Shown: positions 1 to 64,000 of the stretch, in pieces | Layout of the letters: each line of letters opens with the position of its first letter | Numbering within the stretch: the stretch's first letter is position 1 | Assembly: GCA_963674785.1 (NCBI GenBank) | Contig: OY771555.1 | Location: 144,851-208,850 of the forward strand | Direction: 5' to 3' | Length of the DNA stretch: 64,000 nt | Origin: Caldisericia bacterium | Lineage (GTDB): Bacteria > Caldisericota > Caldisericia > JAAYUI01 | Made by a program: the position numbers and the translations under genes | The notes under the pieces: generated by a model | The model's database searches: none | The model's input: the letters and a program-made list of their open reading frames with translations, nothing else | What the model was told of the DNA's origin: nothing

Positions 1-185
1 CCTGATGATTCAATATTATCTTTCAATTGGTCAGCAATATCCTCAGAAATCAGGATTATCGCCACCTCTTTATCATTCAGATATTTGTCAAATTCAGTTT
101 CAATTTCATCTTTTTTCGGAGAAACAACCTCTGCACCCATATACCCCCAAGGCGAAACCTGAAGCGAGTTTCCAAATGCCACCAT
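1..185 (-). CDS. atpF: A/V-type ATP synthase subunit F (partial; N-terminal 61 codons, runs off window start)
   Basis: Reverse-strand translation from ATG at 183-185: MVAFGNSLQVSPWGYMGAEVVSPKKDEIETEFDKYLNDKEVAIILISEDIADQLKDNIESSG, matching the subunit F fold pattern. Not in ORF track because it has no stop inside the window. Lies 25 nt downstream of the subunit C stop. Confidence 0.75.
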   Translation of the reverse strand, partial: MVAFGNSLQVSPWGYMGAEVVSPKKDEIETEFDKYLNDKEVAIILISEDIADQLKDNIESS

Positions 186-210
186 CTTGCTTCTTTTATT
201 TTTTGTCTGC

Positions 211-1146
211 TCAGGAGGCATATGTCCTCCTATAGGCACTCTCAAGCTCTTCAGGTGGAATTGCAACCATGGCACCCGCAATCAACATCGCAGCATTCCT
301 AAATTCACGCTCAAGTTCCCAGAGATAACCAAATACAACCTCGGGGCCAGCTGGAATCAGTCTTGACTCAACTATTACATCAAACAATCTCTCATCAAGT
401 TTCTTCTCTATTTCATACATATCGGATGTATGAATACCGAGATTCCTTCCAACGGTTTCAAGGTCAGTATCGGAGCGAAGATTCAGGTTTCCTCCCGGGA
501 GTCCTCTGTAAGTACCATCACGTAAACCGGCACTTATAAGCAATCTTACATCCAATGTATCAACCCAATAACCCAAGATTTTTTTGAAATATGGAAGTTT
601 TGCGAACCTTGATGCTGATAAAAGATCGATCATGGTTTTTGACATTAATCTTCGGGCATTCCCAACCAACTCAAATTCATAGAGTCTTTTTGCCTTTGTA
701 ACAACATCTACGAGCTCAGATGGTAAATCAGAAATTTCACCGGATTCGCAAAATTTTGCTGTAACCGGTACAAGTGCATCAGTTATTATTGCGCCCTCAA
801 GAACCGCTTGTACCTGCTCAACCCCTCTTGGGAATTGGAAATAGTATGCAAGGTCGGGTGAACCACACTCTTCAGCCATCTTCTGGGATACTTCGTAAAG
901 ATGTGTATTTGCTTGAAAAGAGAAGGTTTCGGGATTTCCATCAAACCAGGTGAAGGTTTCCTCAATAACAGCTACCCGATTTTTTGATGCAAGATTTCTG
1001 AATCTTAAAAAATCAGACTCCGCAAGCAACCTAGTCTCCAAAACCTTGATTCTTGCTGATGTATATCTAAATTCCTCAGGATCAGGATTTGGTAAGGATG
1101 GCAACGAACTCATCTGCATCATCATCCACAACCCTCCTGCATTCAT
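211..1146 (-). CDS. atpC: A/V-type ATP synthase subunit C (V0 d-subunit homologue)
   Basis: 311-aa ORF in canonical position between subunits E and F. True start probably an internal Met (about 1113-1125), since the ORF-track start overlaps subunit E by 65 nt. Confidence 0.8.
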   Translation of the reverse strand: MNAGGLWMMMQMSSLPSLPNPDPEEFRYTSARIKVLETRLLAESDFLRFRNLASKNRVAVIEETFTWFDGNPETFSFQANTHLYEVSQKMAEECGSPDLAYYFQFPRGVEQVQAVLEGAIITDALVPVTAKFCESGEISDLPSELVDVVTKAKRLYEFELVGNARRLMSKTMIDLLSASRFAKLPYFKKILGYWVDTLDVRLLISAGLRDGTYRGLPGGNLNLRSDTDLETVGRNLGIHTSDMYEIEKKLDERLFDVIVESRLIPAGPEVVFGYLWELEREFRNAAMLIAGAMVAIPPEELESAYRRTYAS

Positions 1147-1633
1147 CCACGAGATCTAATACTTCATTGTATCCTGTGGTTTCAAAGACAATTTGGTAAT
1201 CATTTGCCTCAGAACTTATCACCAGATTCTGTTTCTTTGCAATTTCAGGAATCTCAGGTATTGATTCAGAAATCCTTACTCCAACTCGAATATTCCCATC
1301 TTTGCATCCAGAAACCCAATCCCTGATATGGTTTCTAACATCAGAATCGGAAAGCAATATTTCGGCTGATTTCACTGTAAGAGAATCAAGAGCATGATGA
1401 ATTACACGAAGATTGCTTGCTTTTTCCAGTGAGTTTAACTGGGCTTCTTTTGAGGAAGCTAAAATCTCTCTTTTTTTGGCAAATTCACGAGAAATTAATT
1501 CTTTCTTCTCGGTTATCATTTTCTCATTATCGGAGGTTATTTTTGCAATCTGCTGTTTTGCCAATGAGAGGATTTTTTCAGCTTCGAGCCGTGCCTCATC
1601 CTTAATGAGTTCAATCAGAGACTCTTTGCTCAT
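1082..1633 (-). CDS. atpE: A/V-type ATP synthase subunit E
   Basis: 183 aa with an N-terminal coiled-coil and C-terminal globular part; positioned between K and C as in ntp/atp V-type operons. Confidence 0.8.
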   Translation of the reverse strand: MSKESLIELIKDEARLEAEKILSLAKQQIAKITSDNEKMITEKKELISREFAKKREILASSKEAQLNSLEKASNLRVIHHALDSLTVKSAEILLSDSDVRNHIRDWVSGCKDGNIRVGVRISESIPEIPEIAKKQNLVISSEANDYQIVFETTGYNEVLDLVDECRRVVDDDADEFVAILTKS

Positions 1634-1635
1634 TT

Positions 1636-2118
1636 TTATATGATTGCACCCATCAAAATGATTGTAAGAAGAAGTCCAAGAACAGCATATGTCTCAACAA
1701 GTGCTGGCATGATGATTGCCTGACCAAAAGTTTGTTCCTGTTTTGCGACCATATTAATTGCTGCTGCGGACGTTCTTCCCTGGTCAACTGCCGAGAAATA
1801 ACAAACTATTCCCATTCCGATGAGCAAGAACATTAATCCAAGTGCCTGCCCGATTGATGGAATATTACCAGACATGATAGTCTGCGAACCAGCAAGGAAA
1901 GAGGCGATAAAGCCATAGAACCCCTGTGTTCCAGGAAGAACCGTGAGAACAAAGAGTTTACCGAAAAGCTCAGGACGTTCTGACATTACACCAGTTGTTT
2001 GAACTGACGCAGTTCGGAGCCCTCGGGCTGAACCCATTCCACTCAAAAATACGTTGACAATCATTCCAAGAACAATCCATGTCACTGGGTTATTAAACAT
2101 ACCAAATTCTATACTCAT
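1636..2118 (-). CDS. atpK: A/V-type ATP synthase subunit K (16-kDa, 4-TM proteolipid)
   Basis: 160 aa, two hairpins; motifs ERPELFGKLFVLTVLPGTQGFYGF and PALVETYAVLG. Single ion-binding Glu in the second hairpin. Confidence 0.9.
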   Translation of the reverse strand: MSIEFGMFNNPVTWIVLGMIVNVFLSGMGSARGLRTASVQTTGVMSERPELFGKLFVLTVLPGTQGFYGFIASFLAGSQTIMSGNIPSIGQALGLMFLLIGMGIVCYFSAVDQGRTSAAAINMVAKQEQTFGQAIIMPALVETYAVLGLLLTIILMGAII

Positions 2119-2121
2119 TTG

Positions 2122-4122
2122 TTACCTCCTGGAGGGAGACTCCTCCATCACATTGATTCTAGTATGATTTATTTCTGAATATGGTGTATATTTTTTCCCA
2201 CCACTCTCATAGAAACGTGAGTAAAACTCAAGGAAAACCAATCTTGCAGGATGCACAAAACTTCCAATTATGTTTAGGAAGAAATTGAAAAGGTGACCTA
2301 CAAAAAGTATTAAGATCGCAAAGATGATACCAAAACCCTTCAACCCCATCATCGCGGCGATTGAATTAAAAGCTTGTCCAACAATAGATGTCGTGAGTCC
2401 AAGAGCCAAAAGCCTTGAGTAACTCATAACATCTGATAAAAAACCGGTCGTACCGTATCCACCAAGTACACCATAAAGCGATATTACACCTACACCAATT
2501 CTTCCACCGACCGATTTTGCATCTCTTCCCTGTGAAAAAATAAGGAACAACGCACCGACACCAATCAGAATATACATTGTCATCATGAATACGGATGATG
2601 ATGCTCCAGGTGTCAGGAAATCGATTGCAAACATTGTTAGACCTGACAGGAAAACAATCCAACCAAGGGAATCGGTTACCGCATACAACCACTCACCATT
2701 CTTGATCTGCAGATATGCCTTATACAGAATCCCAAGAAACTGAGTTCCAATTCCAATATAGAGTGTCAGAACAAAGAACGGTATTGTTTTGATTAGTGGA
2801 TCAATTCCTATTTTCACAAGATCGTTTCTAAGACTAACAAGGGGTTCCCATGTAATAATTGTTCCAACCATGTCTCCACCCCAGGCACCAGTTAGAGCAC
2901 CAATGATGGTTACATATACACCACAGGTAATGAACGTTCCAAAAAACTTCTTTGCGCTTTCTTCATGTTTGTAGATTCTTCCAAACCAAAGTGAAAAGCC
3001 AATGAGCATGAGTCCATACAAAACATCACCAAAGCAGAATCCAAAAAAGATTGGGAAGATTATTGAAATTATAAAAGTACTATCAATTCCTCTGTAACCC
3101 GGTAATCCATACATTGCAGAGAGCATTTCAAAGTTTTTTGAGTATCTATTATTCGAAAGCTCTACAGGTGGATTATCCTCGTCAGTTATGTCTGTGATCT
3201 GAAGATGATATTTTTCAAGATTCTGTGAGATTTTGTTTTTGAAACCTTCAGCTTTTTGGGCAGGAAGATAGCCAACAAAAACTGAGGCATACATGGAATC
3301 CAACCCTAGATTTTTCACCCTCTCAGATTCTATATCGTTTTCGAGGTTATCAATGTTTACAATCAGAGCTAATTTATGTTTGTGAAAATCTTTTTTTAGG
3401 AGCTTAAGAATCTCTTTTTGCTCTGATTTGAGCCTTTCAATTTCAGCATCTATTTTCTCGACTTGTTCTTTTGGCGTGAGCTCCGAACTTGGAATCGGAA
3501 GAGATTCAAAACCATATTTTGAAAGTTCGAGTTTGACATCATCGCACTTCTCATGCTTACATGAAATTAGGACAACCCCTGAACTATAAACGGTTACTGC
3601 AACCTCATCCTCTGAATTGAGTTCTGAGATCTTTCCCAGATTTCTTCTCGGTATTTGACCAAGAATAAATGCAATGTGTTCCGTGTTTTCAATTCTTGTT
3701 GGGACAGGAAGGAATTTGTATCTTGAAATCAGATGTTTTTCATTCGAAATCTTTGAAATTGAATCTTTAAGTTTGTTATACTTTTGAGAATACTCATTCA
3801 CAGATGAAATAAATTCATGGAAATCAATACTATTTTTTAGTTCAACATATTTTTCAGGTGTAAGTCTTGGTCTTGGCCAGGAAAAATTAGATATAAATGG
3901 TAGCTTTTCTGGAAAAAAACTATCGAGATTTTCAAGAGCTTTTTTTGCTCTGTCAAGTCTCAGAGAAAACTCATTTTCACTAGAATCAGTGAGTTTTCCT
4001 TCTTTTCCAGTCTCAACTTTTCTAAAGTGCAAAAGGTTTTGTTTTTTGACAAGGTCTAAAGCTTCCCTTGCAGACCTCGAAGGAACTGCAAGCGTCACCT
4101 TCTTCATAGCAACTATTGCCAT
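2122..4122 (-). CDS. atpI: A/V-type ATP synthase subunit I (a-subunit)
   Basis: 666 aa; hydrophilic coiled-coil N-terminal half and polytopic C-terminal half; N-terminus MAIVAMKKVTL typical of subunit I. Confidence 0.9.
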   Translation of the reverse strand: MAIVAMKKVTLAVPSRSAREALDLVKKQNLLHFRKVETGKEGKLTDSSENEFSLRLDRAKKALENLDSFFPEKLPFISNFSWPRPRLTPEKYVELKNSIDFHEFISSVNEYSQKYNKLKDSISKISNEKHLISRYKFLPVPTRIENTEHIAFILGQIPRRNLGKISELNSEDEVAVTVYSSGVVLISCKHEKCDDVKLELSKYGFESLPIPSSELTPKEQVEKIDAEIERLKSEQKEILKLLKKDFHKHKLALIVNIDNLENDIESERVKNLGLDSMYASVFVGYLPAQKAEGFKNKISQNLEKYHLQITDITDEDNPPVELSNNRYSKNFEMLSAMYGLPGYRGIDSTFIISIIFPIFFGFCFGDVLYGLMLIGFSLWFGRIYKHEESAKKFFGTFITCGVYVTIIGALTGAWGGDMVGTIITWEPLVSLRNDLVKIGIDPLIKTIPFFVLTLYIGIGTQFLGILYKAYLQIKNGEWLYAVTDSLGWIVFLSGLTMFAIDFLTPGASSSVFMMTMYILIGVGALFLIFSQGRDAKSVGGRIGVGVISLYGVLGGYGTTGFLSDVMSYSRLLALGLTTSIVGQAFNSIAAMMGLKGFGIIFAILILFVGHLFNFFLNIIGSFVHPARLVFLEFYSRFYESGGKKYTPYSEINHTRINVMEESPSRR

Positions 4123-4442
4123 TTATCTTTTACCTTTGAGACAACCTTTCTTGCACAAACATCAATGTTTGTTTCTATTTTTGCTTTTTTTGTTTCGAAT
4201 CTTTCGGAAAGCACACCTTCGGCTGACTCGATCTCCTTGAGGCTAGCATCAGAAAGTCTCCTAAAAGCAATTAGCTCGGACTGTCTAGCTTCTTTGATGC
4301 TGTCATCAAGTCTGGATTTTGCATTACGGACTGCATCATCAACCATCTCTGATGCGTCACTTTTGGCAGTTTTTATGATCTGTGAAGCAAACTCTTCAGC
4401 TTCTTTTATTTGATTTATTATTTCCTCATCCATGATGACCAC
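4113..4442 (-). CDS. A/V-type ATP synthase subunit G/H-like (peripheral stalk)
   Basis: 109-aa Ala/Glu/Lys-rich coiled-coil protein at the head of the operon, overlapping the subunit I start. Likely true start at MDEEIIN (about 4433). Confidence 0.6.
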   Translation of the reverse strand: MVIMDEEIINQIKEAEEFASQIIKTAKSDASEMVDDAVRNAKSRLDDSIKEARQSELIAFRRLSDASLKEIESAEGVLSERFETKKAKIETNIDVCARKVVSKVKDKWQ

Positions 4443-4520
4443 ATCCTAACTCTTAAGCTAAAATCAGCAACTAAGCGTACATGTTGCTATGACACATAAA
4501 TCTGGAAATAGTTTTTCATT

Positions 4521-4868
4521 CTATTCCACCAAATCAATCGGGATCATCTCTATTTGTTCACTGTCGATTGCGACAAGAAAAAACTTTTGCTCGTAATCCT
4601 CAAAACTCTTGTTTTCAGAAATAAAAACCTGACTCGCAGAAAATAATCTCTTTATTCTCGTTTCTGAAAGGCTCTCTTTTGCCACACCGAATCGATTCGA
4701 TGTTCTCATTTTAACCTCAACAAAAGCAATTTCAGAAGCATTTTTTGCGATAAGGTCTATCTCACCTTCTCTTACTTTATAGTTTTTAACAACAATACTA
4801 AATCCTAGCTTGGTAAGATGTTCACTGGCTCTTTTTTCGCCAATCTTACCAACAATCTGGTTTCTCAC
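4521..4868 (-). CDS. yraN: UPF0102 family protein YraN (endonuclease-like)
   Basis: 115 aa; family resemblance (GEIDLIA...FVEVK); conserved position downstream of rnhB as in Firmicutes. Confidence 0.8.
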   Translation of the reverse strand: MRNQIVGKIGEKRASEHLTKLGFSIVVKNYKVREGEIDLIAKNASEIAFVEVKMRTSNRFGVAKESLSETRIKRLFSASQVFISENKSFEDYEQKFFLVAIDSEQIEMIPIDLVE

Positions 4869-5599
4869 TGGTTTTTTAGTAGGTCAATAATTTGGTTTTT
4901 TAGCTCTCCAGGGATTGTCTCTTTTTCGGAATCCCTTGAGATGATAAACTCAGAAAGATCGTTTGAGTGCAAGACTTTGATTGGAGAGTCAGTGATTCTA
5001 AGTGTTGTGTTTGGATGTGTGAAAACAACAACAGGTTCAATCCAGAGTCCATCGGTGTTTTCTGCTACTGATTCATCAATCACTTCCTTCAACTCCCAAG
5101 TTGAACGTTTGATTTGTCTTGCTGGATTTCCTATATGCCCTCTATAAAATCCACCTGCACGACCCCTTTTCAAATAGCTCCATTCTTCTCCCTGCCCATA
5201 TATCTCACCGTTATAGTGTTTGCTTTCGATTGCAAATATTGCGGATTTCCCAACAACAATGTGATCAATATCACAATTTCTGCCTTTCAGCGAAATATTA
5301 TTTAAAAGGGTGAAGTCATCGGAAATTTTCTCCAATGTCTTTGGAACGACCTTTTGACCAGCAAGACCAGCTCTCCAGATTGCAATCTCTCCAGCTCTAT
5401 TCATCAACACTATTCCACCAAAAAGAAAGAGTATAGTTCCGAGAATTATTAACATCCATGGCTGAAAAACACCGTCTGACGAGATTCCATAAGCAACAGC
5501 CACGAGTCCAAGTAAGATTAAAACAAAACCGCCAATAACTCCAAAAGTTTCTTTGACTATTTTTCTTTTTACAAAATCTCTTTTATTAATGACTAACAT
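4865..5599 (-). CDS. NERD domain-containing membrane protein
   Basis: 244 aa; two N-terminal TM helices followed by a NERD-like motif CDIDHIVVGKSAIFAIESKHY. Overlaps neighbours by 4-7 nt (operon). Confidence 0.7.
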   Translation of the reverse strand: MLVINKRDFVKRKIVKETFGVIGGFVLILLGLVAVAYGISSDGVFQPWMLIILGTILFLFGGIVLMNRAGEIAIWRAGLAGQKVVPKTLEKISDDFTLLNNISLKGRNCDIDHIVVGKSAIFAIESKHYNGEIYGQGEEWSYLKRGRAGGFYRGHIGNPARQIKRSTWELKEVIDESVAENTDGLWIEPVVVFTHPNTTLRITDSPIKVLHSNDLSEFIISRDSEKETIPGELKNQIIDLLKNQ

Positions 5600-6153
5600 A
5601 TCCTGAAGCTCCTTCTATGTATCCTTGAAAGCGCATTTTCCTTTATCGCCCTAAAATGCTCTGCGGTTCCATACCCTTTATTTTTTTCAAACCCATACTC
5701 TCGATAGATTTTTGAATACGTATACATGATATAGTCTCTTACGACTTTAGCAACAATTGAGGCTGCGGCAATTGCCTGAAATATTGAATCCCCTTTGACA
5801 ACAGACTCAACACAAGATGGCATATCATTGGGGATATGTGGTCCATCAATTAGAATCTTACCATCGGGATGATCAGAAAAAATGTCGAGAGCAACTCTCT
5901 TCATTCCACCCATAACAGCTCTAGAAATTCCATTTTCATCGATAAAATCATTCGAAATAACGGTTAGACTTACTAAAGAACTTTCTAGAATAATATTTGC
6001 CAAAAGAGTTCTCTTTTTTTCAGATAATTTCTTTGAATCGTTAACATCTTCAATTGATTCGAACAATTTGCAACCACAAATAACAAGGGGGCCTGCAATA
6101 GGCCCCCTTCCTGCTTCGTCAATTCCAATGTGATTTTTATCAAATATTAAAAT
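5593..6153 (-). CDS. rnhB: Ribonuclease HII (start codon non-canonical or unresolved)
   Basis: ORF track gives 5593..6066 (TTG start), but the conserved N-terminal catalytic motif IGIDEAGRGPIAGPLVICGC lies in the same frame upstream (about 6070-6135). No ATG/GTG/TTG exists between the in-frame TAA (6169-6171) and 6066; candidate AUU at 6151-6153 is preceded by AGGUAGGAA. 5' end uncertain. Confidence 0.75.
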   Translation of the reverse strand: MLIFDKNHIGIDEAGRGPIAGPLVICGCKLFESIEDVNDSKKLSEKKRTLLANIILESSLVSLTVISNDFIDENGISRAVMGGMKRVALDIFSDHPDGKILIDGPHIPNDMPSCVESVVKGDSIFQAIAAASIVAKVVRDYIMYTYSKIYREYGFEKNKGYGTAEHFRAIKENALSRIHRRSFRIC

Positions 6154-6160
6154 GCAGTTC

Positions 6161-6745
6161 CTACCTGATTATATGAAATCTATTGAGAGGCCAGAAAATA
6201 ACAAATGCCTCACCAACAATACTCTTTTTTTCAATTGGCCCAAACGATCTGGAGTCTTTTGAAGAATCTCTATTGTCTCCAAGAACAAAATACTCGTTAT
6301 CACCAAGCAACTCTCCACGCTTATGGCCTTCAGATTCTGGAGGGAGGACTTCTTGGCTATAATCGGTATCTGGAAACTTGTTCTCTTCAATAAACGGAAC
6401 ACCGTTTAAATAAACAGTTTTTGTATCTTGATCGTAGTCAATCCACTCGCCCGGAAGACCAATAACACGTTTGATATACTCTTCGCCATTATTCACACTT
6501 TTTGGTGGGTGAAAAACAACAATATCGCCACGTTTGGGTCCCGCCGAGATAAAAGCAAGCTTATTCACAAGAATCAGATCATCGTTGAGAATAGTCGGAG
6601 TCATTGAACCCATCTGCACCCTAAAAGGTTGAACCAAAAAAGTTCTGACACCAAAGGCAAGCAGCAGCGCAAGGACTACAACCGCGATCCACTCAAGAAT
6701 CTCTCTTCTTTTCGACTTTGTTTTAGGAGAAGCTAATTCGGACAC
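6161..6745 (-). CDS. lepB: Signal peptidase I (paralog 1)
   Basis: 194 aa; N-terminal TM anchor; Ser box GSMTPT, Lys box YIKRVIGLPGE, box E GDNRDSSKDSRSFGPI. Confidence 0.9.
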   Translation of the reverse strand: MSELASPKTKSKRREILEWIAVVVLALLLAFGVRTFLVQPFRVQMGSMTPTILNDDLILVNKLAFISAGPKRGDIVVFHPPKSVNNGEEYIKRVIGLPGEWIDYDQDTKTVYLNGVPFIEENKFPDTDYSQEVLPPESEGHKRGELLGDNEYFVLGDNRDSSKDSRSFGPIEKKSIVGEAFVIFWPLNRFHIIR

Positions 6746-6748
6746 TTT

Positions 6749-7132
6749 TTAGTTCTCTTCCGATTTTTTAGCTTTTGTTTCCTTTCTAACAATCCTGTCT
6801 TTAAGACGCTGTTTCTTACCAATCCTGTCTCTAAGGTAGTAAAGTTTTGCCCTTCTGATTTTACCGTGTCTGACAACTTCAATTTTGTCAACAAGCGGGG
6901 AATGTAGTGGATAAACTTTTTCTACTCCAAGGTTCTTTACAACTTTTCTTACAGTAAAAGTTTCAGCTACTCCGCCATTTTTTCTTGCAATCACGGTTCC
7001 TTCAAATATCTGAATCCTTGTTTTTGATCCTTCAGTAATTTTCTGATAGACCTTTACTGTATCACCGATCTCAAAACAATTCGGATCCTTCTTGAGCTGA
7101 TCCTTCACCACATCTCTAAGTAATGACTGCAT
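6749..7132 (-). CDS. rplS: 50S ribosomal protein L19
   Basis: Strong L19 resemblance (GDTVKVYQKI..., HSPLVDKIEVVRHGKIRRAKLYYLR). Start moved to ATG at 7130-7132, preceded by AGGAAGGA; the ORF-track start at 7168 is an upstream alternative. Confidence 0.9.
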   Translation of the reverse strand: MQSLLRDVVKDQLKKDPNCFEIGDTVKVYQKITEGSKTRIQIFEGTVIARKNGGVAETFTVRKVVKNLGVEKVYPLHSPLVDKIEVVRHGKIRRAKLYYLRDRIGKKQRLKDRIVRKETKAKKSEEN

Positions 7133-7242
7133 TTTATTCCTTCCTAATCTCCCTGGCAAAGGACACACCTAACCCAGGGCATACTTCTCATAACAGAATA
7201 TCGAATATATGGTAGTGTAGGACAATATTCAAGTATTTTGTT

Positions 7243-7794
7243 TTAAGGAATAAACTGAAAATGCCCAGGTGGCAGAAAAATTAAAAACGCTTTTCCAAGA
7301 ATCTTTGACTTTTTGACAGGTCCAAAGGCTCTCGAATCAAGTGAGTGTGAACGATTATCACCAATAACGTAGTACTCATCTTCACCAATCAACTCACCAG
7401 ATGCAGAATCACTGTTTTCGAGATTTGTTATTTCTCCAGTTGGGTCAGATAAAACATGGTCGCTGGTTTCAGAAATTCTTTCACCATCAATCCATATCTC
7501 TCCAGCTTTATATTCAATTCTTTCCCCGGGAAGCCCAACAACTCTTTTGATATAGTCATCTTTCCCAGTATATGGTGGTTCAAAAATAACAATATCCCCT
7601 CTTTTTGGTCCATCAAAAATATACGCCATTCTATTTACAAGGATATAATCACCATCATTTAGTGTGGGATACATTGAACTCATTCTCACCTGTCTGGGCT
7701 CAATTGCATAAACCCTGACAACCATCGCAAGACCAATAATCACAGTAAGAACAACTACCCACTCGAGAATTTTCCTCATCTGTTTACTTTTCAT
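7243..7794 (-). CDS. Signal peptidase I (paralog 2)
   Basis: 183 aa; SSMYPTL, YIKRVVGLPGERI, GDNRSHSLDSRAFGPV. Confidence 0.9.
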   Translation of the reverse strand: MKSKQMRKILEWVVVLTVIIGLAMVVRVYAIEPRQVRMSSMYPTLNDGDYILVNRMAYIFDGPKRGDIVIFEPPYTGKDDYIKRVVGLPGERIEYKAGEIWIDGERISETSDHVLSDPTGEITNLENSDSASGELIGEDEYYVIGDNRSHSLDSRAFGPVKKSKILGKAFLIFLPPGHFQFIP

Positions 7795-7807
7795 TTCACA
7801 CTAACTT

Positions 7808-8377
7808 TTACTTTATGAGACCAACATGGTCAAGAGGCCAAAAGACGAAAAAGGCTTTCCCAACAATCTGATTTCTTTTTATCGGGCCAAAACTTCTTGA
7901 ATCCATGGACACATTTCTATGGTCCCCAACAACATAATACTCATCTGAATTAAGCTTTATCCCTTTTTCAAGAATCTCGGAAGCAGAATTAAAATCTTGC
8001 TTATAGTCTGTTTTTTGTTTATCACTATTTTCAACAAAAAGTTTTCCATTGATATAAATCTCATCGCCTGAGACAGAAATGTATTCACCCGGAAGACCGA
8101 TAACCCTTTTTATTAAATCATCTCCAAAACCTTTATTTGGATGGAAAACTATCACATCTCCACGTTTTGGTTTAGATGTATAATAACACATCTTGTTTAT
8201 GAAGACTCTGTCATGATCTTCGATCGTTGGATACATAGAAGATTGTCTCACACCCCTTGGTTCAAATGCATAAATCCTTGTCACCAAAGTAAGGGATGAT
8301 GCAAAAACTATTGCCAAAACCCAACTTATAATCTCTTTTCTTAAACTACTTTTCATAAAAACCCCTCCAACAATCAA
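7808..8377 (-). CDS. Signal peptidase I (paralog 3)
   Basis: 189 aa; SSMYPTI, LIKRVIGLPGEYI, GDHRNVSMDSRSFGPI. Likely start at MKSSLRK (about 8356). Confidence 0.9.
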   Translation of the reverse strand: MIVGGVFMKSSLRKEIISWVLAIVFASSLTLVTRIYAFEPRGVRQSSMYPTIEDHDRVFINKMCYYTSKPKRGDVIVFHPNKGFGDDLIKRVIGLPGEYISVSGDEIYINGKLFVENSDKQKTDYKQDFNSASEILEKGIKLNSDEYYVVGDHRNVSMDSRSFGPIKRNQIVGKAFFVFWPLDHVGLIK

Positions 8378-8931
8378 AAAATACTCAGGTGATCAAGTGG
8401 CCACATAACTATCAAAACCTGACCCTTGATAAGTTCTTTCTCAATCGGCCCAAATGCTCTTGAGTCTCTGGAGACATCTCTGTTGTCCCCTAATACATAA
8501 TACTCGTCATCCCCCAGAATAATTCCATCGTCCGAGTTGCTTATTTGCATTCGGTTCGAGGCTTCAAAATTATGTCTAATGTTATCTTTGTCAAAAATCT
8601 TGCCATTTACAACAAGTTTACTTCCATTGTCTTCAATCACATCACCAGGTAAACCTACGACTCTTTTAACAAGGTCTTCTTCTTTATCAGGTGACCTGAA
8701 AACGATAATGTCCCCTCGATGGGGTTTTCCAAACGAATATGCAAGTTTTGAAACAAGGATAATATCCCCGTCCATAAGAGTTGGAAGCATTGATCTCTGT
8801 CTAACCTGTCTTGGTTCTAGAACGGATACTCTCAGGAAATAAAAAACTGTCAATACCAGAAGTATCGACACAGCCATTTTTATAGAATTTGCAAAAACTT
8901 TATTCATCTCTAAGACCATACAACCTATCAA
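8374..8931 (-). CDS. Signal peptidase I (paralog 4)
   Basis: 185 aa; RSMLPTL, LVKRVVGLPGDVI, GDNRDVSRDSRAFGPI. Likely start at MNKVFAN (about 8907). Confidence 0.9.
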   Translation of the reverse strand: MIGCMVLEMNKVFANSIKMAVSILLVLTVFYFLRVSVLEPRQVRQRSMLPTLMDGDIILVSKLAYSFGKPHRGDIIVFRSPDKEEDLVKRVVGLPGDVIEDNGSKLVVNGKIFDKDNIRHNFEASNRMQISNSDDGIILGDDEYYVLGDNRDVSRDSRAFGPIEKELIKGQVLIVMWPLDHLSIF

Positions 8932-9451
8932 GAATAATTGCTCCAGCAGCTCGAACCGAAAGATGATTAAACTCGGTTGGTCCGCAGATAGGATTCAGAA
9001 TATAATCACATCTTTTCATCGTCTCATCCGTCAAACCCCAACCTGTTCCAAGAATTATCATTATGTTTTCTAGTTCCAATTTTCTGAAATCACCAAAGCT
9101 TATTGAATTTTCATTTCTCTTTGCACTGGTGCCAATGATACGAGGTTTCGCACCTGCGATCTTTGTAAAGTCTTCAATCGCCAAATCGAAATTGGGAGTT
9201 ATTCTGCAAAGCTCAAGTGCATGTGATCTGTGTGGATTCCACGTCCTTCCACCACCAACATTCCAGAAACCAAGGATTCTCTCAACGATTCCTCTCTGAA
9301 GTGGAGCAGGATGAGTGATGTAAAACCTATCAATTCCAAATGTTCTACTTGACCTTGCAAGGTCGTGAATATCAAATGGAGTCACAGATGAAGCTTGAAT
9401 TTCATTTTTCCTGTCAAGTACCGGATGATGTATGAGGACGAGTGATTTCAA
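8900..9451 (-). CDS. SPOUT-superfamily methyltransferase-like protein (trmD-operon associated)
   Basis: 183 aa; motifs ILGTGWGL and HLSVRAAGAIILDRL resemble SPOUT proteins; start overlaps the trmD stop (ATGA). Family assignment is from memory and tentative. Confidence 0.5.
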   Translation of the reverse strand: MKSLVLIHHPVLDRKNEIQASSVTPFDIHDLARSSRTFGIDRFYITHPAPLQRGIVERILGFWNVGGGRTWNPHRSHALELCRITPNFDLAIEDFTKIAGAKPRIIGTSAKRNENSISFGDFRKLELENIMIILGTGWGLTDETMKRCDYILNPICGPTEFNHLSVRAAGAIILDRLYGLRDE

Positions 9452-10194
9452 AGTTTTTCCTCCAGCTCTTTTATCTCAGATATGATTTTTAGGAGAATTT
9501 TTTTGTCAGTATTACAAAGATCAGCATTTAAAAGGAGGTCGGGTCTCATCATAAGTGTTCTTCTGAGTGCCTGTTCAGTTCTCCACTGCGAGATCTTTTT
9601 GTGATTACCAGATCTGAGGATTTTTGGAACCTCTGATTCCAAAAGTTCTGCAGGTCTAGTGTATTGAGGATATTCGAGAAGATTGTCATCAAAAGATTCA
9701 ACATCAAGTGAATCGTGTTTGCCAAGAATGCCTGGAATCAATCTTGTGACGGCATCAGCCATCGCAAGTGCTGCAAACTCGCCACCTGTCATTATAAAAT
9801 CACCGAGTGATAACCAATCTGTGCAATAGGAGGAGACTCTTTCATCAATTCCTTCGTAGTGCCCACATATAAAAGTAATGGCGGGAGCGTTTGAAAGGTC
9901 TTTTGCAATTTTCTGGTTGAAGGTTTTCCCAGCAGGCGAGGTCAAGACAATCCTGGAATCCTCTGGTAAATCAAGTGAGTTAAGTAACCTGAAAATAGGT
10001 TCAGGTTTCATAAGCATTCCGGCACCACCACCATACGGTGTATCATCAGTTGTATTGTGCCGATCTCCCGAAAAATCCCTGATGTTTATTGCCTGAAATT
10101 CAAGGAGGCCAGCCTCTACTGCCCTCCCCATTATTGAAACTCCACAAGAGTTTTCAAAAAACGACGGGAAGGTCGTTGCAAAGACCAGCCTCAA
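9448..10194 (-). CDS. trmD: tRNA (guanine37-N1)-methyltransferase
   Basis: 248 aa; motifs DDTPYGGGAGM and ICGHYEGIDERV; TGA stop. Confidence 0.9.
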   Translation of the reverse strand: MRLVFATTFPSFFENSCGVSIMGRAVEAGLLEFQAINIRDFSGDRHNTTDDTPYGGGAGMLMKPEPIFRLLNSLDLPEDSRIVLTSPAGKTFNQKIAKDLSNAPAITFICGHYEGIDERVSSYCTDWLSLGDFIMTGGEFAALAMADAVTRLIPGILGKHDSLDVESFDDNLLEYPQYTRPAELLESEVPKILRSGNHKKISQWRTEQALRRTLMMRPDLLLNADLCNTDKKILLKIISEIKELEEKL

Positions 10195-10203
10195 AATTAA
10201 TTC

Positions 10204-10608
10204 CTAACCTTCGGTTATTGATTGAACAATTCCATCTTTCACAACAATCTCTGCTGCGCCAAGCTTTGAATCAAGATTATCTCCTACTTTGATTTCGGTT
10301 GTTCCCTCAAGTAATCCCTGATTGAACAAATCTCCGTCCTTCATTTTGGAAACCTGATTCACTCTTGACTCGAGCTCCTTGATCGTTGCTTCTCTGGAGC
10401 TTTTTTCTCTTTCAAGCTGTTCTTTGACCTGCATAATCTGGTTATAATCCATACTACCAGTTTTAAGCATGAGCTGTTGCTCTGATGATTTCAGCTTATC
10501 AAGTTCAACCTTGATCTCTGAGATCATACTCTGAACTTGTCCTGAGAACTGTTTTCTGAATTCTTCCGTAACCACCGATTTGAGGGTTACTTTTCTGTTA
10601 ATCAACAC
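10204..10608 (-). CDS. YlqD-like coiled-coil protein
   Basis: 134 aa, coiled-coil-rich; sits where ylqD lies in the Firmicutes rpsP-ylqC-ylqD-rimM-trmD-rplS cluster. No PRC-barrel, so not RimM. Confidence 0.5.
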   Translation of the reverse strand: MLINRKVTLKSVVTEEFRKQFSGQVQSMISEIKVELDKLKSSEQQLMLKTGSMDYNQIMQVKEQLEREKSSREATIKELESRVNQVSKMKDGDLFNQGLLEGTTEIKVGDNLDSKLGAAEIVVKDGIVQSITEG

Positions 10609-10851
10609 TTATTCAGAGGCCTCAATAACGTTTACTTCAGCTTTTTTACCATGTTTGTTGGAGACGGCACGGATGAGAACACGGAGAGCGTTAATTGTGC
10701 GACCCTGTTTACCAATGACTTTTCCGAGATCAGCCTGGTCAACTTTGATTTCATATGTGAGGTGCTGTTCGCCAACGAGTTCGTTAATGTCTACCATGTC
10801 TGGGTTATCAACAAGCTGCTTTACGATGTAATTGAGTGTGTCTTTAAACAT
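10609..10851 (-). CDS. KH domain RNA-binding protein (YlqC/UPF0109)
   Basis: 80 aa; GKVIGKQGRTINALR KH motif; immediately downstream of rpsP. Confidence 0.8.
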   Translation of the reverse strand: MFKDTLNYIVKQLVDNPDMVDINELVGEQHLTYEIKVDQADLGKVIGKQGRTINALRVLIRAVSNKHGKKAEVNVIEASE

Positions 10852-10855
10852 AATG

Positions 10856-11161
10856 TTAATCCTCCTGGTTAGTGGCAGAATCTGCCTGCTTTGTGTTTGT
10901 CTTCTGTTCCTGATACTTTGCCCATGTCCCCGTCTGCTTCAGCATTGCTAGTGCTGAATCGGTGTATTCAACTCCGACTCCGAGCCAGTAGAGAACTCTG
11001 TCCTCATTATAGTTGGATACTTTGTTATCATGAATGAAATCGATGTGTCCAAGCAGTTCGATATAATCACTGCTTGTTGCCTGTTTTCTGTCCATAACAA
11101 CAAGACGGAAGCTGGGTTCGTGCTTCTTACCTACGCGTACAAGTTTGAGTTTCGCGGCCAA
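10856..11161 (-). CDS. rpsP: 30S ribosomal protein S16
   Basis: S16 pattern AAKLKLVRVGKKHEPSFRLVVMD. ORF track starts at an upstream TTG; the second in-frame TTG (codon 13 of the track ORF) gives the usual N-terminus. Confidence 0.85.
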   Translation of the reverse strand: MAAKLKLVRVGKKHEPSFRLVVMDRKQATSSDYIELLGHIDFIHDNKVSNYNEDRVLYWLGVGVEYTDSALAMLKQTGTWAKYQEQKTNTKQADSATNQED

Positions 11162-11338
11162 TTTGGTCTGGTCCCCCTTCTTTTGATTATGTTGCAATCG
11201 TGGAATTTTATGTATCTACCGCTGATTGTCAAGTGATTTAGGTTATAAGAATGTTTTTAAGATGTTTACATTTATTTTTATCTAGTTATTGCACCCATAT
11301 GAAACTCGAGTAGAATAGCACAAAACACTGGAGGAGCG

Positions 11339-12850
11339 ATGAAAAATAAAACGATAACAGCCATAGCAATAACAGTATCAGTTATTATTGTTGCAGGAAT
11401 TGGAGCATTTGCACTTATGAGCATCTGGAAGAATTCCTCAATAGATCCACTTGCATTTATACCAGAAGATTGCGGATTCTACGCCGTCTTTGATTCAGGT
11501 TTAAACATGGAGGATGTAAAAAGACCTATCGAATCACTTGGAGACACATACAAAAACGAATTTGAAGACTATTTTGACGAATTCATGGAGACTGACCTTT
11601 CATTTCTAAACCTCAACGGTTTTGTTGTGAAGAACTCCGACAGCATTTTATCACAGGATTTTGTTATTGGTCTTGAAATCACAGATAAAGCTGGTGCAAG
11701 AAAAGGGCTAGAAAATATCTACAATATCTTTGATTTTGAAGATAAACCCGAAATTATTGAAGATGAAAAAGGATTCATAAAAATCGGGGATGATTTTGTG
11801 TGTTTTGTTGAAAAGAACTTCCTGCTAATATCTCAAAGCTCAAGAGCAATAAATGATGTCCTTGATGTAAAATCAGGGGAAGATAAATCCATAATGGAAA
11901 ATGCCGATTGGAAGAAAATCAGCCACGAATTGTCCACTAAATTTTCAATTTTTGTACAAGTCCCCCTGGGTAAAGAACCTCTTGTTGTCGCTGCAACAGA
12001 ACTTTCAGAAAAGACTTCGGAGCATGGATTAGAGATAATACTTATCGAAGGGCGTCAAAGATTGAAGTCATCAATTCCAGATAAAGAAACAAGAGAAATA
12101 ATCGCACTTTTTGATGAAGTTTTCGAAAATAGCCGAGATTTGTCAGGCATTCTGTCGATGCTTCCCGATGCACCAATTGTTGGCGCTGCTTCTATGATTC
12201 CAAATTTCAACCTAGACATTTCAGACTCCAATGATAAGAATGTTTTCTTGGATGGTGATTATGGTTTCTGGGTCGACCCTGATGAATTCAATTCCCCAGC
12301 TATTTTTTGTCAGCTTATGAAGCCAACGGGTGTTTCAACAAGTAAACTTCTTGAATACATTTTCCCAGAGGATGAATTCAAGATTGAAGATAATCTGGGT
12401 GTAAAAGAAATTTATTCTTCCTTCTTTTTTCCAATGTCCCCATTTAATGATGAAGAACTAGAAGAGATTTCATTTGAAACCGAACCATCTTTTTTTGCAT
12501 CAGAAAAGAACGGAACAGCAATTATCTCAACAGAAATTGATGCCCTGGATTTTCAGCCATCCAAAAAGAACATAAAAACTGAGGATGCGGTGGCTTACTG
12601 CATAATCGATTTCAAAACCATGATTCAAAACAGTCTTGATTCAATAAAGGATTCCGAATATCAACCCGCATACGGATTAGATGAATACAAGGAAAGACTA
12701 AAGAAAATCGATCTTAAAGCAGTGATCAGACTCTATGAAAAGGACACAGATATGAGACTTAAACTCTCGTTCTCTGGTGATTTAAAAGAAATAAAATCAA
12801 TATTGATGGATGCTGCTGGCGAGATAACAAAAGAATCAAGTGAACAATAG
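11339..12850 (+). CDS. Membrane-anchored hypothetical protein (tandem paralog 1)
   Basis: 503 aa; N-terminal TM helix then acidic domain. Shares blocks with the next gene (ADWKKISHELSTKFSIF, EHGLEIILIEGRQ, NSRDLSGILSMLPDAPIVGAASMIPNF). Confidence 0.7.
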   Translation: MKNKTITAIAITVSVIIVAGIGAFALMSIWKNSSIDPLAFIPEDCGFYAVFDSGLNMEDVKRPIESLGDTYKNEFEDYFDEFMETDLSFLNLNGFVVKNSDSILSQDFVIGLEITDKAGARKGLENIYNIFDFEDKPEIIEDEKGFIKIGDDFVCFVEKNFLLISQSSRAINDVLDVKSGEDKSIMENADWKKISHELSTKFSIFVQVPLGKEPLVVAATELSEKTSEHGLEIILIEGRQRLKSSIPDKETREIIALFDEVFENSRDLSGILSMLPDAPIVGAASMIPNFNLDISDSNDKNVFLDGDYGFWVDPDEFNSPAIFCQLMKPTGVSTSKLLEYIFPEDEFKIEDNLGVKEIYSSFFFPMSPFNDEELEEISFETEPSFFASEKNGTAIISTEIDALDFQPSKKNIKTEDAVAYCIIDFKTMIQNSLDSIKDSEYQPAYGLDEYKERLKKIDLKAVIRLYEKDTDMRLKLSFSGDLKEIKSILMDAAGEITKESSEQ

Positions 12851-12935
12851 CCTATCCAAAGCATATTAAAAACGATAACTAAATCCTTGTGTCAAAATAA
12901 GAAAGCAGATACTATTTTCGGTGTTTGGAGGAAAC

Positions 12936-14402
12936 ATGAAAAATAAAATTACTGTTGTTTTAATAACCGTTCTTTTGGTTATTTTTATTGGTGGGGCAGT
13001 CTCACTTGGGCTTGTGGCTGATGCAAACGAGAATTCTCCTGGTCAGACAGATTACGCCAGTGAAAATGCTATGTTGTTTGTGCAGTTTGACTTAGAGTAC
13101 AACGCTCAAGATTTGATTGACGAAGTAAAACTTGTAATTCCGATGTTTGAAGATTTGATTGATGAAGAATTTGTTGGATTACTTGATTTTGATTACTCAT
13201 TCATAGACCTAGCGGGTTTTTATGTATTCGAGTCATACAGCGAAATTGACTACTCAATAAACAGCACCTTTGGGTTAAGGCTTTCAGGGGAAGGTGATCC
13301 TGAAAAAGGAATCGAATCAATTCTTGGCTATCTTGAAGAAACTTTTGAATTAGGAATTGAACATACAGACGAAGGCTACATAATCATTGATAACATCTAC
13401 ACAATGTATTTGGCTGAAGACTACATTCTTTTTGCTGAAGATACTCAATCAATTGAGTTTGCTCTTGACATAAAAGAGAACGACAAGCCAACCATCGCTG
13501 ATAGTCCCAATTGGAAAAAAGTTGAAAACGATTTATCTAAAAACTTCTCTTTCCTCATTAACTACCCATCCTTTATGGGCGAAAGCAGCATTCCAATTGC
13601 TGGAACATATATAAATCCAAGCAAAAATGAATATGGAATCGAACTTATTCTGGTTGATGGAAGAGAACAATTCGAAAACATGTTTTCTTTTGATGCTACG
13701 GGAGAGATTGCATCAAGTCTCAACTCTCTTTTTGATCAATCCAGAGACCTGTCAGATACAATATCATATCTTCCTGACACTGGACTTCGTGGGGCAATTG
13801 CTGGAATCCCAAATTTCGATGAATATTTCACTACTGTCGAGTTTCTTGAGGGCAGCAATGGGTATTGGTTAGACCTAGAAGATGAGTATCTTGGTAAAGA
13901 AGGTTTGATGTATGAGGCAACTGACATTGAACCAAAAGAGCTTCTTCTGAAGCTCTATCCTGAGAAAACTTACCACTATGAAGAAACCGAAGATGGGTTT
14001 GAGCTATACAGACTTCCATTCTTTTTTGATCCGTCAGAGGATGAATTTGACATAACCGACAAAACTCCAGATTTGTTTTGTCAAATCGATGAAAGCAAGA
14101 TATACGTCGTCTCAGACGAATCAATGAAACAAGAAACCTGGGAAAAATCAGAATTCAAGGATACTGGTGATTCTGTAGCATTCTTTGAGCTTGACTATGG
14201 AGAATTGCTCGAATCGATGGCTTCATCTGATGATGAAATGGGTTTTGGAATTGATCCATCTCTTTTAGCGGGACTTGTCAAGGAAGCTGACATAAAAGTA
14301 AACGTCAGATTATTTGAATTAAAACCAAATATAAAGCTTGATGTAATTATGAGTGGCGACTTCGAACTGCTTTCTGAGCTTGTTGAGAGTCTATTGCCTT
14401 GA
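12936..14402 (+). CDS. Membrane-anchored hypothetical protein (tandem paralog 2)
   Basis: Paralog of 11339..12850 (SPNWKKVENDLSKNFSFL, EYGIELILVDGREQ, QSRDLSDTISYLPDTGLRGAIAGIPNF). Start moved to ATG at 12936, preceded by GGAGG. Confidence 0.7.
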   Translation: MKNKITVVLITVLLVIFIGGAVSLGLVADANENSPGQTDYASENAMLFVQFDLEYNAQDLIDEVKLVIPMFEDLIDEEFVGLLDFDYSFIDLAGFYVFESYSEIDYSINSTFGLRLSGEGDPEKGIESILGYLEETFELGIEHTDEGYIIIDNIYTMYLAEDYILFAEDTQSIEFALDIKENDKPTIADSPNWKKVENDLSKNFSFLINYPSFMGESSIPIAGTYINPSKNEYGIELILVDGREQFENMFSFDATGEIASSLNSLFDQSRDLSDTISYLPDTGLRGAIAGIPNFDEYFTTVEFLEGSNGYWLDLEDEYLGKEGLMYEATDIEPKELLLKLYPEKTYHYEETEDGFELYRLPFFFDPSEDEFDITDKTPDLFCQIDESKIYVVSDESMKQETWEKSEFKDTGDSVAFFELDYGELLESMASSDDEMGFGIDPSLLAGLVKEADIKVNVRLFELKPNIKLDVIMSGDFELLSELVESLLP

Positions 14403-14440
14403 TATTTTAATATATTTCATCTATACTTAGGCAAGCGCAG

Positions 14441-16684
14441 ATGAGAAGTCAAAGAGCGAGAATAGCATTCGTATTGTTTTTGGCAATCTCGCTTGCCTTT
14501 GCGCCCTACTCTGCTTCCGCAAGATCAATCTCTTGGAATATGTTTGGTTTCAATGCAAGCCATACATTTGCAACAGATGAGCAGATTTCCACAGACTTAT
14601 CAGTCGACTGGATGTATGATACTGGAGGAGGAGTTGTTGCAACTGCAACCCCGTGTTACGAATCTGGGAGATTTTACGTCCCTCAAGCATCGGGCATGAT
14701 CAGTTGTTACAATGAGGAAACGGGAAAGAGATTGTGGAGATCAAAGCTTTCTTCTGCCCCAATCGTTTCGAAACCAAAACCCGTTGGTGGATACCTAGTA
14801 ACCACTTCTTATGATGGAAAACTCTACTCACTTTTTGCAAAAGATGGCAGCACCTACCGAAGCCGTGATATTGGATCACACACCTCAACCTCTCCTGTTG
14901 TGAGTAATGGGTATATCTTCACTGTCACAGATGAAGGTGAACTTGCCAAATGGACAATAAATGGTGTTTTCAAGGTTCAACAAAAAAATATAGAATCGCA
15001 AGTAAAATTAGATACTGACCCTGTCGTAACGAGAAAAGGGATAGCTATTGCAACAAACGATGACAAGATAAAATGTTTCGACATAAGATGGGGTAAAAAT
15101 CTTGAACTTAAATGGGAACGCTCAATTGCCATTCCATCTGGATCGAACTCCATGACCGAGACTGCCGATGGAATTTTGACAGTTGATTCTGATGGGATAC
15201 TTCATTATCTAAACTGGGACAATGGTAAAGATATCTGGGCTCTTCCTCTTGGTGAAGAGGTTCTATCAGGGATCATAACTGACTCTGGGAATGCTTATCT
15301 TGCAACAATGAGTGGTAATGTTCACTCAATATCAATTTCAGGTGGACGTTCTGATTGGATGAGAAGCCTCAAAGAAGAGGTTGTAAGCTCAAATCTTTCC
15401 ATCTCTGGTGGCAAGCTTTATGTCGGCAGCAAAAGACCTGCGAGACATTTGCACTGTTTAACATTGACGAGTAGCTCACTTTGGAACGAATGGTTCGAAA
15501 TGCCGTTTGGATGTAATATCTCTGCGGGGCAAAACGGCGTGCTTGTTATCCCAACAAGTGGTCAGGGTCAATATTTATCTCTATCGACATCAGATACCAT
15601 CTGGAAGTGTGATGTTGGAGGGCTTTCAGAAAGTGCACCAGTAGTCGACGGCAACCAAGTATTTTTCACTCTAACGGATGGTTCAGTTAGATCGATCAAC
15701 TCAGACAATGGAAGACTTATTTGGAGAAAAGATTTTGAAACACAAATAAATTCATCTCCTGCAATTGGAAACGGCAAGATAGTGCTTGCCCCAAGCAACA
15801 AACCTGTTGTGTGTCTGGACTCAAAAAATGGCAGGGAATTATGGCAAACAAATCTTTACAAGTATGTTGGCTCTGCACCAACCATCTATGGTAACACTGT
15901 ATTTGTTGGGGCATGGGATGGACTTGTGTACTCGTATGACCTTCAAACAGGCAACCCTGAAAGACAATACAAAACCTACGGACAGATAACTTCCTCCCCG
16001 ACGATCACAAGAGACGGTGTATTTGTTGGATCACACGACAGATTCTTCTACAAATTTCACAGAATTAACGGGAACAATGAGTGGCTTTATCCAACAGGAA
16101 AAGTTAAGAGAACCTGTGCTGAATCAAACAGGAACGGTTTTGTAATCTCTGAGAACACTATAACCTCACTTGACATGAAAAAGAGTCACGTCAGCTTGAA
16201 TTGGAGCCGCAAATTTGACTCTTTGGTCATCGCTGAACCCGCCTATAGCCAGACTCACCTTTTTGTAATGACTGCTGATGGCTATGTTACATGTATTGAC
16301 CAGAACGAGGATAATGGGGAAACCTATGTGTGGAAAAAGAAGCTTTCTCTGGATGGTTCTTACAAGAGCATTATTTTATGCCGAGACAGATTATGCATTT
16401 TGACCGGAAAATCCATTTATATTTTGTCCGCCGAGACAGGTAAGGAATTGTGGAATTATAAGCGAGGAATCAATATTACAGGGATGGTTCTCTCAAATGG
16501 CAAACTCATAATCTCAACACAGTCTGGTTCAATTGTCTGCATGAGTCCAACTCAAAATGTAAACGTACAAAAACCAGACAAGCTTCCATCCGCAGAGTAC
16601 ACACTCGACCCAAAATCCAAAGAGGATGTAATTAATGAAGCAATTCAAAACAAAACAACACCTGACCAAATCATGGTTTGGTAG
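14441..16684 (+). CDS. Secreted PQQ-type beta-propeller repeat protein
   Basis: 747 aa; signal peptide MRSQRARIAFVLFLAISLAFAPYSASA; repeated propeller-blade motifs (ETGKRLW, KNGRELW, AETGKELW). Confidence 0.75.
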   Translation: MRSQRARIAFVLFLAISLAFAPYSASARSISWNMFGFNASHTFATDEQISTDLSVDWMYDTGGGVVATATPCYESGRFYVPQASGMISCYNEETGKRLWRSKLSSAPIVSKPKPVGGYLVTTSYDGKLYSLFAKDGSTYRSRDIGSHTSTSPVVSNGYIFTVTDEGELAKWTINGVFKVQQKNIESQVKLDTDPVVTRKGIAIATNDDKIKCFDIRWGKNLELKWERSIAIPSGSNSMTETADGILTVDSDGILHYLNWDNGKDIWALPLGEEVLSGIITDSGNAYLATMSGNVHSISISGGRSDWMRSLKEEVVSSNLSISGGKLYVGSKRPARHLHCLTLTSSSLWNEWFEMPFGCNISAGQNGVLVIPTSGQGQYLSLSTSDTIWKCDVGGLSESAPVVDGNQVFFTLTDGSVRSINSDNGRLIWRKDFETQINSSPAIGNGKIVLAPSNKPVVCLDSKNGRELWQTNLYKYVGSAPTIYGNTVFVGAWDGLVYSYDLQTGNPERQYKTYGQITSSPTITRDGVFVGSHDRFFYKFHRINGNNEWLYPTGKVKRTCAESNRNGFVISENTITSLDMKKSHVSLNWSRKFDSLVIAEPAYSQTHLFVMTADGYVTCIDQNEDNGETYVWKKKLSLDGSYKSIILCRDRLCILTGKSIYILSAETGKELWNYKRGINITGMVLSNGKLIISTQSGSIVCMSPTQNVNVQKPDKLPSAEYTLDPKSKEDVINEAIQNKTTPDQIMVW

Positions 16685-18080
16685 TCTTTTACTCGTAATT
16701 TTTTTTAGCACAAATGTTTTTGCCGGAGGGGAACTTATCCGAATTGGGCAAGCATGGTGTCAATGTGCTTTTCAGCCAACTGAAGTTTGTCTGATGGATA
16801 ATTGGGTTTTGTATGTAGACAAGGAACTTCATCAAATATACACATTCACACACAGCGGGACTTTTAATGGCAATCTTTCTCGCGATGGAAACTGTGTAGG
16901 TCCTGAGGATTTCACACCATTTAGACTTGCATATATCGACAATCTTGTTTTTGCAACCTGTCACCACGATAACGCAGTAAAAGCACTCAGAAATGGTAAA
17001 GTAACCGAGAAAATCACAACTGCAGAGCTCGGTTTCCCAAATGCCAAACCAACCGCAATAAATGCTGGTGATTACTTCATATATGTTGCACTTGATAATG
17101 ATAAACTCGTTGCCATGTATTATGATTTTGAGGTTGAAACAATTATCGATACTAATTGTGTTGCAATGGATTTTTTGGATGAAAACCTGATCGTCATAAC
17201 TGAAAATGGGTTTTTAAAAACATACGATGTTGATTTGAATTTCATTTCTGAGAAAGACCTTTCGGGTCATTACGCTGGTCAGATTCAAAATCCAACAGAT
17301 ATGGTTATGGATGATGAGGGTTTGATATGGATTACCCATGATGGTGGATTAACAGTTCTAAACAATGATGGCACTTTTGGGGTATGGGGTAACAAATATT
17401 CTGATATGGAAATCGAACGAACAATAATCAGTGGTGATCCGATTGTTGGGTCAAAAGGGATATTCCCAGCAAATGCTGTAGACACAAGTGGTGGCTACTT
17501 TTATCTCACCCAAAATGGAAAATACGGTTTAACAGTCTCAAAAGACCTTATAAATCAGGTTCCAAGCTCCCAGGTTCATTTTATGGCAATTGCACTAACA
17601 GAAGATGAATACTGGAAACAAGCGATAAATATTTGGAAACTTCAACAGTATCTTTATCCACAAGTCTTAGTTGCAGTATTCCAAGATAGCGGACTTGAAA
17701 AAATTGGAATAAACGGAAATGGCGTATACCTAAATGGTGAATATATAACCGATGATTTCTCAGAAATCGAAAATGTTGAGATTTTCGGAGATGAAATTCT
17801 TGAATGTTCTGCTGAAACATCAAACATCAATATCAACGTAACTGAAGGAAAGCTTGTGGCTGATGTGAGCAAATCTGATGAACCTTTTGAAACCTCTCTT
17901 GCTCTCCTTGAGATACATGGTGAAAAGACACCGCTCATCGTTGATGATATAAGTCTAATCCATGCAAACAGATTTCAAAAAATTGAATGTGATATAAACA
18001 TTCCAGAGTACCCATCTGTTTTGTTTGCTGTGATACTAAACAAGCAAGGAAAGTCACTTGGAGCAAGGATTATCAGATAA
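16635..18080 (+). CDS. Secreted hypothetical protein (possible beta-propeller)
   Basis: 481 aa with signal-peptide-like N-terminus; overlaps the upstream gene by 50 nt. Its last ~18 codons are duplicated at 18475-18539. Confidence 0.6.
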   Translation: MKQFKTKQHLTKSWFGSLLLVIFFSTNVFAGGELIRIGQAWCQCAFQPTEVCLMDNWVLYVDKELHQIYTFTHSGTFNGNLSRDGNCVGPEDFTPFRLAYIDNLVFATCHHDNAVKALRNGKVTEKITTAELGFPNAKPTAINAGDYFIYVALDNDKLVAMYYDFEVETIIDTNCVAMDFLDENLIVITENGFLKTYDVDLNFISEKDLSGHYAGQIQNPTDMVMDDEGLIWITHDGGLTVLNNDGTFGVWGNKYSDMEIERTIISGDPIVGSKGIFPANAVDTSGGYFYLTQNGKYGLTVSKDLINQVPSSQVHFMAIALTEDEYWKQAINIWKLQQYLYPQVLVAVFQDSGLEKIGINGNGVYLNGEYITDDFSEIENVEIFGDEILECSAETSNININVTEGKLVADVSKSDEPFETSLALLEIHGEKTPLIVDDISLIHANRFQKIECDINIPEYPSVLFAVILNKQGKSLGARIIR

Positions 18081-18087
18081 ATTAATT
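18023..18087 (+). repeat. Direct repeat copy A (~65 bp; 3' end of CDS 16635..18080)
   Basis: gtttgctgtgatactaaacaagcaaggaaagtcacttggagcaaggattatcagataaattaatt, about 90% identical to copy B at 18475-18539. Confidence 0.8.
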
Positions 18088-18152
18088 AAGGATCTCGCAA
18101 ACTTTAGAGTGGCATCTTCCTAAAAGTCTTAAGGAGAGTATGGTAGGCACTC

Positions 18153-18464
18153 TTACTTGCCACTCTCATATTCCATCTCCATTGAGACTCTTTCAAGTAC
18201 CCGACCTTTGGTGATTGGTATGAGTTCATTTCTTGAACAGTTCTTCACAATCTTTGTGAATACTTTATCTCCTCTCTTTATGATACCGAAGACAGGTATC
18301 TTTGAGTCTGCTCTCCTACCCCTCTTTCCTCTTATTCTCTTTCCTCCAAAATAGCTTTCATCAAGTTCTACTTCACCTTCTACTGGTGATTCATCTGCTA
18401 GTGTAAGAATCCTTCTTCTGAATTTGTTGAACAACTTCCCTACTGTTACACGAGAAATGTTTGA
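18153..18464 (-). pseudogene. IS1595-family (ISXO2-like) transposase fragment
   Basis: Contains ...VELDESYFGGKRIRGKRGRRADSKIPVFGIIKRGDKVFTKIVKNC..., the region around the first catalytic Asp of the IS1595 DDE domain; lacks the Zn-ribbon N-terminus and the rest of the DDE domain. The first 18 codons of the track ORF are antisense to repeat copy B. Confidence 0.65.
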
Positions 18465-18474
18465 AAAATCTGCA

Positions 18475-18539
18475 GTTTGCTGTGATTCAAAACAAGCAAG
18501 GAAAGTCACATAGAACAAGGATTATCAGATAAATTAATT
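18475..18539 (+). repeat. Direct repeat copy B (~65 bp)
   Basis: gtttgctgtgattcaaaacaagcaaggaaagtcacatagaacaaggattatcagataaattaatt; would encode ...FAVIQNKQGKSHRTRIIR*, a degenerate copy of the C-terminus of 16635..18080. Confidence 0.8.
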
Positions 18540-18869
18540 TATTTTAATTAAAGTTTATATTCTTCATTTCTTGGCTCAAATGTTGTTACTATTGACATTT
18601 TTAATTAAATAATAGTAAATTTTACACCTTCATACTTATTTAGATTGTGCTAGAATCCTCTTACATATTGATAACAAACGTTGTCTAGGAGAGATTACAA
18701 TAACAGATTAGGAATAATATTAACAACTAAAACATGGAACATGATTCATCGATCAGTTTGTTAAATATGTTTAACGTTTTGTATCGCAAAACGAAGCTTG
18801 TTGAGAAAGCACATGGTAGAAGTATCTTCCTCAACAAGGCAAAGAACTTGAAAGGAATGATTACAAAAG

Positions 18870-19289
18870 ATGGTAACAGTAGAATTCCAAGGGGAATACG
18901 ATAAGGAAAAGAATCTGTCGATATTCAAATATGTCGATATACCACAATCAAAAGAAGACGTAGAGTTTGTCGTTGAAAAAGCCACACCACTTTGGAAAGG
19001 CGACGGTATTCATAAAAGCTGGAACATCACAGACATAACAGCACTCGGACAAGCCTCACCAAGTCTTGTCATTTACTACAACAAGCTCTGTAAACCAATC
19101 TTGAAAAAACACGTACACAATTATGTCGTGGTAGCAGGAACATTGCTTGAAAAAGTTGCAACAAGTCTGTTTAACACATTTATGGGTGAAAAACACCCTG
19201 TTGCATCATCAATGGAAGAAGCGCTTGAAATAATTGAAAGACTCCAAAAAAGAGACGGAGTTTTTCCATCAAAAGCAGAAAATCTGTAG
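18870..19289 (+). CDS. Hypothetical protein (tandem paralog A)
   Basis: 139 aa; about 60% identical to the next ORF (WKGDGIHKSWNITDITALGQASPSLVIYYNKL...LEKVATSLFNTFM). Family not recognised. Confidence 0.65.
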   Translation: MVTVEFQGEYDKEKNLSIFKYVDIPQSKEDVEFVVEKATPLWKGDGIHKSWNITDITALGQASPSLVIYYNKLCKPILKKHVHNYVVVAGTLLEKVATSLFNTFMGEKHPVASSMEEALEIIERLQKRDGVFPSKAENL

Positions 19290-19304
19290 AAAGGATGACA
19301 GTCT

Positions 19305-19721
19305 ATGAGAGTTGTTGAATTTGAAGGAAACTATGACAACGAAAAGAACATTTCATTTGTGAAATTCATAAATACACCTAAATCAAAGGAAGACATAGAG
19401 TATTTTGTAGACAATACTCTTCCACTTTGGAGAGGTGACGGGATTCACAAATGCTGGAATATAACTGATTTAACTGGTCTTGGGAAGGCATCCCCAGGTC
19501 TTGTGATCTACTACAACAAGTTGGTAAAGCCACACATCAAAAAGCATCTTGAGAACTATGTTGTTATTGCCGGATCAACACTTGAGAAAGTTGCAACAAG
19601 TTTGTTTAACACCTTCATGAGGGAAAGGCATCCCATTGTCTCAAGTATTGATGAGGCAATGGTGATAATCAAAAAATGGCAAGAGGAAAAGGGTATTTTC
19701 TTCTCAAAGATTGGCGAATAG
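19305..19721 (+). CDS. Hypothetical protein (tandem paralog B)
   Basis: 138 aa paralog of 18870..19289. Confidence 0.65.
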   Translation: MRVVEFEGNYDNEKNISFVKFINTPKSKEDIEYFVDNTLPLWRGDGIHKCWNITDLTGLGKASPGLVIYYNKLVKPHIKKHLENYVVIAGSTLEKVATSLFNTFMRERHPIVSSIDEAMVIIKKWQEEKGIFFSKIGE

Positions 19722-19723
19722 AA

Positions 19724-20173
19724 TCAGAGAGTAATCAGGGAGTTCTCGTAGTCTTTTACTCGAAGCTTTGTACTTCTTTTTGATTTGCCAGTCCAGATTA
19801 TGTGTCCTTCCTCTTCGAGAAGTTCTTTCTGATAGTCAGGAGCTCCGGGGTATTTTTCTGAAAGTAATCCGTCCTTTTTAACGCATCGCCACCATGGAAA
19901 AACCTCTTCACCGATTACCTTATTCTCCTCAGACGCTCCCGCTACCATATTCATAAAAATCCCTGTGCACATGGGGCATGTCCAATCCGCACCAAATTTC
20001 TTTGCAAGCTGATCTCGTATTTGATTCGCAGTAAGAAGTTCACCTTTTTTTGGAATTCTCATCACTTCTGCAACATCCATGGGAGTAGGCACCAGAAGAA
20101 GACCTTTTTCAGTTTCAGAAAAACTTCTTTCGCATTCCTTATAGAGTTGTTCTCTTTTGGTTTTTCTGGCCAT
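19724..20173 (-). CDS. MGMT-family alkyltransferase-like (ATL) protein
   Basis: 149 aa; PWWRCV in place of the MGMT active-site PCHRV, i.e. Trp where the acceptor Cys sits, as in ATL proteins. Confidence 0.55.
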   Translation of the reverse strand: MARKTKREQLYKECERSFSETEKGLLLVPTPMDVAEVMRIPKKGELLTANQIRDQLAKKFGADWTCPMCTGIFMNMVAGASEENKVIGEEVFPWWRCVKKDGLLSEKYPGAPDYQKELLEEEGHIIWTGKSKRSTKLRVKDYENSLITL

Positions 20174-20419
20174 CTAATTTCGATCTTTCCAGGCCGGAAG
20201 TTTAGCAAGATTCTTGATCGCCATCTCTCTTGCAGCGGCTTCGTCAAAGCCTTGTGACTGAACTAAAAAACCAGTCATACCAGCAACACATTCTTCATAA
20301 CTTTTCATTGAGCCATCTTCTCTTGCACAGTAGAGGCAATAGTCCTTTGACTCATCTCCAAGAGCAAAATCCTCCTTCTTCTCCATCGGCATTCCGCAAC
20401 AAATACAAATTTTACTCAT
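20174..20419 (-). CDS. Zinc-ribbon domain protein
   Basis: 81 aa; CICCGMPM...CLYCA Cys pairs. Its TAG stop directly abuts the ATG of the ATL-like gene. Confidence 0.6.
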   Translation of the reverse strand: MSKICICCGMPMEKKEDFALGDESKDYCLYCAREDGSMKSYEECVAGMTGFLVQSQGFDEAAAREMAIKNLAKLPAWKDRN

Positions 20420-21017
20420 CTTTCCAGTTCCTTTCTGAAATCAGATTCATATAGTTATCAACAAGTTCATATCCTCTTTTTTTAAGTAATGACCCTTCTA
20501 CACAATAAAATCTTTTATTCTGAAGATAGTGATGAATAAGCCCAATCCAGGTTGTAAAAAGAAAGCTCATGGGCATTCTTTTTATTAAACCTTTTTCCAT
20601 TTCGGTTTTTGCGGCACTATACATTGAGTGAGAAATCGCGGAATGAATAGAAACAACACTTACCTGTACATCCTCGGGCAAGGTGTTTAGTTCAGAAATC
20701 AACCTTGCATAAAGGTCTTCATACTCAGATAAAGTTGCAAGATGTGTTTTTAGTACAGTTCTTATACCCATATCCGCATCAATATCCGCCCTCATTTTCC
20801 TTGTGACACGCATACCAAAATCATGCATTACGGTAACAAGTAATTCATCGCGAGTTGGAAAATGCAAAAAAACCGTTCCGTGCGAAACGCCTGCAGTATT
20901 TGCAATATCGATCGTTCTAGCTCCACTTATCCCATCAAGCTCAAAGTGTTTCATTGCGGAATCAATAAGCTTCCTATGAGTATCTTCACGTTTTTCTTTT
21001 CTAGATTTTGCGATCAT
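20412..21017 (-). CDS. TetR/AcrR family transcriptional regulator
   Basis: HTH ARTIDIANTAGVSHGTVFLHFPTRDEL. The ORF-track N-terminus (WARQDSNLRPLPCEGNALPTEPP) is antisense translation of tRNA-Val, so start moved to MIAKSRKEK (ATG 21015-21017). Confidence 0.8.
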   Translation of the reverse strand: MIAKSRKEKREDTHRKLIDSAMKHFELDGISGARTIDIANTAGVSHGTVFLHFPTRDELLVTVMHDFGMRVTRKMRADIDADMGIRTVLKTHLATLSEYEDLYARLISELNTLPEDVQVSVVSIHSAISHSMYSAAKTEMEKGLIKRMPMSFLFTTWIGLIHHYLQNKRFYCVEGSLLKKRGYELVDNYMNLISERNWKDE

Positions 21018-21133
21018 ATCTTTTAAACTGAGTTCAGACTCACTGAGTTTTGACTCATAATATGCCGAAACATCAACATTGTCAAGTTCAACTGTTGACT
21101 TGTGAATACGTAACAATAATATATTAAACATGT

Positions 21134-21209
21134 GGGCGGGTGGCTCAGTTGGTAGAGCATTTCCTTCACACGGAAGAGGTCGCAGGTTCGAGTCCTGTCT
21201 CGCCCACCA
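21134..21209 (+). tRNA. tRNA-Val (anticodon CAC), CCA encoded
   Basis: GGGCGGGTGGCTCAGTTGGTAGAGCATTTCCTTCACACGGAAGAGGTCGCAGGTTCGAGTCCTGTCTCGCCCACCA folds as cloverleaf: 7-bp acceptor, D arm GCTC/GAGC, anticodon loop TTCACAC, T loop TTCGAGT. Confidence 0.9.
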
Positions 21210-21243
21210 ATAAGTGCTCAAAAGAGATTAAAGGGGTGCAGTT

Positions 21244-23262
21244 TTGTTGCTTTACACGGTACCAATAGTCGGCTTACTTGGACTTATCACAGCACTAATA
21301 CTTGGTGTTGGAATTTCAAGAAGTGATCCGGGAATCGGAAAAATGGTAAGCATTGCCGCCGCAATTAGAGCCGGGGCATTCGCATTCCTCCTGAAAGAAT
21401 ACCAATATATGCTTATCGCATCAATCCCATTTGGAATTGCAATTGCGTGGATTATTGGCCTACAGGCACTGATTGCGTTTGTTTGTGGGGCTCTCTTTTC
21501 AATCACAGCGGGTTTCATTGGAATGAACATTGCAACGCTTGCAAACAACAGAACAGCACAAGCAGCAAGTAAACACGGTGAAGGAAAGGCTCTTGAGGTT
21601 GCATACTCAGGTGGTGCGGTCATGGGACTTGTTGTTTCATCACTCGGAATAATCGGTGTTTCACTTTTCTTCCTCTTCTTCAAAGATGTCACTGATGCAA
21701 ATACCCTTCGAGGAATTCTTGTCGGATTCTCAGTTGGTGCATCATTTGTTGCCCTTTTTGCAAGAGTCGGTGGAGGAATCTTTACAAAAGCGGCCGACGT
21801 TGGCGCAGACCTTGTTGGTAAGGTTGAAGCAGGAATACCTGAGGACGACCCAAGAAACCCAGCCGTTATAGCAGATAACGTCGGTGATAATGTTGGTGAT
21901 GTTGCCGGAATGGGTGCAGACCTTTATGAATCATACGTAGGAGCGATCGTATCGGCGCTTGTCCTTGCAGCAGTCGCAGGAGACTCAGTAGAAAAGATCA
22001 AGTTGATTCTCTTCATAGTCGCGGGTGGACTTCTTTCATCAATCGTTGGTATCCTAATTGTCAAGCTTGGCGCAAGAGCCGGAAAGGTCAAACCTTCAGT
22101 TGGACTCCAGCTTGGAACTGGCGTTGCAGGACTTCTTTCACTTGGAATCCAACTCTACCTTTCGATTTCATTGCTCGGTAGCATCAGATATTTCTGGGCA
22201 TCCGCAGGCGGACTTGCCGCAGGGCTTCTCATTGGGTTTGTAACTACATACTACACATCAGCAAAACCAGTGAAATATATTGCTGAACAGAGCAAAGGTG
22301 GCCCAGCTACCAACATCATCGCAGGGTTTGGTGTTGGAATGGAATCAGCGGTTGTTCCAATTATTATCATTGCGATAGCTATCATTCTTGGGTACACGGT
22401 TGTTAATGGAGTCTTCGGAATCGCCCTTGCGGGGGTTGGAATGCTCTCAACCTTAGCCGCGACACTAACCGTTGATGCTTATGGTCCAATTGCCGATAAC
22501 GCAGGCGGAATTGCACAGATGAGTGGACTCGACCCAAAGGTCAGGGAGATAACTGATAAACTGGATTCACTCGGGAACACAACTGCTGCCATGGGGAAAG
22601 GATTTGCAATTGGCTCTGCGACTTTAACAGCACTTGCATTCTTTGTTTCATACACTCATGCAGTTGGACTAAACACACTCAATTTCCTTGAGCCAGGAGT
22701 GCTTGCTGGTGGACTTATTGGTGTTGCTATGCCAGCACTATTTTCATCACTCACAATAAGATCGGTTGGATCGACAGCAAGCATGGTTGTTAACGAAGTT
22801 AGAAAACAATTCAAAGAAAAAGTTGGTCTTCTCGCTGGAAAAGCAGAACCTGATTACAAAAAAACTGTTAGTATTGCTACTCAGGGCGCATTAAACCAAA
22901 TGATTCTGCCATCAATCCTCATGATTGCAACACCTTTTGTGGTTTTTTATCTTTTTGAATTATTCAAAAAAGGGACAGGTATCCAAGCTCTCGGTGGAAT
23001 GCTTGTTGGAGCAACACTAACGGGAGTCCTACTTGCGATCTTTATGGCTAACGCTGGCGGCGCTTGGGATAATGCAAAAAAATATATCGAAGAAGGATTC
23101 TTCGGTGGAAAAGGTTCAAGCGTTCATAAAGCAACTGTTGTTGGGGATACCGTTGGTGATCCACTAAAGGACACAACTGGCCCATCAATAAACATACTCA
23201 TAAAACTTATGTCAGTAATTTCACTGCTATTTATACCATTTTTGTTAGAATTAATGAAATAA
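21244..23262 (+). CDS. hppA: Membrane-bound K+-dependent pyrophosphate-energised ion pump (H+ or Na+)
   Basis: 672 aa; hallmark GGIFTKAADVGADLVGKVEAGIPEDDPRNPAVIADNVGDNVGDVAGMGADL; GNTTAA (Ala rather than Lys) indicates the K+-dependent subclass. Confidence 0.9.
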   Translation: MLLYTVPIVGLLGLITALILGVGISRSDPGIGKMVSIAAAIRAGAFAFLLKEYQYMLIASIPFGIAIAWIIGLQALIAFVCGALFSITAGFIGMNIATLANNRTAQAASKHGEGKALEVAYSGGAVMGLVVSSLGIIGVSLFFLFFKDVTDANTLRGILVGFSVGASFVALFARVGGGIFTKAADVGADLVGKVEAGIPEDDPRNPAVIADNVGDNVGDVAGMGADLYESYVGAIVSALVLAAVAGDSVEKIKLILFIVAGGLLSSIVGILIVKLGARAGKVKPSVGLQLGTGVAGLLSLGIQLYLSISLLGSIRYFWASAGGLAAGLLIGFVTTYYTSAKPVKYIAEQSKGGPATNIIAGFGVGMESAVVPIIIIAIAIILGYTVVNGVFGIALAGVGMLSTLAATLTVDAYGPIADNAGGIAQMSGLDPKVREITDKLDSLGNTTAAMGKGFAIGSATLTALAFFVSYTHAVGLNTLNFLEPGVLAGGLIGVAMPALFSSLTIRSVGSTASMVVNEVRKQFKEKVGLLAGKAEPDYKKTVSIATQGALNQMILPSILMIATPFVVFYLFELFKKGTGIQALGGMLVGATLTGVLLAIFMANAGGAWDNAKKYIEEGFFGGKGSSVHKATVVGDTVGDPLKDTTGPSINILIKLMSVISLLFIPFLLELMK

Positions 23263-23272
23263 AGGAGGCGCT

Positions 23273-24274
23273 ATGAGAAGAATAGGTGTCGTTACATCTG
23301 GTGCAGACTGTCCGGGTCTTAATGCAGCGATAAGAGCTGTTGCGAGAAAAGGCTTTGACCTTGGTTATGAAGTAATCGGCGTTCGAAATGGCTGGAAAGG
23401 TCTTATTGAAGATGACGTATATGTGATGCATAAAAGACATGTCTCTGGGATTTTGTATCTTGGCGGTTCTATTCTTGGCTCAGGTCGCTTTGATCCCTTT
23501 AGTTCAGAGAAAGAATTTGCATCATTCCAGGAGAATTTTAAAAAATATTCCCTAACATCATTGATAGTAATCGGAGGATTCACATCGCTTCGAATTGCAT
23601 CAAGGCTCAATGAGGCTGGTTTTGCAACAGTTGGAATACCCGCAACAATTGATAATGATGTATCATGTACAGAGGCCTGCATTGGCTTCGACACAGCAAC
23701 AAACTTCGTTACCCACTCACTCGATAGACTTCATGCAACTGCATCTTCACATCATAGAGTAATGGTTGTAGAAGTTATGGGTGGAGGCTCAGGATGGATA
23801 GCTCTTATGGGTGGACTTGCAGGTGGAGCAGATTACGTCATCACACCAGAAGAACACACATCGTTTGATAAAGTTGTCAAACACATTGAACACAGAAGAT
23901 CATCAGGCAAAAACTTCTCGATCATCGTCATCACAGACACAGCACAAGTTGATGGAATGCCTTTTGAAATTGGTGATTCACCTCAGACTGGCGTTGGTGC
24001 AAAGCTTGCCAATGAAATAGAAAAAAGAGCCGGAATCGATTCAAGATACACCGTTCTTGGACACCTGCAACGAGGTGGAACACCAACGGTTGTTGACCGT
24101 GCGCTTGCAACAAGATTTGGATACGAGGCAATCGAATTACTCAAACGTGGTGAGGTTGGTAAAATGACATCCCTTAAGGCTGGACTTGTTGTTCCTGCCG
24201 ATATGGATGCTGCAACACGTGAACGCAGAAGACCTGACCCAAAAATGTTCGAGTATGCGAAACTCTTCTATTGA
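23273..24274 (+). CDS. 6-phosphofructokinase family protein with divergent active-site motifs
   Basis: 333 aa; PFK-A family (GADCPGLNAAIR, GIPATIDND, TVLGHLQRGG) but GGFTS replaces GGDGS and EVMGGGSG replaces the MGR box. Confidence 0.8.
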   Translation: MRRIGVVTSGADCPGLNAAIRAVARKGFDLGYEVIGVRNGWKGLIEDDVYVMHKRHVSGILYLGGSILGSGRFDPFSSEKEFASFQENFKKYSLTSLIVIGGFTSLRIASRLNEAGFATVGIPATIDNDVSCTEACIGFDTATNFVTHSLDRLHATASSHHRVMVVEVMGGGSGWIALMGGLAGGADYVITPEEHTSFDKVVKHIEHRRSSGKNFSIIVITDTAQVDGMPFEIGDSPQTGVGAKLANEIEKRAGIDSRYTVLGHLQRGGTPTVVDRALATRFGYEAIELLKRGEVGKMTSLKAGLVVPADMDAATRERRRPDPKMFEYAKLFY

Positions 24275-24301
24275 TAAATTGCAAAATCGACCACAATAAA
24301 C

Positions 24302-27300
24302 TTGTTTAATTCAAGATTCAATATAATCAGAAAACTCGGGGAAGGAGGAATGGGTGAGGTGTATCTTGCCCACGATACCAGAACTGGGTCTGATGTTGCT
24401 CTCAAGATCGCAAACCTTGAGAGTTCAACTGCTAGAGAGAGATTCTTACGTGAAATTGAGATTCTTTCAAGTATTTCACATGAAAACATTGTTGACTACA
24501 TAGACAATGGGATCAATGGAAATACTCTCTGGTATGAAATGGAATATATTCCCGGACTCCAGTTAATCCACTGGTTTAAGGGACAAAGCAATATTGATTT
24601 TAAAAGTCTTGCAAAAATCTTTTCTAAGATTGCATCAGCCTTATCTACTCTTCATACAAATGGGATTATTCACCGCGACATAAAACCCGATAATATTTTG
24701 GTTTGTAATGGGGAACCAATAATCGTTGATTTTGGTGTGGCACATCTAATCGATAAGGGAGATCGAGCAAAGCTTACGAGAGCAGGTTCTGTTGTAGGTA
24801 CAATCCAGTATATGTCTCCAGAACAAGTAACGGGAAGCCATATCGATGGGCGCTCAGACCTTCACTCACTTGGTGTGATCATGTATGAATTATTAACTGG
24901 AGAACACCCATACGAAGCAACCACTCTGCCGGGAATGATCTCAAGAATCCTTCAAGAAAGACCAATAAAACCATCAAGTCTAAACCCAGATATACCCGAC
25001 AACCTTGAAATGATAATACTCAAGCTTCTGGAGAAAAACCCTGACTTGAGGTACAAATCAGCCGACGAACTCGAAACAGCTCTTCTGAGGTATTGTAGTG
25101 GAGGGGTTCTGACTGAGGCTGTCAATCTTTCACCACTAAAGACTAATGCTTCAAGAGATATTCCATTCGTTGGAAGAGATAAAGAACTAAATCAGCTCGA
25201 ACTCTTACTTCACTCAGCAATCTCAGGAAGAGGACAGGCTATTGAAATCTTTGGTGAAGATGGTTTAGGAAAATCAAGATTGATTGAGGAATTCAGAGCA
25301 CAGGCTCTTGGACACCTTTCAAAATTCCTATTGTGTTCACCACAAATAGAGGGAAGCTCAAGACTAGCAATATCATCAATTCTCGACCAACTAGCTGATT
25401 ATGAAATCAATTTTGACAACAGGATTATAAAAAAACATCCACACATGATTAGAAGTCTTTCTGCAAAATTTGCAGACTCTGTCGGAATAGAAGAAAAGCC
25501 GCCTAACATCGGAGATTCAAAAGATATCCCAAACGTTGTTGCTGAAATAATAATCAATGCCTTCCCAGAAATCCCATCTATTTATGTTTTTGAAGATGGA
25601 ATTGATAGTCTTACATTTGAAATCGCAACAGAGATTTCAAAAAAAATTGCAGATAGAAAAATAGTTGTGTGTTTTGCGACAGAAAATGAGTTAAGCAAAA
25701 CGATAGCAGAAAAAAAAGGCTTATCAGGGCAAGCAAATTTTTCAAAACTAATTCTTAAACCACTTCAAAAAAATGAAATTGACGCGCTTTCAAGAGCTAT
25801 CCTTGGCAGAGATTTATCCGAACCAGAAATGGATAAGATCTTTGCCAGTTCAAACGGAATGCCAAATGTTGCAATCCAGCTTCTCTCAAATATGCGTGAG
25901 GGTAGTAGGACAGTCTCACTCACATCTCTACCTGAAAATGTAAACAGCATTTATCTTGAAAAAATCTCAAAACTTGGAGGGGAGACAAAACAACTTATTG
26001 AAGTGATGTCTCTTTTGAAGAAACCAATTCCAATCGGTCTATTGAGTCCAATTTCATCTCTTGAAAAAGTGGATTTTGATCTTGCGTTTGAAACTCTTGA
26101 TTCAATTGGATTCATTAAAGAAAAAAACATAGGCAGAGAACTTGTTGTAGAACTTGCAACAGCTGATTTGAAAAAGATAGTCTGTGAAGAACTGAAAAAA
26201 GAAAAAGCAAAAGAATACCATAATCGAATCGCTTCAACTCTTGAAATCTACTACTCAGACACAAAAGATCAGGACATAAAAAAACGTATAGCAGAACACT
26301 ATGTTGAAGCTGAAGAATTTGATAAATCATCAGAGCTATATTTATCAATATTCAGTTATTACAACTCACATGGGAATTCAAAAAATGCAATTGATGCGAT
26401 TAATGAACTTGAAAGAAACTTTGAGAAAATAACCAAAAAATCTCTGATTATAAATTCTGTGTACTATTTCCTTATCAATTTTCCACTAACAAACCAAATG
26501 GAATTGTTTGAAAAATACAAGTTAATTGGTTTGCAACTATTAGAGAAAAATGACCTACCTGGTTACACAGTTTTTTCGTATTATTCTGCAATTGGTGGTG
26601 CATACTTAAGGCAAAGACTTCTACTTGAATCGAGAAAACACATTGATAAAGCAAGAACTCTATACGACCAGGTCGAAGACAGTCGAAAACTGGATTTAAA
26701 TATCCACGAAATTAATCAGGCAATTTTTGAAACAAACATTGAAACGCTCCGTGAGCTACTTGAAGAGCGAAAACGACTGCTTGAAAACACAAATGCTTCG
26801 GAGATTGACTGGATACCTTATTACAATAGTGAAGCAATATATTTCTCTGAAATTGGAAGCCATGCAAACGCCGTAGAAAACTTTAAAAAATCGCTTTCGA
26901 TTGCCAAAAGACTCAACCATAAAAGGCAAGAACTTAGGGCGCTCACAAATCTTGGAACTGCATGCGCTCACGCTGATCTTAATTTCAAAGCGATCGATTA
27001 TTATAAACAGGCTCTAAAACTTGCAAAAGATCTTACTCTTGAAAACATTCATGCCCTAATCTTAAATGACATGGCAAACCTTTATCTAAATGAAGGTAAA
27101 ACCGTAGAATACCGAAATATATTACTTGAATACAAAAGACTGTATGAGGATAAGGAAATCACAAAGGCTTTGATTGATTGGACATATAATTATTCACACC
27201 TCAAGGTTTTAGAAAATGATTTTGATGAAGCAGAAAACATCTTATCAAAAATGAAAAACAGGGTAATTGAGTCAAACAGAAGTTTCTGGCTTCGCGAAGT

Positions 27301-27919
27301 CCTATATTATGAGGCACTGTGCACATTTGATAAAAACAATTTTAGAAGAGCAAAACTTCTGTTTTTACAACTCCTTGACCTTTTCAAGATTGATAAATTA
27401 GAGGACACCTTAACTCAGCTTTTCATATCAAATATTCATCTTGCCCACATATATGTCATCGAAGGCGAACTTGATGAAGCCGAAGAACACTACCAGAAAG
27501 CTTATTCTCTCTGCAGGAGTTACAAACAAGATATTCTTGAAAATAACCTCTTTTTTGCTGAAGCCCATATTGAGTTTGCAAAATCCATAAAAAAAGGCAG
27601 CTTTGGATTCAAAGAGTTTTTTGATGAAAGCTCATGGAGAACCTCATACAACATTTTGATGCAGTTATCCAAAAAGTGTGAACACAAAAAATATACTATG
27701 TCAATTCTTCCAACAAGTGCTACAGAGCTTTTCGCAAAACTCGTTATCCTCAGAATAAAAAACGACAAGAAACTCCGGACAATTGAAAGAAGACAGATTT
27801 TTGAGCAGGCTGTAAATCAAATCGAACTATTATTGAAAAAATATTCAGAACACAATTTTTCTTACAAACGTGATGAAATCATTGAGCTTAATAACGAGCT
27901 TATAATGCTTCTCGAATAG
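24302..27919 (+). CDS. Ser/Thr protein kinase fused to STAND-type NTPase and TPR repeats
   Basis: 1205 aa; kinase motifs GEGGMGEVY, HRDIKPDNIL, DFGVA; P-loop GEDGLGKSRL; C-terminal TPR-like helical repeats. Confidence 0.85.
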   Translation: MFNSRFNIIRKLGEGGMGEVYLAHDTRTGSDVALKIANLESSTARERFLREIEILSSISHENIVDYIDNGINGNTLWYEMEYIPGLQLIHWFKGQSNIDFKSLAKIFSKIASALSTLHTNGIIHRDIKPDNILVCNGEPIIVDFGVAHLIDKGDRAKLTRAGSVVGTIQYMSPEQVTGSHIDGRSDLHSLGVIMYELLTGEHPYEATTLPGMISRILQERPIKPSSLNPDIPDNLEMIILKLLEKNPDLRYKSADELETALLRYCSGGVLTEAVNLSPLKTNASRDIPFVGRDKELNQLELLLHSAISGRGQAIEIFGEDGLGKSRLIEEFRAQALGHLSKFLLCSPQIEGSSRLAISSILDQLADYEINFDNRIIKKHPHMIRSLSAKFADSVGIEEKPPNIGDSKDIPNVVAEIIINAFPEIPSIYVFEDGIDSLTFEIATEISKKIADRKIVVCFATENELSKTIAEKKGLSGQANFSKLILKPLQKNEIDALSRAILGRDLSEPEMDKIFASSNGMPNVAIQLLSNMREGSRTVSLTSLPENVNSIYLEKISKLGGETKQLIEVMSLLKKPIPIGLLSPISSLEKVDFDLAFETLDSIGFIKEKNIGRELVVELATADLKKIVCEELKKEKAKEYHNRIASTLEIYYSDTKDQDIKKRIAEHYVEAEEFDKSSELYLSIFSYYNSHGNSKNAIDAINELERNFEKITKKSLIINSVYYFLINFPLTNQMELFEKYKLIGLQLLEKNDLPGYTVFSYYSAIGGAYLRQRLLLESRKHIDKARTLYDQVEDSRKLDLNIHEINQAIFETNIETLRELLEERKRLLENTNASEIDWIPYYNSEAIYFSEIGSHANAVENFKKSLSIAKRLNHKRQELRALTNLGTACAHADLNFKAIDYYKQALKLAKDLTLENIHALILNDMANLYLNEGKTVEYRNILLEYKRLYEDKEITKALIDWTYNYSHLKVLENDFDEAENILSKMKNRVIESNRSFWLREVLYYEALCTFDKNNFRRAKLLFLQLLDLFKIDKLEDTLTQLFISNIHLAHIYVIEGELDEAEEHYQKAYSLCRSYKQDILENNLFFAEAHIEFAKSIKKGSFGFKEFFDESSWRTSYNILMQLSKKCEHKKYTMSILPTSATELFAKLVILRIKNDKKLRTIERRQIFEQAVNQIELLLKKYSEHNFSYKRDEIIELNNELIMLLE

Positions 27920-28035
27920 ACCATAAATAAAAAAGTAAACATTGATTCTTGAAGAAGCCACATTGTTGTTGTATATTCATGGCACTTATGAAGGAGATTG
28001 TAATGACAACTTACAGATCGCTTTGAGCAAACAAA

Positions 28036-28091
28036 GGCAGATGGTTCATCTGCCAAGCCCAGACGGTCTGTTGCTTCATTTTGACCGTCTG
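28036..28091 (+). promoter_or_regulatory. Structured 5' leader (two hairpins) upstream of the ABC-selD operon
   Basis: GGCAGATG-GTT-CATCTGCC (8-bp stem) and CAGACGGTC-N14-GACCGTCTG (9-bp stem), 27-80 nt upstream of AGGAGG-N7-ATG(28118); no U-tract follows. Function unknown. Confidence 0.3.
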
Positions 28092-28117
28092 AAAACTTAG
28101 ACTTAGGAGGTCATTTT

Positions 28118-29281
28118 ATGAAGCGTTTCGTTACATTTGCACTTATTCTTTTCCTCGCACTTGGAGTCTTTGTCTCGTGTGGTGCTGAAAAAAAGGTGGA
28201 TACAGAACCGACACCAGCAGACGTCACACCAGCAGAACTCCCTCTTTTGAGAGTGGGACACGTCAATCAGGATCATCACCTTGCACTCTACGTCGCAGCA
28301 CTAAAAGGCGAATTCTTTAAGGATCAAGGTGTCTGGATGACAGAGATCAAACCTAAAGAAAGATACACACTCCACACAGAAAATGGAGCTATCGCTGAGG
28401 TTCAACTTGTCAAATCTAAAGGTGGTTCAGAGATGACAAACAACCTCCTTGCAGGTCTTTTTGATATTGGCTTTGGTGGAGTTCCTGCAGTTATGAGTGT
28501 TGTTGATAAAGGAAAAGATGTCAGGATTCTGATGCCTTTGCAAAACGCTGGCGACCAGCTCATCGTAAAAAAAGATATGCCAGTCGAAAACTGGGAAGAG
28601 TTTGTAGAATACGTAAAAAATAACGAAACACAGCTGAAACTCGGATACAAAGCCCCAACTGCAGTTCAATACATCGTTGCTCAAAAGGCATTTACAGAAG
28701 TTGGAATCACACAAACAGAAGACCCAACAAATACAGATGCAATGGTTCTTTGGATCAATCAAAAGGGTCAAAATAACATGACCACAAATCTGGCTGCAGG
28801 TCAAGTTGATGGGTTTGTAGCAAATCAACCAACACCGGCACAAGCGATCATATCTGATGTAGGAAAATTTATCACTGAACTTTCTGTATTGCCACCAGAT
28901 GGAATGTGGAACCATCACCCATGCTGTATGGTTTGCAGCAATGAAAAGGTCAAAACAGAATACCCAGAGGAAACAAAACAGTTCCTTAAACTCATCATGC
29001 TTGCAACAGACCACATAAATGACGACATGGATGATGCAATCGAAATTGCCTACGAATTCCTCGGACAAAAAGAAGGGGTTGAACACTTATCCATTCCAAC
29101 TGTATACTACAACTGCGATGACGATGAAGTTTGGAGAGGTGGAGTTGCAACATGGGCAGTTGTTATGAATGAAATCGGAAAATATACAGGAGAACTAAAG
29201 GATATCAACGATGAAAGAGCAGTTGATCTCTGTGTTGATTTCACATTCCTTCACGAACTTCAAAAGGAGTTAGGAAAATAG
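28118..29281 (+). CDS. ABC transporter substrate-binding lipoprotein (NMT1/SsuA/ThiY-like)
   Basis: 387 aa; lipobox FVSC; periplasmic-binding fold resemblance; unusual WNHHPCCMVCSN Cys/His cluster. Confidence 0.8.
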   Translation: MKRFVTFALILFLALGVFVSCGAEKKVDTEPTPADVTPAELPLLRVGHVNQDHHLALYVAALKGEFFKDQGVWMTEIKPKERYTLHTENGAIAEVQLVKSKGGSEMTNNLLAGLFDIGFGGVPAVMSVVDKGKDVRILMPLQNAGDQLIVKKDMPVENWEEFVEYVKNNETQLKLGYKAPTAVQYIVAQKAFTEVGITQTEDPTNTDAMVLWINQKGQNNMTTNLAAGQVDGFVANQPTPAQAIISDVGKFITELSVLPPDGMWNHHPCCMVCSNEKVKTEYPEETKQFLKLIMLATDHINDDMDDAIEIAYEFLGQKEGVEHLSIPTVYYNCDDDEVWRGGVATWAVVMNEIGKYTGELKDINDERAVDLCVDFTFLHELQKELGK

Positions 29282-29313
29282 ACCGACAAAAGATTTCTAA
29301 AATTTTATGGAGC

Positions 29314-30123
29314 GTGGGTGGAGCAATTGTTCTACCCCTGCTTCTTTTTCTTGTTTGGGATTACAGTGCTGCAAGACTTGGCTCATCAACTCTGCTTCCC
29401 AGAGTATCCGATGTTTTTGATGTGGTTTTGCATCCCACAGAAGACCTAATCAGACAAGGCACCCTGCTCTTCCATGTCTATGTTTCATCGATTCGGGTAT
29501 TGATGGGTTTTGTGATAGGATCGTTGCTTGCCATAGTTCTTGGAATGATAATGGGTTTATCAGACAAAGTAAGGCATTTTGTCACACCATTCATCGAGAT
29601 ACTAAGACCGCTTTGTCCTGTTGCCTGGATTCCCTTCGCGATAATTATCTTCGGTGGAGCGACCCTTTCAAACACATTTGGATACAAGTTTACTGATTCG
29701 ATTCTTGATTATGTTCAGATTGCTCAACTATTCATTATCGCCTGGGGAGCATTCTTTCCGGTATTAATAAACACGATTGATGGCGTCAGTGGTGTCAGAA
29801 AAATATGGGTTGAAACAGCAAAAACGATGAACGCATCCAAACTACAGATTTGGTCAAAGGTGATTCTCCCCGCAAGCTTCCCATCCATTTTGACTGGGCT
29901 TAAGGTTGGACTTGGTATCAGCTGGATGGTTGTAATTGCAGCCGAGATGTTTCCGGGTCCTTCTGCTGGAATCGGGTATCTGATGATGGAGGCATACGCA
30001 CAAACTGAAATCCATATTCTCGCTGCCGGATTAATCACAGTTGGAATCATCGGAGCGCTTCTGAACGCCATTTTAGCGGTTATCCATAAAACCTTTGCGG
30101 GTTGGCAGGCGAAGGAACGATAA
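29314..30123 (+). CDS. ABC transporter permease (NitT/TauT-type)
   Basis: 269 aa; six TM segments with the binding-protein-dependent permease signature region. Confidence 0.85.
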   Translation: MGGAIVLPLLLFLVWDYSAARLGSSTLLPRVSDVFDVVLHPTEDLIRQGTLLFHVYVSSIRVLMGFVIGSLLAIVLGMIMGLSDKVRHFVTPFIEILRPLCPVAWIPFAIIIFGGATLSNTFGYKFTDSILDYVQIAQLFIIAWGAFFPVLINTIDGVSGVRKIWVETAKTMNASKLQIWSKVILPASFPSILTGLKVGLGISWMVVIAAEMFPGPSAGIGYLMMEAYAQTEIHILAAGLITVGIIGALLNAILAVIHKTFAGWQAKER

Positions 30124-30125
30124 AC

Positions 30126-30935
30126 ATGATAAAACTCAGTGCAATATATAAAGATTTTGATAAGCAGGAAGTTTTGAAAAACATCAATTTGAAATTCTTA
30201 CCTGGGGAGTTCAACTGTATTCTTGGGCCAACCGGTTGCGGAAAAACAACTCTTTTGAGAATTATTGCAGGGCTTCTAAAACCAGATTCAGGTGTAGTCA
30301 AAATCGAGAAGCCATCGATTTCAATGATTTTCCAACAGCAAACCCTTTACCCATGGAGAAATGCACTCTCAAATGTTTGTCTTCCACTTGAGTTCAAGGG
30401 ATACTCAAAAAAAGAACGCATCAAAATGGCAATGGCTAGATTAGCCGAGGTTGATGTAGCAGATGCAGCCAAAAAAAAGGTCTTCCAGCTATCTGGTGGA
30501 ATGCAGCAGAGAGTACAGATTGCAAGGGCTTTGGTCTCTAATCCATCAGTACTTCTTGCTGACGAACCATTCGGTTCACTTGATGAAAAAACAAGATACA
30601 AGCTTCAAAAAAAACTCAGAGAGATAACCCTTTCAAACAATACAACAACAGTTTTTGTAACTCATAATATTGAAGAGGCAATTTATCTTGGAGATAGAAT
30701 TATTGTAATTGGAAACAAAGGGGTTCAAGCAGATTTTGATCTTACCACCCCACACCCTAGAGACAGACTTTCGAAATGGTTTACAAGTAAAATTCTTGAA
30801 GTAAGAAATGTTTTTGAAACACTCATCGAAGATGAAGATACAACTGATGGGATTGAAAAAAGCGAAGAACCCGAAGAAAATAACGACCCATTCAAAACAA
30901 TGAAACTCGATGTGACAACAGATGAAAATGAATAA
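30126..30935 (+). CDS. ABC transporter ATP-binding protein
   Basis: Walker A GPTGCGKTT, signature LSGGMQQR, Walker B LLADEP. Start moved to ATG at 30126, right after the permease stop. Confidence 0.9.
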   Translation: MIKLSAIYKDFDKQEVLKNINLKFLPGEFNCILGPTGCGKTTLLRIIAGLLKPDSGVVKIEKPSISMIFQQQTLYPWRNALSNVCLPLEFKGYSKKERIKMAMARLAEVDVADAAKKKVFQLSGGMQQRVQIARALVSNPSVLLADEPFGSLDEKTRYKLQKKLREITLSNNTTTVFVTHNIEEAIYLGDRIIVIGNKGVQADFDLTTPHPRDRLSKWFTSKILEVRNVFETLIEDEDTTDGIEKSEEPEENNDPFKTMKLDVTTDENE

Positions 30936-31956
30936 AGAAGAAGAGTTCAGGCTTACAAAATTTGCCGGATGTGCTGGTTGAGAGAGTAAGTGGGGGCCGG
31001 GAGCTCTCAAGAAGTTACTCAGTGACTTACCTGTTTTTGAGTCACCAGATTTAATCACTCGTGACGTCAATAAAGCTGATGCTGCCGTTTATAAAATCAA
31101 TGATGATTTATACGGTATCTATACAATTGATGTTTTCTCACCAATTGTTGATGACCCTGAAGACTTTGGTGCAATCGCCTTTGCAAATTGTATTTCTGAT
31201 GTTTGCGCAATGGGTGGGACACCAGTTCTTGGGCTAAATGTTTGTATGTTCCCAGCAGCAGCTCCAGTTGAAAAACTCAACCTTATACTTAAGGGTGCAT
31301 CTGAGTCAGCCCAAAAAGAAGGGGTAATAATTGCCGGTGGACACACAACCAAAAATGATGAACTCCACTACGGACTCTCAGTTTATGGGACTGTAAAACC
31401 AGTAGATCTCAGGCTTTCATCAAATGCAAAACCCGGAGACCATATCATCCTTACAAAAGGACTCGGGACGGGTATCCTTTTTGCAGCAAAAGATAGGGCT
31501 GAGGGCGTTAACTGGCAATCAGCAATTGATTCGATGAAACAGACATCCGTTATTGCGTCAAAAATCCTAACCGAATTTGGATGCAGGTGTAGCACCGATA
31601 TTACAGGTTTTGGGTTTGTACCACATCTTCTTGAAGTACTCGAAGAGTCAAGGGTAGCAGCCAAAATTAATCCAGAATCTCTTCCGCTTCTTCCTGGCGT
31701 GATTGACTTTTCTAGATCATTTGCCTGTCCGGTTTTATCAACAAACATGGAACTTGCCGGGGCAAAGTTCGACTCTGGCAAACATGATCCTAAATGGATC
31801 AACATCTGCTTTGACGCCCAAACTTCTGGTGGCTTTATTGCATTTGTTTCAGAAGAAAATGCCGGTAAGTGTTTAGAAAAGCTTATTGATGCAGGATATC
31901 AGGCAGCAGATGTTGGTGAGGTTGCTGAGGGTGAGTCGAAAATTACATTGGTTTAG
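30922..31956 (+). CDS. selD: Selenophosphate synthetase with in-frame UGA (selenocysteine) at 30979-30981
   Basis: Frame of ORF 31210..31956 extended upstream: MKMNKEEEFRLTKFAGCAG[U]ESKWGPGALKKLL...DAAVYKI...SPIVDDPEDFGAIAFANCISDVCAMGG. UGA aligns with E. coli SelD Cys17 and the Lys three residues on with Lys20. Start ATG 30922 (or 30928) overlaps the ATPase stop. Confidence 0.85.
30982..31008 (+). promoter_or_regulatory. Candidate SECIS hairpin immediately 3' of the selD UGA
   Basis: GAGAGU-AAGUGGGGGCCGGGA-GCUCUC: 6-bp lower stem with G-rich apical region starting directly after UGA. Hand-folded, not energy-evaluated. Confidence 0.35.
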
Positions 31957-31982
31957 AGATATTCCAACCTGGGCTCGATCAA

Positions 31983-33812
31983 TTAATGGTTTCTGATTGG
32001 CCAAATTGTTTGTGTTTTGATAAAGTCTTCGTAACCAGACACATATCCAAATCTTGACCTATTATAATAATTTGAAGGCATCAATTCAGACTCCAAAACA
32101 TCGATAACTCCATTGCTAAGGAACTCCAATCTTACAAATTCCAAATCTTCCCTGCTGTCCTTTAATCCCCTGAAATATTCAAAATCACTACTCAATAAAA
32201 CAGAACCTCTTTCTGGTAATCTAAAGGTCAAGAGTTTTTTCTCACCAAATTTTAAATCTGTTATTTCTATTGATTCAGAAAACCTAGAATAAATAGGAGC
32301 AGCTTCCTTTAACTCATCCTTATAAGTATACCTCTCGTGCCCCCAACCCATCAAATAAAAAACTCCTGAAAGATTCTCACCAAATCTATCCCCTCTAGTG
32401 TTAACTATTTCGAAAGTTATAGTTTCAGTACCCTGATCTATCATTTTTATTGAAAATGTTGGGCATGGTTTCGTTTCATACAAATAGTTATAAAAATCAC
32501 CACCTGCGCCAAAATGGAGAGTTCTATCCTGATAGATTATTTGAGGATCTCGAATCCACTGAACTGAATCAACCATAGATGAATACCAATACATAGGCAT
32601 ACTATCGATATTAACCTGGAATATATCCGAATCGATTTCTGGGAATTTTTCATTGTGAAAAATATTCTTAGCAACGGAAAAGTCAATACATGAGATCCTG
32701 TCTAAATACCTGATACCACTTAAATATTCGGGGTTTTCCAGGCTATCTATGTATAAATCATCTCCAATTGCAGTAATAATTTTCCCTTTAAAATGTTTGT
32801 TTATTCCACCATTTTTTACAATCTCTATTCTTTCCATCAATTCGTCATAGTAGACAATCGTTGATGGTGTGAAGATAAACTCTTTAGGTTTTGAGCTTAA
32901 AACAAGTTTATTTGATTCACCTGTTGTTAGATTTATCGATAAAACTAGAAATCTTTGTTTCCCTGATGCCCTTTCTTCCAAATCGAAGACTTTTCCAAAG
33001 AAATCATTACATACTATATCTGTCTCATCTTCATCTATATCATCGATCCATGGACTTATCCTGTATTTTTCCAAATCGATTTTTTCGTATCCAAACTCCA
33101 GGATTTCACCAGTCCTCAAATCAATTTTCCGCATAATTCCATTTTCATGGTACGAATAACAGAAGAATCCTTTGTGGTAATATGATCCAGCGAAAAAATA
33201 ATCCTCTTCATTAACATCAAAACTTACCTCTCCTCGCATACCACCATATGATTCAACACTAACTGTATAAGCATCTTCATTTTCCTCTACATCCACCCTG
33301 CATCTAACTCTAGCATTTGAATCAGCATCATTAATCTCACTACTTGTAACACTATCTGAATAATCAAATGTCAAATCGTCCTTTAACGCAAAAGCACAAA
33401 CAAAAGAATCACTGCACCAGTTTGACTCATGTGAGTAGTCATAAGCATAAATTTTCCCATCGATGTTTTTGCCACCTGATTCTGCATTTGCTAAAACTCT
33501 TTTTATCAATTCACCAGTTTTCAAATCATAAATATCAAACTTCCCATAATCTCTCGTAAACAAAAAATCACCAGCCAAAAACAAAGTTTCGATATGGTTT
33601 CTATCACAATATGGGATACTCAATACCTCTTCTTGGCTCTCAAATGAAATCACCTTGTAGCATTGATTCCTAAATGTCCCCTCATCTTCGATGAATTGAG
33701 CTGATCTCATACAGTGATACTTCTCATTAAAATCATAGGTAACGCTCTGACAACCATTGTTTTCAAATTGAATCCTTTTTATAATTTGCCCATCTTTGCC
33801 CAATAAAAACAT
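31983..33812 (-). CDS. Hypothetical protein (609 aa)
   Basis: Long ORF, no recognised motifs, no obvious signal peptide. Confidence 0.6.
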   Translation of the reverse strand: MFLLGKDGQIIKRIQFENNGCQSVTYDFNEKYHCMRSAQFIEDEGTFRNQCYKVISFESQEEVLSIPYCDRNHIETLFLAGDFLFTRDYGKFDIYDLKTGELIKRVLANAESGGKNIDGKIYAYDYSHESNWCSDSFVCAFALKDDLTFDYSDSVTSSEINDADSNARVRCRVDVEENEDAYTVSVESYGGMRGEVSFDVNEEDYFFAGSYYHKGFFCYSYHENGIMRKIDLRTGEILEFGYEKIDLEKYRISPWIDDIDEDETDIVCNDFFGKVFDLEERASGKQRFLVLSINLTTGESNKLVLSSKPKEFIFTPSTIVYYDELMERIEIVKNGGINKHFKGKIITAIGDDLYIDSLENPEYLSGIRYLDRISCIDFSVAKNIFHNEKFPEIDSDIFQVNIDSMPMYWYSSMVDSVQWIRDPQIIYQDRTLHFGAGGDFYNYLYETKPCPTFSIKMIDQGTETITFEIVNTRGDRFGENLSGVFYLMGWGHERYTYKDELKEAAPIYSRFSESIEITDLKFGEKKLLTFRLPERGSVLLSSDFEYFRGLKDSREDLEFVRLEFLSNGVIDVLESELMPSNYYNRSRFGYVSGYEDFIKTQTIWPIRNH

Positions 33813-33827
33813 AATTGTTGTCGTTTG

Positions 33828-34661
33828 TTAATCAAATTCATCTTCCCCCACAAAAGTCAGATAAACCAGATATAAATCCTGCCTATTTAATACACTAAAC
33901 CGTATATCTTCATCATTGATGATTTTTTTGATTTCTTCAGGGAGATCAATAAATACTCCTTCTTTAAGATTTGCGATTTTTTCAGCAGTCATAAGCAAAG
34001 TGTCTTTCGAATAACGCTGACTTTTCCTTCGAAGAACTTCTTTCCCACTTTTCAAATCAATATATTTGTATTCATATTTTTCTCTGAATTTATCTGAAGA
34101 ACCATCAATTTCTCTAATAAAAACCAAAAATTTGCCAAACAAAAGATCATTATACATGAATCCTTCATCATCAACAGTAGGAGAACTCCAGGCAATTTGC
34201 ATATCAATAAAGTCAAAAAGCTCAAGATAATATACACCATTAACCTCATAAATATTCTCAATATACCGTGTATTCCACTCCCAAGAATTATCAAGAAACC
34301 CAATATTTTCAGTTTTCATTTTCTCATCTAAAATCTGATTTTTATCATAACCAATCGGATACAGCTTTTCATTCTTAAAACCTGTTAGGTCTTCATATTC
34401 CTTTGAATAGATATCCAATGGTCCATGAATATTGAGGTTTTTGTCAACAACATATCTGAATCTGTGATAACTGGAATCCATGTATGATTCACCCATACTC
34501 TCATCAAAAGGCATCACATCGACCCCAAAGGTCAATGGAATGATTTTCGAAGGAGCAACAGGCAAATGAACTGTTACTTTCTCATTCTGCCCAGCAGAAA
34601 TATTAATAAATTGAACAAACACGAAAACAACAACCAACAATAAAACCTGAAGTTTTCTCAT
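33828..34661 (-). CDS. Secreted hypothetical protein
   Basis: 277 aa; signal peptide MRKLQVLLLVVVFVFVQFINISAG. Confidence 0.6.
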   Translation of the reverse strand: MRKLQVLLLVVVFVFVQFINISAGQNEKVTVHLPVAPSKIIPLTFGVDVMPFDESMGESYMDSSYHRFRYVVDKNLNIHGPLDIYSKEYEDLTGFKNEKLYPIGYDKNQILDEKMKTENIGFLDNSWEWNTRYIENIYEVNGVYYLELFDFIDMQIAWSSPTVDDEGFMYNDLLFGKFLVFIREIDGSSDKFREKYEYKYIDLKSGKEVLRRKSQRYSKDTLLMTAEKIANLKEGVFIDLPEEIKKIINDEDIRFSVLNRQDLYLVYLTFVGEDEFD

Positions 34662-34782
34662 CTTGCCTCCACATGAAATACTATAATAATTATGTATGGT
34701 TTATGACAAAAATCCATAACCTAACTTTTCTAACATGACCCCCGTACTATATCTTGAAAGCAGCAACCGAAAGGAGAACGAA

Positions 34783-36078
34783 ATGAAAAAAATAATAACA
34801 ATCGTACTACTGGGAGCACTTGTTTTAGGAATGGCAATCACAGGAACTGCATTTGCAAGAGAAGGACAGAGGAATTCAGCAAATGGACAGACTCCTGCAA
34901 ATGGAACTTTGGCAGAAAAGGTAAGAGAGATTCCACAGATGGGAACAGTGGTTTCAAAAAATGCAAACCAGATCGTAATTTCTGGTCCAGGAATGGATTT
35001 TGTTCAGATCACAATTACACTTAATGATGAAACAAAATTCTACGACGGAACTGTCGAGCATGAGCAGGGTGAAGAGCCAACAGAAATCTCAATCTCTGAC
35101 ATTAAAAAAGGCGACAAGATTGTTGCTCACGGAAAGATTGTAAGAGACGACGAAGAATCACCAACATCTTACATTGCAGCAAGAGTTGTTAAAGTTAACC
35201 AGTTTCCAAGACTGGATGCACCAGGAGACAGTGGAAGAGAGCAGCCACCAACAATGAACGTTCTTTTCAAGTCAGCAAGCGGAAACACAATCACGGTTAC
35301 AGACCCAGCTGGTGAAAATGAACTAACAGTGACACTTGCTGAGAATGCAAAAATCTTCAAACTCGTCAAGGGTGAAGATGATGAAAAGGCAACCAGAGAA
35401 GAAGTTGAAGTAAGCGGACTCTCAGAAGGTGACAAGCTTGTTATCACCGGAAAAAGAGTAAAAGACGACGAAGGAAACGTAACTGTCACAGCAATGATTA
35501 TCCTCGTTGTTGACGAATTCCCAGCACAGCGTCCTGGAAAAGACAGAGGCGACGACAAAATGCACCAGGTTCTTGGCACATTCAACAGCTTTGATGGTGA
35601 CTACATGATTCTCGATCCAATCGCAGAGGATGCCGAGCAGATTAAGATCAAACTCTCCGAAAAGACAGCCTTCGTCAAGTTTGAAAAATCAGAAACCGAA
35701 GGTGAAAAACCAGAAAAGATTGAGATGTCAAAAGATGATCTTAAAGCTGGACAAAAAGTCTCAGTTCAGGTCATCCCAACAAGAGATGGTGATTCAGAAA
35801 CAAGAGAAGCCACAGCAGTGGTTGTTGTCTTCCTTGACGAGTTCCCACCAGCAAGAGCAGGCGGAGAGATCACAGCAATCAACGCAAAGTCAATCACAAT
35901 CAAGATGAAGAATGAAGACGAGGTAACATTTGAAATCACTGATGAAACAGTATTCCAGATTCACTCAAAAGATGCTGACCCAGTTGAAGCAACAAAGTCG
36001 GATTTCAAAAAGGGTGACATGGTCGGAATCGTCCACAGAGATGGTGCGGCAATCCTCATCACAAAAAGAGCAGAATAG
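34783..36078 (+). CDS. Secreted protein with four DUF5666-like repeats
   Basis: Start moved to ATG 34783 (AAAGGAG-N6-ATG; MKKIITIVLLGALVLG signal peptide). Four ~90-aa repeats each ending in a KKGDKIV / EGDKLVITGK / KAGQKVSV / KKGDMVGIV-type motif. Confidence 0.7.
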   Translation: MKKIITIVLLGALVLGMAITGTAFAREGQRNSANGQTPANGTLAEKVREIPQMGTVVSKNANQIVISGPGMDFVQITITLNDETKFYDGTVEHEQGEEPTEISISDIKKGDKIVAHGKIVRDDEESPTSYIAARVVKVNQFPRLDAPGDSGREQPPTMNVLFKSASGNTITVTDPAGENELTVTLAENAKIFKLVKGEDDEKATREEVEVSGLSEGDKLVITGKRVKDDEGNVTVTAMIILVVDEFPAQRPGKDRGDDKMHQVLGTFNSFDGDYMILDPIAEDAEQIKIKLSEKTAFVKFEKSETEGEKPEKIEMSKDDLKAGQKVSVQVIPTRDGDSETREATAVVVVFLDEFPPARAGGEITAINAKSITIKMKNEDEVTFEITDETVFQIHSKDADPVEATKSDFKKGDMVGIVHRDGAAILITKRAE

Positions 36079-36108
36079 TAGCGAATAAATAAATCTTCTC
36101 ATCAAAAA

Positions 36109-36135
36109 CCCCCGAGGAATCCTCGGGGGTTTTTT
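36109..36135 (+). terminator. Rho-independent terminator
   Basis: CCCCCGAGG-AAT-CCTCGGGGG followed by TTTTTT, 30 nt after the stop of 34783..36078. Confidence 0.75.
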
Positions 36136-36796
36136 AAATTTGTTATGTAAATAAAACAATCAGAACACGTTGGAAGAAAAGTAGTTGATCAGCTTGTGAA
36201 TGCTCTGAAATCGTCACTACAAAAAAGCAAAGCTGACAGCCAGGAAAGACCTAAAAAGACTTCATTATGAAAGGTGTTTTGTTACTTTTTCATTCACAAA
36301 GAGTGTTTATGAAGAGCATGCAAGACTAAAACGTGAAGATGATATTGATATTGAACTTATGACTGTGGAGGATGTTGTAAAGGAATTCAAACAATAAACG
36401 ACTGACAGTGTTGTTTCCTCATCTCAATCAGTATAATCACTATGACAGACTAAAAGAGGGGAGGCGTACATGGGAAGAAAATCTTCATCTAGGAAAAGCA
36501 AGACTTCATAAAGAAAGACTGGTTCATCTCGTAATAGAAAAACCGTTAATGTTAACTCCAACACTCGAAAAGACGGAACAAAAGTCCATGAGCACAAACG
36601 TTCTAAACCAGACTAATAAATCCAAGACTTTATCATCACACCACCAATAGGCAAAATACAAAAAAGAACTGTCGAGTCATTGAATGACATTAAAAAAAAA
36701 TGAATAAAAATCCTTAACTTGCGAAGTGTAGCTATACTGACTTTCTCTGAGATTCCTACGTACTATCTCATATAACAACAATACGAAAGGAATATC

Positions 36797-37450
36797 GTGA
36801 AAAGATTATTATCTATTGTGCTTATTGGAATGCTTTTATCAGGAGTGGTAGCCCTAGGAGTTACATTTGCAGAGGAAGAAACTCTTCCCGAGAAACCAGA
36901 ACGACCAGAAACAATCAGATTAAAGCTCTGGGTTAACACTTCAAAATTTGTGAAGGATGATGTTCAGATTACTGATCTTGACCCTGCACCGACAACAAAA
37001 TCACCACCTCTTCCATCAGAGCTTGCAGGAAACACATACATGCCTGTAAGAGCAGTTTTTGAAGCTCTTGGGGCAGATGTGCAGTGGATTGATGACGACA
37101 GAAGGGTAGACGTGCAGCTCGGAAGAATAAAGCTTCAGCTTTGGGTTGACAATGTATCGACGGCAAAAATCAATGACGAAGAGGTGACCATATACAATGC
37201 CGACGAATCAAAGGTTCTCTACCCAACGATTGTAGATGGAAAAACAATGCTTCCATTAAGATTTGCCTGTGAATCACTTAAAGCTGATGTTAACTGGATT
37301 GAAAGTGAATCGGCAATCGAAATCGTATACCCCTCTGAAACGATGGAAGAGCCACCAGCAGATGGCGAAGAAAGACCTGAACCTCCAGGAGATGGCGAAA
37401 CTCCGCCAGACAAACCAGAACCACCAGAAGATGGAGGAGAACAGCCGTAA
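36797..37450 (+). CDS. Secreted copper-amine-oxidase N-terminal ('stalk') domain protein
   Basis: 217 aa; GTG start; signal peptide; stalk-domain motifs (YMPVRAVFEALGADVQWIDDD..., MLPLRFACESLKADVNWIESE); Pro/Glu-rich tail. Confidence 0.75.
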   Translation: MKRLLSIVLIGMLLSGVVALGVTFAEEETLPEKPERPETIRLKLWVNTSKFVKDDVQITDLDPAPTTKSPPLPSELAGNTYMPVRAVFEALGADVQWIDDDRRVDVQLGRIKLQLWVDNVSTAKINDEEVTIYNADESKVLYPTIVDGKTMLPLRFACESLKADVNWIESESAIEIVYPSETMEEPPADGEERPEPPGDGETPPDKPEPPEDGGEQP

Positions 37451-37477
37451 AAAAGGAAACTGATCAAAGTTTTTAAA

Positions 37478-37508
37478 ACCCTCTGTCTTTTAAACAGAGG
37501 GTTTTTTA
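37478..37508. terminator. Bidirectional rho-independent terminator between convergent genes
   Basis: ACCCTCTGT-N7-ACAGAGGGT followed by TTTTTT on the plus strand, with an A-run on the other side. Confidence 0.6.
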
Positions 37509-37577
37509 TTGATATTCATTATCTGGTAAAAGTGTTCAGGAATTTCAATTATCTTCTTTGATAAACTAAGAGGGTCA

Positions 37578-38411
37578 TCATTTTTTTAGATAAACAAAAT
37601 AGTAGATACCGCCAATAAATATAGCCCCACCTACGATATTTCCAAGTGTGACAGGTACGAGGTTATTAACAAGAAAAGTTGACCATGTAAGACTACTTGC
37701 TCCACCACCCAGCCCACTTGCAGCTAAAACCCCAGCATTTCCTTTCAGAAACAATCCCAAAGGTATGAAATACATGTTTGCAACACTGTGCTCAAAACCA
37801 CTCGCAACAAACGCCATTATTGGGAAGTATATCCCAGCAATTTTACTAACTAAATCTTTTCCTGAGATAGCCAACCACACAGCGAGAACAACAAGTATGT
37901 TGCAGGCAACACCTCGTAAAAATGCCTCCAGAAAACCTAGGTTTACCTTTGTGACAGCAATATTCAGAGCATATGTCCCTACCCCATAATCACCCATTTT
38001 GTAAAGACCACCAAAGTAGACAAGGATAACCAAAAAAATAGAACCCACAAAGTTAGCCGAGAAAACGATTGACCAGTTTCTAAATAAACCAGAAAGAGCT
38101 ATTTTACGCTTAAAAAGAGAAATACTCATCAATGAATTACCAGTAAAAAGTTCTGCTCCACCAAGCACAACAAGAACAAGTCCAACACTAAAAACACTAC
38201 CTCCGATAAACTTGCTCAATCCGAGTCCAAAATACCTAGAAACATCATGGGTGACAACAGTATAAAGATGTGATCCAAATCCAATGTATAACCCAGCTAA
38301 AATTCCCGACAAAAAAAGTTTGGAAAAAGAAAGTTTTGATTTATCTTTGCCAATATCAACAAGCTTTTGTGCTACTTCACATGGAGTTAAATAGTTTATA
38401 TTAATACACAC
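37578..38411 (-). CDS. Formate/nitrite transporter (FNT) family channel
   Basis: 277 aa; FNT pattern (LFLSGILAGLYIGFG..., GAELFTGN..., FVASGFEHSVANMYF). Substrate not assignable. Confidence 0.85.
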   Translation of the reverse strand: MCININYLTPCEVAQKLVDIGKDKSKLSFSKLFLSGILAGLYIGFGSHLYTVVTHDVSRYFGLGLSKFIGGSVFSVGLVLVVLGGAELFTGNSLMSISLFKRKIALSGLFRNWSIVFSANFVGSIFLVILVYFGGLYKMGDYGVGTYALNIAVTKVNLGFLEAFLRGVACNILVVLAVWLAISGKDLVSKIAGIYFPIMAFVASGFEHSVANMYFIPLGLFLKGNAGVLAASGLGGGASSLTWSTFLVNNLVPVTLGNIVGGAIFIGGIYYFVYLKK

Positions 38412-38601
38412 CTTACTGTCTATGGATCACTCTTAGATACACCATAGACTTTAATATGTGATCAAATTAACAAGGCACATACTTATCGTCAAGATTGTTT
38501 CAATAACAGTTTCGGTGATAGTTGATTAAGGATAAATATAAAAAGAGGATTTAAAATAATATATTTATACTTAGATATAATAACAATAATACAATAGATA
38601 C

Positions 38602-38626
38602 AAAAAAAGCCTCTATTACTAGAGGC
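38602..38626 (-). terminator. Rho-independent terminator downstream of 16S rRNA
   Basis: Minus-strand GCCUCUAGUAAUAGAGGC hairpin followed by UUUUUUU, about 120 nt 3' of the 16S end; next gene starts about 190 nt further on. Confidence 0.55.
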
Positions 38627-38746
38627 AAATCTTTGTGTAATAGTAAGAAAACTAGATAGCAATGTTCCAAAAAAAGTCAACGGGTCATCCGGTGAATTAA
38701 ATCTTTTTTTGTTGTCTTGATATTTCTACCAAGAAAAGCTCCTTAG

Positions 38747-40280
<1,534 letters not shown>

Positions 40281-40668
40281 CATCTTATATATGTATTATA
40301 TATAAAGTGTTATATTAAATAACTAGGTGCTCTCACACCTATATTGTCATTCTGGAATTGCACCGGATATTGACTTTCATGTGTTAATTGCTATCTAGTT
40401 TTCAAACTACTACATTTCCCAGAAGTGAATCGAGGAAAGTTCAGTTTACCACAAAAGGTGACCACCGTCAAGCAGTTACCCTTTCGGCCAACGAGTAATG
40501 AAATATAACCCAAAAAGTTATAGAGTCAAGGAATGGATATAACATGAATAATATATTGCATTCATGGGACTTTCTTGAGAATCAAATTCAATAATCGAAA
40601 GGTTCCTTTAACCATCATTCGAAAGATTTTCACCAAAACGCTTCACATTCAACGATTAAATCGAATCC

Positions 40669-40699
40669 TTGACATTTTACGATATTCGGTCACTATTAT
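40669..40699 (+). promoter_or_regulatory. Candidate sigma-70-type promoter for feoAB
   Basis: TTGACA (40669-40674), 19-nt spacer, TATTAT (40694-40699), 29 nt upstream of ATG 40729. Spacer is longer than optimal. Confidence 0.3.
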
Positions 40700-40728
40700 T
40701 GCAACTATATTGCAAAAGGAGGCACTCG

Positions 40729-41040
40729 ATGACTGAACATTCAAAACACAGAGGATCTCGATTCAGAGGTCATTGTTGTCAAAAACATGGAGACAATGAA
40801 AACTCTCTTCCTGTTTTATCTGAGTTCCCAGTAGGCAAAAAATGCAAGGTTGTCTCTCTCATGGGTTGCATGATGAACAAAAGGCTCGCAAATATGGGTC
40901 TTGGTGTTGGCTCGATTATAGAGATAATCAAGAATGATTTATCAGGAGGACCGTTGATCGTTTTTTCTGATTCTGTAAGAATCGCCATTGGTAGAGGAAT
41001 GGCAAGGCAGATTTGCTGTGAGGAGATAAAAGATGAGTAG
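40729..41040 (+). CDS. feoA: Ferrous iron transport protein A with His/Cys-rich N-terminal tail
   Basis: FeoA fold motifs (VGKKCKVVSL..., GPLIVFSDSVRIAIGRGMARQI); ATG 40729 preceded by AAAGGAGG; N-terminal HSKHRGSRFRGHCCQKHGD. The ORF-track start at 40669 is the TTG of the -35 box. Confidence 0.8.
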   Translation: MTEHSKHRGSRFRGHCCQKHGDNENSLPVLSEFPVGKKCKVVSLMGCMMNKRLANMGLGVGSIIEIIKNDLSGGPLIVFSDSVRIAIGRGMARQICCEEIKDE

Positions 41041-43297
41041 AGAATACGAAATAGGATTGGCAGGAAATCCGAACGCGGGTAAAACTTCTGTTTTTAACCA
41101 CATAACCGGAGCAATGCAAACGACCGGCAACTGGCCAGGAGTAACAGTATCAAAAGTCTCTGGAAAATGCAGCGTTAAAAACGAAAAGATGAACATCGTT
41201 GATCTTCCAGGGACATATTCTCTCTCAGCACATTCTGAGGATGAACTCGTTGCAAGAGAATATATCGTAAAGGATAACCCAGATGTTGTGATAAACGTTC
41301 TAGATGCAACCGCACTTGAACACAATCTCTTCTTGACGCTTCAAATTATTGAACTTGGGGTTCCTGTCGTAATTGCCCTTAACATGACAGATGAAGCAAA
41401 AAAAAGGGATTTAAAGGTTGACGCAAAACGTCTTTCAAACATCCTCGGCGTTCCAGTAATTGAAACAATCGGAACATCTGGCGAAGGTGTTAAGGAACTT
41501 ATGTGTGCAGTTCTTGATGTCGCAAAGTCCAGAAAGAGAAGTAACTATCTCGTCGATTATGGTCCCGAGATTGAACATTCGACCCAGAAGATTCAGGAAG
41601 TACTCTCCGAAACTGAAATCGCTAAAACAAAGTATCCTCCACATTTCTTTGCTCACAAGCTTCTCGAAAATGATAAAGCAATTTGCAACGAAGTAGAAAC
41701 AATAAAGCATCCAGAACTCGTTCACGAAATCGTCAATAAGGAGATAAAAAGGTTAAAGGGGATTTTTGGGGATGATGTTGAAACTCTCGTCATAGATCGT
41801 CGTTACGAACAAGCAAGAATAATCTCGAAAGAAGTGGTGAAAGGAATCGTTAGAAGACAAAGATTTGTTGATAAAATTGATAGATTTCTTGCAAACAGAT
41901 TTATTGGAATTCCAATATTTGGTATCGTTATGTGGGGGATATTCTATGCAACATTTACTTGGGGTGCCCCACTCAGTGATTGGGTAGCCGAGGGGTTAGC
42001 ATGGATAGACACAACATTGTTCGGTGCTCTCGTTGACTCATCATCCGTTCTTGTTTCAAATATTGGGAACTTCCTAAGTGGAGTTATCAACGATGGTATC
42101 GGTGGAATATTAGTATTTTTCCCATTCATTGTCATCCTCTTCCTTATCCTCTCGTTCCTAGAAGACAGCGGGTATATGGCTCGAATTGCGTACATAATGG
42201 ATGGCATAATGTCCAAAGTCGGGCTTTCGGGAAAAGCATTCATACCATACGTTGTCTCATTTGGATGTGCTGTACCTGGTGTTGTTGCCACAAGGACGCT
42301 TGATTCAAAAAGGGAAAGAATTTTAACTATACTTACTGCACCTCTTGTTTCCTGTGTTACAAGAATGGAAGTTTTCTTTTTCCTAGCAGCAATTTTCTTT
42401 GCAGGTTCGGCACTTGCTCAATCACTTGTTGTATGGTCAGTATTCATTTTTGGTATCCTGCTGGCTATCACTCTCGTTGCGATATTCTCTAAGATCTTCT
42501 TCAAAAACGAACCAGCAACACCACTTCTTATCGAGCTTCCACCATACAGATGGCCAACACTTAGATCAGTTCTAATCCACACATGGGATAGAACCAAACA
42601 CTTCCTCCAGAAAGCTGGTGGTGTCATACTTATTGGTGCAATTATTTTCTGGATCCTTTCAAACACACCAACAAGTGGAATAACCTCCTCAGCAACCCCA
42701 TGGTTCATTGTACTTCTAGTTCTCGCTTTATGGATGGTTATAAATTCAGTTTTTTCAAAAAGATTATATAAGAACACCGAAACTCGATCAAAAACGGTTA
42801 AAACAATCAACATCATTCCATTCGTATTGATCGTTGGAGTATTCGTTCTTGGTGTCATGCCACATATCAGCTTAAGCGTTGATGCAATCGAACAGTCACT
42901 CGTTGGAAAAATAGGACACTCACTTGAATGGTTCGTTAGACCATTGGGACTTGACTGGAGAGCAGTTATTGCACTCATTGCAGGATTTGTTGCAAAAGAA
43001 CTTCTTATTTCAATCTTCGGCGTTCTTGGCAATTTTGCAGAGGATGCAGAACCAGGTGGGCTTGAAGCAGGGCAAAATCCAGAGGGAACACCAGCAGTTA
43101 TTGCCACTTGGTACACAACACCTGCTGTTCTCGGAATGATGGTTTTCTTTAACCTTTACTCCCCATGCCTTGCAACAATCGGTGCGATCAAAGCTGAGGC
43201 AGGTTGGAAATGGATGTGGTTCTCAATAGCTTATGGAATCGCTCTCGGATGGATAATGTCATTCATTGTTTACCAGGTCGGGTCGCTTTTCATTTAA
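41033..43297 (+). CDS. feoB: Ferrous iron transport protein B
   Basis: 754 aa; N-terminal G-domain GNPNAGKTSVFNHITG followed by polytopic membrane domain; overlaps the feoA stop. Confidence 0.9.
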   Translation: MSREYEIGLAGNPNAGKTSVFNHITGAMQTTGNWPGVTVSKVSGKCSVKNEKMNIVDLPGTYSLSAHSEDELVAREYIVKDNPDVVINVLDATALEHNLFLTLQIIELGVPVVIALNMTDEAKKRDLKVDAKRLSNILGVPVIETIGTSGEGVKELMCAVLDVAKSRKRSNYLVDYGPEIEHSTQKIQEVLSETEIAKTKYPPHFFAHKLLENDKAICNEVETIKHPELVHEIVNKEIKRLKGIFGDDVETLVIDRRYEQARIISKEVVKGIVRRQRFVDKIDRFLANRFIGIPIFGIVMWGIFYATFTWGAPLSDWVAEGLAWIDTTLFGALVDSSSVLVSNIGNFLSGVINDGIGGILVFFPFIVILFLILSFLEDSGYMARIAYIMDGIMSKVGLSGKAFIPYVVSFGCAVPGVVATRTLDSKRERILTILTAPLVSCVTRMEVFFFLAAIFFAGSALAQSLVVWSVFIFGILLAITLVAIFSKIFFKNEPATPLLIELPPYRWPTLRSVLIHTWDRTKHFLQKAGGVILIGAIIFWILSNTPTSGITSSATPWFIVLLVLALWMVINSVFSKRLYKNTETRSKTVKTINIIPFVLIVGVFVLGVMPHISLSVDAIEQSLVGKIGHSLEWFVRPLGLDWRAVIALIAGFVAKELLISIFGVLGNFAEDAEPGGLEAGQNPEGTPAVIATWYTTPAVLGMMVFFNLYSPCLATIGAIKAEAGWKWMWFSIAYGIALGWIMSFIVYQVGSLFI

Positions 43298-43315
43298 AGG
43301 ACATAAAAACACAAA

Positions 43316-43615
43316 ATGATACTTAAAAAAACTCTCGACGCTCTAAAAACTGGAGGATTTAGAACCCTTCCAGAGCTTGCTGGTCACCTTAAGATAACTA
43401 CTGAAGAGTTAAAAAGCATCATAGACATACTCGTTGCTACGGGAAAGCTCCGAAAAAAAGAGCAGCAAATAAGCGGAAGCACTGGCTGTAGTGGTTGTTG
43501 CTGTTCCCAATCATGCTCAGGTTGTTCTTGTCATAATTCAAAGAGTAAAGCATCTTCAGTAGAAAGCACAAGCAAAAACAGTATTTCATTCTATGAGATA
43601 GCAGAAAACCCATAG
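43316..43615 (+). CDS. FeoC-like winged-helix protein with Cys-rich C-terminus (paralog 1)
   Basis: 99 aa; N-terminal HTH-like region then CSGCCCSQSCSGCSCH. Confidence 0.55.
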   Translation: MILKKTLDALKTGGFRTLPELAGHLKITTEELKSIIDILVATGKLRKKEQQISGSTGCSGCCCSQSCSGCSCHNSKSKASSVESTSKNSISFYEIAENP

Positions 43616-43746
43616 CTATGAATGTCATCGAGTTTGCATGCAAACTCAAACTATTGTTAAATTTCTATATGTACACATTATCAGTTTTTCCAACACACCT
43701 AGGGTCTAGAATCATCTAGGAATTTCCAAGAAAAGGAGTAGAAATT

Positions 43747-44649
43747 GTGAAAACTATACAATATAGTTGCAAATTTATCGCATTAGTTGCTATCATCGCA
43801 TTAGCCACGACATTTGCAATCACAACAATATACGTAAACGCACATACACCAGGTGCAAAACCAGAACCAATCTTCGAATTCAAATCGATAACACTCATGG
43901 ATGGAACAGAAGTTATCGAGCTATCAATCGATCAGTTGAATAAATTCCACGCTGAGGGAGTAGCGTTATCAACAGAAAGACAGCTTATAAAACAGGGAAA
44001 AAGTGATGAAGAAATCAGAGAAGCGATTGAGGAAAAAAGAAGTACAGAATCAGGGGCAGGACCGTGTGGGATTAGTGTATATAGGGCAATGCTGATTGCT
44101 GCGCGTGAACTTTGGGAAGATGGGATAATCACTAGATCGGAACTCAAGATTGAATCAAATTGGACTGGAGGAGGATCAATAGATTTTTGCAGGTATCTGA
44201 CTGGAAACACGGATAGAATTGCAGTTGAATCAAAGGGAGAGTTCGTACTCTCAAACAAAGGGAAAACAGTAGACATCGATATTGATTATCCGGAAATCAA
44301 GAAAATTTCAAAAGAAATGAACTCAAGTTCTTTCTTTTACCGAATAACAAATAAAAGTACAGGTAACTCGATAGATTTCCAAATAGCTGAAGATATTATT
44401 CCTGAAGGATATTTCTCACTTAGAAGTGATGCAAAATTCAATAGCGAGGTTTCAGAGAGTATTCTTAATGAATTCGCATCCTCATGGTCAGAGTTTCGGG
44501 ATAATCTGCTTCTACTGAATGATTGGGAAATATTTGAGGGGATAGAGGAACCACCAGCAAAAGCACCAGTAATGGCACTTATTGTTATCTTTGGAGTTCT
44601 AGCTCTCATCGTAATTATGTGGATTGTGGGTAAAACGAGGAGATTTTAG
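43747..44649 (+). CDS. Membrane-anchored hypothetical protein
   Basis: 300 aa; GTG start; N-terminal signal/TM and C-terminal TM anchor (VMALIVIFGVLALIVIMWIVG). Confidence 0.6.
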   Translation: MKTIQYSCKFIALVAIIALATTFAITTIYVNAHTPGAKPEPIFEFKSITLMDGTEVIELSIDQLNKFHAEGVALSTERQLIKQGKSDEEIREAIEEKRSTESGAGPCGISVYRAMLIAARELWEDGIITRSELKIESNWTGGGSIDFCRYLTGNTDRIAVESKGEFVLSNKGKTVDIDIDYPEIKKISKEMNSSSFFYRITNKSTGNSIDFQIAEDIIPEGYFSLRSDAKFNSEVSESILNEFASSWSEFRDNLLLLNDWEIFEGIEEPPAKAPVMALIVIFGVLALIVIMWIVGKTRRF

Positions 44650-45017
44650 TTTCTCGTTTTGTGTTTATTTTCATGTTTAAGAAAGTTTTATTATGAGTCA
44701 ATCTCAAGCAATCGGTTAAAAACTAACCAGCTTAAGGTCTTCACACATCAAAGGTTCACCGCCTTTCCATTCTTGAGAACCCATAACCCACAATATGGGT
44801 TCTCATCAAAAAAGTAATTTTCAAACCAAGCAGGCAAAATATGATCACAACAAAAATGCTTGATACACCATCTCTTTTCCAGGAGCCAGAACTCACCTCT
44901 GGCTCCACGACCTAAAGTCCATCAAAAAGTTATATGAATCAATCATTGATGAGCTAATGCAAAAGAATAAAATAGGGCTTATAAGAAAAATAAATGAGTT
45001 AAGGAATGTGTGACGCT

Positions 45018-45299
45018 ATGCAGAAAATTAGACCCGGTCAGTTGATTGATTTCATAAAGGAAAAAGGATTCACAACCATTAAAACAGCTGCAGGAGAGCT
45101 GAACGTCAGCGAGGAAGGAATCCTTGAGTTAATAAAACTACTAAGGAACAAAAAACACCTCGTAAAAATAGATTTAACAGAAGATTCTGATTGTGAAAGT
45201 GGAAGTTGCAGTGGATGCAGTGGTTGTGGTGCAAGTTATGTGATTCAAGTAGACGATGAGCAAATTGCATATGCTCTTTCATCCATTGCCTCCAGGTAA
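45018..45299 (+). CDS. FeoC-like winged-helix protein with Cys-rich segment (paralog 2)
   Basis: MQKIRPGQLIDFIKEKGF...ELIKLLRNKKHLVKI...CESGSCSGCSGCG; same architecture as 43316..43615. Confidence 0.55.
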   Translation: MQKIRPGQLIDFIKEKGFTTIKTAAGELNVSEEGILELIKLLRNKKHLVKIDLTEDSDCESGSCSGCSGCGASYVIQVDDEQIAYALSSIASR

Positions 45300-45438
45300 A
45301 ACTAGAAAACTTTTTCGGTATACAAAAAGTAAACAGTATAAACATCCCTATATTTTACAATTTAGATATATTTCTAAAAACATCTGATAACAATTGTATC
45401 AAAAATTATAGTAAACTCATGGTGTCAAGGAGGGCACA

Positions 45439-46038
45439 ATGAAAAAAATTGGTACAATTACGCTTATAGTTTTATTAGTTTTAGTATTTTTCCCATCCTA
45501 TTCCCACAATGAAGAAGTGATAGCAGACGTTCTTGAATCATGTCCCGAAATCAGATCTTTTGGGGTTCTTCCAGATAGCATATATGTGAATACCAATGTC
45601 GCTCAAACCCAAAGTGGCGTTGTGATGCACGATTTCTATGGAGATATCGAACTTACAACGCGGTCAATAAACACAGGGAGTTATAAATGCGATATCACAT
45701 GTGAATTTACATATACGGATGTTAACTACACCCATCTCTATTGGAGAGTTATCATTTATGATGGAAAAGTTCACGATGTATGGCTTGACGGAAAAAAGAT
45801 CAAACCAAAACTCGAAGAAGATGACGGTCTCATGTGGATATCCACGGAAATTGATGAAGACTTCGAGTATGGTGAGCATTCGATGAGATTTGTCTACAGT
45901 GTCGATTTTGAGCAATCAAATCCCGACAACACAAGATATCAATGCTTTGTAAAACGGATACCATGCTCATATGTACGAGGGATGGTGGCCAACGCATTTT
46001 GCACAGCAGTACACAGACATAATTCATACCTCATTTGA
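45439..46038 (+). CDS. Secreted N-terminal segment of a split zincin-like metallopeptidase (possible frameshift)
   Basis: 199 aa with signal peptide MKKIGTITLIVLLVLVFF; overlaps the next ORF by 68 nt in a different frame. Confidence 0.55.
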   Translation: MKKIGTITLIVLLVLVFFPSYSHNEEVIADVLESCPEIRSFGVLPDSIYVNTNVAQTQSGVVMHDFYGDIELTTRSINTGSYKCDITCEFTYTDVNYTHLYWRVIIYDGKVHDVWLDGKKIKPKLEEDDGLMWISTEIDEDFEYGEHSMRFVYSVDFEQSNPDNTRYQCFVKRIPCSYVRGMVANAFCTAVHRHNSYLI

Positions 46039-48784
46039 TCTTAAAATGCCAAACACATGGTTCATGATGGGAGATTTTATCCCTGAAGAATACAGAGATG
46101 AACCTAGTCCAACAGGTGAATATCACATGGAACAATACGAATCATATCCTCCTATCATGAGGATATGCTGCGGTGAATATGAAGTCACAAAGTATGAAGG
46201 TGACACCTATGATGTCAGGATGTATGCCTTCAGGGGCCAATCTGGAGATGCCGAATATCTAATTGGCACAAGCAAAGATTCAATCGAGTTTTTCTCGGAA
46301 TACTACGAACATCCTTGCACAAATGATTTCTTTATTGCCGCACAAACTGCCGGCAGAGGAAGCGGAAGAGGGATGGACGGCGGATTCATAATGGATACCA
46401 ACTATCTGAATCGTCAGAATATGGCTGAGGATTTTATATCTCATGAGGTATCACATGTTTGTTGGTGGGGAGGAACCGGAGTAATGGGGAATACTTCTCA
46501 ACCAAACTTAAGATTTCTAAACGAAGCAACCGCAGAATTCTCAAGTCTTCTGTTCTGTGAGCAGGTACTCTCAGAACAGAAGGGTTTTGAAGAGTGGAAG
46601 CTTAGGATGGAGTGGTACAGAGACACGAAAGACTATTACAAATCAAAAGGGTGGACAGAACCTCCAATAATAAACCCGGCATCTGCAGACAATTTTTCAA
46701 TCACGTACTATAAAGGTGCATGCGTTTTCTGGGCTTTAAGATATTACATGGGTGAAGAGAATTTTAGAAATGCGATGATCGAGATTTTCAATAATTACGC
46801 TAGATCAAATGCTCCAAGCGATGATGAGTGGTACAGACCATCAATTGCCGATTTTTACAACACATTCAAAAAACATGCGAAAAGGGATATCAGCGGATTC
46901 TGGAGCACTTATGTTGGAAGCACTGAACTCCCAAGGCTTGATTATTCTATTAACCGAATCAGATATAAAGGAGTAATCTATGATTCAGTAAACCTGAAAA
47001 ATCTTACAGAACACAAATCACCATTAATGGTTCATGTGTACCACTCAGACGGCACATATGAAGAAGTGATTCTGGAAGAACTTGACCAATCATTTAGGAT
47101 CGATGGGCATGCCTCAGGAGTGTTATTTCATGATTACATGGGATCAATGCCAGAGCCAGACGATATTTCAAATAAAATGAATACGGCGTCTATTGCTGCT
47201 GTTGTTTCCTGGGAACCGCCAACTATCTTCGTATCCAAAAAAGATGGAGAAGAGTACGTAACTCGAGCTGAAAAATGGGTTGAAAAAACTGGTGGAGAGG
47301 TTGTAATTGATGATTTTACAGAACTGCCTTTTAAAAAGCCTATTCTTCTCGTCGGACCATCAGCAATTATCGAGTTTGCAGCCGAAGAGTACAAAAATCT
47401 CCGAATCAAAGACACAGAAGATGGATTAAATTGGCTTGGAAAAAAATTTGAAGGCCGCTTTAGTACAATTGTTGTCACATATGACAAGGATGATATTGAG
47501 AGACCAATTATAATCGATACTGGTGTTGGAGAAATCCCAGAAAACCTTTCATATACAGGGTTATACACAACACAAGACAACCGAATAGTGATGGGATATA
47601 ACTACCTGGATCCTGAAACGGAAGAAATCCCGGGGCCAGATGCACTTTGTCAGCTTCCATGGGAAAAAATTGATTCACAGGTTGACAAATCAGCGTTCTA
47701 CGTTTCTTTTACAAACCCGAGACCTTTTGAAATCTCCTACAATGGTTTCTCATTCGAAGACTTTGAGTTTAAGGATATTGAACAGAAGTTTGAGCCAGAG
47801 ACACTTTCCTCTGAGGTGCTGCTTGATCTCTCAGGCGGAAAAACTCAAAATGTCAAAATATCACACTCGGATAGATTTGTAACTGAGGAATGGGATTTCA
47901 ATATCAGTCTTGATCCCAATATAGATGAGTTTAATGGACTAAAAAAGATAATTATTCCAGAAATAGTCAAAGGTGAATCCATTGAGATAAAATGGATTGA
48001 ACAAATGGAGTACATATACGCTATTGACGATTTTAAAATGACTGACTGGAAGATGGGCTCAAGATTAACGCTAACCGATCTAGCAAAGGGAAGACATACA
48101 CTCAAAATGCTCTTCAACGATAACGGTTTACTTAGCCCTCTAATCGAAAAAGAATTTGTGTCAGGTGTGAGTGAACCAGAGCTTCAACTGGACAAAACAT
48201 TCGCCCTGTGGAAAAATGGAGAAATCAGAATTACAGGCAAGGCAACCCCTGGGGTTGAATTGATTCCACCAGGTGAAATCGATGAGGAAGGGAACTTTGA
48301 AATAATTGTTTCTACCAATGAAATCCCTCAAATCATATCCATTACTGCAAAAAACGAATATGGTCTGGAGACATCAAAAAGCATAAGCATCATCAAGTTC
48401 ATCAAACTTGACATGTTCCTGGGAAAGGAAAATGTAACATCTGATATTGGAGAGACCTGGACTCTTGATGTTCCACCCCAGCTTGTAAATGGGTCAACAT
48501 ATGTTCCGATGAGATTCATTGGTGAAAGACTGGGTGCTGATGTCTCCTGGGTTGCTGATGAAAAGAAAGTTATCTACAGCCTTAGGAACACCCAAATCGA
48601 GATATGGATCGGTAATGACATCTCAAAAGTCAACGGTATCGAAACAAAGATGCCCGGAGAGCCAGTGATCATATCCGGAAGAACGCTTGTACCGGTAAGA
48701 TTTGTATCTGAAGCGTTGGGTGCAAAAGTCACCTGGTGTGGTGAAGAGAAGAAGATAACTATAGAGTATCCGAATTTGGAGTAG
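45971..48784 (+). CDS. Zincin-like metallopeptidase (HExxH...E) with C-terminal copper-amine-oxidase N-terminal domains
   Basis: 937 aa; HEVSHVCWWGG...NEATAEF gluzincin signature; C-terminal stalk repeats (YVPMRFIGERLGADVSWVADEKK, LVPVRFVSEALGAKVTWCGEEKK); no signal peptide of its own. Confidence 0.7.
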   Translation: MYEGWWPTHFAQQYTDIIHTSFDLKMPNTWFMMGDFIPEEYRDEPSPTGEYHMEQYESYPPIMRICCGEYEVTKYEGDTYDVRMYAFRGQSGDAEYLIGTSKDSIEFFSEYYEHPCTNDFFIAAQTAGRGSGRGMDGGFIMDTNYLNRQNMAEDFISHEVSHVCWWGGTGVMGNTSQPNLRFLNEATAEFSSLLFCEQVLSEQKGFEEWKLRMEWYRDTKDYYKSKGWTEPPIINPASADNFSITYYKGACVFWALRYYMGEENFRNAMIEIFNNYARSNAPSDDEWYRPSIADFYNTFKKHAKRDISGFWSTYVGSTELPRLDYSINRIRYKGVIYDSVNLKNLTEHKSPLMVHVYHSDGTYEEVILEELDQSFRIDGHASGVLFHDYMGSMPEPDDISNKMNTASIAAVVSWEPPTIFVSKKDGEEYVTRAEKWVEKTGGEVVIDDFTELPFKKPILLVGPSAIIEFAAEEYKNLRIKDTEDGLNWLGKKFEGRFSTIVVTYDKDDIERPIIIDTGVGEIPENLSYTGLYTTQDNRIVMGYNYLDPETEEIPGPDALCQLPWEKIDSQVDKSAFYVSFTNPRPFEISYNGFSFEDFEFKDIEQKFEPETLSSEVLLDLSGGKTQNVKISHSDRFVTEEWDFNISLDPNIDEFNGLKKIIIPEIVKGESIEIKWIEQMEYIYAIDDFKMTDWKMGSRLTLTDLAKGRHTLKMLFNDNGLLSPLIEKEFVSGVSEPELQLDKTFALWKNGEIRITGKATPGVELIPPGEIDEEGNFEIIVSTNEIPQIISITAKNEYGLETSKSISIIKFIKLDMFLGKENVTSDIGETWTLDVPPQLVNGSTYVPMRFIGERLGADVSWVADEKKVIYSLRNTQIEIWIGNDISKVNGIETKMPGEPVIISGRTLVPVRFVSEALGAKVTWCGEEKKITIEYPNLE

Positions 48785-48788
48785 GATA

Positions 48789-50336
48789 CTACTTTTTATA
48801 GGTAAGGCGGATCTCTTTGGTTTCTGCAATCCAATCAACATTGCAGCCATGAGATTCGCCGAGAAATCTGAATGGAACCATTGTTCTACCATTGATGATG
48901 CTCGGAACAACTCCCGGGTTTGGGTCAATCTCTACAATCTTTCCATCAACTCTCGCCTGGTTTTTCCCAATCCAAAACTCAACAATTTCGCCTGCAAAAT
49001 AGCTTGTAACTTTTCGTTCAGCAGCATCCCATCTGACCCATCCACCAAGGGGCTCAATTACGTATCTTGCGGGGATGAGTGTCCTGTCGTGAGCAATAAC
49101 AGGTTCAGAGTCTATTGAGATATTCGTACTGTCAATCGTTAGCGATGATTGACCAAGCTGGAAACCAAGATATTTGGCACCAGCACCAAAGGAACAGATT
49201 TTACCCAACTCATCACCAATAAATATTGAACCATCTGAAATGGCTGGAGCTGATGTAAACCCTCTAGTATGCTCTATCTGCCAAAGAGTCTTCCCACTCT
49301 TTGAGTCAATACAGTAGATGACCCCCTGAGTATCAGAAGAGCCGCTTACCTTAGTCGCAAAGTATGTTTTGCTTGATGAGATCGGTGCTGAGACAATCTC
49401 CTCGCCAACCTTCAAACTCTTAATCCATTTCGATGAACCATCAGAAGTCTTGATGGCCTTCAGGAAGTTTTTCGAACCTATCTTTACACCAACTATAAGT
49501 GAATCATCATATATTGAAGGAAGAGTTTCGATTGAATCACCCACATCAATGTTCCATTTTTCTGAACCATTTGAGGAGCTTAAACAAAACATCTCACCAC
49601 TTTCAAAAGACACAAAACAATTGTCTCCTGAGACCGTAACACTCTGCTCAAAAAGCCCTTTACTGAGAGTTTTTTTCCATATCTTTGAACCTGTTCTATA
49701 ATTAAAACAATGAACACTTTTTTCTGAAGCTACATAAACTCTACCGGCAGAGTATGAAGGTATCCCAGCAGTTTCTCCAGAAAGCTGTTCTGTCCAGTCC
49801 TTCTTTTGTTGAAGAGGGTTTTTTAGATAGGTTATATTAGTAATTCCATTTTGGGTACTCGTATAGAAAAGACCCCTTTCAGGTACAACAAGCACAGAAT
49901 CAACTTTTGTATTTGTTTCAATAGAAAATCGTTCTCGACCATTTTTAAGATAAAAAACATCAATCGATCTCCACCCAGGAACAAAAATCAAGTCGTTCCA
50001 TATGGCCGGGATTGTATCAGAGTCAACCGAACCGAGAGTCTTTGACCATTCTTTTCGGCCGTTGCTGCTTATACAATTCAACCTGCCACCATCTGAAATA
50101 TATACAATTTTATCACCATAAACGATAGGCGGAGAAAGGGTTGCAGCATTTGTGTCATACTCCCAATATTTTGCGAATCGATTCAATGACAGCCCACAGG
50201 AGTCATCAAATGCACCTGTCCTTGCAGGGTTGCCTCGGTGCATCTCCCAATTGCAGCCGATAGCAAAAGTACAGACAGGATTGATTGTCAATACTGCCAG
50301 CAAAAATAGTATTATCGCGACTCTTTGAACGTTCAT
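48789..50336 (-). CDS. Secreted PQQ-type beta-propeller protein with C-terminal copper-amine-oxidase N-terminal domain
   Basis: 515 aa; signal peptide; propeller-blade motifs (RTGSKIW, NGSEKW, DGSSKW, KSGKTLW); C-terminal stalk motifs (LIPARYVIEPLGGWVRWDAAERK, MVPFRFLGESHGCNVDWIAETK). Confidence 0.75.
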   Translation of the reverse strand: MNVQRVAIILFLLAVLTINPVCTFAIGCNWEMHRGNPARTGAFDDSCGLSLNRFAKYWEYDTNAATLSPPIVYGDKIVYISDGGRLNCISSNGRKEWSKTLGSVDSDTIPAIWNDLIFVPGWRSIDVFYLKNGRERFSIETNTKVDSVLVVPERGLFYTSTQNGITNITYLKNPLQQKKDWTEQLSGETAGIPSYSAGRVYVASEKSVHCFNYRTGSKIWKKTLSKGLFEQSVTVSGDNCFVSFESGEMFCLSSSNGSEKWNIDVGDSIETLPSIYDDSLIVGVKIGSKNFLKAIKTSDGSSKWIKSLKVGEEIVSAPISSSKTYFATKVSGSSDTQGVIYCIDSKSGKTLWQIEHTRGFTSAPAISDGSIFIGDELGKICSFGAGAKYLGFQLGQSSLTIDSTNISIDSEPVIAHDRTLIPARYVIEPLGGWVRWDAAERKVTSYFAGEIVEFWIGKNQARVDGKIVEIDPNPGVVPSIINGRTMVPFRFLGESHGCNVDWIAETKEIRLTYKK

Positions 50337-50406
50337 TTTCCTTTAGTGTTTATCTTAGCAACGATTCACTCAGTTTCAATACAAAATTTCAAACTGATGG
50401 TTCAAA

Positions 50407-51009
50407 TTAAGCAATTTCTTCAAATCCAAGCTCAGTTAAAGCAATCCTTTTCATAAACGGGTACGCAAATATCTCCCCTGTTTGTTCGACCTTTAAAAGA
50501 CCTTCGGTTTTGAGTTTTTTTGCCATTTTTGCAATCTCATCAACACCTGCAGAGCTAAAGATTTTTAGATATTCCTCTGGCACAACATATTTATCATCAA
50601 AAAATCCATACTCCATAAAAACATCAACTTCTGAAAGTTTTACAATAGTTCGAAGCAAATTTTTTACACTTAGTGTTAACTCATCAAGCTGTATTTTGGG
50701 CTTTTCCTGGGGAGGAGGTTCTGGTAGCTCAGATATTTCTTGAGCATCCACTTCATCCACAACTTCAGGTATAATTAGGTTTTCAGTTTCTTTGTCATCT
50801 ATCCAATCTGGTAAAACATCAGCTTCAAGAACTTCTTTTTCTGCCGAGACCGGTGGAAAAACTTCGTCTTTTGCAAACTCATTAATGATTTCATCAAGAG
50901 CATCAACAGTAGACTCCCCAGAAAACTCAGCTCTAACATCTGATTTTAAATCATCCTCATCAACCTTCAATCTATAGCTTCTTTTGGTAATCCTTGGTTT
51001 ATCAGCCAT
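50407..51009 (-). CDS. Acidic hypothetical protein
   Basis: Start moved to ATG 51007-51009, preceded by GGAGGGG; no recognised domain. Confidence 0.6.
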   Translation of the reverse strand: MADKPRITKRSYRLKVDEDDLKSDVRAEFSGESTVDALDEIINEFAKDEVFPPVSAEKEVLEADVLPDWIDDKETENLIIPEVVDEVDAQEISELPEPPPQEKPKIQLDELTLSVKNLLRTIVKLSEVDVFMEYGFFDDKYVVPEEYLKIFSSAGVDEIAKMAKKLKTEGLLKVEQTGEIFAYPFMKRIALTELGFEEIA

Positions 51010-51222
51010 CTCACCCCTCCAAATCACTTTTGATACAAACTTATTGTACAGCATATTGAATAATTTTTCATCTAATCCTTTTGACACCCAAAAATCGATT
51101 AAGATTATTCAGAAACAAAAAATATAAAACACATAAGAAAGTCTTTTGTGAAGCGAGTTTGATTAACAATTAGTTTACATTTCGCCCTTGTATTGGAATT
51201 CCAATTCCTTACTATTCCCTTC

Positions 51223-51912
51223 ATGAGTTCGGGGAAATTAGCAATTGTCGATTTTGGTACAAGGCATATCAATTCGTTGATATCGCTTGTTCATCAATAT
51301 CTCTCTGATGATGAGATAAGGCTTATAAGGGTTACATGGCCTGGAGCAGAAATCAGGACTTTGAAGTTTGATATCCCTGATGTTGATTATGTAAGAAATA
51401 CATTTGAGCTTTCTCATTTAAGAGATTCGGATGTTGGCTTGGTACTAACTGGAAGCCCGGACACAGTAGGTTCTAATAAGGGATTTCGATCAATGTCTGA
51501 TGATATTTATTATGAATTTGAAAAACCAATGCTCTGTATCTCATACGCTCACCACCTGATCAGCACACTTGTAGATCCAAACTGCCACATGATCCCCAGA
51601 GGTGAGAGAGGAAGAACAATGCTCCTACCGCATCCAGATGCCATGAAGGATGATATCTTCAAAAACCTTCCACCTGGATTCCTCGTTTCAAATTACCACG
51701 ATTGGGCAATTTCAAAGATACCAAGAGGATTTCATCTTCTCGGTGAGACTCGTGGTGCCCAGAGTGTCATATCAGCGATAAAACATGATTTCAAACCAAT
51801 ATACTCCTTCCAGTTCCATCCAGAGATTCCTGTCTCAGGGTATTGGTCTGGTCCAGATATTGTGAAGCATTTTGTAGAGCAAGCCATTCCTCAAAGAGTA
51901 ACAGTCCAGTAG
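51223..51912 (+). CDS. Class I glutamine amidotransferase-like protein
   Basis: Candidate nucleophile Cys in MLCISYAHHL and His/Glu region FQFHPE; start set at MSSGKLAIVDFGT. Confidence 0.6.
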   Translation: MSSGKLAIVDFGTRHINSLISLVHQYLSDDEIRLIRVTWPGAEIRTLKFDIPDVDYVRNTFELSHLRDSDVGLVLTGSPDTVGSNKGFRSMSDDIYYEFEKPMLCISYAHHLISTLVDPNCHMIPRGERGRTMLLPHPDAMKDDIFKNLPPGFLVSNYHDWAISKIPRGFHLLGETRGAQSVISAIKHDFKPIYSFQFHPEIPVSGYWSGPDIVKHFVEQAIPQRVTVQ

Positions 51913-51990
51913 ATTAAAGCTCACTCATACTCTGCTGCATATCAGCTAAAATTTTGACTGTTTCTCTAAGTCTGCTATCATTCTAGGTGG

Positions 51991-53433
51991 ATGATGAAAA
52001 TGAAAGAGACAATCAATTCAGTTGAAGAGTATCTTGGAACAATAAGAACTCTTACAAAAAATGTTGGGGATTTTATTTTTAGAGGTCAAGAGGATGCTGG
52101 TTGGCCAGTTGAATGCAGTGCCTCAAGACGGCTTCGTGTCTTTTTAAAAGACGACTTAGTCCCAGAGTTTCTAATCCACTACCATTCAGCTATTCTGACA
52201 AATATTAAAACAAAACGTTTTCCCGAATATCAAAAACAGGACATACACGAAATAGATATAATCGCAGACCAACAACATATGGGAGCAGCCACAATGCTAA
52301 TCGATTTTACAAGAAACTCCCTTGTTGCACTCTATTTTGCATGCCTCTCATCACAAATCAAACCAATCAGGGGTGCGGTTTTTGTCGTAAACTGTAATGA
52401 TTTAAAGCGATTCAATTACGATGAGAACAGGAATTATTTTGACCCAGATACTCACCAAATAACTGGAGATCTTATAAAAAAGGATATTTTTTTCTGGGAG
52501 CCCAGTTTTATAAACCAAAGAATACAAGCTCAGGATTCTGTTTTTGTGTTTGGTATACCAATCCTTAATATTTCTGATGAAAATGTCATTCTGATTGACG
52601 AGAATGCAAAAGAAACAATCCTGAAAGAGTTGGATGACTTCTTTAACATAAATAGTTCAACCCTTTTCAATGATTCCTTCGGATTCGCAAAAGCCAACAG
52701 CGTCGAATCTCCAATGAGTTACAGAGATCAATACAGCGAGCGAGCCATAATTCTGTCTTTCATAAAGAATAAAGAATTCGAAAAAGCAGCAACTAAACTC
52801 GATATATACATAGAAAAATATCCGAATGATGATTTCGGATATTACCAAAGGGGCTTATCTAGATTTCGACTCGGGAAAATAAGAGAATCGATAGTGGATT
52901 TTAGCGATGCCTTAAAGATAAAACCCAATGATTATAAGATTCATAATGCTAGTGGGATTGGAAAGTCTAAAATTGGAGATCTAGATTCTGCCATAATGGA
53001 CTTTGATAGAGCAATTCAACTTCATCATGATTCAGCGGAAGTTTTTTACAACCGTGGAAATGCCAAAAGGAAAAAGGGTGATTTTGAAGGGGCGCTTGCT
53101 GACTACAACAATGCGATTCTTTTGAAACCAACCATCGCTGGCTTCTATGTAAACAGAAGCATCATAAAATCAAATCTCAACGATGTCAGAGGAGCGATTT
53201 CTGACCTCGACGAAGCCATCAGACTCAACCCCAATGTTCCTGAAGCGTTCTATAACCGTGGCTGTGAATATGAAACCCTCAGCAAACAAGAGAATGAAGA
53301 GGAAAACACCAGAAAGAAGCTTGAGAATTTCAGAAAAGCACGAGAGATTGCAGAAGAACAAGGCAATGAGCTTATTATAAAAAAGATTCAGGAATCTCAG
53401 AATCAGAACTGTTCAAAGATTACAGATCAGTAA
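51991..53433 (+). CDS. FRG-domain protein fused to TPR repeats
   Basis: 480 aa; FRG signature DFIFRGQEDAGWPVECSASRR; C-terminal TPR-like repeats. Confidence 0.7.
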   Translation: MMKMKETINSVEEYLGTIRTLTKNVGDFIFRGQEDAGWPVECSASRRLRVFLKDDLVPEFLIHYHSAILTNIKTKRFPEYQKQDIHEIDIIADQQHMGAATMLIDFTRNSLVALYFACLSSQIKPIRGAVFVVNCNDLKRFNYDENRNYFDPDTHQITGDLIKKDIFFWEPSFINQRIQAQDSVFVFGIPILNISDENVILIDENAKETILKELDDFFNINSSTLFNDSFGFAKANSVESPMSYRDQYSERAIILSFIKNKEFEKAATKLDIYIEKYPNDDFGYYQRGLSRFRLGKIRESIVDFSDALKIKPNDYKIHNASGIGKSKIGDLDSAIMDFDRAIQLHHDSAEVFYNRGNAKRKKGDFEGALADYNNAILLKPTIAGFYVNRSIIKSNLNDVRGAISDLDEAIRLNPNVPEAFYNRGCEYETLSKQENEEENTRKKLENFRKAREIAEEQGNELIIKKIQESQNQNCSKITDQ

Positions 53434-54677
53434 ACCCCTTCGGGCAGATTCTCGGCTCTTGAAAGCAGGAACTGGAATGAGAGAAGATTAAAATCTGGGT
53501 CTCTTTCATCTACCAAGATGCTGACTGCTCCATCGGTTGGAAGATTAACATCTCTTCTTACTTTCAAGATCACGTATGAGTTCGGATCTTTATCGTAGAG
53601 CTTTCTTTCAAGCATCCATCTTTGATTAATATCCTCGGTGTCAAGTCTCACAATCTGGTCGCCAACCATAAGCCCCGAGATTTCAGCAGGAGTCTCTTTT
53701 ACAAAGCCAGAGATTATAAGATTTTCGCTCTCATCATCAATTACAATTCCTATTCTTGCAGGATCAACCAATCTCACAAGCAATCTCTCATATATTGGAT
53801 TTGAAGCATCTTCAATTCCATATGGCACAAGTTCTTTTAGGGACATATCCTTAAACTGCATGAAGTTACCAGCCCAATGCGAAAGCTGTGCTGAAAAGAT
53901 GTGATTAAACTTAACCGAGGAATAGACTAGATAGGTCATCATATCAGGATCAAGTTCAGCACCACACCAAAGCTGCAATGCATAAGCAAAATCAGAAAGG
54001 AATTGTTCCCAACCACTTAATGCAGTTCCATATTGTTTGGTCAATTTCTCAATCTGTGTGAGATCAAAATCCTCTTTTTTCGATTCACGCATAAGCAAAG
54101 CTGCAATATACCCTTGCTCAACATACTCATATGTAACCTCTGTATGGATAAAAATTTCGGCTGAATTCCCATCAACTGAAACTCTTGTTAATCCAGGTGC
54201 AAGCGATGGATCAATTTGGATATTGATTCTCTCAAAGTTATTCTTTACACGGAGTTTATCGTTCAACTTTGTAATTCTTGTTTTGATATTATCTGCATCC
54301 AAAAGCTCCAAAGAATGTTGTGAAGTTGCAATCGCCTTATCTCTAAACATATCCAGAGTCTCATCTGTGAGATTCAAAAGACTTTCAAATCTACTATCTG
54401 GAACCGGATTTCCAACAATATCAATTGAATTGGTAAGATCAGATCTGTCAGTTGAATAAAGAACCTGATTCGTGATAACCCCAAGATTCCTCACATAGTA
54501 CTCAAAGCTTTCAAGTCTACCTGTATCCCACCCGCCATATGAGGCAAGCAACAACCCAACCTTTAAATCGTTCCAATCGGGATCCAACGTAACCTCAGTA
54601 TCTATGGGTCTAGTAGCCCCGCTACAACCAGCAAATAAAAAAACCATAATCAAAAATGAAGCTAGTAAGTTCCTCAT
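53427..54677 (-). CDS. Lipoprotein with C-terminal PDZ domain
   Basis: 416 aa; lipobox LFAGC; PDZ-like GFVKETPAEISGLMVGDQIVRLD. Confidence 0.7.
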   Translation of the reverse strand: MRNLLASFLIMVFLFAGCSGATRPIDTEVTLDPDWNDLKVGLLLASYGGWDTGRLESFEYYVRNLGVITNQVLYSTDRSDLTNSIDIVGNPVPDSRFESLLNLTDETLDMFRDKAIATSQHSLELLDADNIKTRITKLNDKLRVKNNFERINIQIDPSLAPGLTRVSVDGNSAEIFIHTEVTYEYVEQGYIAALLMRESKKEDFDLTQIEKLTKQYGTALSGWEQFLSDFAYALQLWCGAELDPDMMTYLVYSSVKFNHIFSAQLSHWAGNFMQFKDMSLKELVPYGIEDASNPIYERLLVRLVDPARIGIVIDDESENLIISGFVKETPAEISGLMVGDQIVRLDTEDINQRWMLERKLYDKDPNSYVILKVRRDVNLPTDGAVSILVDERDPDFNLLSFQFLLSRAENLPEGVY

Positions 54678-55567
54678 TTTATCTCCTTGAGTACTTCTTC
54701 TATATTGGGTGGGTTAGGAAAGTTATAGATCACACCACCCGGTTTCTCATTATAATACGGTCTATTGCAACCAGGACAACCAGGAGTTTGAAAGTCAGCG
54801 GCAACTGTATCGGATGCAAAAGCTTCCACACTTATAAGCATATCATTCTCATCAAACTCAAATCTACTTTTCGGATTCTTCCTCAAGGTTGCAACTGCAA
54901 CCTGAATTTTTCTATATCTTTCGACTGATGGCTGGGATTCATTTTTAAGTCTTGTTCCCGGAATAGGAGTAAATGCAAAAAGCGAAACATTCACATTTCC
55001 AACAATCAGTTCTCTTGATAGCTCAACAAGTTCTCTATCAGTTTCTCCGAGCCCAGCAATAAGATGGGTTGTTATTTTCCTTGGGTATTTTGCAGCTAGT
55101 TTCAAAATCAAATCTTTTGTTTTTGGAAATGAAATCGACTTAATACTACTAGAAAGTTTTTCTGAAGCACAATCTAGAGCAATCGAAACGATATCCGCAC
55201 CGGCATCAAATAGTTTTTTTACATCATCCTCTGATTCTATACTCATTGAGATTGAAATCGGAATATCAGTAACACTCTTAATTCGATTCAGAACATCAAA
55301 AACCTCAGCTGAGGCTTGTTTGTTTTTGACTGCCTGAAGACAGATTCTATCGGCTTTTGATTCAGGAATCTTTTTCAAAATCTCTGAAAGTTGAACTTCA
55401 GGCCATGTGACCCTGGAAAGCAAGGCATTATTCCCCGACGACTGTGGACAGAATGCACATCCACCAAGGCAGTTTTCCCCAATCAACAAAAAGATAGTCT
55501 TTGGTGAAAAAGGGAATCCTCCTGGCTTTAAGCCAAGTAATTGTAACGTTCCATATGACGCTCTCAT
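54674..55567 (-). CDS. Radical SAM domain protein
   Basis: 297 aa; CLGGCAFC (Cx3Cx2C) near the N-terminus; extra C-terminal Cys pair PGCPGC. Confidence 0.7.
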   Translation of the reverse strand: MRASYGTLQLLGLKPGGFPFSPKTIFLLIGENCLGGCAFCPQSSGNNALLSRVTWPEVQLSEILKKIPESKADRICLQAVKNKQASAEVFDVLNRIKSVTDIPISISMSIESEDDVKKLFDAGADIVSIALDCASEKLSSSIKSISFPKTKDLILKLAAKYPRKITTHLIAGLGETDRELVELSRELIVGNVNVSLFAFTPIPGTRLKNESQPSVERYRKIQVAVATLRKNPKSRFEFDENDMLISVEAFASDTVAADFQTPGCPGCNRPYYNEKPGGVIYNFPNPPNIEEVLKEIK

Positions 55568-55571
55568 TGAG

Positions 55572-57278
55572 TTAATTTATATCATATGTGACTGTAATAT
55601 CAATTCTTTTTTCGTCACCATCCCACCCAATTTCACCATTTAAGGTGTCCTGGGCAATAAATCTGAGTGGAACAAGTGTCGTACTATTTTGAATAAATGG
55701 TGCTGCATCAAGTTTTAGAAGCTGCCCATCAAGAAATGCTGTTGTTGAATCAATCATAACAATACAAGTATGCTCTGGACCGACTACCGTTACTGATCTT
55801 GTATCACCGTCCCATTTTACCTCAGACCTCAATGACTCCGAGACAAACCTGACGGGAAGAAATGTTCTTCCATTTTTAATGGTTGGTGGAACCTGAAGAT
55901 AAACCCTTACTCCATCAACATAGGCTTCAGGTTGACCAATCCACATAGAGACTTTAATCGTTTCCTGAAGAACAAGTTCAACTTCTTTAGTCCAGGTGGT
56001 TTCATTCCCTGCAGTATCAACTGCAACCAAAGAAAGTGTGTTTGTCCCAGATTTTAAAGGAAAACTCACTGAGAACTTTCCATCATCCACAGCCTTAACG
56101 GGTTTTGAACCATATTTAATTGTTGCACCAGGCTCAGTAATTCCATTTACTACAAGTGGATTTTTGTGAACAACGTCACCGGGATCTGTTACAGAAAGAA
56201 CCGGTTTTACAGTGTCTAATGTGACTTGAACAGTTTTTTCTGTCACTCCACCCTTATCATTTTTTGCATAAAACTCAATCTTATTGAGTCCTTCATTGAG
56301 CATCAATTCATGCTCGAACGAACCATCAACGGCGATCTCTCTTGGCATCCTGTTGATTTTTAAGCTTACACCAGGGTTTGTTCTACCCTTAATAGTAATG
56401 GTACTCTGGTTGGTAATCATGCCTTCTTTTGGTTCATCAATTGTTATATCAGGTGGAATTACCTCTTCTACAGCTTTTTCCATAAGGTAGAAAGTACACA
56501 AAACTTCAGCAGTACCACCATTTGAATATATTTCACATCTGCTTTTATAATTCTTATTCACCCTCAATCCTTCAGTTGGTGGATTAACAGTCAGTGAAAT
56601 CTCTTTCTCATCTGCTGTAAAATTCACAGGATCAACTGAAAGCCAAGAGCTATTGCATTCGGCAGTCGCCTTCAGACCTTCTTTGCCAATGTTTTTTACC
56701 TTCGCTGTAAGAGTCTTTGAATCTCCAGGATACATCGAACCAAAATCAAGTGTTTCTGGGCTTACTGTTATTTTTGGTTTTGTTGGAGAAGAGACAACTT
56801 CAACATAAGAATCTTTTGTTGTAAGTTCGACACTTTCAAACCCTTTTGTTTTAGCGATAACCTTTTCTATCTTAATATCTGATTTTTCAGATGGTGTGAG
56901 TCCAACAAAATTAAGCATACAAATAGTTTTCAATTCAGATGGAAGGGTTGTTTTTTTATCGATATGAGAAACTGTCACCGTAACTGTACCAGATTTTGCA
57001 TTATTAATCTCAGCAACAGGTTCCACTTCACCCTCGATAAAGCTTCCCCACTCATAATCGTTGAACTTTAAAACTTTTGCCTCATAAACAATTTCAAAAG
57101 ATAAGGCATAAACATCCTTGAGGTCTCTTGATCTGATGTCAACACGAAGTGTGTCATTCTTCATGATTTTCTTTAAAACTGGTTCAACCGTAAGCTCACC
57201 CTCAGATGAACTCACATATCCAGCAGAAATTATCATCATCGAACAGACAATCACTGATAAAATTTTATTTCTCATCAT
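55572..57278 (-). CDS. Secreted multi-domain protein with two C-terminal copper-amine-oxidase N-terminal domains
   Basis: 568 aa; signal peptide; Ig-like beta-rich middle; C-terminal FLPVRFVSESLRSEVKWDGDTR and LVPLRFIAQDTLNGEIGWDGDEK. Confidence 0.7.
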   Translation of the reverse strand: MMRNKILSVIVCSMMIISAGYVSSSEGELTVEPVLKKIMKNDTLRVDIRSRDLKDVYALSFEIVYEAKVLKFNDYEWGSFIEGEVEPVAEINNAKSGTVTVTVSHIDKKTTLPSELKTICMLNFVGLTPSEKSDIKIEKVIAKTKGFESVELTTKDSYVEVVSSPTKPKITVSPETLDFGSMYPGDSKTLTAKVKNIGKEGLKATAECNSSWLSVDPVNFTADEKEISLTVNPPTEGLRVNKNYKSRCEIYSNGGTAEVLCTFYLMEKAVEEVIPPDITIDEPKEGMITNQSTITIKGRTNPGVSLKINRMPREIAVDGSFEHELMLNEGLNKIEFYAKNDKGGVTEKTVQVTLDTVKPVLSVTDPGDVVHKNPLVVNGITEPGATIKYGSKPVKAVDDGKFSVSFPLKSGTNTLSLVAVDTAGNETTWTKEVELVLQETIKVSMWIGQPEAYVDGVRVYLQVPPTIKNGRTFLPVRFVSESLRSEVKWDGDTRSVTVVGPEHTCIVMIDSTTAFLDGQLLKLDAAPFIQNSTTLVPLRFIAQDTLNGEIGWDGDEKRIDITVTYDIN

Positions 57279-58075
57279 CTCATCAACCTCTCAAGAATAA
57301 CTGCAACACCATCTTCTTCATTACTTGGCGCTACAAAATCCGCTTTTTCTTTTACTGTTTCTGTTGCATTCTTCATCGCGTAAGACATTCCACACACTTC
57401 AAATGCTGGAATATCATTATCCTGGTCTCCAAATGCAACAGCATTCATCAAATTCCATCCGTTTTTTTTGGCAAGCAGCCTTAAGGCATTCCCTTTTGAA
57501 ACACCAAGCGCTCCTGCCTCAAGAAATGAAGACCAAGAGCTTACGAAATCGAGTTTTCCAGAAAACTTCTCACTCAATTCATAATACAGCCCATTTTCAC
57601 CCAAGGTTTCAGATAGAATAAAAACTCTTGTAGGATCTTCTTTTTTATTCCTCAAAAACCCTGAAAGATTTGGGACAACAATTGACTTCATACTGGTTCG
57701 GTACTCATACATATGAGATCTTTCATTTTCCTCTTGTATGTGAAATCTATCTTCCAGATAAAAACCAATGAGGTCAACCCGGTCAATCATCATATCGATT
57801 AACTCAACTGTATATTCCCACGGCATCTTCTTATGAAAAATAGGGGTATCTATATCGGAATATCTTATATACGATCCCGAATAAGCAATTATCGGGCAAT
57901 CGAATCCAATAATCTTAGTGTATGGGAATATCGAGGCATACCTTCTACCAGAGGCAAGCACAACCTCAATACCTTTTTCTCTTGCACATCTTAAGGCTTC
58001 AATGTTTCTTTTTGAAATATCCTTCTCATTCGAAAGCAGAGTGCCATCAAGGTCAACACAAATTAACTCGATCAT
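57275..58075 (-). CDS. HAD-superfamily hydrolase, Cof-like (HAD-IIB)
   Basis: 266 aa; motif I DLDGTLL, motif IV GDQDND. Confidence 0.85.
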   Translation of the reverse strand: MIELICVDLDGTLLSNEKDISKRNIEALRCAREKGIEVVLASGRRYASIFPYTKIIGFDCPIIAYSGSYIRYSDIDTPIFHKKMPWEYTVELIDMMIDRVDLIGFYLEDRFHIQEENERSHMYEYRTSMKSIVVPNLSGFLRNKKEDPTRVFILSETLGENGLYYELSEKFSGKLDFVSSWSSFLEAGALGVSKGNALRLLAKKNGWNLMNAVAFGDQDNDIPAFEVCGMSYAMKNATETVKEKADFVAPSNEEDGVAVILERLMR

Positions 58076-59463
58076 TTTTTCTTTAATCTTGAAAATGGTT
58101 TTCGGAGCTTTTTCAACAGGGCGCTCTCAGAAAGTGAAGGAACTTTTGATTCATATGGTTCAACTGCGATACCAAATTTTGCAAAGACATCTGTATTTTG
58201 CCTGAAGTATTCAAAAATAGCTTTAACAAAAACCAAAAATGGGATTGCAAGGAGAATAGCAAATGGTCCAAAAAGTGTCGAGAAAGCAAACATCACAAAC
58301 ACAATCAAAAGTGGATGTGTTTGCGTAACCTTTGCAAAAAGAGGTTTTGAAATCAGGAGATCTATTGTTTGTTCAATGATAATAAACCCAATTGAATAGT
58401 AGAGGATTATGCTCCAATTTCCCGTCGGAATTGCAGAGGCAAACGCAAGCAAAAGTCCAAGCGTAAACGATAGAATCGGGCCAACATATGGAACCATCTC
58501 ACCAAACGCCACTATCACCCCTATTATAAATGCCGAGGGTAGACCCAAAATCGCACACATTAATCCTACCAATATACCCGTTGTCGCTGAAAGAAGTGAC
58601 TGCGCCCTTACATACGTCCAGATTTTCTCATAAACATTTGCAAGCACACCTTTTACAACATTTCCAGTTTTATTTGGGAAAATCGAGAATAACACAGCAT
58701 TGGCCAAATCCCAGTCAAGTAGCAAAAATATTGTAATTATAAGGATTATTAGCCCATTGAAGATTCCATTTGCGATCTTGCCAACAAGATTCACAGTTCC
58801 GGAAATAATTGAAGTCGCAAGTGATGAAAGCCAACTTGAAAGGTTTTGAAGTGCAGTATCAATTGTTTCAGATATCGAAGCAGATGGTGAGATAACCAAA
58901 ATCTGGTATTGCAAATCATTTATTATTCCATCTAGCTCCTCAATCTCATCAGCATTTTCTACCGGATCAAGAACCGAGATTCTATTTTCGATTGAATCAA
59001 TTGCGGTACCGTATGAAAGAGTTAAGGCGTTTGAAACATGTCTACCTTCACCATTCAAGGTAAGGTTTACGATCCAACCCTCAACGGAATTTTTTATCTC
59101 ATTTACATCCAACTGTTGAAAAGTATCAGCAAGCTCTGTTACCTGAGTTCCAATAACCTTTGATGCAGGAATAATAATCCAAACCATAATCGTTATGATC
59201 ACAAGGAAGCTTATAACAATTGACAAAACACGAGGTAATTTCAGTTGGACTTTTTTCTTTTTCGCGACCTTAAAACTTCCCCTGGACAAAAAGTCGACCA
59301 TCGGTCGAACCAGGAAAACAAATACAAGCGAAATCAAAAATAGAAGTAGCAATGACCTTAGAAGCCAAAGACCATAAAACAACAAACAAATAAGGAGAAC
59401 TACAGCGATTGCCAAAAGAACTTTTAGGAAACCGTTGAGTTCTCCTCTTGTAATTTGAATCAT
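58072..59463 (-). CDS. AI-2E family transporter (UPF0118/PerM-like) with large extracytoplasmic insert
   Basis: 463 aa; C-terminal TM core resembling AI-2E transporters (GEMVPYVGPILSF...). Confidence 0.75.
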   Translation of the reverse strand: MIQITRGELNGFLKVLLAIAVVLLICLLFYGLWLLRSLLLLFLISLVFVFLVRPMVDFLSRGSFKVAKKKKVQLKLPRVLSIVISFLVIITIMVWIIIPASKVIGTQVTELADTFQQLDVNEIKNSVEGWIVNLTLNGEGRHVSNALTLSYGTAIDSIENRISVLDPVENADEIEELDGIINDLQYQILVISPSASISETIDTALQNLSSWLSSLATSIISGTVNLVGKIANGIFNGLIILIITIFLLLDWDLANAVLFSIFPNKTGNVVKGVLANVYEKIWTYVRAQSLLSATTGILVGLMCAILGLPSAFIIGVIVAFGEMVPYVGPILSFTLGLLLAFASAIPTGNWSIILYYSIGFIIIEQTIDLLISKPLFAKVTQTHPLLIVFVMFAFSTLFGPFAILLAIPFLVFVKAIFEYFRQNTDVFAKFGIAVEPYESKVPSLSESALLKKLRKPFSRLKKK

Positions 59464-59480
59464 TTTTTACCTGGAATTAT

Positions 59481-59729
59481 TTAGTGAAGTTCAGAATCAA
59501 ATTCTTCTGTTGCTTTTTGTGGAACTCTTTTGTCAATTTCTTCTTTGACTTTTGAAGCTATTTGACCAGCAATCTTTCTGGCTTCTTTTGAGTATTCCAT
59601 TCCCTTTTCATAAACGAGTTTTTGTGTGTCCTCACCTTTGGCTGGGGCAAACATTATTCCAAGGATAAAACCAATTGCTGAACCGATAACAACACCTGCT
59701 ACAAATCCGCTTCCATCTCTGTCTGACAT
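59481..59729 (-). CDS. YtxH-like membrane protein
   Basis: Start moved to ATG 59727-59729 (AAAGGAGG-N8-ATG): MSDRDGSGFVAGVVIGSAIGFILGIMFAPAK... Confidence 0.7.
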   Translation of the reverse strand: MSDRDGSGFVAGVVIGSAIGFILGIMFAPAKGEDTQKLVYEKGMEYSKEARKIAGQIASKVKEEIDKRVPQKATEEFDSELH

Positions 59730-59733
59730 ATTT

Positions 59734-60084
59734 TTAATCCTCCTTTTTATTTCTTTTTCTTCTACCAAGCATGCTTCCCACAAATCTCATGCCATCAACG
59801 ATTGACCCGAGACTTGAGATAACCGTACCAATCAATAGTACAGACTTATTAACCACAGGTTCAGCCTCAGTAACAATTGAATTAACTTTTGGCATGATCT
59901 CCGTGTTTACCGTTTTTGTCATTTTTTCGGCCTCGGATAGCGTTCTTTTTACTTGAAGTAACATTGGTACAAGGTAAAGAACAACAACCAATGCACAAAC
60001 TCCCAGAAGACCGATAAGAATCCACATCGCCGTTATTTGAACGTTCAATCTTTCAATAAGCGTCGAAACTTGCCCTTGAGTCAT
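59734..60084 (-). CDS. DUF948 (YtxG-like) membrane protein
   Basis: Start set at MTQGQVSTLIERL, preceded by GAGGTGGG; single TM helix plus coiled coil; paired with the YtxH-like gene as in Firmicutes. Confidence 0.7.
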   Translation of the reverse strand: MTQGQVSTLIERLNVQITAMWILIGLLGVCALVVVLYLVPMLLQVKRTLSEAEKMTKTVNTEIMPKVNSIVTEAEPVVNKSVLLIGTVISSLGSIVDGMRFVGSMLGRRKRNKKED

Positions 60085-60131
60085 TTTTACCCACCTCACA
60101 TTTCATTGCCCCACAAATGCCGTGATAGCCG

Positions 60132-60303
60132 GGGGTTTCTGCACCCCTCATCAAGTGGGTCGCAACTTTCATAAGGCTTATGAACCAGATCTTTACAGGC
60201 ACAGTCGCCTCAAGGCTTCGCAACCCTTCCATTTACGTTAGGCAGAAAACGTAGCGTATGCACGAACACAGCAGGGCATATGAATATTCTAGCACAAACC
60301 CCA
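60132..60303. ncRNA. Candidate structured RNA (GC-rich intergenic element, identity unknown)
   Basis: About 170 nt at roughly 50% GC in an AT-rich genome; termini GGGGGUUUCUGC (60132-60142) and GCACAAACCCC (60293-60303) can pair (10 of 11 bp). No SRP, tmRNA, RNase P or tRNA motifs found. Confidence 0.25.
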
Positions 60304-60327
60304 GTAAGTTCAAGCTTGATGAGCTAG

Positions 60328-60858
60328 TTATGAGAAAAATATGTTGATGATAAATCTTATAAGACCGAGAGCAAACATCGTAAGTAGTATTGCCATCAAC
60401 CATTCTGAGATTTTCCCCCATGGGAGAATTCTTGTCTGCCCGGTTGCTGCAGGGAGTCTTTTTGGTAAGTCAATTGTCAAACTTTCGCCATTTTCTATTC
60501 TTTCGATTGGAAAAGAGATCGATGGTGAATTGCCCCATTTTGTGTATAGGTTTATCTCCCAACCTGAAAGCTTTCCACAATCAACAAGTTCGAGAAGGGT
60601 GACCTCATTGCTATTAATATTTCCATTGCTTGAAACAATCTCAGTATCAGAAAAAACCGAAAAAATATGCGGTCGGGGTAGCAGTGTGGTTAAAGGATAT
60701 ATCACTGAGATAGACACAATCAAAAGGGCAGCCAACAGGGTGCTGTTTATTGTTCCTAGTGGTAACCAAAGAAGAACAATTGATGGAGAGAGGGTTAGAA
60801 ACCACACCCAAAAAGATGACATTCCAGACTTCGTTTTTATTGCTTTCATAACATCCAC
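60328..60858 (-). CDS. Hypothetical membrane protein
   Basis: 176 aa, several hydrophobic segments; no recognised motif. Confidence 0.55.
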   Translation of the reverse strand: MDVMKAIKTKSGMSSFWVWFLTLSPSIVLLWLPLGTINSTLLAALLIVSISVIYPLTTLLPRPHIFSVFSDTEIVSSNGNINSNEVTLLELVDCGKLSGWEINLYTKWGNSPSISFPIERIENGESLTIDLPKRLPAATGQTRILPWGKISEWLMAILLTMFALGLIRFIINIFFS

Positions 60859-60861
60859 CTA

Positions 60862-61455
60862 CTAAAACAACTTCCAAAAAAACAAAACTGCGAGAGCAAC
60901 AACCGATACAATCAGCCCCCAATCAACCATGTGATAACCAGCATATTGCTCAGTAAAAGTCGCATTTGGAATCGCAACTTTTATATCTTCGATCAATTCA
61001 TCAGGTTTTTGAAGCTCATCCAGGGCGATAGATCCAAACAACCTGAGATCTGAACCAGTAAATATTTGAAGCTCTCTTCCAAACTTGCTTGACCTTTTGA
61101 CAAGCACAATTCGAACAACATCTTCAAGCTGGACTACTTTCGCAGTAACCTGCAGAAACGTGTCGGAAAGGTAAACCCTTACGATCCCAGTTCTGAAGAA
61201 AAGCCTGGAAAGCCATGCCACAAAAATTGCCAGTCCAATAGTCCCGATTACGTATACCCATCCAATATTCAATTTATAAAACTCCACAGGCAACAACATA
61301 GAAAACACTGCCGCATAGACAATAACTGAATAATAAAAATTGATCGGATGACCTGAACTCAACGTATAATACTTTTTTATCTTCTCTTCTTCCACGCTCT
61401 GGATTATATGACTTGACCAAGCATAAGACAAGTTAGTAAAATGAAGCAAGTGCAA
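60862..61455 (-). CDS. Hypothetical membrane protein
   Basis: 197 aa with two N-terminal TM helices; no recognised motif. Confidence 0.55.
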   Translation of the reverse strand: MHLLHFTNLSYAWSSHIIQSVEEEKIKKYYTLSSGHPINFYYSVIVYAAVFSMLLPVEFYKLNIGWVYVIGTIGLAIFVAWLSRLFFRTGIVRVYLSDTFLQVTAKVVQLEDVVRIVLVKRSSKFGRELQIFTGSDLRLFGSIALDELQKPDELIEDIKVAIPNATFTEQYAGYHMVDWGLIVSVVALAVLFFWKLF

Positions 61456-63669
61456 TACTCGCTGTATGAAAAGAAGAGAACCAAGATTCCGTCACCGAGA
61501 AATGACGAAAAACTCAAAGCGCTAAGGAAATACTTTTTTGTTTCATTCTCTATTCTAATCCTCATTGTATCGGTGTTTTTAATAATTCAAATATGGCCAA
61601 AAAAACCAGAAATAAAACTGATACTTGGTACAGAAGGCGAGGTAGTTTTTGATGGGAAAAGCATCGGAATTGGAACAGAATTCACCCTCAGAAAACTCGA
61701 AAAAGGACTTCACACGATTGTTGCAAAGTCAACAGAAAAAATTCCTTTTTTACTTGAAGAAGTCGAAGAAATAAATATCCAACCTGGGGTTAAGACTGAA
61801 CTTAAGATGCTTTCTGTTTGTGAACTGAGCATCAACAGCAATCCTCCAGGCGCAAGGGTAATGATCAGCTCAATAGATGGTGAATTGAATCTTGGAAAAA
61901 CTCCGATCGACACAAAAATCCAATCCGGTCATTTTGAAGTTACTGTCAGGCTTCCTGGTTATCCAGAGTACAGAAAATCCATATTGACCGTTGATCTTGA
62001 ACCTATCGACTTGAATATTGACTTAGAGCAACAAGCACTTTCAGAACCAGGTGCAAAAAGACTCATCAACAATCTTACAATCAAATCGATGATGCATGGG
62101 TCAAGCTTCATAATCAATGGAAAAAATTATACTTCACCTGGATCATTTGCAATTGACCCTGGAATTCATGAAACCACCTTGATATATGGGAAAAATGAGA
62201 TATTCAAAACTGAAGTGGTATTCCCATCCGTAGGGAAACCAGTAGTTTTGTCTTGTCCAGCAAATATAACAAATCCATCCATCCATTTCTCAGGTAATCT
62301 TCATGTCATCCCTCAGGATGCAAGAGACATATCGATATCAAATGATGATAAATTTCTTTTTTACTCAACACCAACAAGATATATCTACGAGACGGTTAAA
62401 TCAGTTGATCTTGAAACTGGAGAAACAAGATGGGTCGTTGATGTTGATTCCGCATGGGAAAACCGACCAATCATAATTGGTGGATGCAGCAACACCAGCG
62501 TATACGGGATGGCTGGAGTCCCTCCAAAATTCTCGGCCTCTCCATTTGCAATCGACATAAGACACGGAGTTGAAAATCAGAGATTCTACAGTGAAAACTC
62601 TGCTCTTCCATTATCAGAAAAACCTATTGACCATTTGTCAACACCCACTTATGCAGGAGTTTGGAGTGGTTATTACAAAACCAGCAAAGAGGTTACAGGG
62701 TTAGAGGTTCTAATTAAGTCTCAAAACGAGGACGAGAGATTTTTGAAAATACTTGATAAAGGATGGGATGCAAAATATCTGGGGTACTCAGAATCCGCAA
62801 AGGATAACTCAAAACCAATTTTCATATTTCACGTGTGGAAGGGAAACATAAACAGGCTCCTGATACTTGACCCCGAAAAAAAATTGTCGGACATCGAATT
62901 GGATAAGAACCCTAAGGAGAAAAATCCTGAATGGGTAACAATTGGTATATCAATCCAACCTGACTTCCTCGTTTCAGATTCGCACAAAATCCCTGCGAAA
63001 CATTTTCTGATATGTGATAGCAAAAACACATATGCAATCACTTATCCAAGTGGAAAGGTAAAATGGAAAAGATATTTCAATATCCCAACAACAGAAAAAC
63101 CGGAATTTAAGATTATCAAGGACAAACCGGTAGTTCTATACACATTCGATGTAAACCCATTTGAAGTCCAGCTTGACGTGAAAACTGGAAAAGAGGTAGA
63201 TCGAAGAGAAAACCCAATCACTCCTCAAGAGTTTTTCAATCCAGATTCTAATATGATGGGCATTTTTCTTAAGGAAGATAAATTATTTTCAGGGGTTTAC
63301 GAAGACCCTCAGGGTGGTTTTAGCTATAGATGGGAAAAAAAGGTCGAAAATGGACTAGCATTTTTAACTGAATGTGGTGGCATAACAATTTCTAGAGGCA
63401 CCTTCACAGTTCTTGCGAGCCATGGGTTAGAAGAGATTTTATCTTTTAATGTCCCAGGATTTGATCCAACCCTCCCATTTGACTATATCTCAACTCCAAA
63501 CCATATTGCTCTACATAGTAACAATAAATGCTGGGTCATTAACCAAGATGGTCTAATTGTTGGATTTTATCAAGACATTTCAAAAATTGAGAAAGCTAAT
63601 GACTCGTCAACTTATGCATTTTTAGCGGTTTCTAAAAATCAAAAACTCATAATCCCCTGGTCGAACTAG
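61441..63669 (+). CDS. PEGA domain-containing membrane-anchored protein
   Basis: 742 aa; N-terminal TM anchor; PEGA-like segment NSNPPGARVMISSIDGELNLGKTPIDTKIQSGHFEVTVRLPGYPEY; large beta-rich C-terminal region. Confidence 0.7.
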   Translation: MKQVQYSLYEKKRTKIPSPRNDEKLKALRKYFFVSFSILILIVSVFLIIQIWPKKPEIKLILGTEGEVVFDGKSIGIGTEFTLRKLEKGLHTIVAKSTEKIPFLLEEVEEINIQPGVKTELKMLSVCELSINSNPPGARVMISSIDGELNLGKTPIDTKIQSGHFEVTVRLPGYPEYRKSILTVDLEPIDLNIDLEQQALSEPGAKRLINNLTIKSMMHGSSFIINGKNYTSPGSFAIDPGIHETTLIYGKNEIFKTEVVFPSVGKPVVLSCPANITNPSIHFSGNLHVIPQDARDISISNDDKFLFYSTPTRYIYETVKSVDLETGETRWVVDVDSAWENRPIIIGGCSNTSVYGMAGVPPKFSASPFAIDIRHGVENQRFYSENSALPLSEKPIDHLSTPTYAGVWSGYYKTSKEVTGLEVLIKSQNEDERFLKILDKGWDAKYLGYSESAKDNSKPIFIFHVWKGNINRLLILDPEKKLSDIELDKNPKEKNPEWVTIGISIQPDFLVSDSHKIPAKHFLICDSKNTYAITYPSGKVKWKRYFNIPTTEKPEFKIIKDKPVVLYTFDVNPFEVQLDVKTGKEVDRRENPITPQEFFNPDSNMMGIFLKEDKLFSGVYEDPQGGFSYRWEKKVENGLAFLTECGGITISRGTFTVLASHGLEEILSFNVPGFDPTLPFDYISTPNHIALHSNNKCWVINQDGLIVGFYQDISKIEKANDSSTYAFLAVSKNQKLIIPWSN

Positions 63670-63744
63670 AAACAACTCAAAGAAGCAACATCTGAAAAGG
63701 GTTTACCAACCAATGAACACTACAACAAAACACTGTGAAAACAA

Positions 63745-63890
63745 GTTCAGCCGGGCGTGGGAGGGTCACCCGGCTGGGAGCATCCCCCTTTCAGGGGATT
63801 TTGGGAGGTGGGATCTGGGGTAGATCCCTTCACGGACCTGGGGAAATCCGCGTAGCACCAAGCTACCACACCACTGTATGTTTTCGATTA
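63745..63890 (+). ncRNA. Candidate structured RNA (GC-rich multi-hairpin element, identity unknown)
   Basis: About 145 nt at roughly 60% GC with five consecutive hairpins (AGCCGGG/CCCGGCU; AUCCCC/GGGGAU; GGGAUCU/AGAUCCC; CGGA/UCCG; GUAGC/GCUAC). Strand not determined. Confidence 0.25.
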
Positions 63891-64000
63891 AAAAAAAGTT
63901 GTATCTCGTGTGTATATAACTGATTATTCCATTGTTTCTCAAAACCTGCAATGGTAATTTTGATTAAGATTACTTGTTCAGAAATAACTCGGGCATTAAC

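Follow-up and report, generated by a model that had tools for sequence, protein, structure and literature searches.

Introduction

AUU start codons have been confirmed for infC and pcnB of E. coli, an organism in which initiation at AUU, AUA, AUC or CUG proceeds at roughly 0.02–3% of the level at AUG (10.1101/063800). The low expression of AUU-started genes is attributed to the discrimination of IF3 against this codon (10.1101/063800; PMC2830850). In Deinococcus, N-terminal proteomics has proven an ATC start for dnaA and CTG starts for rpsL and Deide_03051 (PMC2830850). Adjacent genes may also be linked by termination-reinitiation coupling, a process that is effective only over very short stop-start distances (PMC10666635).

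Here we describe an rnhB gene (RNase HII) of a Caldisericia bacterium which lies within a stretch of 64,000 nucleotides (the window) and lacks a canonical start codon at its 5' end. It resembles infC and pcnB in that it is a housekeeping or essential-pathway gene, with an AUU as the only possible start in the conserved frame and a Shine-Dalgarno-like (SD-like) element before that AUU (10.1101/063800; PMC2830850). It differs from infC, where the AUU is widely conserved and autoregulatory, since here the AUU is confined to one small clade, replaces the GTG of most relatives and is a predicted start. As in the Deinococcus examples, which also concern DNA-metabolism genes, conserved N-terminal residues that are essential for the fold are encoded upstream of the first canonical codon (PMC2830850); those starts, however, are proven by peptides and conserved across a genus or phylum, whereas the rnhB case is known from sequence comparison and from two genomes. 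With termination-reinitiation pairs the locus shares a co-directional arrangement, a stop-start distance of 0–8 nt in most relatives (7 nt here) and an SD-like motif over the upstream stop codon (PMC6728339; PMC10666635; PMC12548453). In typical coupled pairs the two genes share 4 or 1 nt and the start codon is AUG or GUG, whereas the putative coupling from lepB to rnhB would be onto a near-cognate AUU; the products of these two genes are not subunits of one complex.

Results

The rnhB frame, on the minus strand, is open from an in-frame TAA (6171-6169), which is situated within the 3' end of lepB and is found also in the sister MAG L001, down to the stop codon TAG at 5595-5593. Beginning after the TAA, it reads S G R N C I L I F D K N H I G I D E A G R G P I A G P L V I C G C K, and then L (TTG 6066). 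Two statements of the original prediction on this region are borne out: the RNase HII motif GIDEAGRGP, which supplies the Asp and Glu that come first among the catalytic carboxylates as well as the GRG motif, all in invariant alignment columns, is encoded in frame at 6103–6129 (minus strand), upstream of TTG 6066, and there is no ATG, GTG or TTG among the 34 codons between the TAA and that TTG (6168 to 6067). The TTG is the first such codon of the frame. A startless stretch alone is not improbable, as ATG, GTG and TTG account for 3.8% of internal codons here, and the chance of a run without them is P=0.26 for 34 codons and P=0.58 for 14. The stretch gains its significance because the catalytic N-terminus of RNase HII, recognised by homology, falls within it. 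Position 1 of the Pfam RNase_HII profile corresponds to the Ile codon at 6132, which puts the beginning of the domain 22 codons ahead of TTG 6066.

The 98 stop-to-stop frames with a length of 100 codons or more were all scanned, and those with 20 or more startless leading codons were flagged, the list being unfiltered for real genes. Besides rnhB, 21 frames were flagged, and Pfam was run on four of these (1082-1693, 8374-8994, 29239-30123 and 30982-31956). Only one of the four, 30982-31956, has a domain upstream of its first start; it represents selD interrupted by a selenocysteine TGA and is not a start problem. A genome-wide habit of non-canonical starts was thus rejected, the four frames having yielded no other start-problem case. 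Readthrough of TAA 6171 from a 77-codon alternative-frame ORF in lepB was likewise considered and rejected, as that ORF is merely off-frame of a conserved gene and poorly conserved as a protein.

The proposed full-length gene (5593–6153, minus strand) comprises 186 codons, from ATT 6153-6151 to TAG 5595-5593. Its predicted 186-aa product matches Pfam PF01351 (RNase_HII) over profile positions 1-197 of 199, with 119.9 bits, and attains 184.3 bits (model positions 4-183 of 188) against NF000595, the RNase HII equivalog of NCBI, for which the cutoff is 167 bits; the 157-aa product that would start at TTG 6066 remains under this cutoff with 152.1 bits. Compared with Thermotoga maritima RNase H2 (PDB 3O3F/3O3G), the 186-aa product can be aligned over its whole length (3O3G), including the DEDD carboxylates, the GRG motif and the KGY tyrosine. 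Residues D17, E18, D108, D127, G20-R21-G22 and Y166 occupy invariant columns (alignment A2), which line up with 3O3G and correspond to the Asp-Glu of GxDEAGRG, the Asp of LxDG, the Asp of KGD, the GRG motif and the Tyr of KGYxT. We take the catalytic roles of the four carboxylates, the GRG motif and the tyrosine to be those found in RNase HII structures. By domain and catalytic residues, the predicted ATT-initiated product is a complete RNase HII; measured against bacterial RNase HII (RnhB) the protein appears ordinary, the initiation signal being the sole difference.

A start at TTG 6066 would drop two of the four catalytic carboxylates. This codon (6064–6066, minus strand), which is the start in the ORF track and in the deposited 157-aa protein (P0001), is an internal Leu codon; L001 has TTA at this position, and the L002 clade either TTA or CTA. 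No orthologue starts at the position equivalent to 6066 and none lacks DEAGRG; orthologues with these two features were what the original prediction had named as speaking against it. Judging from these comparisons, the start of the deposited 157-residue RNase HII has almost certainly been called at the wrong site.

When the 5' regions of rnhB were compared among related genomes, the check proposed with the original prediction, canonical starts were found elsewhere, and the startless junction with its ATT proved to be common to the window and L001. In ten related loci from five other Caldisericia lineages, rnhB starts with GTG, or with ATG in one. The GTG either follows the lepB TAG at a distance of 0, 3 or 8 nt or is found within lepB, with most of the relatives starting 0–8 nt after the lepB stop; a start beside this stop codon is therefore ancestral. 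It is in L105 that the called GTG lies inside lepB, the other relatives examined starting rnhB separately after the lepB stop. The gene order lepB-rnhB-NERD-yraN is kept in most related loci, and in L103 a second lepB copy adjoins rnhB.

A junction of the type TAGGAACTG[C/T]ATT without a canonical start was seen only in the window and in L001, an independent MAG of a different species (82% aa identity, and only ~63% third-codon-position identity in neighbouring genes). In L001 the junction reads TAGGAACTGTATT; of the 7 nt that separate TAG from ATT one is different, and the frame relation is the same. Because L001 shares the junction and also has no canonical start, the startless junction is real and older than the split between the two genomes; a sequencing error at this position is unlikely, as two independent assemblies agree. 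The ATT is kept in L001, a single and thus weak comparison as a measure of conservation, while ATA 6147 is replaced by GTA and ATT 6132 by ATC. The L002 clade has 2 nt more than the window between TAG and the conserved Phe codon. A lepB protein search of databases gave a clade of only these two members; as to further members, a scan of genome contigs, saturated by distant RNase HII genes, returned no Caldisericia, and a metagenome pattern scan for AKVVRDYIM gave only relatives of ~40% identity. The best explanation for these junctions would be that the canonical start codon of rnhB was lost in the common ancestor of the window genome and its sister species.

The proposed coupling partner, lepB (6161–6745, minus strand), is the fourth paralogue of signal peptidase I (Pfam Peptidase_S26) and ends with TAG at 6161–6163, 7 nt upstream of the ATT at 6151–6153 on the same strand, a gap within the limit of at most ~10 nt that we applied for a termination-reinitiation pair. 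With positions counted from the Gly of GxDE, Leu(-8) and Phe(-6) are shared by all clades compared, and the start of rnhB can therefore lie no later than codon -9, the ATT 6153 directly preceding Leu(-8). Besides this ATT there is no other AUG-like codon between the in-frame TAA and Leu(-8), and we regard it as the most likely initiation codon (AUU). An SD-like sequence, AGGUAGGA (6159–6166, minus strand), overlaps the lepB stop codon and is the same in L001. The longer sequence AGGTAGGAA spans 6166-6158, and the ATT is located 6 nt after AGGUAGG; its distance from the SD-like sequence, originally given as 6 nt, is corrected here to 4 nt after AGGUAGGAA, or 5 nt after the AGGA core, the spacing considered for an SD element being 5-9 nt. 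The duplex of AGGUAGGA with the window's own 16S 3' tail (GGATCACCTCCTTTCTA) has -6.5 kcal/mol, which is average for this genome (the median for ORF starts in the window being -6.0 kcal/mol), and 6.7% of all ATT triplets match an SD as well as ATT 6153 does. The first 36 nt from the ATT have 19% G+C, compared to 36% for the whole rnhB, and are unpaired in the predicted fold.

Within the region coding for RGPIAGPL there is a G+C-rich hairpin, AAGGGGGCC-N7-GGCCCCCTT (6085–6109, minus strand), which L001 and the L002 clade retain, the latter with a G:C pair replaced by U:A via changes on both arms, and which is absent in L099 and L102. A consensus scan flags it as an intrinsic terminator; this assignment was rejected, as the regional hits number 3 compared to 3.6 in shuffles, the hairpin is inside a coding motif, and L099 and L102 lack it.

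For the analysis of selection, third codon positions served as the neutral baseline; intergenic identity was rejected for this purpose, as the rplS leader is 95% conserved. Since the split between the window genome and L001, dN/dS is 0.157 over the whole of rnhB and 0.20 over those 28 codons ahead of TTG 6066 that can be compared; the stretch before this TTG is 90% identical between the two, more than the rest of the gene. The flanking genes have values of 0.015–0.09, so that rnhB evolves faster, with a dN/dS two- to ten-fold higher. Replacements number 9 and 13 on the two branches, with none in invariant columns, and lineage-specific relaxed selection was discarded as the outgroup test showed no asymmetry. 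The window copy has no stop codon or frameshift in its 186 codons, while under neutral simulation an ORF of this length stays stop-free in only 0.3-5.7% of trials; neither a dN/dS near 1 nor disrupting mutations, the marks of a pseudogene, are seen in this copy. The substitution pattern indicates that rnhB has stayed under purifying selection after the loss of its canonical start. In L001, rnhB has a 1-nt deletion between GRGP and AGP (CCTGTGCAGG, L001:3981-3990, contig JAWKOF010000016.1, GCA_041391325.1) which, if real, would inactivate that copy; no other frameshift was encountered in the 8.5 kb of L001 compared, and the other genes of the region are intact.

Discussion

We cautiously favour the view that rnhB is translated from AUU 6153-6151 and that this is coupled to the translation of lepB. 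A functional full-length RNase HII of ~186 residues would then be made despite the lost canonical start, with translation beginning at a distance of 7 nt from the lepB UAG and 5 nt from the AGGA core that overlaps this stop. Either ribosomes that come to the end of lepB, or 30S subunits bound at the SD-like AGGUAGGA, would initiate at the AUU with initiator tRNA, and the low efficiency of such a start would yield the small amount of RNase HII that a cell needs. Against AUU initiation stands its inefficiency in model organisms. The original prediction had left a choice between a rare start codon (AUU or AUA) and a defective gene. A rare AUU is the favoured part, as L001 keeps the ATT and purifying selection is seen, while AUA is disfavoured, as ATA 6147 is GTA in L001 and lies downstream of Leu(-8); the possibility of a defective gene retains in its favour the deletion in L001 and the faster evolution of rnhB.

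A defective gene would be a recent pseudogene, or one en route to loss, in which the GTG fell victim to the junction change of 2 nt, so that no protein or an inactive 157-residue fragment is made and the ORF is intact merely because too little time has elapsed. The canonical start of all other lineages is indeed missing here, the only other genome with a startless junction is the one with the 1-nt deletion in the GRGP/AGP region, and rnhB exceeds its flanking genes two- to ten-fold in dN/dS. In addition, model bacteria that possess other RNases H can do without RNase HII. The loss of the start is old, however, being common to two species whose neighbouring genes differ at ~37% of their third codon positions, and the dN/dS of 0.16, the untouched invariant columns, the stop-free window ORF, the neutral expectation for which is only 0.3-5.7%, and the higher identity of the part upstream of TTG 6066 than of the rest of the gene speak against decay, which we judge rather unlikely. 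Translation might instead begin at another near-cognate codon in the same frame, either ATA 6147-6145 or ATT 6132-6130, the latter directly before Gly-Ile-Asp-Glu and thus at the position of the GTG start of L003; L003 and L004 are both called with GTG directly before GVDEAG, and the ATC of L001 at 6132 is near-cognate too. The ATA, as noted, is GTA in L001, the ATT 6132 is without an SD-like sequence (duplex of -2.3 kcal/mol), and a start at 6132 would leave out both Leu(-8) and Phe(-6), one at 6147 Leu(-8), residues that are conserved in four clades. This makes either of these codons quite an improbable start.

It is extremely unlikely that a 1–2 nt indel in the assembly hides a GTG as in the relatives: compared to the L002 clade, the window has 2 nt fewer between TAG and the conserved Phe codon, but an independently assembled different species has the same junction, except for one base, and the same frame relation, and all other genes in the region are intact. 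Recoding has a comparably slim chance of being the explanation. The rnhB frame is +1 relative to lepB, and a shift would be possible only in the last two lepB codons before the stop, a prfB-like geometry, so that a +1 frameshift at AGG-UAG (6166-6161) could create a LepB-RNase HII fusion; alternatively, a start at TTG 6143, in the +1 frame, might be followed by a -1 slip on A-AAA-A, as the TTG is followed by a run of five A (6143-6133). The relatives examined, however, with the exception of L105, start rnhB separately after the lepB stop, no stimulatory SD is present upstream of AGG-UAG, and fusion to signal peptidase, whose C-terminus is exported, would presumably misplace a DNA-repair enzyme. 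The spacing from AGGA to TTG 6143 is 15 nt, and the slip was rejected because the frame in L001 reads TTG ATA TAA, with the A-run lost.

Beyond AUU initiation as such, the AUU start may be a stable, selected state that has persisted through speciation in this Caldisericia clade and is driven by ribosomes that terminate at the lepB UAG and reinitiate, not by de novo binding of 30S subunits, a proposal which we view with considerable doubt. If true, it would provide a natural case in which termination-reinitiation allows a near-cognate codon to serve as start. The dosage of RNase HII could then depend on IF3 activity or on lepB translation, or the case could point to a relaxed start-codon stringency in a little-studied phylum.

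The AUU start of rnhB opens no new mechanism. Its practical consequence is that annotation pipelines restricted to ATG, GTG and TTG will repeat the mis-call, which removes half of the active site. It was a startless 5' region bearing homology that singled out rnhB in the window, and the scan for long startless stretches recovered rnhB together with selD. If verified, the gene would join the few genuine AUU starts on record, as a case from beyond the model phyla. It also represents a small natural experiment, in which a housekeeping DNA-repair gene lost its GTG yet stayed under purifying selection, so that near-cognate initiation beside an upstream stop codon can apparently sustain function.

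The rnhB frame and its annotated start

The reading frame of rnhB (RNase HII), on the minus strand, opens after TAA 6171-6169 and closes at TAG 5595-5593; translation of 6171-5593 gives S G R N C I L I F D K N H I G I D E A G R G P I A G P L V I C G C K, followed by L (TTG 6066-6064). That a canonical start is missing upstream of the catalytic motif, as originally predicted, was confirmed by reading and translating the minus strand over 5400-6400, which yielded zero ATG, GTG or TTG codons in this frame between 6168 and 6067. In the mechanical ORF list the gene is accordingly a 157-aa product from TTG 6066, and the protein of this genome in the public collection (P0001) is the same version. A startless run of such length is not in itself unusual (P = 0.26 for 34 codons, 0.58 for 14 codons); its weight comes from the catalytic N-terminus of the family lying inside it. 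Position 1 of the Pfam RNase_HII profile falls on the Ile codon at 6132, so that 22 codons of the domain precede TTG 6066.

The 186-aa product read from ATT 6153 scores 184.3 bits with NF000595, the NCBI RNase HII equivalog (cutoff 167 bits), over model positions 4-183 of 188, while the 157-aa product from TTG reaches 152.1 bits and so falls below the cutoff. In an alignment with T. maritima RNase HII (3O3G) and nine homologues, the Asp and Glu of GIDEAGRG, the GRG motif, the Asp of LIDG, the Asp of KGD and the Tyr of KGYGT are invariant, and all are present in the window. The TTG-started product lacks the first two carboxylates and the GRG motif and, judged from the RNase H2 active site in published structures, could not be an active enzyme.

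The lepB-rnhB junction in related genomes

Syntenic loci, gathered via the rnhB and lepB proteins, share the order trmD – methyltransferase – lepB copies – rplS – lepB – rnhB – NERD – yraN, and the proteins nearest to those of the window are labelled Caldisericia. In the L002 clade (L002 and L095-L098; lepB 80% identical to the window) the junction reads AGG TAG GTG, the GTG abutting the lepB stop, and in L099-L101 and L102 (74-75%) it reads TAG CGA/CGT GTG, with a 3 nt gap. Among more distant loci, L003/L004 have a GTG 8 nt past the lepB TAG, the called GTG of L105 lies 34 nt inside lepB, and L103 has an ATG with its own GAGGA as SD, 120 nt downstream of the lepB stop. L003 has CTG at the place of the called GTG of L105. 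By these junctions, the start of rnhB has been labile in the evolution of the Caldisericia. None of the orthologues starts at the equivalent of 6066 or lacks DEAGRG, which removes the objection from orthologues foreseen in the original prediction. At that codon L001, the sister MAG, has TTA and the L002 clade TTA or CTA, which makes TTG 6066 simply a Leu codon.

A canonical start is absent only from the window and L001 (MAG GCA_041391325.1; lepB 95% and rnhB 82% identical), which form a clade of two genomes in the collections searched and read TAGGAACTG[C/T]ATT; by parsimony, the loss of the GTG would be older than their split. The interval from TAG to the conserved Phe is 2 nt shorter in the window than in the L002 clade. 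L001 belongs to another species and was assembled independently, and third codon positions of the flanking genes are only ~63% identical, yet its junction differs by a single base and keeps the frame relation; that the window carries a sequencing error is therefore very unlikely. We consider error or recoding together highly improbable. A +1 shift at AGG-UAG producing a LepB fusion was rejected, as rnhB is initiated past the lepB stop in every relative except L105, with its called GTG inside lepB. Initiation at TTG 6143 with a subsequent -1 slip was likewise rejected, since neither the frame of this TTG nor the A-run is conserved in L001.

Genomic setting

Four co-directional lepB (signal peptidase I) paralogues surround rplS on the minus strand (6161-6745, 7243-7794, 7808-8377 and 8374-8931), an arrangement conserved in related Caldisericia loci with two to four copies each. 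The region upstream of rplS (L19; 7133-7242, minus strand) is 95.5% identical to L001, against ~63% at neutral third positions, and is probably a conserved leader or promoter; it gave no Rfam hit at the gathering threshold. The downstream NERD-domain gene begins within the end of rnhB, with a 7 nt overlap of start and stop (ATGTTAG, 5593-5599, minus strand), and its own stop overlaps the GTG of yraN/UPF0102 (4865-4868); rnhB, NERD and yraN form a tightly packed operon, likely with translational coupling. A complete 16S rRNA gene lies at 38747-40282 (minus strand; Rfam); the Rfam gathering scan found no 23S or 5S rRNA in the 64-kb window, and the rRNA genes seem not to be linked.

Among four frames flagged for long startless 5' regions elsewhere and checked by Pfam, one further case emerged, selD (selenide, water dikinase; 30922/30928-31956, plus strand; TIGR00476, 267.8 bits), of which the ORF track gives only a fragment from ATG 31210. 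Its in-frame TGA (30979-30981) falls on the active-site Cys/Sec position (FAGCAG-U-ESKWGPG), from which the organism appears to use selenocysteine. A GAGAG...CUCUC hairpin stands past the TGA but folds no better than shuffled sequence. With this case so explained, the frames checked in the window show no sign of genome-wide odd start codons.

Constraint or decay

Comparison of the window with L001, with the frameshift of the latter masked, gave a dN/dS of 0.157 for the whole of rnhB (dN 0.097, dS 0.62) and 0.20 for the part upstream of TTG 6066 (28 comparable codons); values for rplS, the adjacent lepB copy, NERD and yraN were 0.015, 0.020, 0.045 and 0.088. DNA identity is 90% over 6153-6067. 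Polarised with outgroups, 9 replacements fall on the window branch and 13 on the L001 branch, with 0 in invariant columns, and under neutral simulation (0.1-0.2 substitutions per site) just 5.7% to 0.3% of trials left the 186-codon ORF without a stop. Constraint on rnhB is thus weaker than on its neighbours, yet the gene is clearly not drifting and, by these selection data, must have been translated, N-terminus included, during most of the time since the GTG was lost.

That rnhB is a decaying gene we consider unlikely, but one observation bears on it. In L001 a 1-nt deletion (CCT ATT GCA to CCT G-T GCA) shifts the frame after GRGP; it lies at L001:3976-3995 (JAWKOF010000016.1; CCTATTGCA to CCTGTGCA) in a G+C-rich hairpin loop, and the NCBI protein of this locus (MEZ4813314.1) begins at L001:4001, an ATT codon downstream. 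Either the deletion truly inactivates the gene or the assembly is wrong at this point; in the former case rnhB would be dispensable in that lineage, and a pseudogene in the window would become more likely. No other gene is broken in the 8.5 kb compared. In the window the 9-bp G+C-rich hairpin (AAGGGGGCC-N7-GGCCCCCTT; 6085-6109, minus strand) lies within the RGPIAGPL codons. The L002 clade has GGGGTCCA/TGGACCCC, with one compensatory G:C to U:A pair, and L099/L102 lack it. Third-position identity is 0.86 in the rnhB 5' stretch holding the hairpin, 0.71 in the rest of the gene and 0.63 in the neighbours.

The initiation codon

Between TAA and the motif, the only near-cognate codons in frame are ATT 6153, ATA 6147, ATT 6132 and ATT 6126. 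Conservation of Leu(-8) and Phe(-6), numbered upstream from the Gly of GxDE, extends over the window, L001, the L002 clade, L099 and L102, so that initiation can occur no later than codon -9, which is ATT 6153 (6153-6151). L001 keeps this ATT and has GTA for ATA 6147. Initiation at another non-canonical codon of the same frame is a distinctly improbable alternative, and we favour ATT 6153 which, on balance, would be the start of rnhB; the AUU initiation raised as a possibility in the original prediction is the best-supported reading. The ATT does lie near an SD-like string, as predicted, though not at 6 nt: it stands 4 nt past AGGTAGGAA (6166-6158, minus strand) and 5 nt past the AGGA core. 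The 16S rRNA gene has a canonical anti-SD tail, GGATCACCTCCTTTCTA, with which AGGUAGGA forms a duplex of -6.5 kcal/mol (window ORF starts: median -6.0, best -9 to -13), a match of little weight, as pairing equally good occurs at 6.7% of all ATT triplets. The first 36 nt from the ATT have 19% G+C and are predicted to be unpaired, as initiation regions typically are.

The ATT sits 7 nt past the stop of lepB (TAG 6163-6161; Pfam Peptidase_S26), a gap inside the short range over which termination-reinitiation coupling acts (PMC10666635; review PMC12548453). Bacteria are known to start at AUU, if inefficiently; infC and pcnB are confirmed cases, and near-cognate initiation reaches 0.02-3% of that at AUG (10.1101/063800). 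In Deinococcus, the non-canonical starts of dnaA and rpsL, first recognised by the same kind of argument as used here, were proven by N-terminal proteomics (PMC2830850). A rare non-canonical start codon and a mis-annotated start site are both of known kinds, and the significance of the rnhB case is modest; its main value lies in the correction of the annotation and in a natural example of a gene that would have outlived the loss of its canonical start.

Follow-up and report, generated by a model that had tools for sequence, protein, structure and literature searches.

The rplS locus of a Caldisericia bacterium encodes four divergent type I signal peptidases (SPases), which we call SP1 to SP4. 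In the 64,000-nucleotide stretch of DNA that we analyzed (the window), SP4, SP3, and SP2 are contiguous and SP1 lies across rplS, giving a 3 + rplS + 1 layout. We consider it likely that all four genes code for functional, membrane-anchored enzymes with a Ser/Lys dyad, that they descend from old duplications in place, and that SP1 is the main peptidase, with SP2-SP4 as accessory enzymes of overlapping function. The original prediction described five paralogs, four of them in tandem. The window holds four S26 genes, three of them side by side and one set apart by rplS.

We confirmed the four minus-strand open reading frames (ORFs) at 6161-6745, 7243-7794, 7808-8377, and 8374-8931 (SP1, SP2, SP3, and SP4, respectively); the coordinates first given for all four genes were correct. 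The genes sit within a co-directional run in the order rpsP, KH, ylqD, trmD, PF09936 methyltransferase, SP4, SP3, SP2, rplS, SP1, and rnhB (Table 1). This order bears out two earlier claims, namely that the peptidase genes are embedded in the rpsP-trmD-rplS cluster and that rplS (an ORF of 6749-7168) separates the first paralog from the second. Spacing in the SP4-SP3-SP2 trio ranges from overlaps to a 13-nt gap, rplS and SP1 are 3 nt apart, and the gap between SP2 and rplS is 74-110 nt.

Table 1. Genes of the rpsP-to-rnhB run, with positions in the window.
Feature	Position	Strand	Product length and start	Evidence and context
rnhB (RNase HII)	5593-6145	minus	putative start, see text	PF01351, E 1.1e-24; downstream of SP1
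SP1, type I signal peptidase	6161-6745	minus	194 aa, GTG start	directly downstream of rplS
rplS (ribosomal protein L19)	6749-7132	minus		PF01245, E 8.3e-45
SP2, type I signal peptidase	7243-7794	minus	183 aa, ATG start	
SP3, type I signal peptidase	7808-8356	minus	182 aa from ATG 8356	
SP4, type I signal peptidase	8374-8907	minus	177 aa from ATG 8907	
SAM-dependent RNA methyltransferase (PF09936)	8900-9451	minus		PF09936, E 8.6e-63; between trmD and the peptidase trio
trmD (tRNA m1G37 methyltransferase)	9448-10194	minus		PF01746, E 2e-59
ylqD	10204-10608	minus		PF11068, E 1.3e-26
KH-domain protein (KhpA/YlqC type)	10609-10851	minus		position and ortholog annotation
rpsP (ribosomal protein S16)	10856-11197	minus		first gene of the run; orthologs carry PF00886

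For several genes, the likely start lies inside or outside the listed ORF. The rplS ORF reaches GTG 7168, and its likely start is ATG 7132, with GGAAGGA upstream. SP3 is listed from TTG 8377 and probably begins at ATG 8356, which is preceded by GGAGGGG. As listed, from TTG 8931, the SP4 ORF extends into the methyltransferase gene upstream of it; the true start of SP4 is likely ATG 8907 or 8919. The listed rnhB ORF starts at TTG 6066, from which the PF01351 match covers profile positions 34-197 only. The catalytic GIDEAGRGP motif of rnhB lies in frame upstream of that codon, in a segment without a canonical start codon, and ATT 6145 is a possible start. Among the neighboring genes, rplS is 98% identical to that of the Caldisericia assembly L041 and 87% identical to that of L001, the orthologs of the KH-domain protein in L041 and L042-L048 carry PF13083, and the methyltransferase gene keeps its position in all Caldisericia loci examined (L001, L002, L041, and L042-L048).

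A fifth copy was sought by searching all six-frame, stop-to-stop segments of at least 40 aa from the window with a profile of the four sequences, filters off. This search recovered SP1-SP4 only, and the next match had an E value of 0.23. Regular-expression scans of the window for Ser boxes (P-type and SipW-type), Lys boxes, and GDN boxes found no further copy. We rejected a fifth paralog within the window on the combined outcome of the profile search and the motif scans.

Judged by their sequences, SP1-SP4 are real bacterial type I signal peptidases (MEROPS S26A; PF10502; TIGR02227). Each matches PF10502 (Peptidase_S26) over its full length, with E values of 5.5e-48 (SP1), 9.3e-50 (SP2), 1.4e-48 (SP3), and 7.1e-45 (SP4), scores of 153-169 bits (cutoff 22.9), and coverage of profile positions 2-168. 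Scores against the equivalog model TIGR02227 (sigpep_I_bact, cutoff 47) are 151, 150.6, 144.8, and 150.9 bits in the same order. Models for related peptidases fit less well. The archaeal/ER-type model TIGR02228 stayed below its cutoff, as did the models for the conjugative TraF peptidase (TIGR02771, TraF_Ti; 31-49 bits, cutoff 100) and the Ni-SOD maturation protease SodX (TIGR02754; 49-57 bits, cutoff 63). The closest solved structure is Staphylococcus aureus SpsB (overall E values of 1e-22 to 1e-23; 1.5e-23 for SP1 and 1e-22 for SP2).

The catalytic boxes are intact. The Ser boxes (GSMTPT in SP1, SSMYPT in SP2 and SP3, RSMLPT in SP4) align with SGSMMPT of LepB and ESMDPT of SpsB, and we take their nucleophilic Ser to be the equivalent of E. 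coli Ser90 and SpsB Ser36. The Lys boxes (YIKRVIGLPGE, YIKRVVGLPGE, LIKRVIGLPGE, and LVKRVVGLPGD in SP1 to SP4) align with YIKRAVGLPGD of LepB; the general-base Lys is presumably the equivalent of E. coli Lys145. A Lys box sets this family apart from the Ser/His enzymes of the ER and SipW types. All four copies also have box E (GD[NH]R..S.DSR.FGP), which reads GDNRDSSKDSR in SP1, GDNRSHSLDSR in SP2, GDHRNVSMDSR in SP3, and GDNRDVSRDSR in SP4. The Asn to His change in SP3 is absent from its L041 ortholog, which has GDNR. The original prediction held that every box is retained in each gene; this is right for SM.PT, KR[VI][VI]GLPG[ED], and DSR..GP, and for GDNR in all but SP3, which has GDHR. Each copy has a single hydrophobic stretch of about 19 residues before the Ser box (mean Kyte-Doolittle hydropathy 1.9-2.6; IAVVVLALLLAFGVRTFLV in SP1) that would serve as an N-terminal anchor. 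No frameshifts or internal stops interrupt the genes, and the catalytic Ser, the Lys, and the DSR box are found in every copy of every genome examined. With these boxes kept, all four copies look catalytically competent, as first proposed, and they would belong to the short Gram-positive (SpsB/SipS-like) class of type I signal peptidases, with a Ser/Lys dyad for catalysis.

We compared the four copies with each other and with those of relatives, among them L041 (GCA_041391325.1) and L042-L044 (GCA_035448305.1 and two metagenomes). Pairwise identity among SP1-SP4 is 37-45% at the amino acid level and 51-54% at the DNA level. A BLAST matrix gave one-to-one best hits with L041, L001, L002, and L044; SP3 is not present at the L001 and L002 loci. 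Conservation is highest for SP1, at 95% identity to the L041 ortholog. The corresponding values for SP3 are 87-89% (P0002/L041) and 54% (L044). SP4 diverges most and evolves fastest of the four. Relative to L041, the closest relative, dN/dS was 0.020 for SP1, 0.063 for SP2, 0.074 for SP3, and 0.088 for SP4 with dS of 0.84-1.03; since dS is almost saturated at about 1, the dN/dS values are approximate. These ratios indicate that SP1-SP4 are under strong purifying selection. Because their identity is low, their orthologs are one-to-one, and their dN/dS is 0.02-0.09, we regard them as old, maintained paralogs and not as recent or decaying duplicates. The original prediction had likewise called them divergent, and every copy is indeed matched by a separate ortholog in further Caldisericia assemblies. 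Near-identical or decaying copies in close relatives, the pattern that would speak against this claim, were seen in no relative.

The phylogenetic comparison with related genomes proposed at the outset, run on the four copies, placed each paralog in its own Caldisericia orthogroup. In this neighbor-joining tree, all Caldisericia copies group together, apart from the Clostridia copies. Three of the four orthogroups have bootstrap values of 97, 100, and 100 (SP2 100, SP4 97); the SP3 type has 54 and is weakly supported beyond L041. Bootstraps for the rooting inside the Caldisericia clade are only 6-39, and it is synteny that points to SP1 as the probable ancestral copy. SP1 occupies the position of the single lepB of Clostridia, directly after rplS and with rnhB downstream. 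Such a placement is common among the Clostridia loci we fetched, which have one copy (two in Lachnospiraceae loci) versus four here. A single S26 gene directly follows rplS in 18 of 38 loci from outside Caldisericia, and 3 more of the 38 have two downstream copies.

Across related lineages, the rplS locus carries two to four SPase I copies. L041 has the same 3 + rplS + 1 layout as the window, and L042-L044 have four copies with the trio inverted. The layout is 2+1 in L001 and L002, 1+1 in L048, and 0+2 in L045 and L046. We propose that ancient tandem duplications within the Caldisericia lineage gave rise to SP1-SP4 at a widely conserved lepB-after-rplS site, where copy number would later have risen and fallen. 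With their gains and losses and a single inversion, these loci form a natural series in which the divergence of SPase paralogs could be studied.

Sequence differences among the orthogroups bear on the roles of the copies. Seven alignment columns are fixed within each orthogroup and different between orthogroups, and three of these adjoin the catalytic Ser or Lys. Among the seven are F/R/R/R (E. coli F84 equivalent), M/M/Q/Q (S88 equivalent), and I/I/I/V (I144 equivalent). SP2-SP4 share an invariant Arg at the equivalent of E. coli F84, a position that we take to line the S3 subsite, and have group-specific residues at the two positions preceding the nucleophile. The orthogroup-specific residues near the nucleophile are hints of some specialization, and the residues by the catalytic Ser and Lys are targets for mutagenesis of SPase I substrate selection. 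The main housekeeping enzyme is most likely SP1, in view of its place at the ancestral site, its far higher conservation, and its aromatic residue at the F84 equivalent. SP2-SP4 are probably accessory, with substrate preferences that would largely overlap and differ quantitatively. Such a split would agree with that between major and minor SPases in Streptomyces, Listeria, and Bacillus.

Candidate substrates are encoded in the window. In the part of the window from 11 to 64 kb, 32 ORFs reach 150 aa or more; about 9 of them have N-termini of the Sec/SPase I type and 2 look like lipoproteins, as scored by eye and with a hydropathy heuristic. The earlier claim of unusually many secreted proteins is loosely supported by these exported-type N-termini, but a heuristic count does not establish that the number is unusual. 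Type I signal peptidases cut preproteins behind sites of the A-x-A type. The cleavage-site classes of these candidates, proposed as a sign of specialization, gave none, since all have ordinary small -3/-1 motifs.

A strict division of labor, in which each paralog serves its own substrate class, is doubtful. The window is rich in PQQ beta-propeller and Cu_amine_oxidN1 surface proteins, and these might, for example, be substrates of SP2-SP4. The residues that flank the nucleophile and the general base fit such specialization in being orthogroup-specific and conserved across genomes, as do the long retention of all four copies under purifying selection, the many exported proteins encoded nearby, and the existence of dedicated peptidases such as Bacillus subtilis SipW (TasA/TapA) and Actinomyces LepB2 (pilins) (PMC5817204). 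However, the core pocket positions barely differ among the four copies (Val where E. coli has I86, Ile or Val where it has I144), and the predicted cleavage regions of the exported proteins are ordinary (ASA, VFA, ISA, AFA, TFA, and VNA). Related lineages manage with two or three copies, and the peptidase genes lie in a housekeeping operon and do not adjoin candidate substrates. It is also unlikely that the secretome is split between a canonical SP1 and copies SP2-SP4 for other P3/P2 contexts or surface-protein families, in a scheme conserved across Caldisericia. If true, this would be a stable four-way division across a class of small-genome anaerobes, expressed inside a ribosomal operon.

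Pure gene dosage, with equivalent copies kept only for total peptidase activity under a heavy secretion load, seems improbable to us. The variation from two to four copies between lineages, the growth-linked operon, and the many exported proteins in the window are compatible with it, but dosage copies are usually homogenized or recent. SP1-SP4 are neither so similar to one another nor free of stable orthogroup-specific residues, and they differ several-fold in evolutionary rate. We give very little credence to a dead or decaying copy, like S. aureus SpsA, or to an array that is an assembly artifact. The GDHR of SP3 and the fast evolution of SP4 could be read as decay. Against this, the catalytic boxes are conserved throughout, the reading frames are unbroken, and dN/dS is at most 0.09, and we rejected an inactive copy or pseudogene on motif conservation and dN/dS. 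An assembly artifact was rejected because the layout recurs in independent NCBI, ENA, and JGI assemblies (L041, L042-L044). We favor one main and three overlapping accessory enzymes as the probable reading.

The arrangement has precedents. A sipW-sipX-sipY-sipZ cluster in Streptomyces lividans/coelicolor was reportedly described by Parro et al. The Streptomyces sipWXYZ genes are SCO5596-5599 (PMC6344877) and lie beside rplS (SLI5595/SCO5595; PMC4511581); SipY is the major peptidase, for which SipW, SipX, and SipZ can compensate (PMC8724576). The likeness to the window is close, with four divergent, active-looking SPase I genes clustered beside rplS in an rpsP-trmD-rplS neighborhood (PMC6344877, PMC4511581, PMC8724576). 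The window has at least three divergent SPase I genes adjoining each other and rplS; the Streptomyces arrangement was read from gene numbers, which place all four genes on one side of rplS, whereas rplS lies inside the Caldisericia array (3 + 1). Streptomyces belongs to Actinomycetota and the array described here to Caldisericota. In the neighbor-joining tree, the comparison was with Clostridia, from whose copies those of Caldisericia stand apart as one group; this favors duplications within Caldisericia that were independent of the Streptomyces array.

The Listeria sipXYZ genes presumably lie near ylqF and rnhB. In Listeria monocytogenes, SipX, SipY, and SipZ are likewise encoded by neighboring paralogs; SipZ suffices for normal secretion, the others are conditional, and SipX has a niche role (PMC4010754). 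Listeria has three copies versus four here, with roles established by experiment there and proposed from sequence here. Bacillus SipS/T/U/V and S. aureus SpsB resemble SP1-SP4 in being short P-type enzymes of about 180-195 aa with one N-terminal anchor and without the large E. coli-type domain II. Bacillus carries its paralogs at scattered chromosomal sites or on plasmids, and they are not known to form a cluster at rplS. In S. aureus, SpsB is accompanied by an inactive SpsA; every Caldisericia copy here keeps its catalytic residues. SPase paralogs number five in B. subtilis, where specificities overlap, six in B. anthracis, and seven in B. cereus (PMC5817204). Overlapping specificity is the rule in most characterized bacteria with multiple SPases (PMC5817204, PMC8724576). 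We searched the literature on signal peptidase in Caldisericota and found no paper. With Streptomyces and Listeria as earlier examples of clustered SPase genes, the finding holds but is unremarkable, and the four-copy array reveals no new mechanism or system. Its value is mainly one of annotation, in that the poorly studied and almost uncultured Caldisericia keep two to four old SPase I paralogs at the rplS-lepB site.

Because the rpsP-to-rnhB genes form one tightly packed, co-directional run, the peptidases are probably co-transcribed with ribosomal-protein and tRNA-modification genes. Such co-transcription would tie peptidase supply to growth. The SP2-rplS gap could be the seat of an internal promoter and hence of more than one transcript. 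An Rfam search of the gap upstream of rplS for a regulatory RNA such as an L19 leader (E up to 1) returned two sub-threshold chance hits only. A scan for promoters and terminators was uninformative on operon structure because overall counts were no higher than in shuffled sequence. A promoter-like site (TTGACA-16-TAAAAT, 11/12) lies upstream of rpsP at 11232-11205.

We identified four genes for type I signal peptidases (SPase I, family S26), SP1 to SP4, on the minus strand around rplS. Each protein covered the Pfam Peptidase_S26 profile end to end and scored 145-151 bits against the NCBIfam equivalog TIGR02227 'signal peptidase I' (cutoff 47). All four fell below the cutoffs of models for conjugative TraF, the Ni-SOD maturation protease and archaeal/ER-type SPases. 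The nearest solved structures were S. aureus SpsB (E ~1e-22 to 1e-23), the short SPase I 4nv4 and E. coli LepB. In structure-relative alignments, the serine of SM.PT aligned with the nucleophile of LepB and SpsB, and the lysine of (Y/L)(I/V)KR aligned with the general base. At 177-194 aa, SP1-SP4 belong to the short Gram-positive type of SPase, in which the big second domain seen in E. coli LepB is missing. Each has a single hydrophobic stretch of ~19 residues N-terminal to the Ser box. Start-codon inspection suggests that SP3 begins at ATG 8356, which is preceded by GGAGGGG, and SP4 at ATG 8907 or 8919, rather than at the listed TTG codons. The feature is real, and its SPase I paralogs were correctly identified.

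Features of the window discussed in the text
Feature	Coordinates	Strand	Remark
rnhB region	5593-6160	-	
SP1	6161-6745	-	Peptidase_S26, E 5.5e-48
rplS	6749-7132	-	between SP2 and SP1
SP2	7243-7794	-	Peptidase_S26, E 9.3e-50
SP3	7808-8377	-	Peptidase_S26, E 1.4e-48
SP4	8374-8931	-	Peptidase_S26, E 7.1e-45
PF09936 SAM-dependent RNA methyltransferase	8900-9451	-	after trmD
trmD	9448-10194	-	in run
ylqD	10204-10608	-	in run
KH protein	10609-10851	-	in run
rpsP	10856-11197	-	in run
Anchored proteins, ~500 aa	11339-12850; 12921-14402	+	paralogous, divergent from rpsP
Exported proteins	14441-16684; 36797-37450; 48789-50336; 55572-57278		Cu_amine_oxidN1 with PQQ-like beta-propellers or Ig-like/cohesin-like/glucodextranase-B
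ORF	20412-21221	-	crosses tRNA-Val
tRNA-Val (CAC)	21134-21209	+	sole tRNA gene in window
ORF, 1205 aa	24302-27919	+	N-terminus Ser/Thr protein kinase-like (GEGGMGEVYLA...)

The original prediction counted five paralogs, four of them in tandem. A profile of SP1-SP4, run with all filters off against six-frame stop-to-stop segments of at least 40 aa, found no fifth S26 copy in the window (next-best match, E = 0.23), and scanning the window for P-type and SipW-type box motifs yielded no copies beyond these four. SP4, SP3 and SP2 adjoin one another, and SP1 lies on the far side of rplS. Because the count is four rather than five and the layout is three plus one across rplS, the observation was only partly confirmed; the gene order bears out the placement of rplS between SP1 and SP2, inside an rpsP-trmD-rplS cluster.

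The peptidase genes sit in a single co-directional, close-packed run: rpsP, KH, ylqD, trmD, PF09936, SP4, SP3, SP2, rplS, SP1 and rnhB. A NERD protein gene, yraN and V-type ATPase genes lie beyond rnhB. Within the SP4-SP3-SP2 trio, neighbouring genes either overlap or lie up to 13 nt apart, 3 nt separate rplS from SP1, and a gap of 74-110 nt lies upstream of rplS. We infer co-transcription of the run from this tight packing. A good sigma-70-like site is present upstream of rpsP; the promoter/terminator scan overall performed no better than on shuffled sequence, and an Rfam search of the region detected no family. In E. coli, rimM precedes trmD in the trmD operon; the window's trmD cluster contains no rimM. 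The PF09936 gene follows trmD in every Caldisericia locus fetched, as it does in the window.

Several lines of evidence bear out the predicted old divergence of the copies. Pairwise identities among SP1-SP4 are 37-45% for the proteins and 51-54% for the DNA. In a neighbour-joining tree (100 bootstraps) of Caldisericia and Clostridia SPases, the Caldisericia copies clustered together, separate from those of Clostridia, and fell into four orthogroups. Bootstrap values were 97 for the SP4 type, 100 for the SP2 type, 100 for the SP1 type among close genomes and only 54 for the SP3 type beyond L041, one of the loci from related Caldisericia assemblies (L-numbers). A BLAST matrix gave clean one-to-one best matches between the window copies and those of L041, L001, L002 and L044; assignment was ambiguous in the more distant L045, L046 and L048. 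The L044 orthologs are 66, 47, 54 and 46% identical to SP1, SP2, SP3 and SP4. Orthology is one-to-one even in L044, which shares 73% identity with the window in rplS and 72% in TrmD; the four-way split therefore predates substantial divergence within the class.

All four copies are under strong purifying selection. Compared with L041, dN/dS was 0.020 for SP1, 0.063 for SP2, 0.074 for SP3 and 0.088 for SP4 (dS 0.84-1.03), making SP1, at 95% identity, the most constrained. The catalytic Ser, Lys and DSR box are kept in every copy of every genome examined, as intact motifs had been predicted for SP1-SP4; the box reads GDNR..S.DSR, with GDHR in SP3 and GDNR in the SP3 ortholog of the closest relative, L041. 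The pattern that would have spoken against old divergence, young and nearly identical copies of which some are decaying, was not seen in relatives.

We compared the locus with its relatives. The best rplS matches in a species-level genome collection were L001 (a MAG, 87%) and L002 (79%, an 'uncultured Caldisericales' MAG), and SP3 matched a protein labelled 'signal peptidase I [Caldisericia bacterium]' at 89% and one from another Caldisericia genome at 54%. These matches assign the window to a Caldisericia (Caldisericota) genome. The neighbourhood is conserved in every relative, and the number of S26 genes varies. Three precede rplS and one follows it in the window and in L041 (GCA_041391325.1). 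L042-L044 (GCA_035448305.1 and two metagenomes), from another Caldisericia lineage, have the same numbers with the trio inverted, and an S24 peptidase (UmuD-like)/Y-family polymerase (IMS)/SRAP cassette is inserted between the trio and rplS; this arrangement lies at ~2960-7110 of those loci. Counts before and after rplS are two and one in L001 and L002, one and one in L048, and zero and two in L045 and L046. No SP3-type gene was found within the 20 kb fetched for L001 or L002. Among 38 non-Caldisericia loci, a lone S26 gene immediately follows rplS in 18, and three, from Lachnospiraceae, have two downstream of it; several of the remainder are truncated or from Patescibacteria. These counts make lepB directly after rplS the common background arrangement, a place held in the window by SP1.

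Clustered SPase I arrays have already been described; the one in Caldisericia departs from them only in detail and is not a new system. The Streptomyces array comprises SCO5596-SCO5599 (PMC6344877) and adjoins rplS, gene 5595 in the same numbering (PMC4511581), so both arrays share an anchor point. The Caldisericia array differs in that rplS lies inside it and in belonging to a different phylum; its duplications were probably independent. Our search of a literature library found no paper mentioning signal peptidases in Caldisericota, and public records already list the genes of the relatives as signal peptidase I.

Specialisation of SP1-SP4 is a plausible hypothesis. We compared 18 SPase sequences, drawn from the five genomes in which orthology is clear. 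Of the alignment columns, 27 do not vary among the 18 sequences, and seven are fixed within orthogroups and different between them. Three of these seven adjoin catalytic residues; mapped from the structure-relative alignments, they read (SP1-SP4 order) F/R/R/R at the equivalent of E. coli F84, M/M/Q/Q at S88 and I/I/I/V at I144, directly ahead of the catalytic Lys. We take these positions to line the S1 and S3 subsites, as in LepB structures. Such residues near the active site would fit a degree of divergence in substrate preference. Against specialisation, all four copies have Val at the I86 equivalent, the window's exported proteins have ordinary small -3/-1 motifs (ASA, VFA, ISA, AFA, TFA, VNA and similar), and related lineages have only two or three S26 copies. 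Characterised multi-SPase bacteria, with overlapping specificities and one major enzyme (PMC8724576, PMC4010754, PMC5817204), also count against it.

For the 32 ORFs between 11 and 64 kb that are 150 aa or longer, we judged export by visual inspection and a hydropathy heuristic. About nine have Sec/SPase I-type N-termini, two are lipoprotein-like and several have N-terminal anchors. The window thus looks rich in exported proteins, as predicted, but this kind of count does not establish an 'unusually large' set. Pfam domains among the exported proteins include PQQ-like beta-propellers, Cu_amine_oxidN1, Ig-like, cohesin-like and glucodextranase-B, and the domain content of the Cu_amine_oxidN1-bearing members suggests a cell-surface protein family. 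The ~500-aa paralogs have N-terminal membrane anchors and no solid Pfam match (one has a weak DUF3352 match); every Caldisericia locus examined has one or two of these genes at the equivalent position. Because the ORF at 20412-21221 crosses the tRNA gene, at least its 5' end is probably spurious.

The listed rnhB ORF, from TTG 6066, leaves out the catalytic motif of the N-terminus. The same frame encodes GIDEAGRGPIAGP shortly before this TTG, and none of ATG, GTG or TTG occurs ahead of that stretch. A possible non-canonical start is ATT 6145, which follows AGGTAGGAA. The corresponding region of L041 rnhB contains a 1-nt frameshift, and L001 and L002 encode full-length proteins with a normal GTG start.

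Follow-up and report, generated by a model that had tools for sequence, protein, structure and literature searches.

Genomic context

The window (the whole 64-kb stretch of DNA that was analysed) is a piece of bacterial chromosome, with a 16S rRNA gene at 38747-40282 and a tRNA-Val gene at 21134-21209. Its lineage is poorly sampled: a conserved pyrophosphatase has no non-self match above 83%, and its named matches lie at 55-57%. A plus-strand cluster of genes for secreted and beta-propeller proteins occupies 11339-18080, upstream of an insertion sequence (IS) remnant, and two tandem paralogues of unknown function lie downstream of it at 18870-19721. The features of the interval between these two groups are listed here by window position.

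16635-18080, plus strand: intact CDS of 481 aa, an ORF for a secreted conserved hypothetical protein, the final 58 nt of which form part of repeat copy A
18023-18089, plus strand: repeat copy A, made up of the last 58 nt of this CDS and the 9 nt past its stop codon; judged native from the family comparison below
18090-18107, minus strand: right terminal inverted repeat, intact (the plus strand reads GGATCTCGCAAACTTTAG) and the sole surviving IS terminus
18104-18198, minus strand: transposase 3' segment, comprising the last 30 codons (LKESQWRWNMRVASKSAYHTLLKTFRKMPL, stop codon at 18104-18106), out of frame with the upstream segment
18153-18518, minus strand: chimeric ORF of 121 aa, called as a 118-aa protein in public annotation
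18189-18198, no strand assigned: internal deletion junction with 206 nt lost, where two blastn segments overlap by 10 nt
18199-18486, minus strand: transposase 5'-proximal segment, approximately codons 29-127, with a helix-turn-helix and the first Asp motif ELDESYFG
18475-18486, no strand assigned: 12-nt junction identity (GTTTGCTGTGAT on the plus strand, ATCACAGCAAAC on the minus strand), lying within both the IS homology and copy B
18475-18541, plus strand: repeat copy B, judged a decayed duplicate of the gene tail, followed by native downstream spacer

The 481-aa CDS is the last gene of a conserved beta-propeller/PQQ-repeat cluster. Its product has no Pfam or NCBIfam match, and three database homologues (P0091-P0093, 40-51% identity) align with it up to the C-terminal end. 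The upstream cluster is partly syntenic in another locus, L001, where the neighbour on the upstream side is again a 746-aa PQQ-repeat protein; downstream there is no synteny with L001, which has a different gene there and gave no help in reconstructing the spacer. Neither an empty site nor a sister strain was found, the best homologue of the 481-aa protein being only 51% identical. Among the ORFs near the remnant there are no integrase or phage genes, and a promoter and terminator scan of 17800-19000 gave nothing above shuffled expectation and no minus-strand promoter-like site.

A direct repeat copying the gene tail

A repeat search of the window returns a direct repeat of 65 nt in two copies, 18023-18087 and 18475-18539, which lie 452 nt apart and are identical at 60 of 65 positions (92%), in agreement with the approximately 90% given for this pair in a preliminary description of the locus. 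Two more columns can be added (18023-18089 versus 18475-18541, 61 of 67 identical), and the sequence flanking the repeat is unrelated on both outer sides. When copy A was used as a blastn query, only copy B was matched (E = 7.6e-23) and no third copy was found in the 64-kb window. A 20-mer common to both copies gave three chance matches in a metagenome collection.

The stop codon of the CDS, at 18078-18080, lies inside copy A. The C-termini of the homologues read ...YAIILDxNxKCIGARIIRN (pattern ...A.IL.....GARIIR), and G476, A477, R478, I479 and R481 (window numbering) are invariant across the family. Copy A encodes FAVILNKQGKSLGARIIR followed by the stop codon, while copy B, in the same frame, encodes FAVIQNKQGKSHRTRIIR followed by a stop codon (...SHRTRIIR at its end). 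The copies show six differences over 67 nt; four of the five in the coding part alter residues (L to Q, L to H, G to R, A to T), and two of these changes fall on positions that are invariant in the family. Because the C-terminal GARIIR is conserved in P0091-P0093 and copy B breaks invariant residues, copy A is, on this comparison, the gene's native 3' end and copy B an unconstrained duplicate, as had already been proposed.

Identity of the transposase remnant

The minus-strand ORF at 18153-18518 contains the peptide VELDESYFGGKRIRGKRGRRADSKIPVFGIIKRGDKVFTKIVKNC, from which the preliminary description had recognized the region around the first DDE Asp of an IS1595-type transposase. Profile searches bear this out. 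The ORF matches Pfam PF12762 (DDE_Tnp_IS1595) with E = 2.2e-10 and 41.2 bits (cut-off 27), over profile positions 2-74 of 153 only, and NCBIfam NF033547 (IS1595 family transposase) with E = 2e-15 and 57 bits. The full-length cut-off of NF033547 is 75 bits, and the window protein scores lower because it is truncated; a composite of close relatives reaches 163.5 bits over profile positions 1-215 of 215. The transposase fragment has 90 protein homologues, the closest of which are 78-85% identical. The two profile matches and these homologues make the remnant a member of the IS1595 family by descent, although a non-functional one; within this family it belongs to the IS1016 subgroup.

Read from its start, the ORF consists of the reverse complement of copy B, transposase residues approximately 29-127 and a frameshifted tail, RVSMEMEYESGK. 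Of the 90 homologues, P0001 alone sits on the 2,233,174-bp source contig, and P0001 is this very 118-aa product, identical in sequence, which suggests that the source genome has no further annotated copy with the transposase core region. A blastn search of the window found no second IS copy there either. The ORF of 118-121 aa is best read as a pseudogene.

Anatomy of the remnant

Two metagenomic copies, L002:4948-5687 and L003:297-1036, both 740 bp in length with terminal inverted repeats, served as IS references. Alignment and blastn map IS nt 138-435 to window positions 18486-18189 and IS nt 632-740 to 18198-18090, and the alignment with the IS covers the whole interval of 385 nt between the repeats. 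The first of these segments (69-78% identity, E down to 1.5e-64) codes for DESYFG at 18345-18362. The second (76-77% identity, E about 1e-17 to 1e-18) includes the transposase C-terminus, which is carried by a second minus-strand ORF at 18104-18229; in a BLASTP comparison, LKESQWRWNMRVASKSAYHTLLKTFRKMPL up to its stop codon is 71% identical to the C-terminus of P0004 (E = 1e-16). The statement that the first Asp region stands here without the rest of the enzyme must accordingly be amended, since 18090-18198 still contains the right inverted repeat and, in another frame, the last 30 codons.

The right inverted repeat aligns to the right ends of the relatives (...CTAAAGTTAGCGAGAGCC in L003 and ...CTAAAATTAACGAGACCC in L002), the left ends of which read GGGTCTCGCTAA(C/G)TTAAC. 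Inverted-repeat termini had been thought worth seeking near 18088-18152: one does exist, starting at 18090, but only one. IS nt 1-137, comprising the left inverted repeat, the promoter/5' UTR and the first 28 codons, gave no blastn match in the 64-kb window.

The two surviving segments meet at a short repeat. The 9-mer direct repeat CTTGAAGGA is present twice, 206 nt apart, in intact relatives (L003 and L002 both carry GCTTGAAGG(A/G)AG... and ACTTGAAGGAGTC...) and in one copy in the window, as part of CTTGAAAGA. Since 206 is not a multiple of 3, the reading frame changes between the segments. The IYTD and NGIESFW motifs, with the second Asp and the Glu, fall in the 206-nt deletion, leaving the DDE triad incomplete. 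As it has one end only and its catalytic core is gone, the remnant cannot transpose; most likely, it does nothing now.

Relatives of the element

The full-size relatives of the window element are similar to members of the IS1016 subgroup (IS1016 of Haemophilus/Neisseria and ISApl4 of Actinobacillus pleuropneumoniae) with respect to size (approximately 740 bp, compared with 712 bp for ISApl4), to the single transposase of approximately 215-223 aa and to the short terminal inverted repeats starting with GGG. The published motif spacing of the subgroup is E-DESYFG(53)VYTD----Y(24)HINGIENFW...K(14)L-IKE---RFN (PMC12561309). Motif order is the same in the relatives (E-DESYFG ... (I/V)YTD----Y ... 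H(I/V)NGIE(S/N)FW ... L-(I/L)KE---R(W/F)N), and a regular-expression count gives spacings of 54/25/15 in the L002 composite and in P0004, each one more than the 53/24/14 printed for ISApl4. The window copy keeps the first and last of the IS1016-type motifs. It differs from the subgroup in being a one-ended relic without the second and third catalytic residues and without the first 28 codons.

The lineage of the window copy stands far from the named elements. At the amino-acid level, the L002 composite is 43-44% identical to Psychrobacter/Moraxella copies, and the window fragment is 56% identical to a fragment from Neisseria dentiae. In a search of genome contigs with the composite transposase (80 loci, in a collection that does not include the source genome), the best genomic relatives were Chthoniobacterales metagenome-assembled genomes (MAGs), at 57-77%. 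We know of no ISfinder name for this lineage.

Four metagenomic loci represent the same IS lineage as the window element, with 78-85% amino-acid identity, 69-78% nucleotide identity and the same inverted repeats: L002 (Logan SRR10131171), L003 (SRR28229726), L084 (GCA_054921975.1) and L085 (ENA ERZ23491060). Unlike the window copy, they keep both ends or run off the contig. All four are nonetheless damaged, with frameshifts in L002 and L003 and in-frame stop codons in L084; L084 and L085 also share an extra insert of approximately 27 nt after the DGWK motif. No long flanking duplication is visible around any of the four.

Target duplications could be read from more distant relatives that have both ends. 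They are AT-rich and 7-8 bp in length (TTAAATTT at L012, TAAATAAT at L014, GTCGATTA at L016 and TTGTAAA at L005). In the closest relatives no duplication could be read, L002 showing none and L003, L084 and L085 being either decayed or truncated where their contigs stop. Published target duplications of IS1016-group elements are 7-9 bp, mostly 8 bp, and likewise AT-rich (PMC12561309). With both sets of values this short, the 67-bp repeat is not a target-site duplication, and the earlier judgement that 65 bp is too long for a normal one stands.

Junctions between the remnant and the repeats

The right IS terminus (18090) follows directly after TTAATTAA (18082-18089), 9 nt past the stop codon, and TTAATTAA is a candidate target site, AT-rich like the sites preferred by IS1016-group elements (PMC12561309). 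Copy B ends with TTAATTTA (18534-18541), which matches TTAATTAA at 7 of 8 bases; these are the last 8 nt of both 67-nt repeats and are inseparable from the larger duplication. We infer from this arrangement the pre-insertion sequence and an 8-bp target duplication at the window locus.

At the other border, DNA homology to the IS stops after ATCACAGCAAAC, running into copy B. The same 12 nt open copy A at 18023-18034, where they encode part of a conserved FAVI. L085 reads ACATCACAGCAAACA, a 13-nt exact match to window positions 18022-18034 in the gene tail, while L003 (ATCACAGGAAAC) and L002 (ATCACAAGAAAC) differ by one base at the position of the junction identity. That the parental IS carried exactly ATCACAGCAAAC is thus a prediction from the window itself and L085, the nearest DNA relatives of this parent being only 70-78% identical. 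A 12-nt overlap at a random breakpoint has a probability of about 4^-12; some shared 12-nt word between the shuffled IS and the 1 kb upstream is found in 4.3% of trials. The existence of a 12-nt identity is therefore unremarkable, and it is the position of this one, at the junction, that is informative.

An intact IS terminus adjoins the end of copy A, and IS-internal sequence adjoins the start of copy B. This places the insertion point after copy A and makes copy B the added piece. The 12 nt at the IS/copy B junction belong to the gene as well as to the IS, and the specific cause indicated by this is short-homology recombination; the preliminary description had stopped at an old insertion followed by deletion or recombination, which is supported.

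With its substitutions at 18487 and 18489, copy B has the sequence TCAAAACA, which is also found in the IS 12 nt further in (L084 and L085). This match is treated here as a coincidence, although it may come from a more complex template switch. Copy B was also considered as the N-terminus of the transposase: its reverse complement gives FLACFESQQTADF, compared with ILKCFEHDFTSQQTADF in the relatives. This was ruled out, as copy A is native to the gene family and the IS homology ends at the 12 nt.

Proposed history of the locus

The arrangement is probably the outcome of the insertion of an IS1016-group element of approximately 740 bp and of two later short-homology events that disabled it. The IS, with its transposase gene on the minus strand, would have taken the AT-rich TTAATTAA as its target, 9 nt past the end of the 481-aa CDS and its stop codon. 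In the first of the two events, the left 137 nt of the IS would have been lost and replaced by the last 58 nt of the gene and the 9 nt following it, the exchange point being ATCACAGCAAAC, a chance identity between the transposase gene (IS nt 138-149) and the gene tail. If m is the 12-nt identity, a' the rest of the tail, T the 8-bp target and IRR and IRL the right and left inverted repeats, the filled site would have read X-[m a' T]-IRR...IS...m...IS(left)-IRL-[T]-Y. The observed order is X-[m a' T]-IRR...IS...[m a' T]-Y, such that 'IS(left)-IRL' would have been swapped for a' between m and T, with the upstream tail as template.

The most economical route to this product would be a single templated gap repair of a break that arose at the left IS end or close to it. 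Resection on the IS side would have gone back to the 12-nt identity; the end so formed would have annealed to the upstream tail (on a sister chromosome or on the same molecule), been extended through the tail and then been rejoined to the far side via the 8-bp target duplication; no IS-free partner would be needed. Two other routes could lead there as well. In one, the locus would have undergone an illegitimate crossover, at the 12 nt, with an allele that lacked the IS; in the other, slippage at the 12 nt would have given a tandem duplication, from which the complete IS copy was then precisely excised. The product is the same for all three, and they are indistinguishable.

In the second event, 206 nt between the two CTTGAAGGA repeats would have been deleted by slippage, with loss of the second Asp and the Glu and a change of frame. 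Copy B, free of constraint, would then have drifted. What we infer from the final sequence is in which order the events took place, that there was a break and by which pathway it was repaired; under this model, an empty site would read ...CAGATAAATTAATT(A/T)A and then TTTTAATTAAAG....

These two events resemble short-homology (RecA-independent) deletion and duplication and microhomology-primed gap repair (SDSA/MMBIR-type), in that both window junctions lie in short identities, of 12 nt and 9-10 nt, and that one event would have filled a gap with a copy of nearby sequence and the other deleted what lay between direct repeats. They differ from those systems in that only the product is seen here, with the break, the donor molecule and the proteins deduced from it.

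Alternative explanations

A complete IS may instead once have been situated inside a duplication of at least 67 bp, from which a later slippage deletion, running from one 12-nt copy to the other, removed the left end. Such a duplication could have come from an abnormally wide staggered cut or from recombination of two independent insertions separated by a few dozen bp. Very long and variable duplications are made by a few ISs, IS1549 (IS4 family) among them, the final product would be identical, and the 12-nt identity is an equally good deletion endpoint. This history nevertheless takes two or three events at least where one suffices, the duplications are of 7-8 bp in the relatives and of 7-9 bp in published IS1016-group elements, and there is neither a second IS in the window nor another source-contig protein among the homologues. 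We regard it as possible but doubtful.

Much less probable is that the ORF of 118-121 aa is a domesticated truncated transposase, that is, a helix-turn-helix DNA-binding protein under selection. Its 106 transposase-derived codons are stop-free, the helix-turn-helix region SQQTADFSNISRVTVGKLFNKF is kept, and public annotation calls it as a protein. Against these points, its own promoter region (IS nt 1-137) is gone and the scan found no minus-strand promoter-like site and no enrichment over shuffles; it starts with the decayed gene tail in reverse complement and has a frameshifted C-terminus. No orthologue in the database has this truncated architecture, and the close relatives of the ORF are either pieces of ordinary ISs or sequences on short contigs.

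Elements with tyrosine integrases typically come with direct repeats of 40-70 bp in which a gene's 3' end is duplicated, and the 65-bp repeats could on that model be the attL and attR of an integrative element (a prophage or island) targeting the gene, with the IS fragment as leftover cargo. This reading is rejected, as everything between the repeats (only 385 nt) is IS sequence and both borders are defined by the IS: copy A stops exactly where an intact terminus begins, and 12 nt of copy B are at the same time IS-internal sequence. The model would require two independent deletions, one halting precisely at each att border, and there is no integrase or phage gene nearby; we consider this explanation slightly less probable still than domestication.

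A chance match or an assembly artefact is the least credible explanation of the repeat, given its E value in the window (7.6e-23), the 5-6 positions at which the copies differ (which is not what a collapsed or duplicated read would give) and the identical ORF on the 2,233,174-bp contig in both NCBI and ENA.

Significance

The feature is an ordinary dead IS, a case of genome decay, and opens no new biological question. The scar could also be a clean natural record of a break made by the transposase at the left IS end and repaired in one step, with the 8-bp duplication and the chance 12 nt as annealing sites, or the truncated ORF could be a domesticated regulator; we think it improbable that either is so. 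To our knowledge, the transposition chemistry of the IS1016 group is uncharacterised; were one-step break repair true, IS1016-group elements would excise by double-strand cleavage.

For annotation, the 118-aa 'protein' is an IS pseudogene fragment that should not be counted as a gene, and the 481-aa gene upstream of it is intact. The transposase is not necessarily the source of a long 'target duplication' that surrounds an IS fragment, and the locus is a textbook case of how identities of 9-13 nt drive the deletions and local duplications that erode ISs. With it, an unnamed IS1016-group lineage gains a decayed member from a bacterial lineage that is poorly sampled.

Gene content of the window

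The 481-aa gene (CDS 16635-18080) and the PQQ-repeat gene upstream of it (747 aa) share 50 nt (16635-16684), the start of the former lying within the 3' end of the latter. Because an overlap of identical length is called at the 51%-identical homologous locus on contig L001 (L001:6001-6050), this arrangement seems to be conserved and not a start-codon miscall. Two paralogous genes lie in tandem:

18870-19289, plus strand, paralogous gene of 139 aa
19305-19721, plus strand, paralogous gene of 138 aa

Their products are clearly alike (for example, ...PLW(K/R)GDGIHK(S/C)WNITD...), the 5' portions of the genes share 68% identity over 122 nt (blastn), and neither of the two proteins has a Pfam match.

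A mechanically called open reading frame (ORF) crosses a tRNA gene of the opposite strand:

20412-21221, minus strand, TetR-family regulator ORF of 269 aa
21134-21209, plus strand, tRNA-Val(CAC) gene

The first approximately 60 codons of this ORF (MSTYWWARQDSNLRPLP...) are the antisense of tRNA-Val(CAC) and are not real; the true start of the regulator must be further inside the ORF.

One rRNA gene is present:

38747-40282, minus strand, complete bacterial 16S rRNA gene (1493 bits)

No 23S or 5S rRNA gene is found in the entire 64-kb window, and an ORF of protein length (37578-38411) sits downstream of the 16S rRNA gene on the same strand; the rRNA genes of this genome thus appear to be unlinked.

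The IS1595-family remnant and its metagenomic relatives

Copy B of the direct repeat, the decayed duplicate of the 3' end of the 481-aa gene, differs from the native copy A at 18487 and 18489 (18035 and 18037 in copy A), changing ACTAAACA to TCAAAACA. The latter is the exact sequence found 12 nt deeper in the transposase gene of the metagenomic relatives L084 and L085 (coding-strand form: TGTTTTGAA). This match is probably a coincidence, but the two substitutions could instead reflect template switching of a more complex kind at the junction.

These two independent relatives also have in common an additional insert of approximately 27 nt (L084:5445-5475 and L085:795-830; ...GTAGAAGCCTGCCATCATGAAAATGGGGG...), located directly after the DGWK motif within the region of the second catalytic Asp (YTDGWK). 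The insert is not present in the relatives L002 or L003, and the corresponding region is deleted from the window copy.

All close relatives that could be read are damaged by frameshifts or stop codons:

L002:5001-5673, damaged relative
L003:349-1022, damaged relative
L084:5046-5745, damaged relative

In the metagenomes sampled, this insertion sequence lineage may have mostly died out.

Follow-up and report, generated by a model that had tools for sequence, protein, structure and literature searches.

A phosphofructokinase-fold protein with a remodelled phosphoryl-donor site, encoded directly downstream of a membrane pyrophosphatase in Caldisericota and Thermotogota

An undescribed subfamily of PFK-A-fold proteins was identified in Caldisericota and Thermotogota, where its genes are paired with those of a membrane-bound, ion-pumping pyrophosphatase (M-PPase). 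The pairing is conserved across the two phyla and is absent from canonical phosphofructokinases (PFKs). Judged from alignment, the member studied here has a complete fructose-6-phosphate (F6P) half of the active site, and none of the residues Gly11, Asp103, Gly/Asp104, Gly/Lys124 and Arg171, with which PFKs hold Mg2+, the donor and the phosphate to be transferred, is left. Since the sugar-phosphate site is kept and the magnesium/phosphate-donor site is missing, members of the clade probably either sense sugar phosphates or are enzymes of an unusual kind, in disagreement with their annotation as an ordinary ATP enzyme. The member studied is encoded in a 64,000-nucleotide stretch of DNA from a Caldisericia bacterium (the window; Table 1).

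Table 1. Features around the PPase/PFK-like gene pair, with positions counted from the first nucleotide of the window
Feature	Position	Strand	Basis
TetR-family regulator, about 201 aa	20412..21017	-	Pfam TetR_N, 3.5e-09
Divergent promoter-like sites, TetR/tRNA-Val interval	21057..21122	.	Consensus matches only
tRNA-Val (anticodon CAC)	21134..21209	+	ARAGORN; 34 nt 5' of the PPase ORF
M-PPase, 672 aa	21244..23262	+	Pfam H_PPase, NCBIfam, PDB matches
10-nt spacer with Shine-Dalgarno sequence (taaAGGAGGcgctATG)	23263..23272	+	Sequence between the ORFs
PFK-A-fold protein, 333 aa, remodelled donor/Mg2+ site	23273..24274	+	ORF, Pfam, NCBIfam, alignment, AF2 model
Ser/Thr protein kinase with AAA_16 and TPR regions, 1205 aa	24302..27919	+	Pfam

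The PFK-like protein gave a full-length match to the Pfam PFK family (PF00365; E = 1.5e-104, 349.7 bits, cut-off 30.9), with residues 3-290 covering positions 1-277 of the 277 in the profile. This score lies above the gathering threshold and places the protein in the PFK-A family. The top structural matches of its AF2 model (pLDDT 79) in Foldseek were bacterial PFKs, with a TM of about 0.73. Neither the ATP-PFK equivalog TIGR02482 (304.9 against a cut-off of 371.35) nor the PFK_mixed model TIGR02483 (357 against 430.55) was reached; the canonical relative P0011 scored 428.2 with the latter. No PPi-PFK model was passed, the scores being 119.1 for NF041103 (cut-off 550), 109.9 for NF010675 (273), 79.3 for both TIGR02477 (587.95) and NF005482 (446), and 41.7 for NF005121 (395). 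The sole PFK model passed was the loose subfamily NF002872 (368.8, cut-off 253). In public sources the homologues are labelled ATP-dependent 6-phosphofructokinase.

The translated ORF contains the motifs GADCPGLNAAIR, VIGGFTSLR, PATIDND, EVMGGGSGW and GHLQRGG, so that GGFTS, TIDND, EVMGGGSG and LQRGG had been read correctly in a preliminary description of the locus. GADCPG had been listed there as a kept motif; the canonical motif is GGD, and Gly11→Ala therefore belongs to the altered site. The changed positions are A11, F103, T104, A124, G171 and G172. In place of Asp103 and Gly104 of GGDG and Gly11 of SGGD, which mark the donor site of ATP-PFKs, the protein has GGFTS and SGAD, and the MGR box with Arg171 is replaced by MGG. 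In E. coli PFK, structure and mutagenesis place Arg171 in contact with the transferred or 1-phosphate. The F6P site is retained with T125, D127 (the catalytic base, within TIDND), D129, R162, M169, G170, D222, R243, H249 and R252; in bacterial PFK (E. coli, B. stearothermophilus), Arg162 and Arg243 reach over the subunit interface. ATP-PFKs carry GGDG and PPi-PFKs carry GGDD plus PKTIDxD (PMC12203962), and the earlier assignment of GGDG[ST] to both groups holds for the ATP enzymes alone. With GGFT and PATIDND, the window protein lacks the GGDD and the Lys of this PPi-PFK signature. GGFTS is encoded by gga gga ttc aca tcg and MGGGSG by atg ggt gga ggc tca gga. At least two base changes are required for Asp→Phe and likewise for Gly/Asp→Thr, and one for Arg171→Gly; several nucleotide changes had been proposed for both substitutions. 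Realignment placed no Asp at position 103, and no orthologue is known to be an active PFK.

GG[FY] and MGGGxGW were kept in 16 Caldisericia homologues with identities down to 47%, MGGGxGW being invariant in all 16; such invariance or near-invariance of the altered motifs is beyond chance. Asp103 was missing from all 53 sequences of the clade and was replaced by Phe or Tyr in Caldisericia, His in Marinitoga/Petrotoga and Arg in Pseudothermotoga. Position 124 was Ala in 51 of the 53, and position 171 was Gly, Asp (in the Marinitoga group) or Lys, with Arg in three sequences. Position 72 held Arg, Lys, Val, Ile, Thr or Leu, the Arg being replaced in the sister subclades as well. Caldisericia members share a conserved Arg/Lys107. 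T125, D127, D129, R162, R243 and R252 were retained almost everywhere, and TIDND was invariant in most of the clade. A neighbor-joining tree united the Caldisericia clade with three representatives, two from Thermotogota (Marinitoga/Petrotoga and Pseudothermotoga) and one from a metagenome lineage, with 96% bootstrap support, or 78% when the signature columns were masked. The window protein combines this grouping with the presence of Ala124, the loss of Asp103 and a gene directly 3' of an H_PPase gene, and all other members examined share the clade-defining features. Among close relatives conservation is higher for the PFK-like protein than for the pump, with identities of 95 versus 85%, 88 versus 76% and 74 versus 70% when both are compared between the same two genomes. 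The comparisons show strong purifying selection on the new residues.

The M-PPase matched PF03030 (H_PPase) over its full length (8.8e-245; 814.7 bits), passed NF001960 (841.6, cut-off 546) and TIGR01104 (737.5, cut-off 651.9), and matched PDB entries 4a01, 8b37 and 4av3. It carries GNTTAA, with the Ala of K+ dependence, and the Glu at the DLYES position that is typical of Na+-PPases; its predicted ion specificity follows from these motifs. GNTTAA and DL[FY]ES were present in 10 of the 10 partner pumps compared. A PPase gene of this K+-dependent type directly precedes the PFK-like gene in every lineage examined (immediately upstream in the window and at L001, L003, L012-L014, L017, L018, L021-L023, L024, L028, L030, L035-L038 and L074). 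At L017 the two genes are 546 nt apart, with an antisense gene inserted. In the window the pump ORF ends at 23262 and the co-directional PFK-like ATG lies at 23273, as described before, with AGGAGG in the gap. Equivalent spacers at most other loci measure 6-58 nt and contain a Shine-Dalgarno-like sequence. No terminator-like site was seen between the two genes. The PFK-like gene is read as co-transcribed with the pump gene, and translation of the two is probably coupled. Among 48 informative loci of canonical PFKs, none had a PPase within 4 kb; P0033 adjoins an FBP aldolase gene, and P0059, P0186 and P0278 showed no PPase linkage. To our knowledge, M-PPases have been described as self-sufficient homodimers without an accessory or regulatory protein. 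The window pump is a full-length member of the K+-dependent family, like the Thermotoga maritima Na+-PPase (PDB 4av3). It is set apart from the described members of that family by its dedicated conserved downstream gene, no such partner of an M-PPase being reported in the literature searched.

The TetR-family regulator reached 36.7 bits with the TetR_N helix-turn-helix model (threshold 24) and no equivalog. Its minus-strand, divergent position had been described correctly. The 269-aa ORF listed for it overlaps the tRNA-Val gene, and translation probably begins at the ATG of 21017 instead of the TTG of 21221. The regulator is fast-evolving and limited to close relatives: it is 43% identical to its counterpart at L003:3149-3742, where the PFK-like protein is 88% identical, and no TetR gene was found upstream of the pair at L012, L017, L018, L021, L024, L028 or L030. 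The conserved feature of the block is the membrane PPase pairing across two phyla rather than TetR, and the preliminary description had missed it. Promoter-like matches lie on the minus strand (TTGACA-17-TATTAT, 11/12, 21085..21057) and the plus strand (TTGACT-16-TAATAT, 21095..21122), in a region where the count of such sites is not above that in shuffles. The tRNA-Val(CAC) gene, already noted in the block, adjoins the PPase gene in either orientation at the Caldisericia loci L001-L003, L017, L018, L021 and L022. The kinase gene lies 27 nt downstream of the PFK-like gene and is treated as a neighbor rather than as a part of the module. ORFs of about 1,200 aa, matched by length alone, occupy its position at L001 and L003, and it is absent from the equivalent position in other subclades. 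The next gene in subclades 2 and 3 encodes a transketolase C-terminal subunit.

The closest proteins in sequence (46-50% identity, about 350 bits) are the short group III/PFK_mixed PPi-type PFKs, bacterial and archaeal proteins of about 342 aa from Chloroflexota, Omnitrophota and Thermoplasmatota with GGDD, PKT[IM]DND and MGR. They share with the PFK-like protein the length class, a C-terminal LAK[LV]F[FY] and the F6P residues. In contrast to the PFK-like clade, they retain Gly11, Arg72, Asp103, Asp104, Lys124 and Arg171 as well as a D-x-F-G-H-x-R-L loop, and they stand in the ordinary, PPase-free contexts described above. The Thermotogales PPi-PFKs belong to the same superfamily; their equivalog NF041103 we take to match the characterised T. 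maritima PPi-PFK. Pseudothermotoga caldifontis (AP014509) encodes a 419-aa, long-type PFK with canonical GGDD, PKTIDND and MGR, which scores 649.5 against NF041103. Its gene lies 5.3 kb from the PPase/PFK-like pair, neither adjacent to nor co-directional with the PPase gene. With a genuine PPi-PFK nearby, the PFK-like protein of P. caldifontis is an extra paralogue. No canonical PFK was found within the 64-kb window.

A further likeness exists to the C-terminal half of eukaryotic ATP-PFK, whose ATP pocket disappeared and whose F6P pocket was turned into an effector site (PMC12203962). This half, with the typical signature GAP/GFEA/ATISNN/xGG, has Ala11, Phe103, Ala124 and Gly171 like the window protein, which thus has the same donor-site losses (Ala11, non-Asp103, Gly171). 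The eukaryotic half also has Ser127, Asn129 and Gln252, is fused to a catalytic half and binds fructose-2,6-bisphosphate, whereas the PFK-like protein is a free-standing single domain that keeps Asp127, Asp129 and Arg252. Because grouping of the two received no bootstrap support (0-4% at deep nodes), convergence is the best reading of the likeness. The C-terminal domains of some fused PFKs, such as P0172_d2 (GAD/GISS/ATIDND/MGG), carry the same changes next to an intact catalytic domain.

The earlier suggestion of altered specificity or a non-catalytic role is partly supported and agrees with the failed models, the absent Asp103, the kept F6P residues and the coexistence with a PPi-PFK in Thermotogota. 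We tentatively favor a PPase-linked subfamily that has lost canonical transfer and acts as a hexose-phosphate-binding partner of the PPi pump. Such a protein would no longer catalyze Mg-ATP or Mg-PPi phosphoryl transfer. It would bind a hexose-phosphate, most likely F6P, and would match the activity of the pump, in either the PPi-hydrolyzing and ion-pumping direction or the reverse one, to the state of glycolysis/gluconeogenesis; at high F6P, for example, PPi would be spared for PPi-dependent glycolysis. The eukaryotic C-terminal half, a dead catalytic site turned sugar-phosphate sensor, offers a parallel. However, that half lost Asp127 and Asp129, and their retention here could mean continued catalysis. 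The replaced residues, the glycine-rich MGGGxGW loop and Arg/Lys107 of Caldisericia among them, are tightly conserved in each lineage, which suits a rebuilt functional site no less than it does a sensor. Were Caldisericia to lack another PFK yet route glycolysis or gluconeogenesis through FBP, the PFK-like protein would have to be the enzyme. Adjacency of the genes indicates that their functions are linked; it does not show that the products touch or that one regulates the other. It is rather doubtful that a free-standing pseudo-phosphofructokinase binds F6P and physically regulates the M-PPase encoded upstream.

A close rival to the sugar-phosphate-binding partner is an atypical PPi-linked kinase, and we regard it as possible that the protein is an active fructose-6-phosphate 1-phosphotransferase whose donor site has been rebuilt, most plausibly reversible with PPi and in tandem with the membrane PPase. 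It might convert gluconeogenic FBP + Pi to F6P + PPi, which then drives ion pumping, or run in reverse in glycolysis. The largely invariant TIDND, the lineage-conserved new motifs, the PPi-type nearest relatives, the operon shared with a PPi-handling pump and the sugar-phosphate context given by transketolase all agree with such an enzyme, and the Asp for Arg171 in the Marinitoga group could be a relocated metal ligand. However, Asp103, Asp104, Lys124 (PPi signature, PMC12203962) and Arg171 are all gone, both the PPi-PFK and the ATP-PFK equivalogs failed, and Pseudothermotoga already has a genuine PPi-PFK near the pair. The replacements also differ between lineages at positions 103 (F/Y/H/R), 171 (G/D/K) and 72 (R/K/V/I/T/L), which is unexpected under one conserved chemistry. 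A non-catalytic regulatory subunit that assembles into hetero-oligomers with a canonical PFK from another locus, on the model of the plant PPi-PFK alpha subunit or the eukaryotic regulatory half, is improbable. The equivalent substitutions in fused C-terminal domains, the retained interface residues Arg162 and Arg243 and the canonical PFK of Pseudothermotoga speak for it. However, the conserved neighbor is the PPase gene and never a canonical PFK gene, the window has no canonical PFK, and the Pseudothermotoga enzyme, being long-type, of another subfamily and on the opposite strand, makes hetero-oligomers less likely. It is very unlikely that the protein is an ordinary ATP-dependent 6-phosphofructokinase with tolerated motif changes: the NF002872 pass, the public names and the fold with its bacterial ATP-PFK matches are set against the failed ATP-PFK equivalog, the replacement of Gly11 and of the Gly and Asp of GGDG, the loss of Arg171 and a conserved genomic context unlike that of canonical PFKs. 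That the gene is a pseudogene in decay, or an artefact of assembly or sequencing, is suggested by the unusual motifs alone and is refuted by the conservation data: the ORF is intact and full-length with a strong ribosome-binding site, identical motifs occur in many independent assemblies from two phyla, and conservation exceeds that of the neighboring pump.

Should a pseudo-PFK indeed regulate the pump, it would be the first accessory or regulatory subunit known for any ion-pumping PPase and an independently evolved bacterial counterpart of the eukaryotic PFK sensor half. In Caldisericota and Thermotogota, hexose-phosphate levels would then be tied directly to PPi-driven ion pumping.

The 333-aa open reading frame of the PFK-like protein contains all the motifs quoted in the preliminary description, and the PFK domain match covers its full length. 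The protein was aligned to the PFKs of B. stearothermophilus and E. coli, with motif positions matching the numbering of the structural literature. Relative to these two enzymes, Gly11 is replaced by Ala, Asp103 by Phe, Gly104 by Thr, Gly/Lys124 by Ala, Arg171 by Gly, and Asp172 by Gly. The change at position 11 converts SGGD to SGAD, so that GADCPG, earlier described as kept, is itself altered. Arg72, Thr125, Asp127, Asp129, Arg162, Met169, Gly170, Asp222 (Glu in E. coli), Arg243, His249, and Arg252 are retained. In the E. coli and B. stearothermophilus enzymes, Asp103 is a Mg2+ ligand, the phosphates of the nucleotide are bound by Gly11 and the GGDGS loop, and the phosphate being transferred is in contact with Arg72 and Arg171. 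Bacterial PFK uses Asp127 as catalytic base, and Arg162, Arg243, His249, and Arg252 are ligands of the 6-phosphate of fructose 6-phosphate (F6P). From the pattern of changed and retained residues, the F6P half of the site is therefore intact and the donor/Mg2+ half replaced. GGDG had also been assigned to PPi-dependent PFKs, which carry GGDD; ATP-dependent enzymes are marked by GGDG and a Gly at the Lys of PKTIDxD, PPi-dependent ones by GGDD and that Lys (PMC12203962).

GGFTS and MGGG[SA]GW occur in each of the nine database clusters nearest to the protein (74-99% identity), with GGFAS in place of GGFTS in one fragment. At 49-50% identity, a second subclade of Caldisericia shows GGFSY or GGYSY, MGGGTGW, and Val or Ile replacing Arg72; a third, at 47%, shows G[GA]FKY, SIDNN, and MGGGAGW. 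In an alignment of 16 sequences, Met169, Gly170, Gly171, Gly172, Gly174, and Trp175 were invariant and Gly102 and Phe103 almost so. The named members of this set are all Caldisericia, save one record labelled Dojkabacteria, and every one is publicly annotated as (ATP-dependent) 6-phosphofructokinase. When the same genome pairs were compared, the PFK-like protein was more conserved than the pump (95 versus 85%, 88 versus 76%, and 74 versus 70% identity). The replaced motifs are not noise, and the protein is under purifying selection.

The 16 sequences were made into a profile, which was run against 1.84 billion representative proteins, and the hits were split into domains. A tree of 240 PFK domains was calculated with and without the signature columns, by neighbor joining only. 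The 13 Caldisericia representatives formed a clade (bootstrap 68-70%), which was joined by the single-domain proteins P0190, P0232, and P0238 at 96%, or 78% with all signature columns masked. P0190 originates from Marinitoga litoralis and has relatives in Marinitoga, Petrotoga, Tepiditoga, Oceanotoga, and Pseudothermotoga (Thermotogota). The Marinitoga/Petrotoga group reads GGD / GHTG / ATIDND / GGD, with Asp at position 171, and the Pseudothermotoga group GND / GRLG / ATIDND / MGK (MGR in 3 sequences); both lack Asp103. This residue was present in 0 of 53 clade sequences, position 124 was Ala in 51 of the 53, and Lys54 and Thr95 were clade-wide novelties. The clade lacks the D-x-F-G-H-x-R-L loop that the nearest canonical PFKs conserve. 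The degenerate PFK-like proteins P0186 and P0278 were rejected as members of the PPase-linked module, as they lie outside the supported clade and PPase linkage is absent from their loci. P0186 reads GAD / VGDRPS / QTIDND / MGGD; it is encoded on CP046447.1, putatively the chromosome of strain 3DAC, whose glycolysis pathway has been stated to be complete (PMC10356935).

The closest canonical sequences (46-50% identity) were short PPi-type PFKs from Chloroflexota, Omnitrophota, and Thermoplasmatota. The best PDB sequence matches included mammalian PFK C-terminal halves, and in many two-domain PFKs the profile found its best alignment in the C-terminal half. Eukaryotic-type C-terminal halves typically read GAP / GFEA / ATISNN / xGG / Gln252. 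They have Ala11, Phe103, Ala124, and Gly171 in common with the window protein but, unlike it, additionally lack Asp127, Asp129, and Arg252. In eukaryotic PFK, the ATP pocket of the C-terminal half is wholly lost and the F6P pocket has become the fructose-2,6-bisphosphate effector site (PMC12203962). Still closer to the window protein are the C-terminal domains of some fused PFKs, such as P0172_d2 (GAD / GISS / ATIDND / MGG), P0265_d2, and P0236_d2 (both xSIDND / MGG), each beside an intact N-terminal catalytic domain. The clade was rejected as sister to the C-terminal halves of eukaryotic PFK (support 0-4% at deep nodes, with or without signature columns); convergence on a shared solution is the preferred reading of the likeness. 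A fold search with the AF2 model returned bacterial PFKs and did not discriminate between the hypotheses.

The representative library also held P0185 and P0174, which like P0172, P0236, and P0265 are two-domain fused PFKs of ~720-930 aa with a canonical N-terminal domain. The C-terminal domains of all five carry GAD or GQD, lack Asp103, keep TIDND, SIDND, or TIDNN, and have MGG except in P0185 and P0174. By their motifs, these proteins resemble forms intermediate between a bacterial PFK and the regulatory half of the eukaryotic enzyme. P0170 (730 aa) is a reversed fusion with a degenerate N-terminal domain (GGRN, MGQ, HRGG) and a canonical PPi-type C-terminal domain (GGDD, PKTMDND, MGR).

The H_PPase gene lies directly upstream of the PFK-like gene, in the same direction, in every clade member with readable surroundings. 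The spacer is 6-58 nt, in most cases with a Shine-Dalgarno sequence, outside the Caldisericia locus L017, where an antisense AhpC gene is inserted and the gap is 546 nt. The control was a sample of 80 metagenome loci for relatives, 77 of them with canonical motifs. Of the canonical loci, 48 had 1.5 kb or more of sequence upstream, and none of these contained a PPase gene at any position; the 3 GGF-type loci all did. The canonical P0033 gene adjoins an FBP aldolase gene, and the P0059 locus showed no PPase linkage. Because the clade lineages share ancestry, the Fisher p value of 3.7e-13 (~12 clusters versus 51 controls) describes an association and not independent events. In subclades 2 and 3, the PFK-like gene is followed by one for a transketolase C-terminal subunit (Transket_pyr and Transketolase_C), a sugar-phosphate context absent from the window; in Pseudothermotoga, serine dehydratase genes follow. 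The pair is held together across two phyla, with all surroundings changed. All 10 partner pumps examined carry GNTTAA, the K+-dependent signature, and DL[FY]ES, with the glutamate position typical of Na+-pumping enzymes.

Features of the window and of related loci (coordinates without a prefix are those of the window; L, genomic loci holding relatives; P, representative-library PFK-family proteins)
Feature	Location	Strand	Details
V-type ATPase subunit genes	211-4122	minus	AC39/d-like, I/a-like
Large ORFs, several in all	11339-18080 and 31983-34661	plus and minus, respectively	481-609 aa; no Pfam match
Short ORF	18153-18518	minus	IS1595/ISXO2-like transposase domain; probably a fragment
Tandem paralogous ORF, 139 aa	18870-19289	plus	63% identical to next; no Pfam match
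Tandem paralogous ORF, 138 aa	19305-19721	plus
Two small neighboring ORFs	19724-20419	minus	downstream of TetR gene
TetR-family gene	listed ORF 20412-21221; real gene ~20412-21017	minus	Pfam TetR_N
Divergent promoter-like sites	21057-21122		between TetR gene and tRNA-Val
tRNA-Val(CAC)	21134-21209
Membrane pyrophosphatase, 672 aa	21244-23262		Pfam H_PPase E 8.8e-245; PDB relatives 4a01, 8b37, 4av3
Spacer, pump gene to PFK-like gene			10 nt; carries AGGAGG
PFK-like ORF, 333 aa	23273-24274	plus	PF00365 full-length match, 349.7 bits
Ser/Thr kinase, 1205 aa	24302-27919	plus	27 nt beyond PFK-like ORF; AAA_16 and TPR
PPase upstream, window and close relatives	window, L001, L003
PPase upstream, Caldisericia, P0089 cluster	L012-L014
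PPase upstream, Caldisericia, P0115	L017
PPase upstream, Caldisericia, P0018 cluster	L018
PPase upstream, Caldisericia, P0008 cluster	L021-L023
PPase upstream, Marinitoga litoralis	L024
PPase upstream, Pseudothermotoga-like contig	L028
PPase upstream, unidentified lineage	L030
PPase upstream, P. caldifontis complete genome AP014509	L035, L036
PPase upstream, metagenome contigs	L037, L038, L074
Transketolase C-terminal subunit genes	L017:11022-11972, L018:9017-9973, L019:2554-3510, L020:1129-2085
P0186 gene	L031:6001-6978		no adjacent PPase gene

The G+C content of the window is ~39-40%, and its nearest public relatives are Caldisericia/Caldisericales metagenome-assembled genomes (PFK-like protein identity 88-95%). 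No terminator-like site was found among the tRNA, pump, and PFK-like genes. The listed TetR frame extends across the tRNA gene, and the real gene is therefore shorter. TetR was rejected as the key partner because it does not occur in the more remote loci and evolves rapidly; the protein is 43% identical to its counterpart in the related locus L003. Of the two small frames downstream, one (81 aa) encodes a putative zinc-ribbon protein (PF12674); the product of the other, 149 aa long, matches the MGMT DNA-binding domain weakly and below threshold. tRNA-Val(CAC) adjoins the PPase gene, in either orientation, in the window and in the divergent Caldisericia loci L001-L003, L017, L018, L021, and L022, accompanied by tRNA-Thr(CGT) in L017 and L018. 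Large Ser/Thr kinase genes flank the pair in the Caldisericia subclades examined, with varying side and domain make-up; the kinase near the pair in L012, L017, and L018 has two kinase domains and Cu_amine_oxidN1 and is encoded upstream in L017 and L018. With the V-type ATPase subunit genes, the region holds a second kind of ion pump. The large frames lacking Pfam matches adjoin a gene for a PQQ-like beta-propeller protein.

We tentatively propose as the most likely reading, though at less than even confidence, that this PFK-fold protein has lost kinase activity or is at least non-canonical, that it still binds F6P, and that, as partner of the PPase, it links PPi hydrolysis and ion pumping with hexose-phosphate status. 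The proposal builds on features shown by the sequences: the residue pattern, the purifying selection, the clade, the gene pairing, and the paralogy in Pseudothermotoga. Canonical phosphotransfer would have been lost and F6P binding probably kept; through a physical or regulatory link to the membrane PPase, hexose-phosphate status may then tune PPi hydrolysis and ion pumping. A monophosphate such as F6P is favored as ligand because the negative charges at 127 and 129 are kept and Arg171 is lost; a bisphosphate is less likely. The main alternative, only slightly less probable in our judgment, is that the rebuilt active site still transfers phosphate, most plausibly with PPi. In its favor, TIDND is kept, the new loop is tightly conserved within lineages (MGGGxGW, Arg/Lys107), and the neighbors are of sugar-phosphate type. 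However, the lineages differ at position 103 (Phe, Tyr, His, or Arg) and position 171 (Gly, Asp, or Lys), where one conserved chemistry predicts otherwise.

On the opposite strand, 5.3 kb upstream of the pair, P. caldifontis encodes a 419-aa PFK. With a score of 649.5, this PFK passes the Thermotogales PPi-PFK equivalog (cut-off 550), and its counterpart in the Pseudothermotoga-like L028 has GGDD, PKTIDND, and MGR. The PPase-linked protein is therefore not the sole PFK, at least in Thermotogota. On the Caldisericia side, a PFK profile run against all six frames of the window matched only the PFK-like frame, and a protein search with a Pseudothermotoga PPi-PFK fragment as query gave no match named Caldisericia. 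Service of the PPase-linked protein as a regulatory subunit of a canonical PFK appears unlikely. An ordinary ATP-PFK, as annotated, is more improbable still. The name 'ATP-dependent 6-phosphofructokinase' follows from passing the loose NCBIfam subfamily model NF002872, the only one passed; every equivalog and PFK_mixed are failed, and other clade members show the same pattern. No aldolase, FBPase, or other glycolytic gene was found among the 26 window frames run through Pfam. A pseudogene or artefact is scarcely conceivable for a protein under purifying selection.

The PFK fold, both gene families, and the loss of catalysis in a eukaryotic PFK domain are already known. A free-standing bacterial PFK-like subfamily lacking the GGDG aspartate and tied to a membrane PPase gene in both Caldisericota and Thermotogota was not found in the literature searched, including a 2025 review of the PFK superfamily, where inactive bacterial paralogues and PPase linkage are unmentioned. 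Searches on Caldisericum/Caldisericota PFK, PPase-PFK operons, Marinitoga, PFK pseudoenzymes, and Asp103/Arg171 mutagenesis likewise returned neither the clade nor the linkage, which would surprise a specialist in PPi metabolism.

Since pipelines label these proteins ATP-dependent 6-phosphofructokinase, glycolysis is counted as complete in Caldisericota and some Thermotogota. Should the PFK-like protein lack kinase function, the committed step of these reconstructions is in error. To our knowledge, membrane pyrophosphatases have been treated as stand-alone pumps; a partner gene kept in two phyla points to unrecognised control, or substrate coupling, in PPi-based energy conservation. The clade carries, in a single-domain bacterial protein, the same active-site changes that made the eukaryotic PFK regulatory half. 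It thus offers a tractable system for the conversion of a catalytic site to a sensor, or for a kinase working without the GGDG aspartate, and with Pseudothermotoga caldifontis and Marinitoga species as cultured carriers it is directly testable in Thermotogota.
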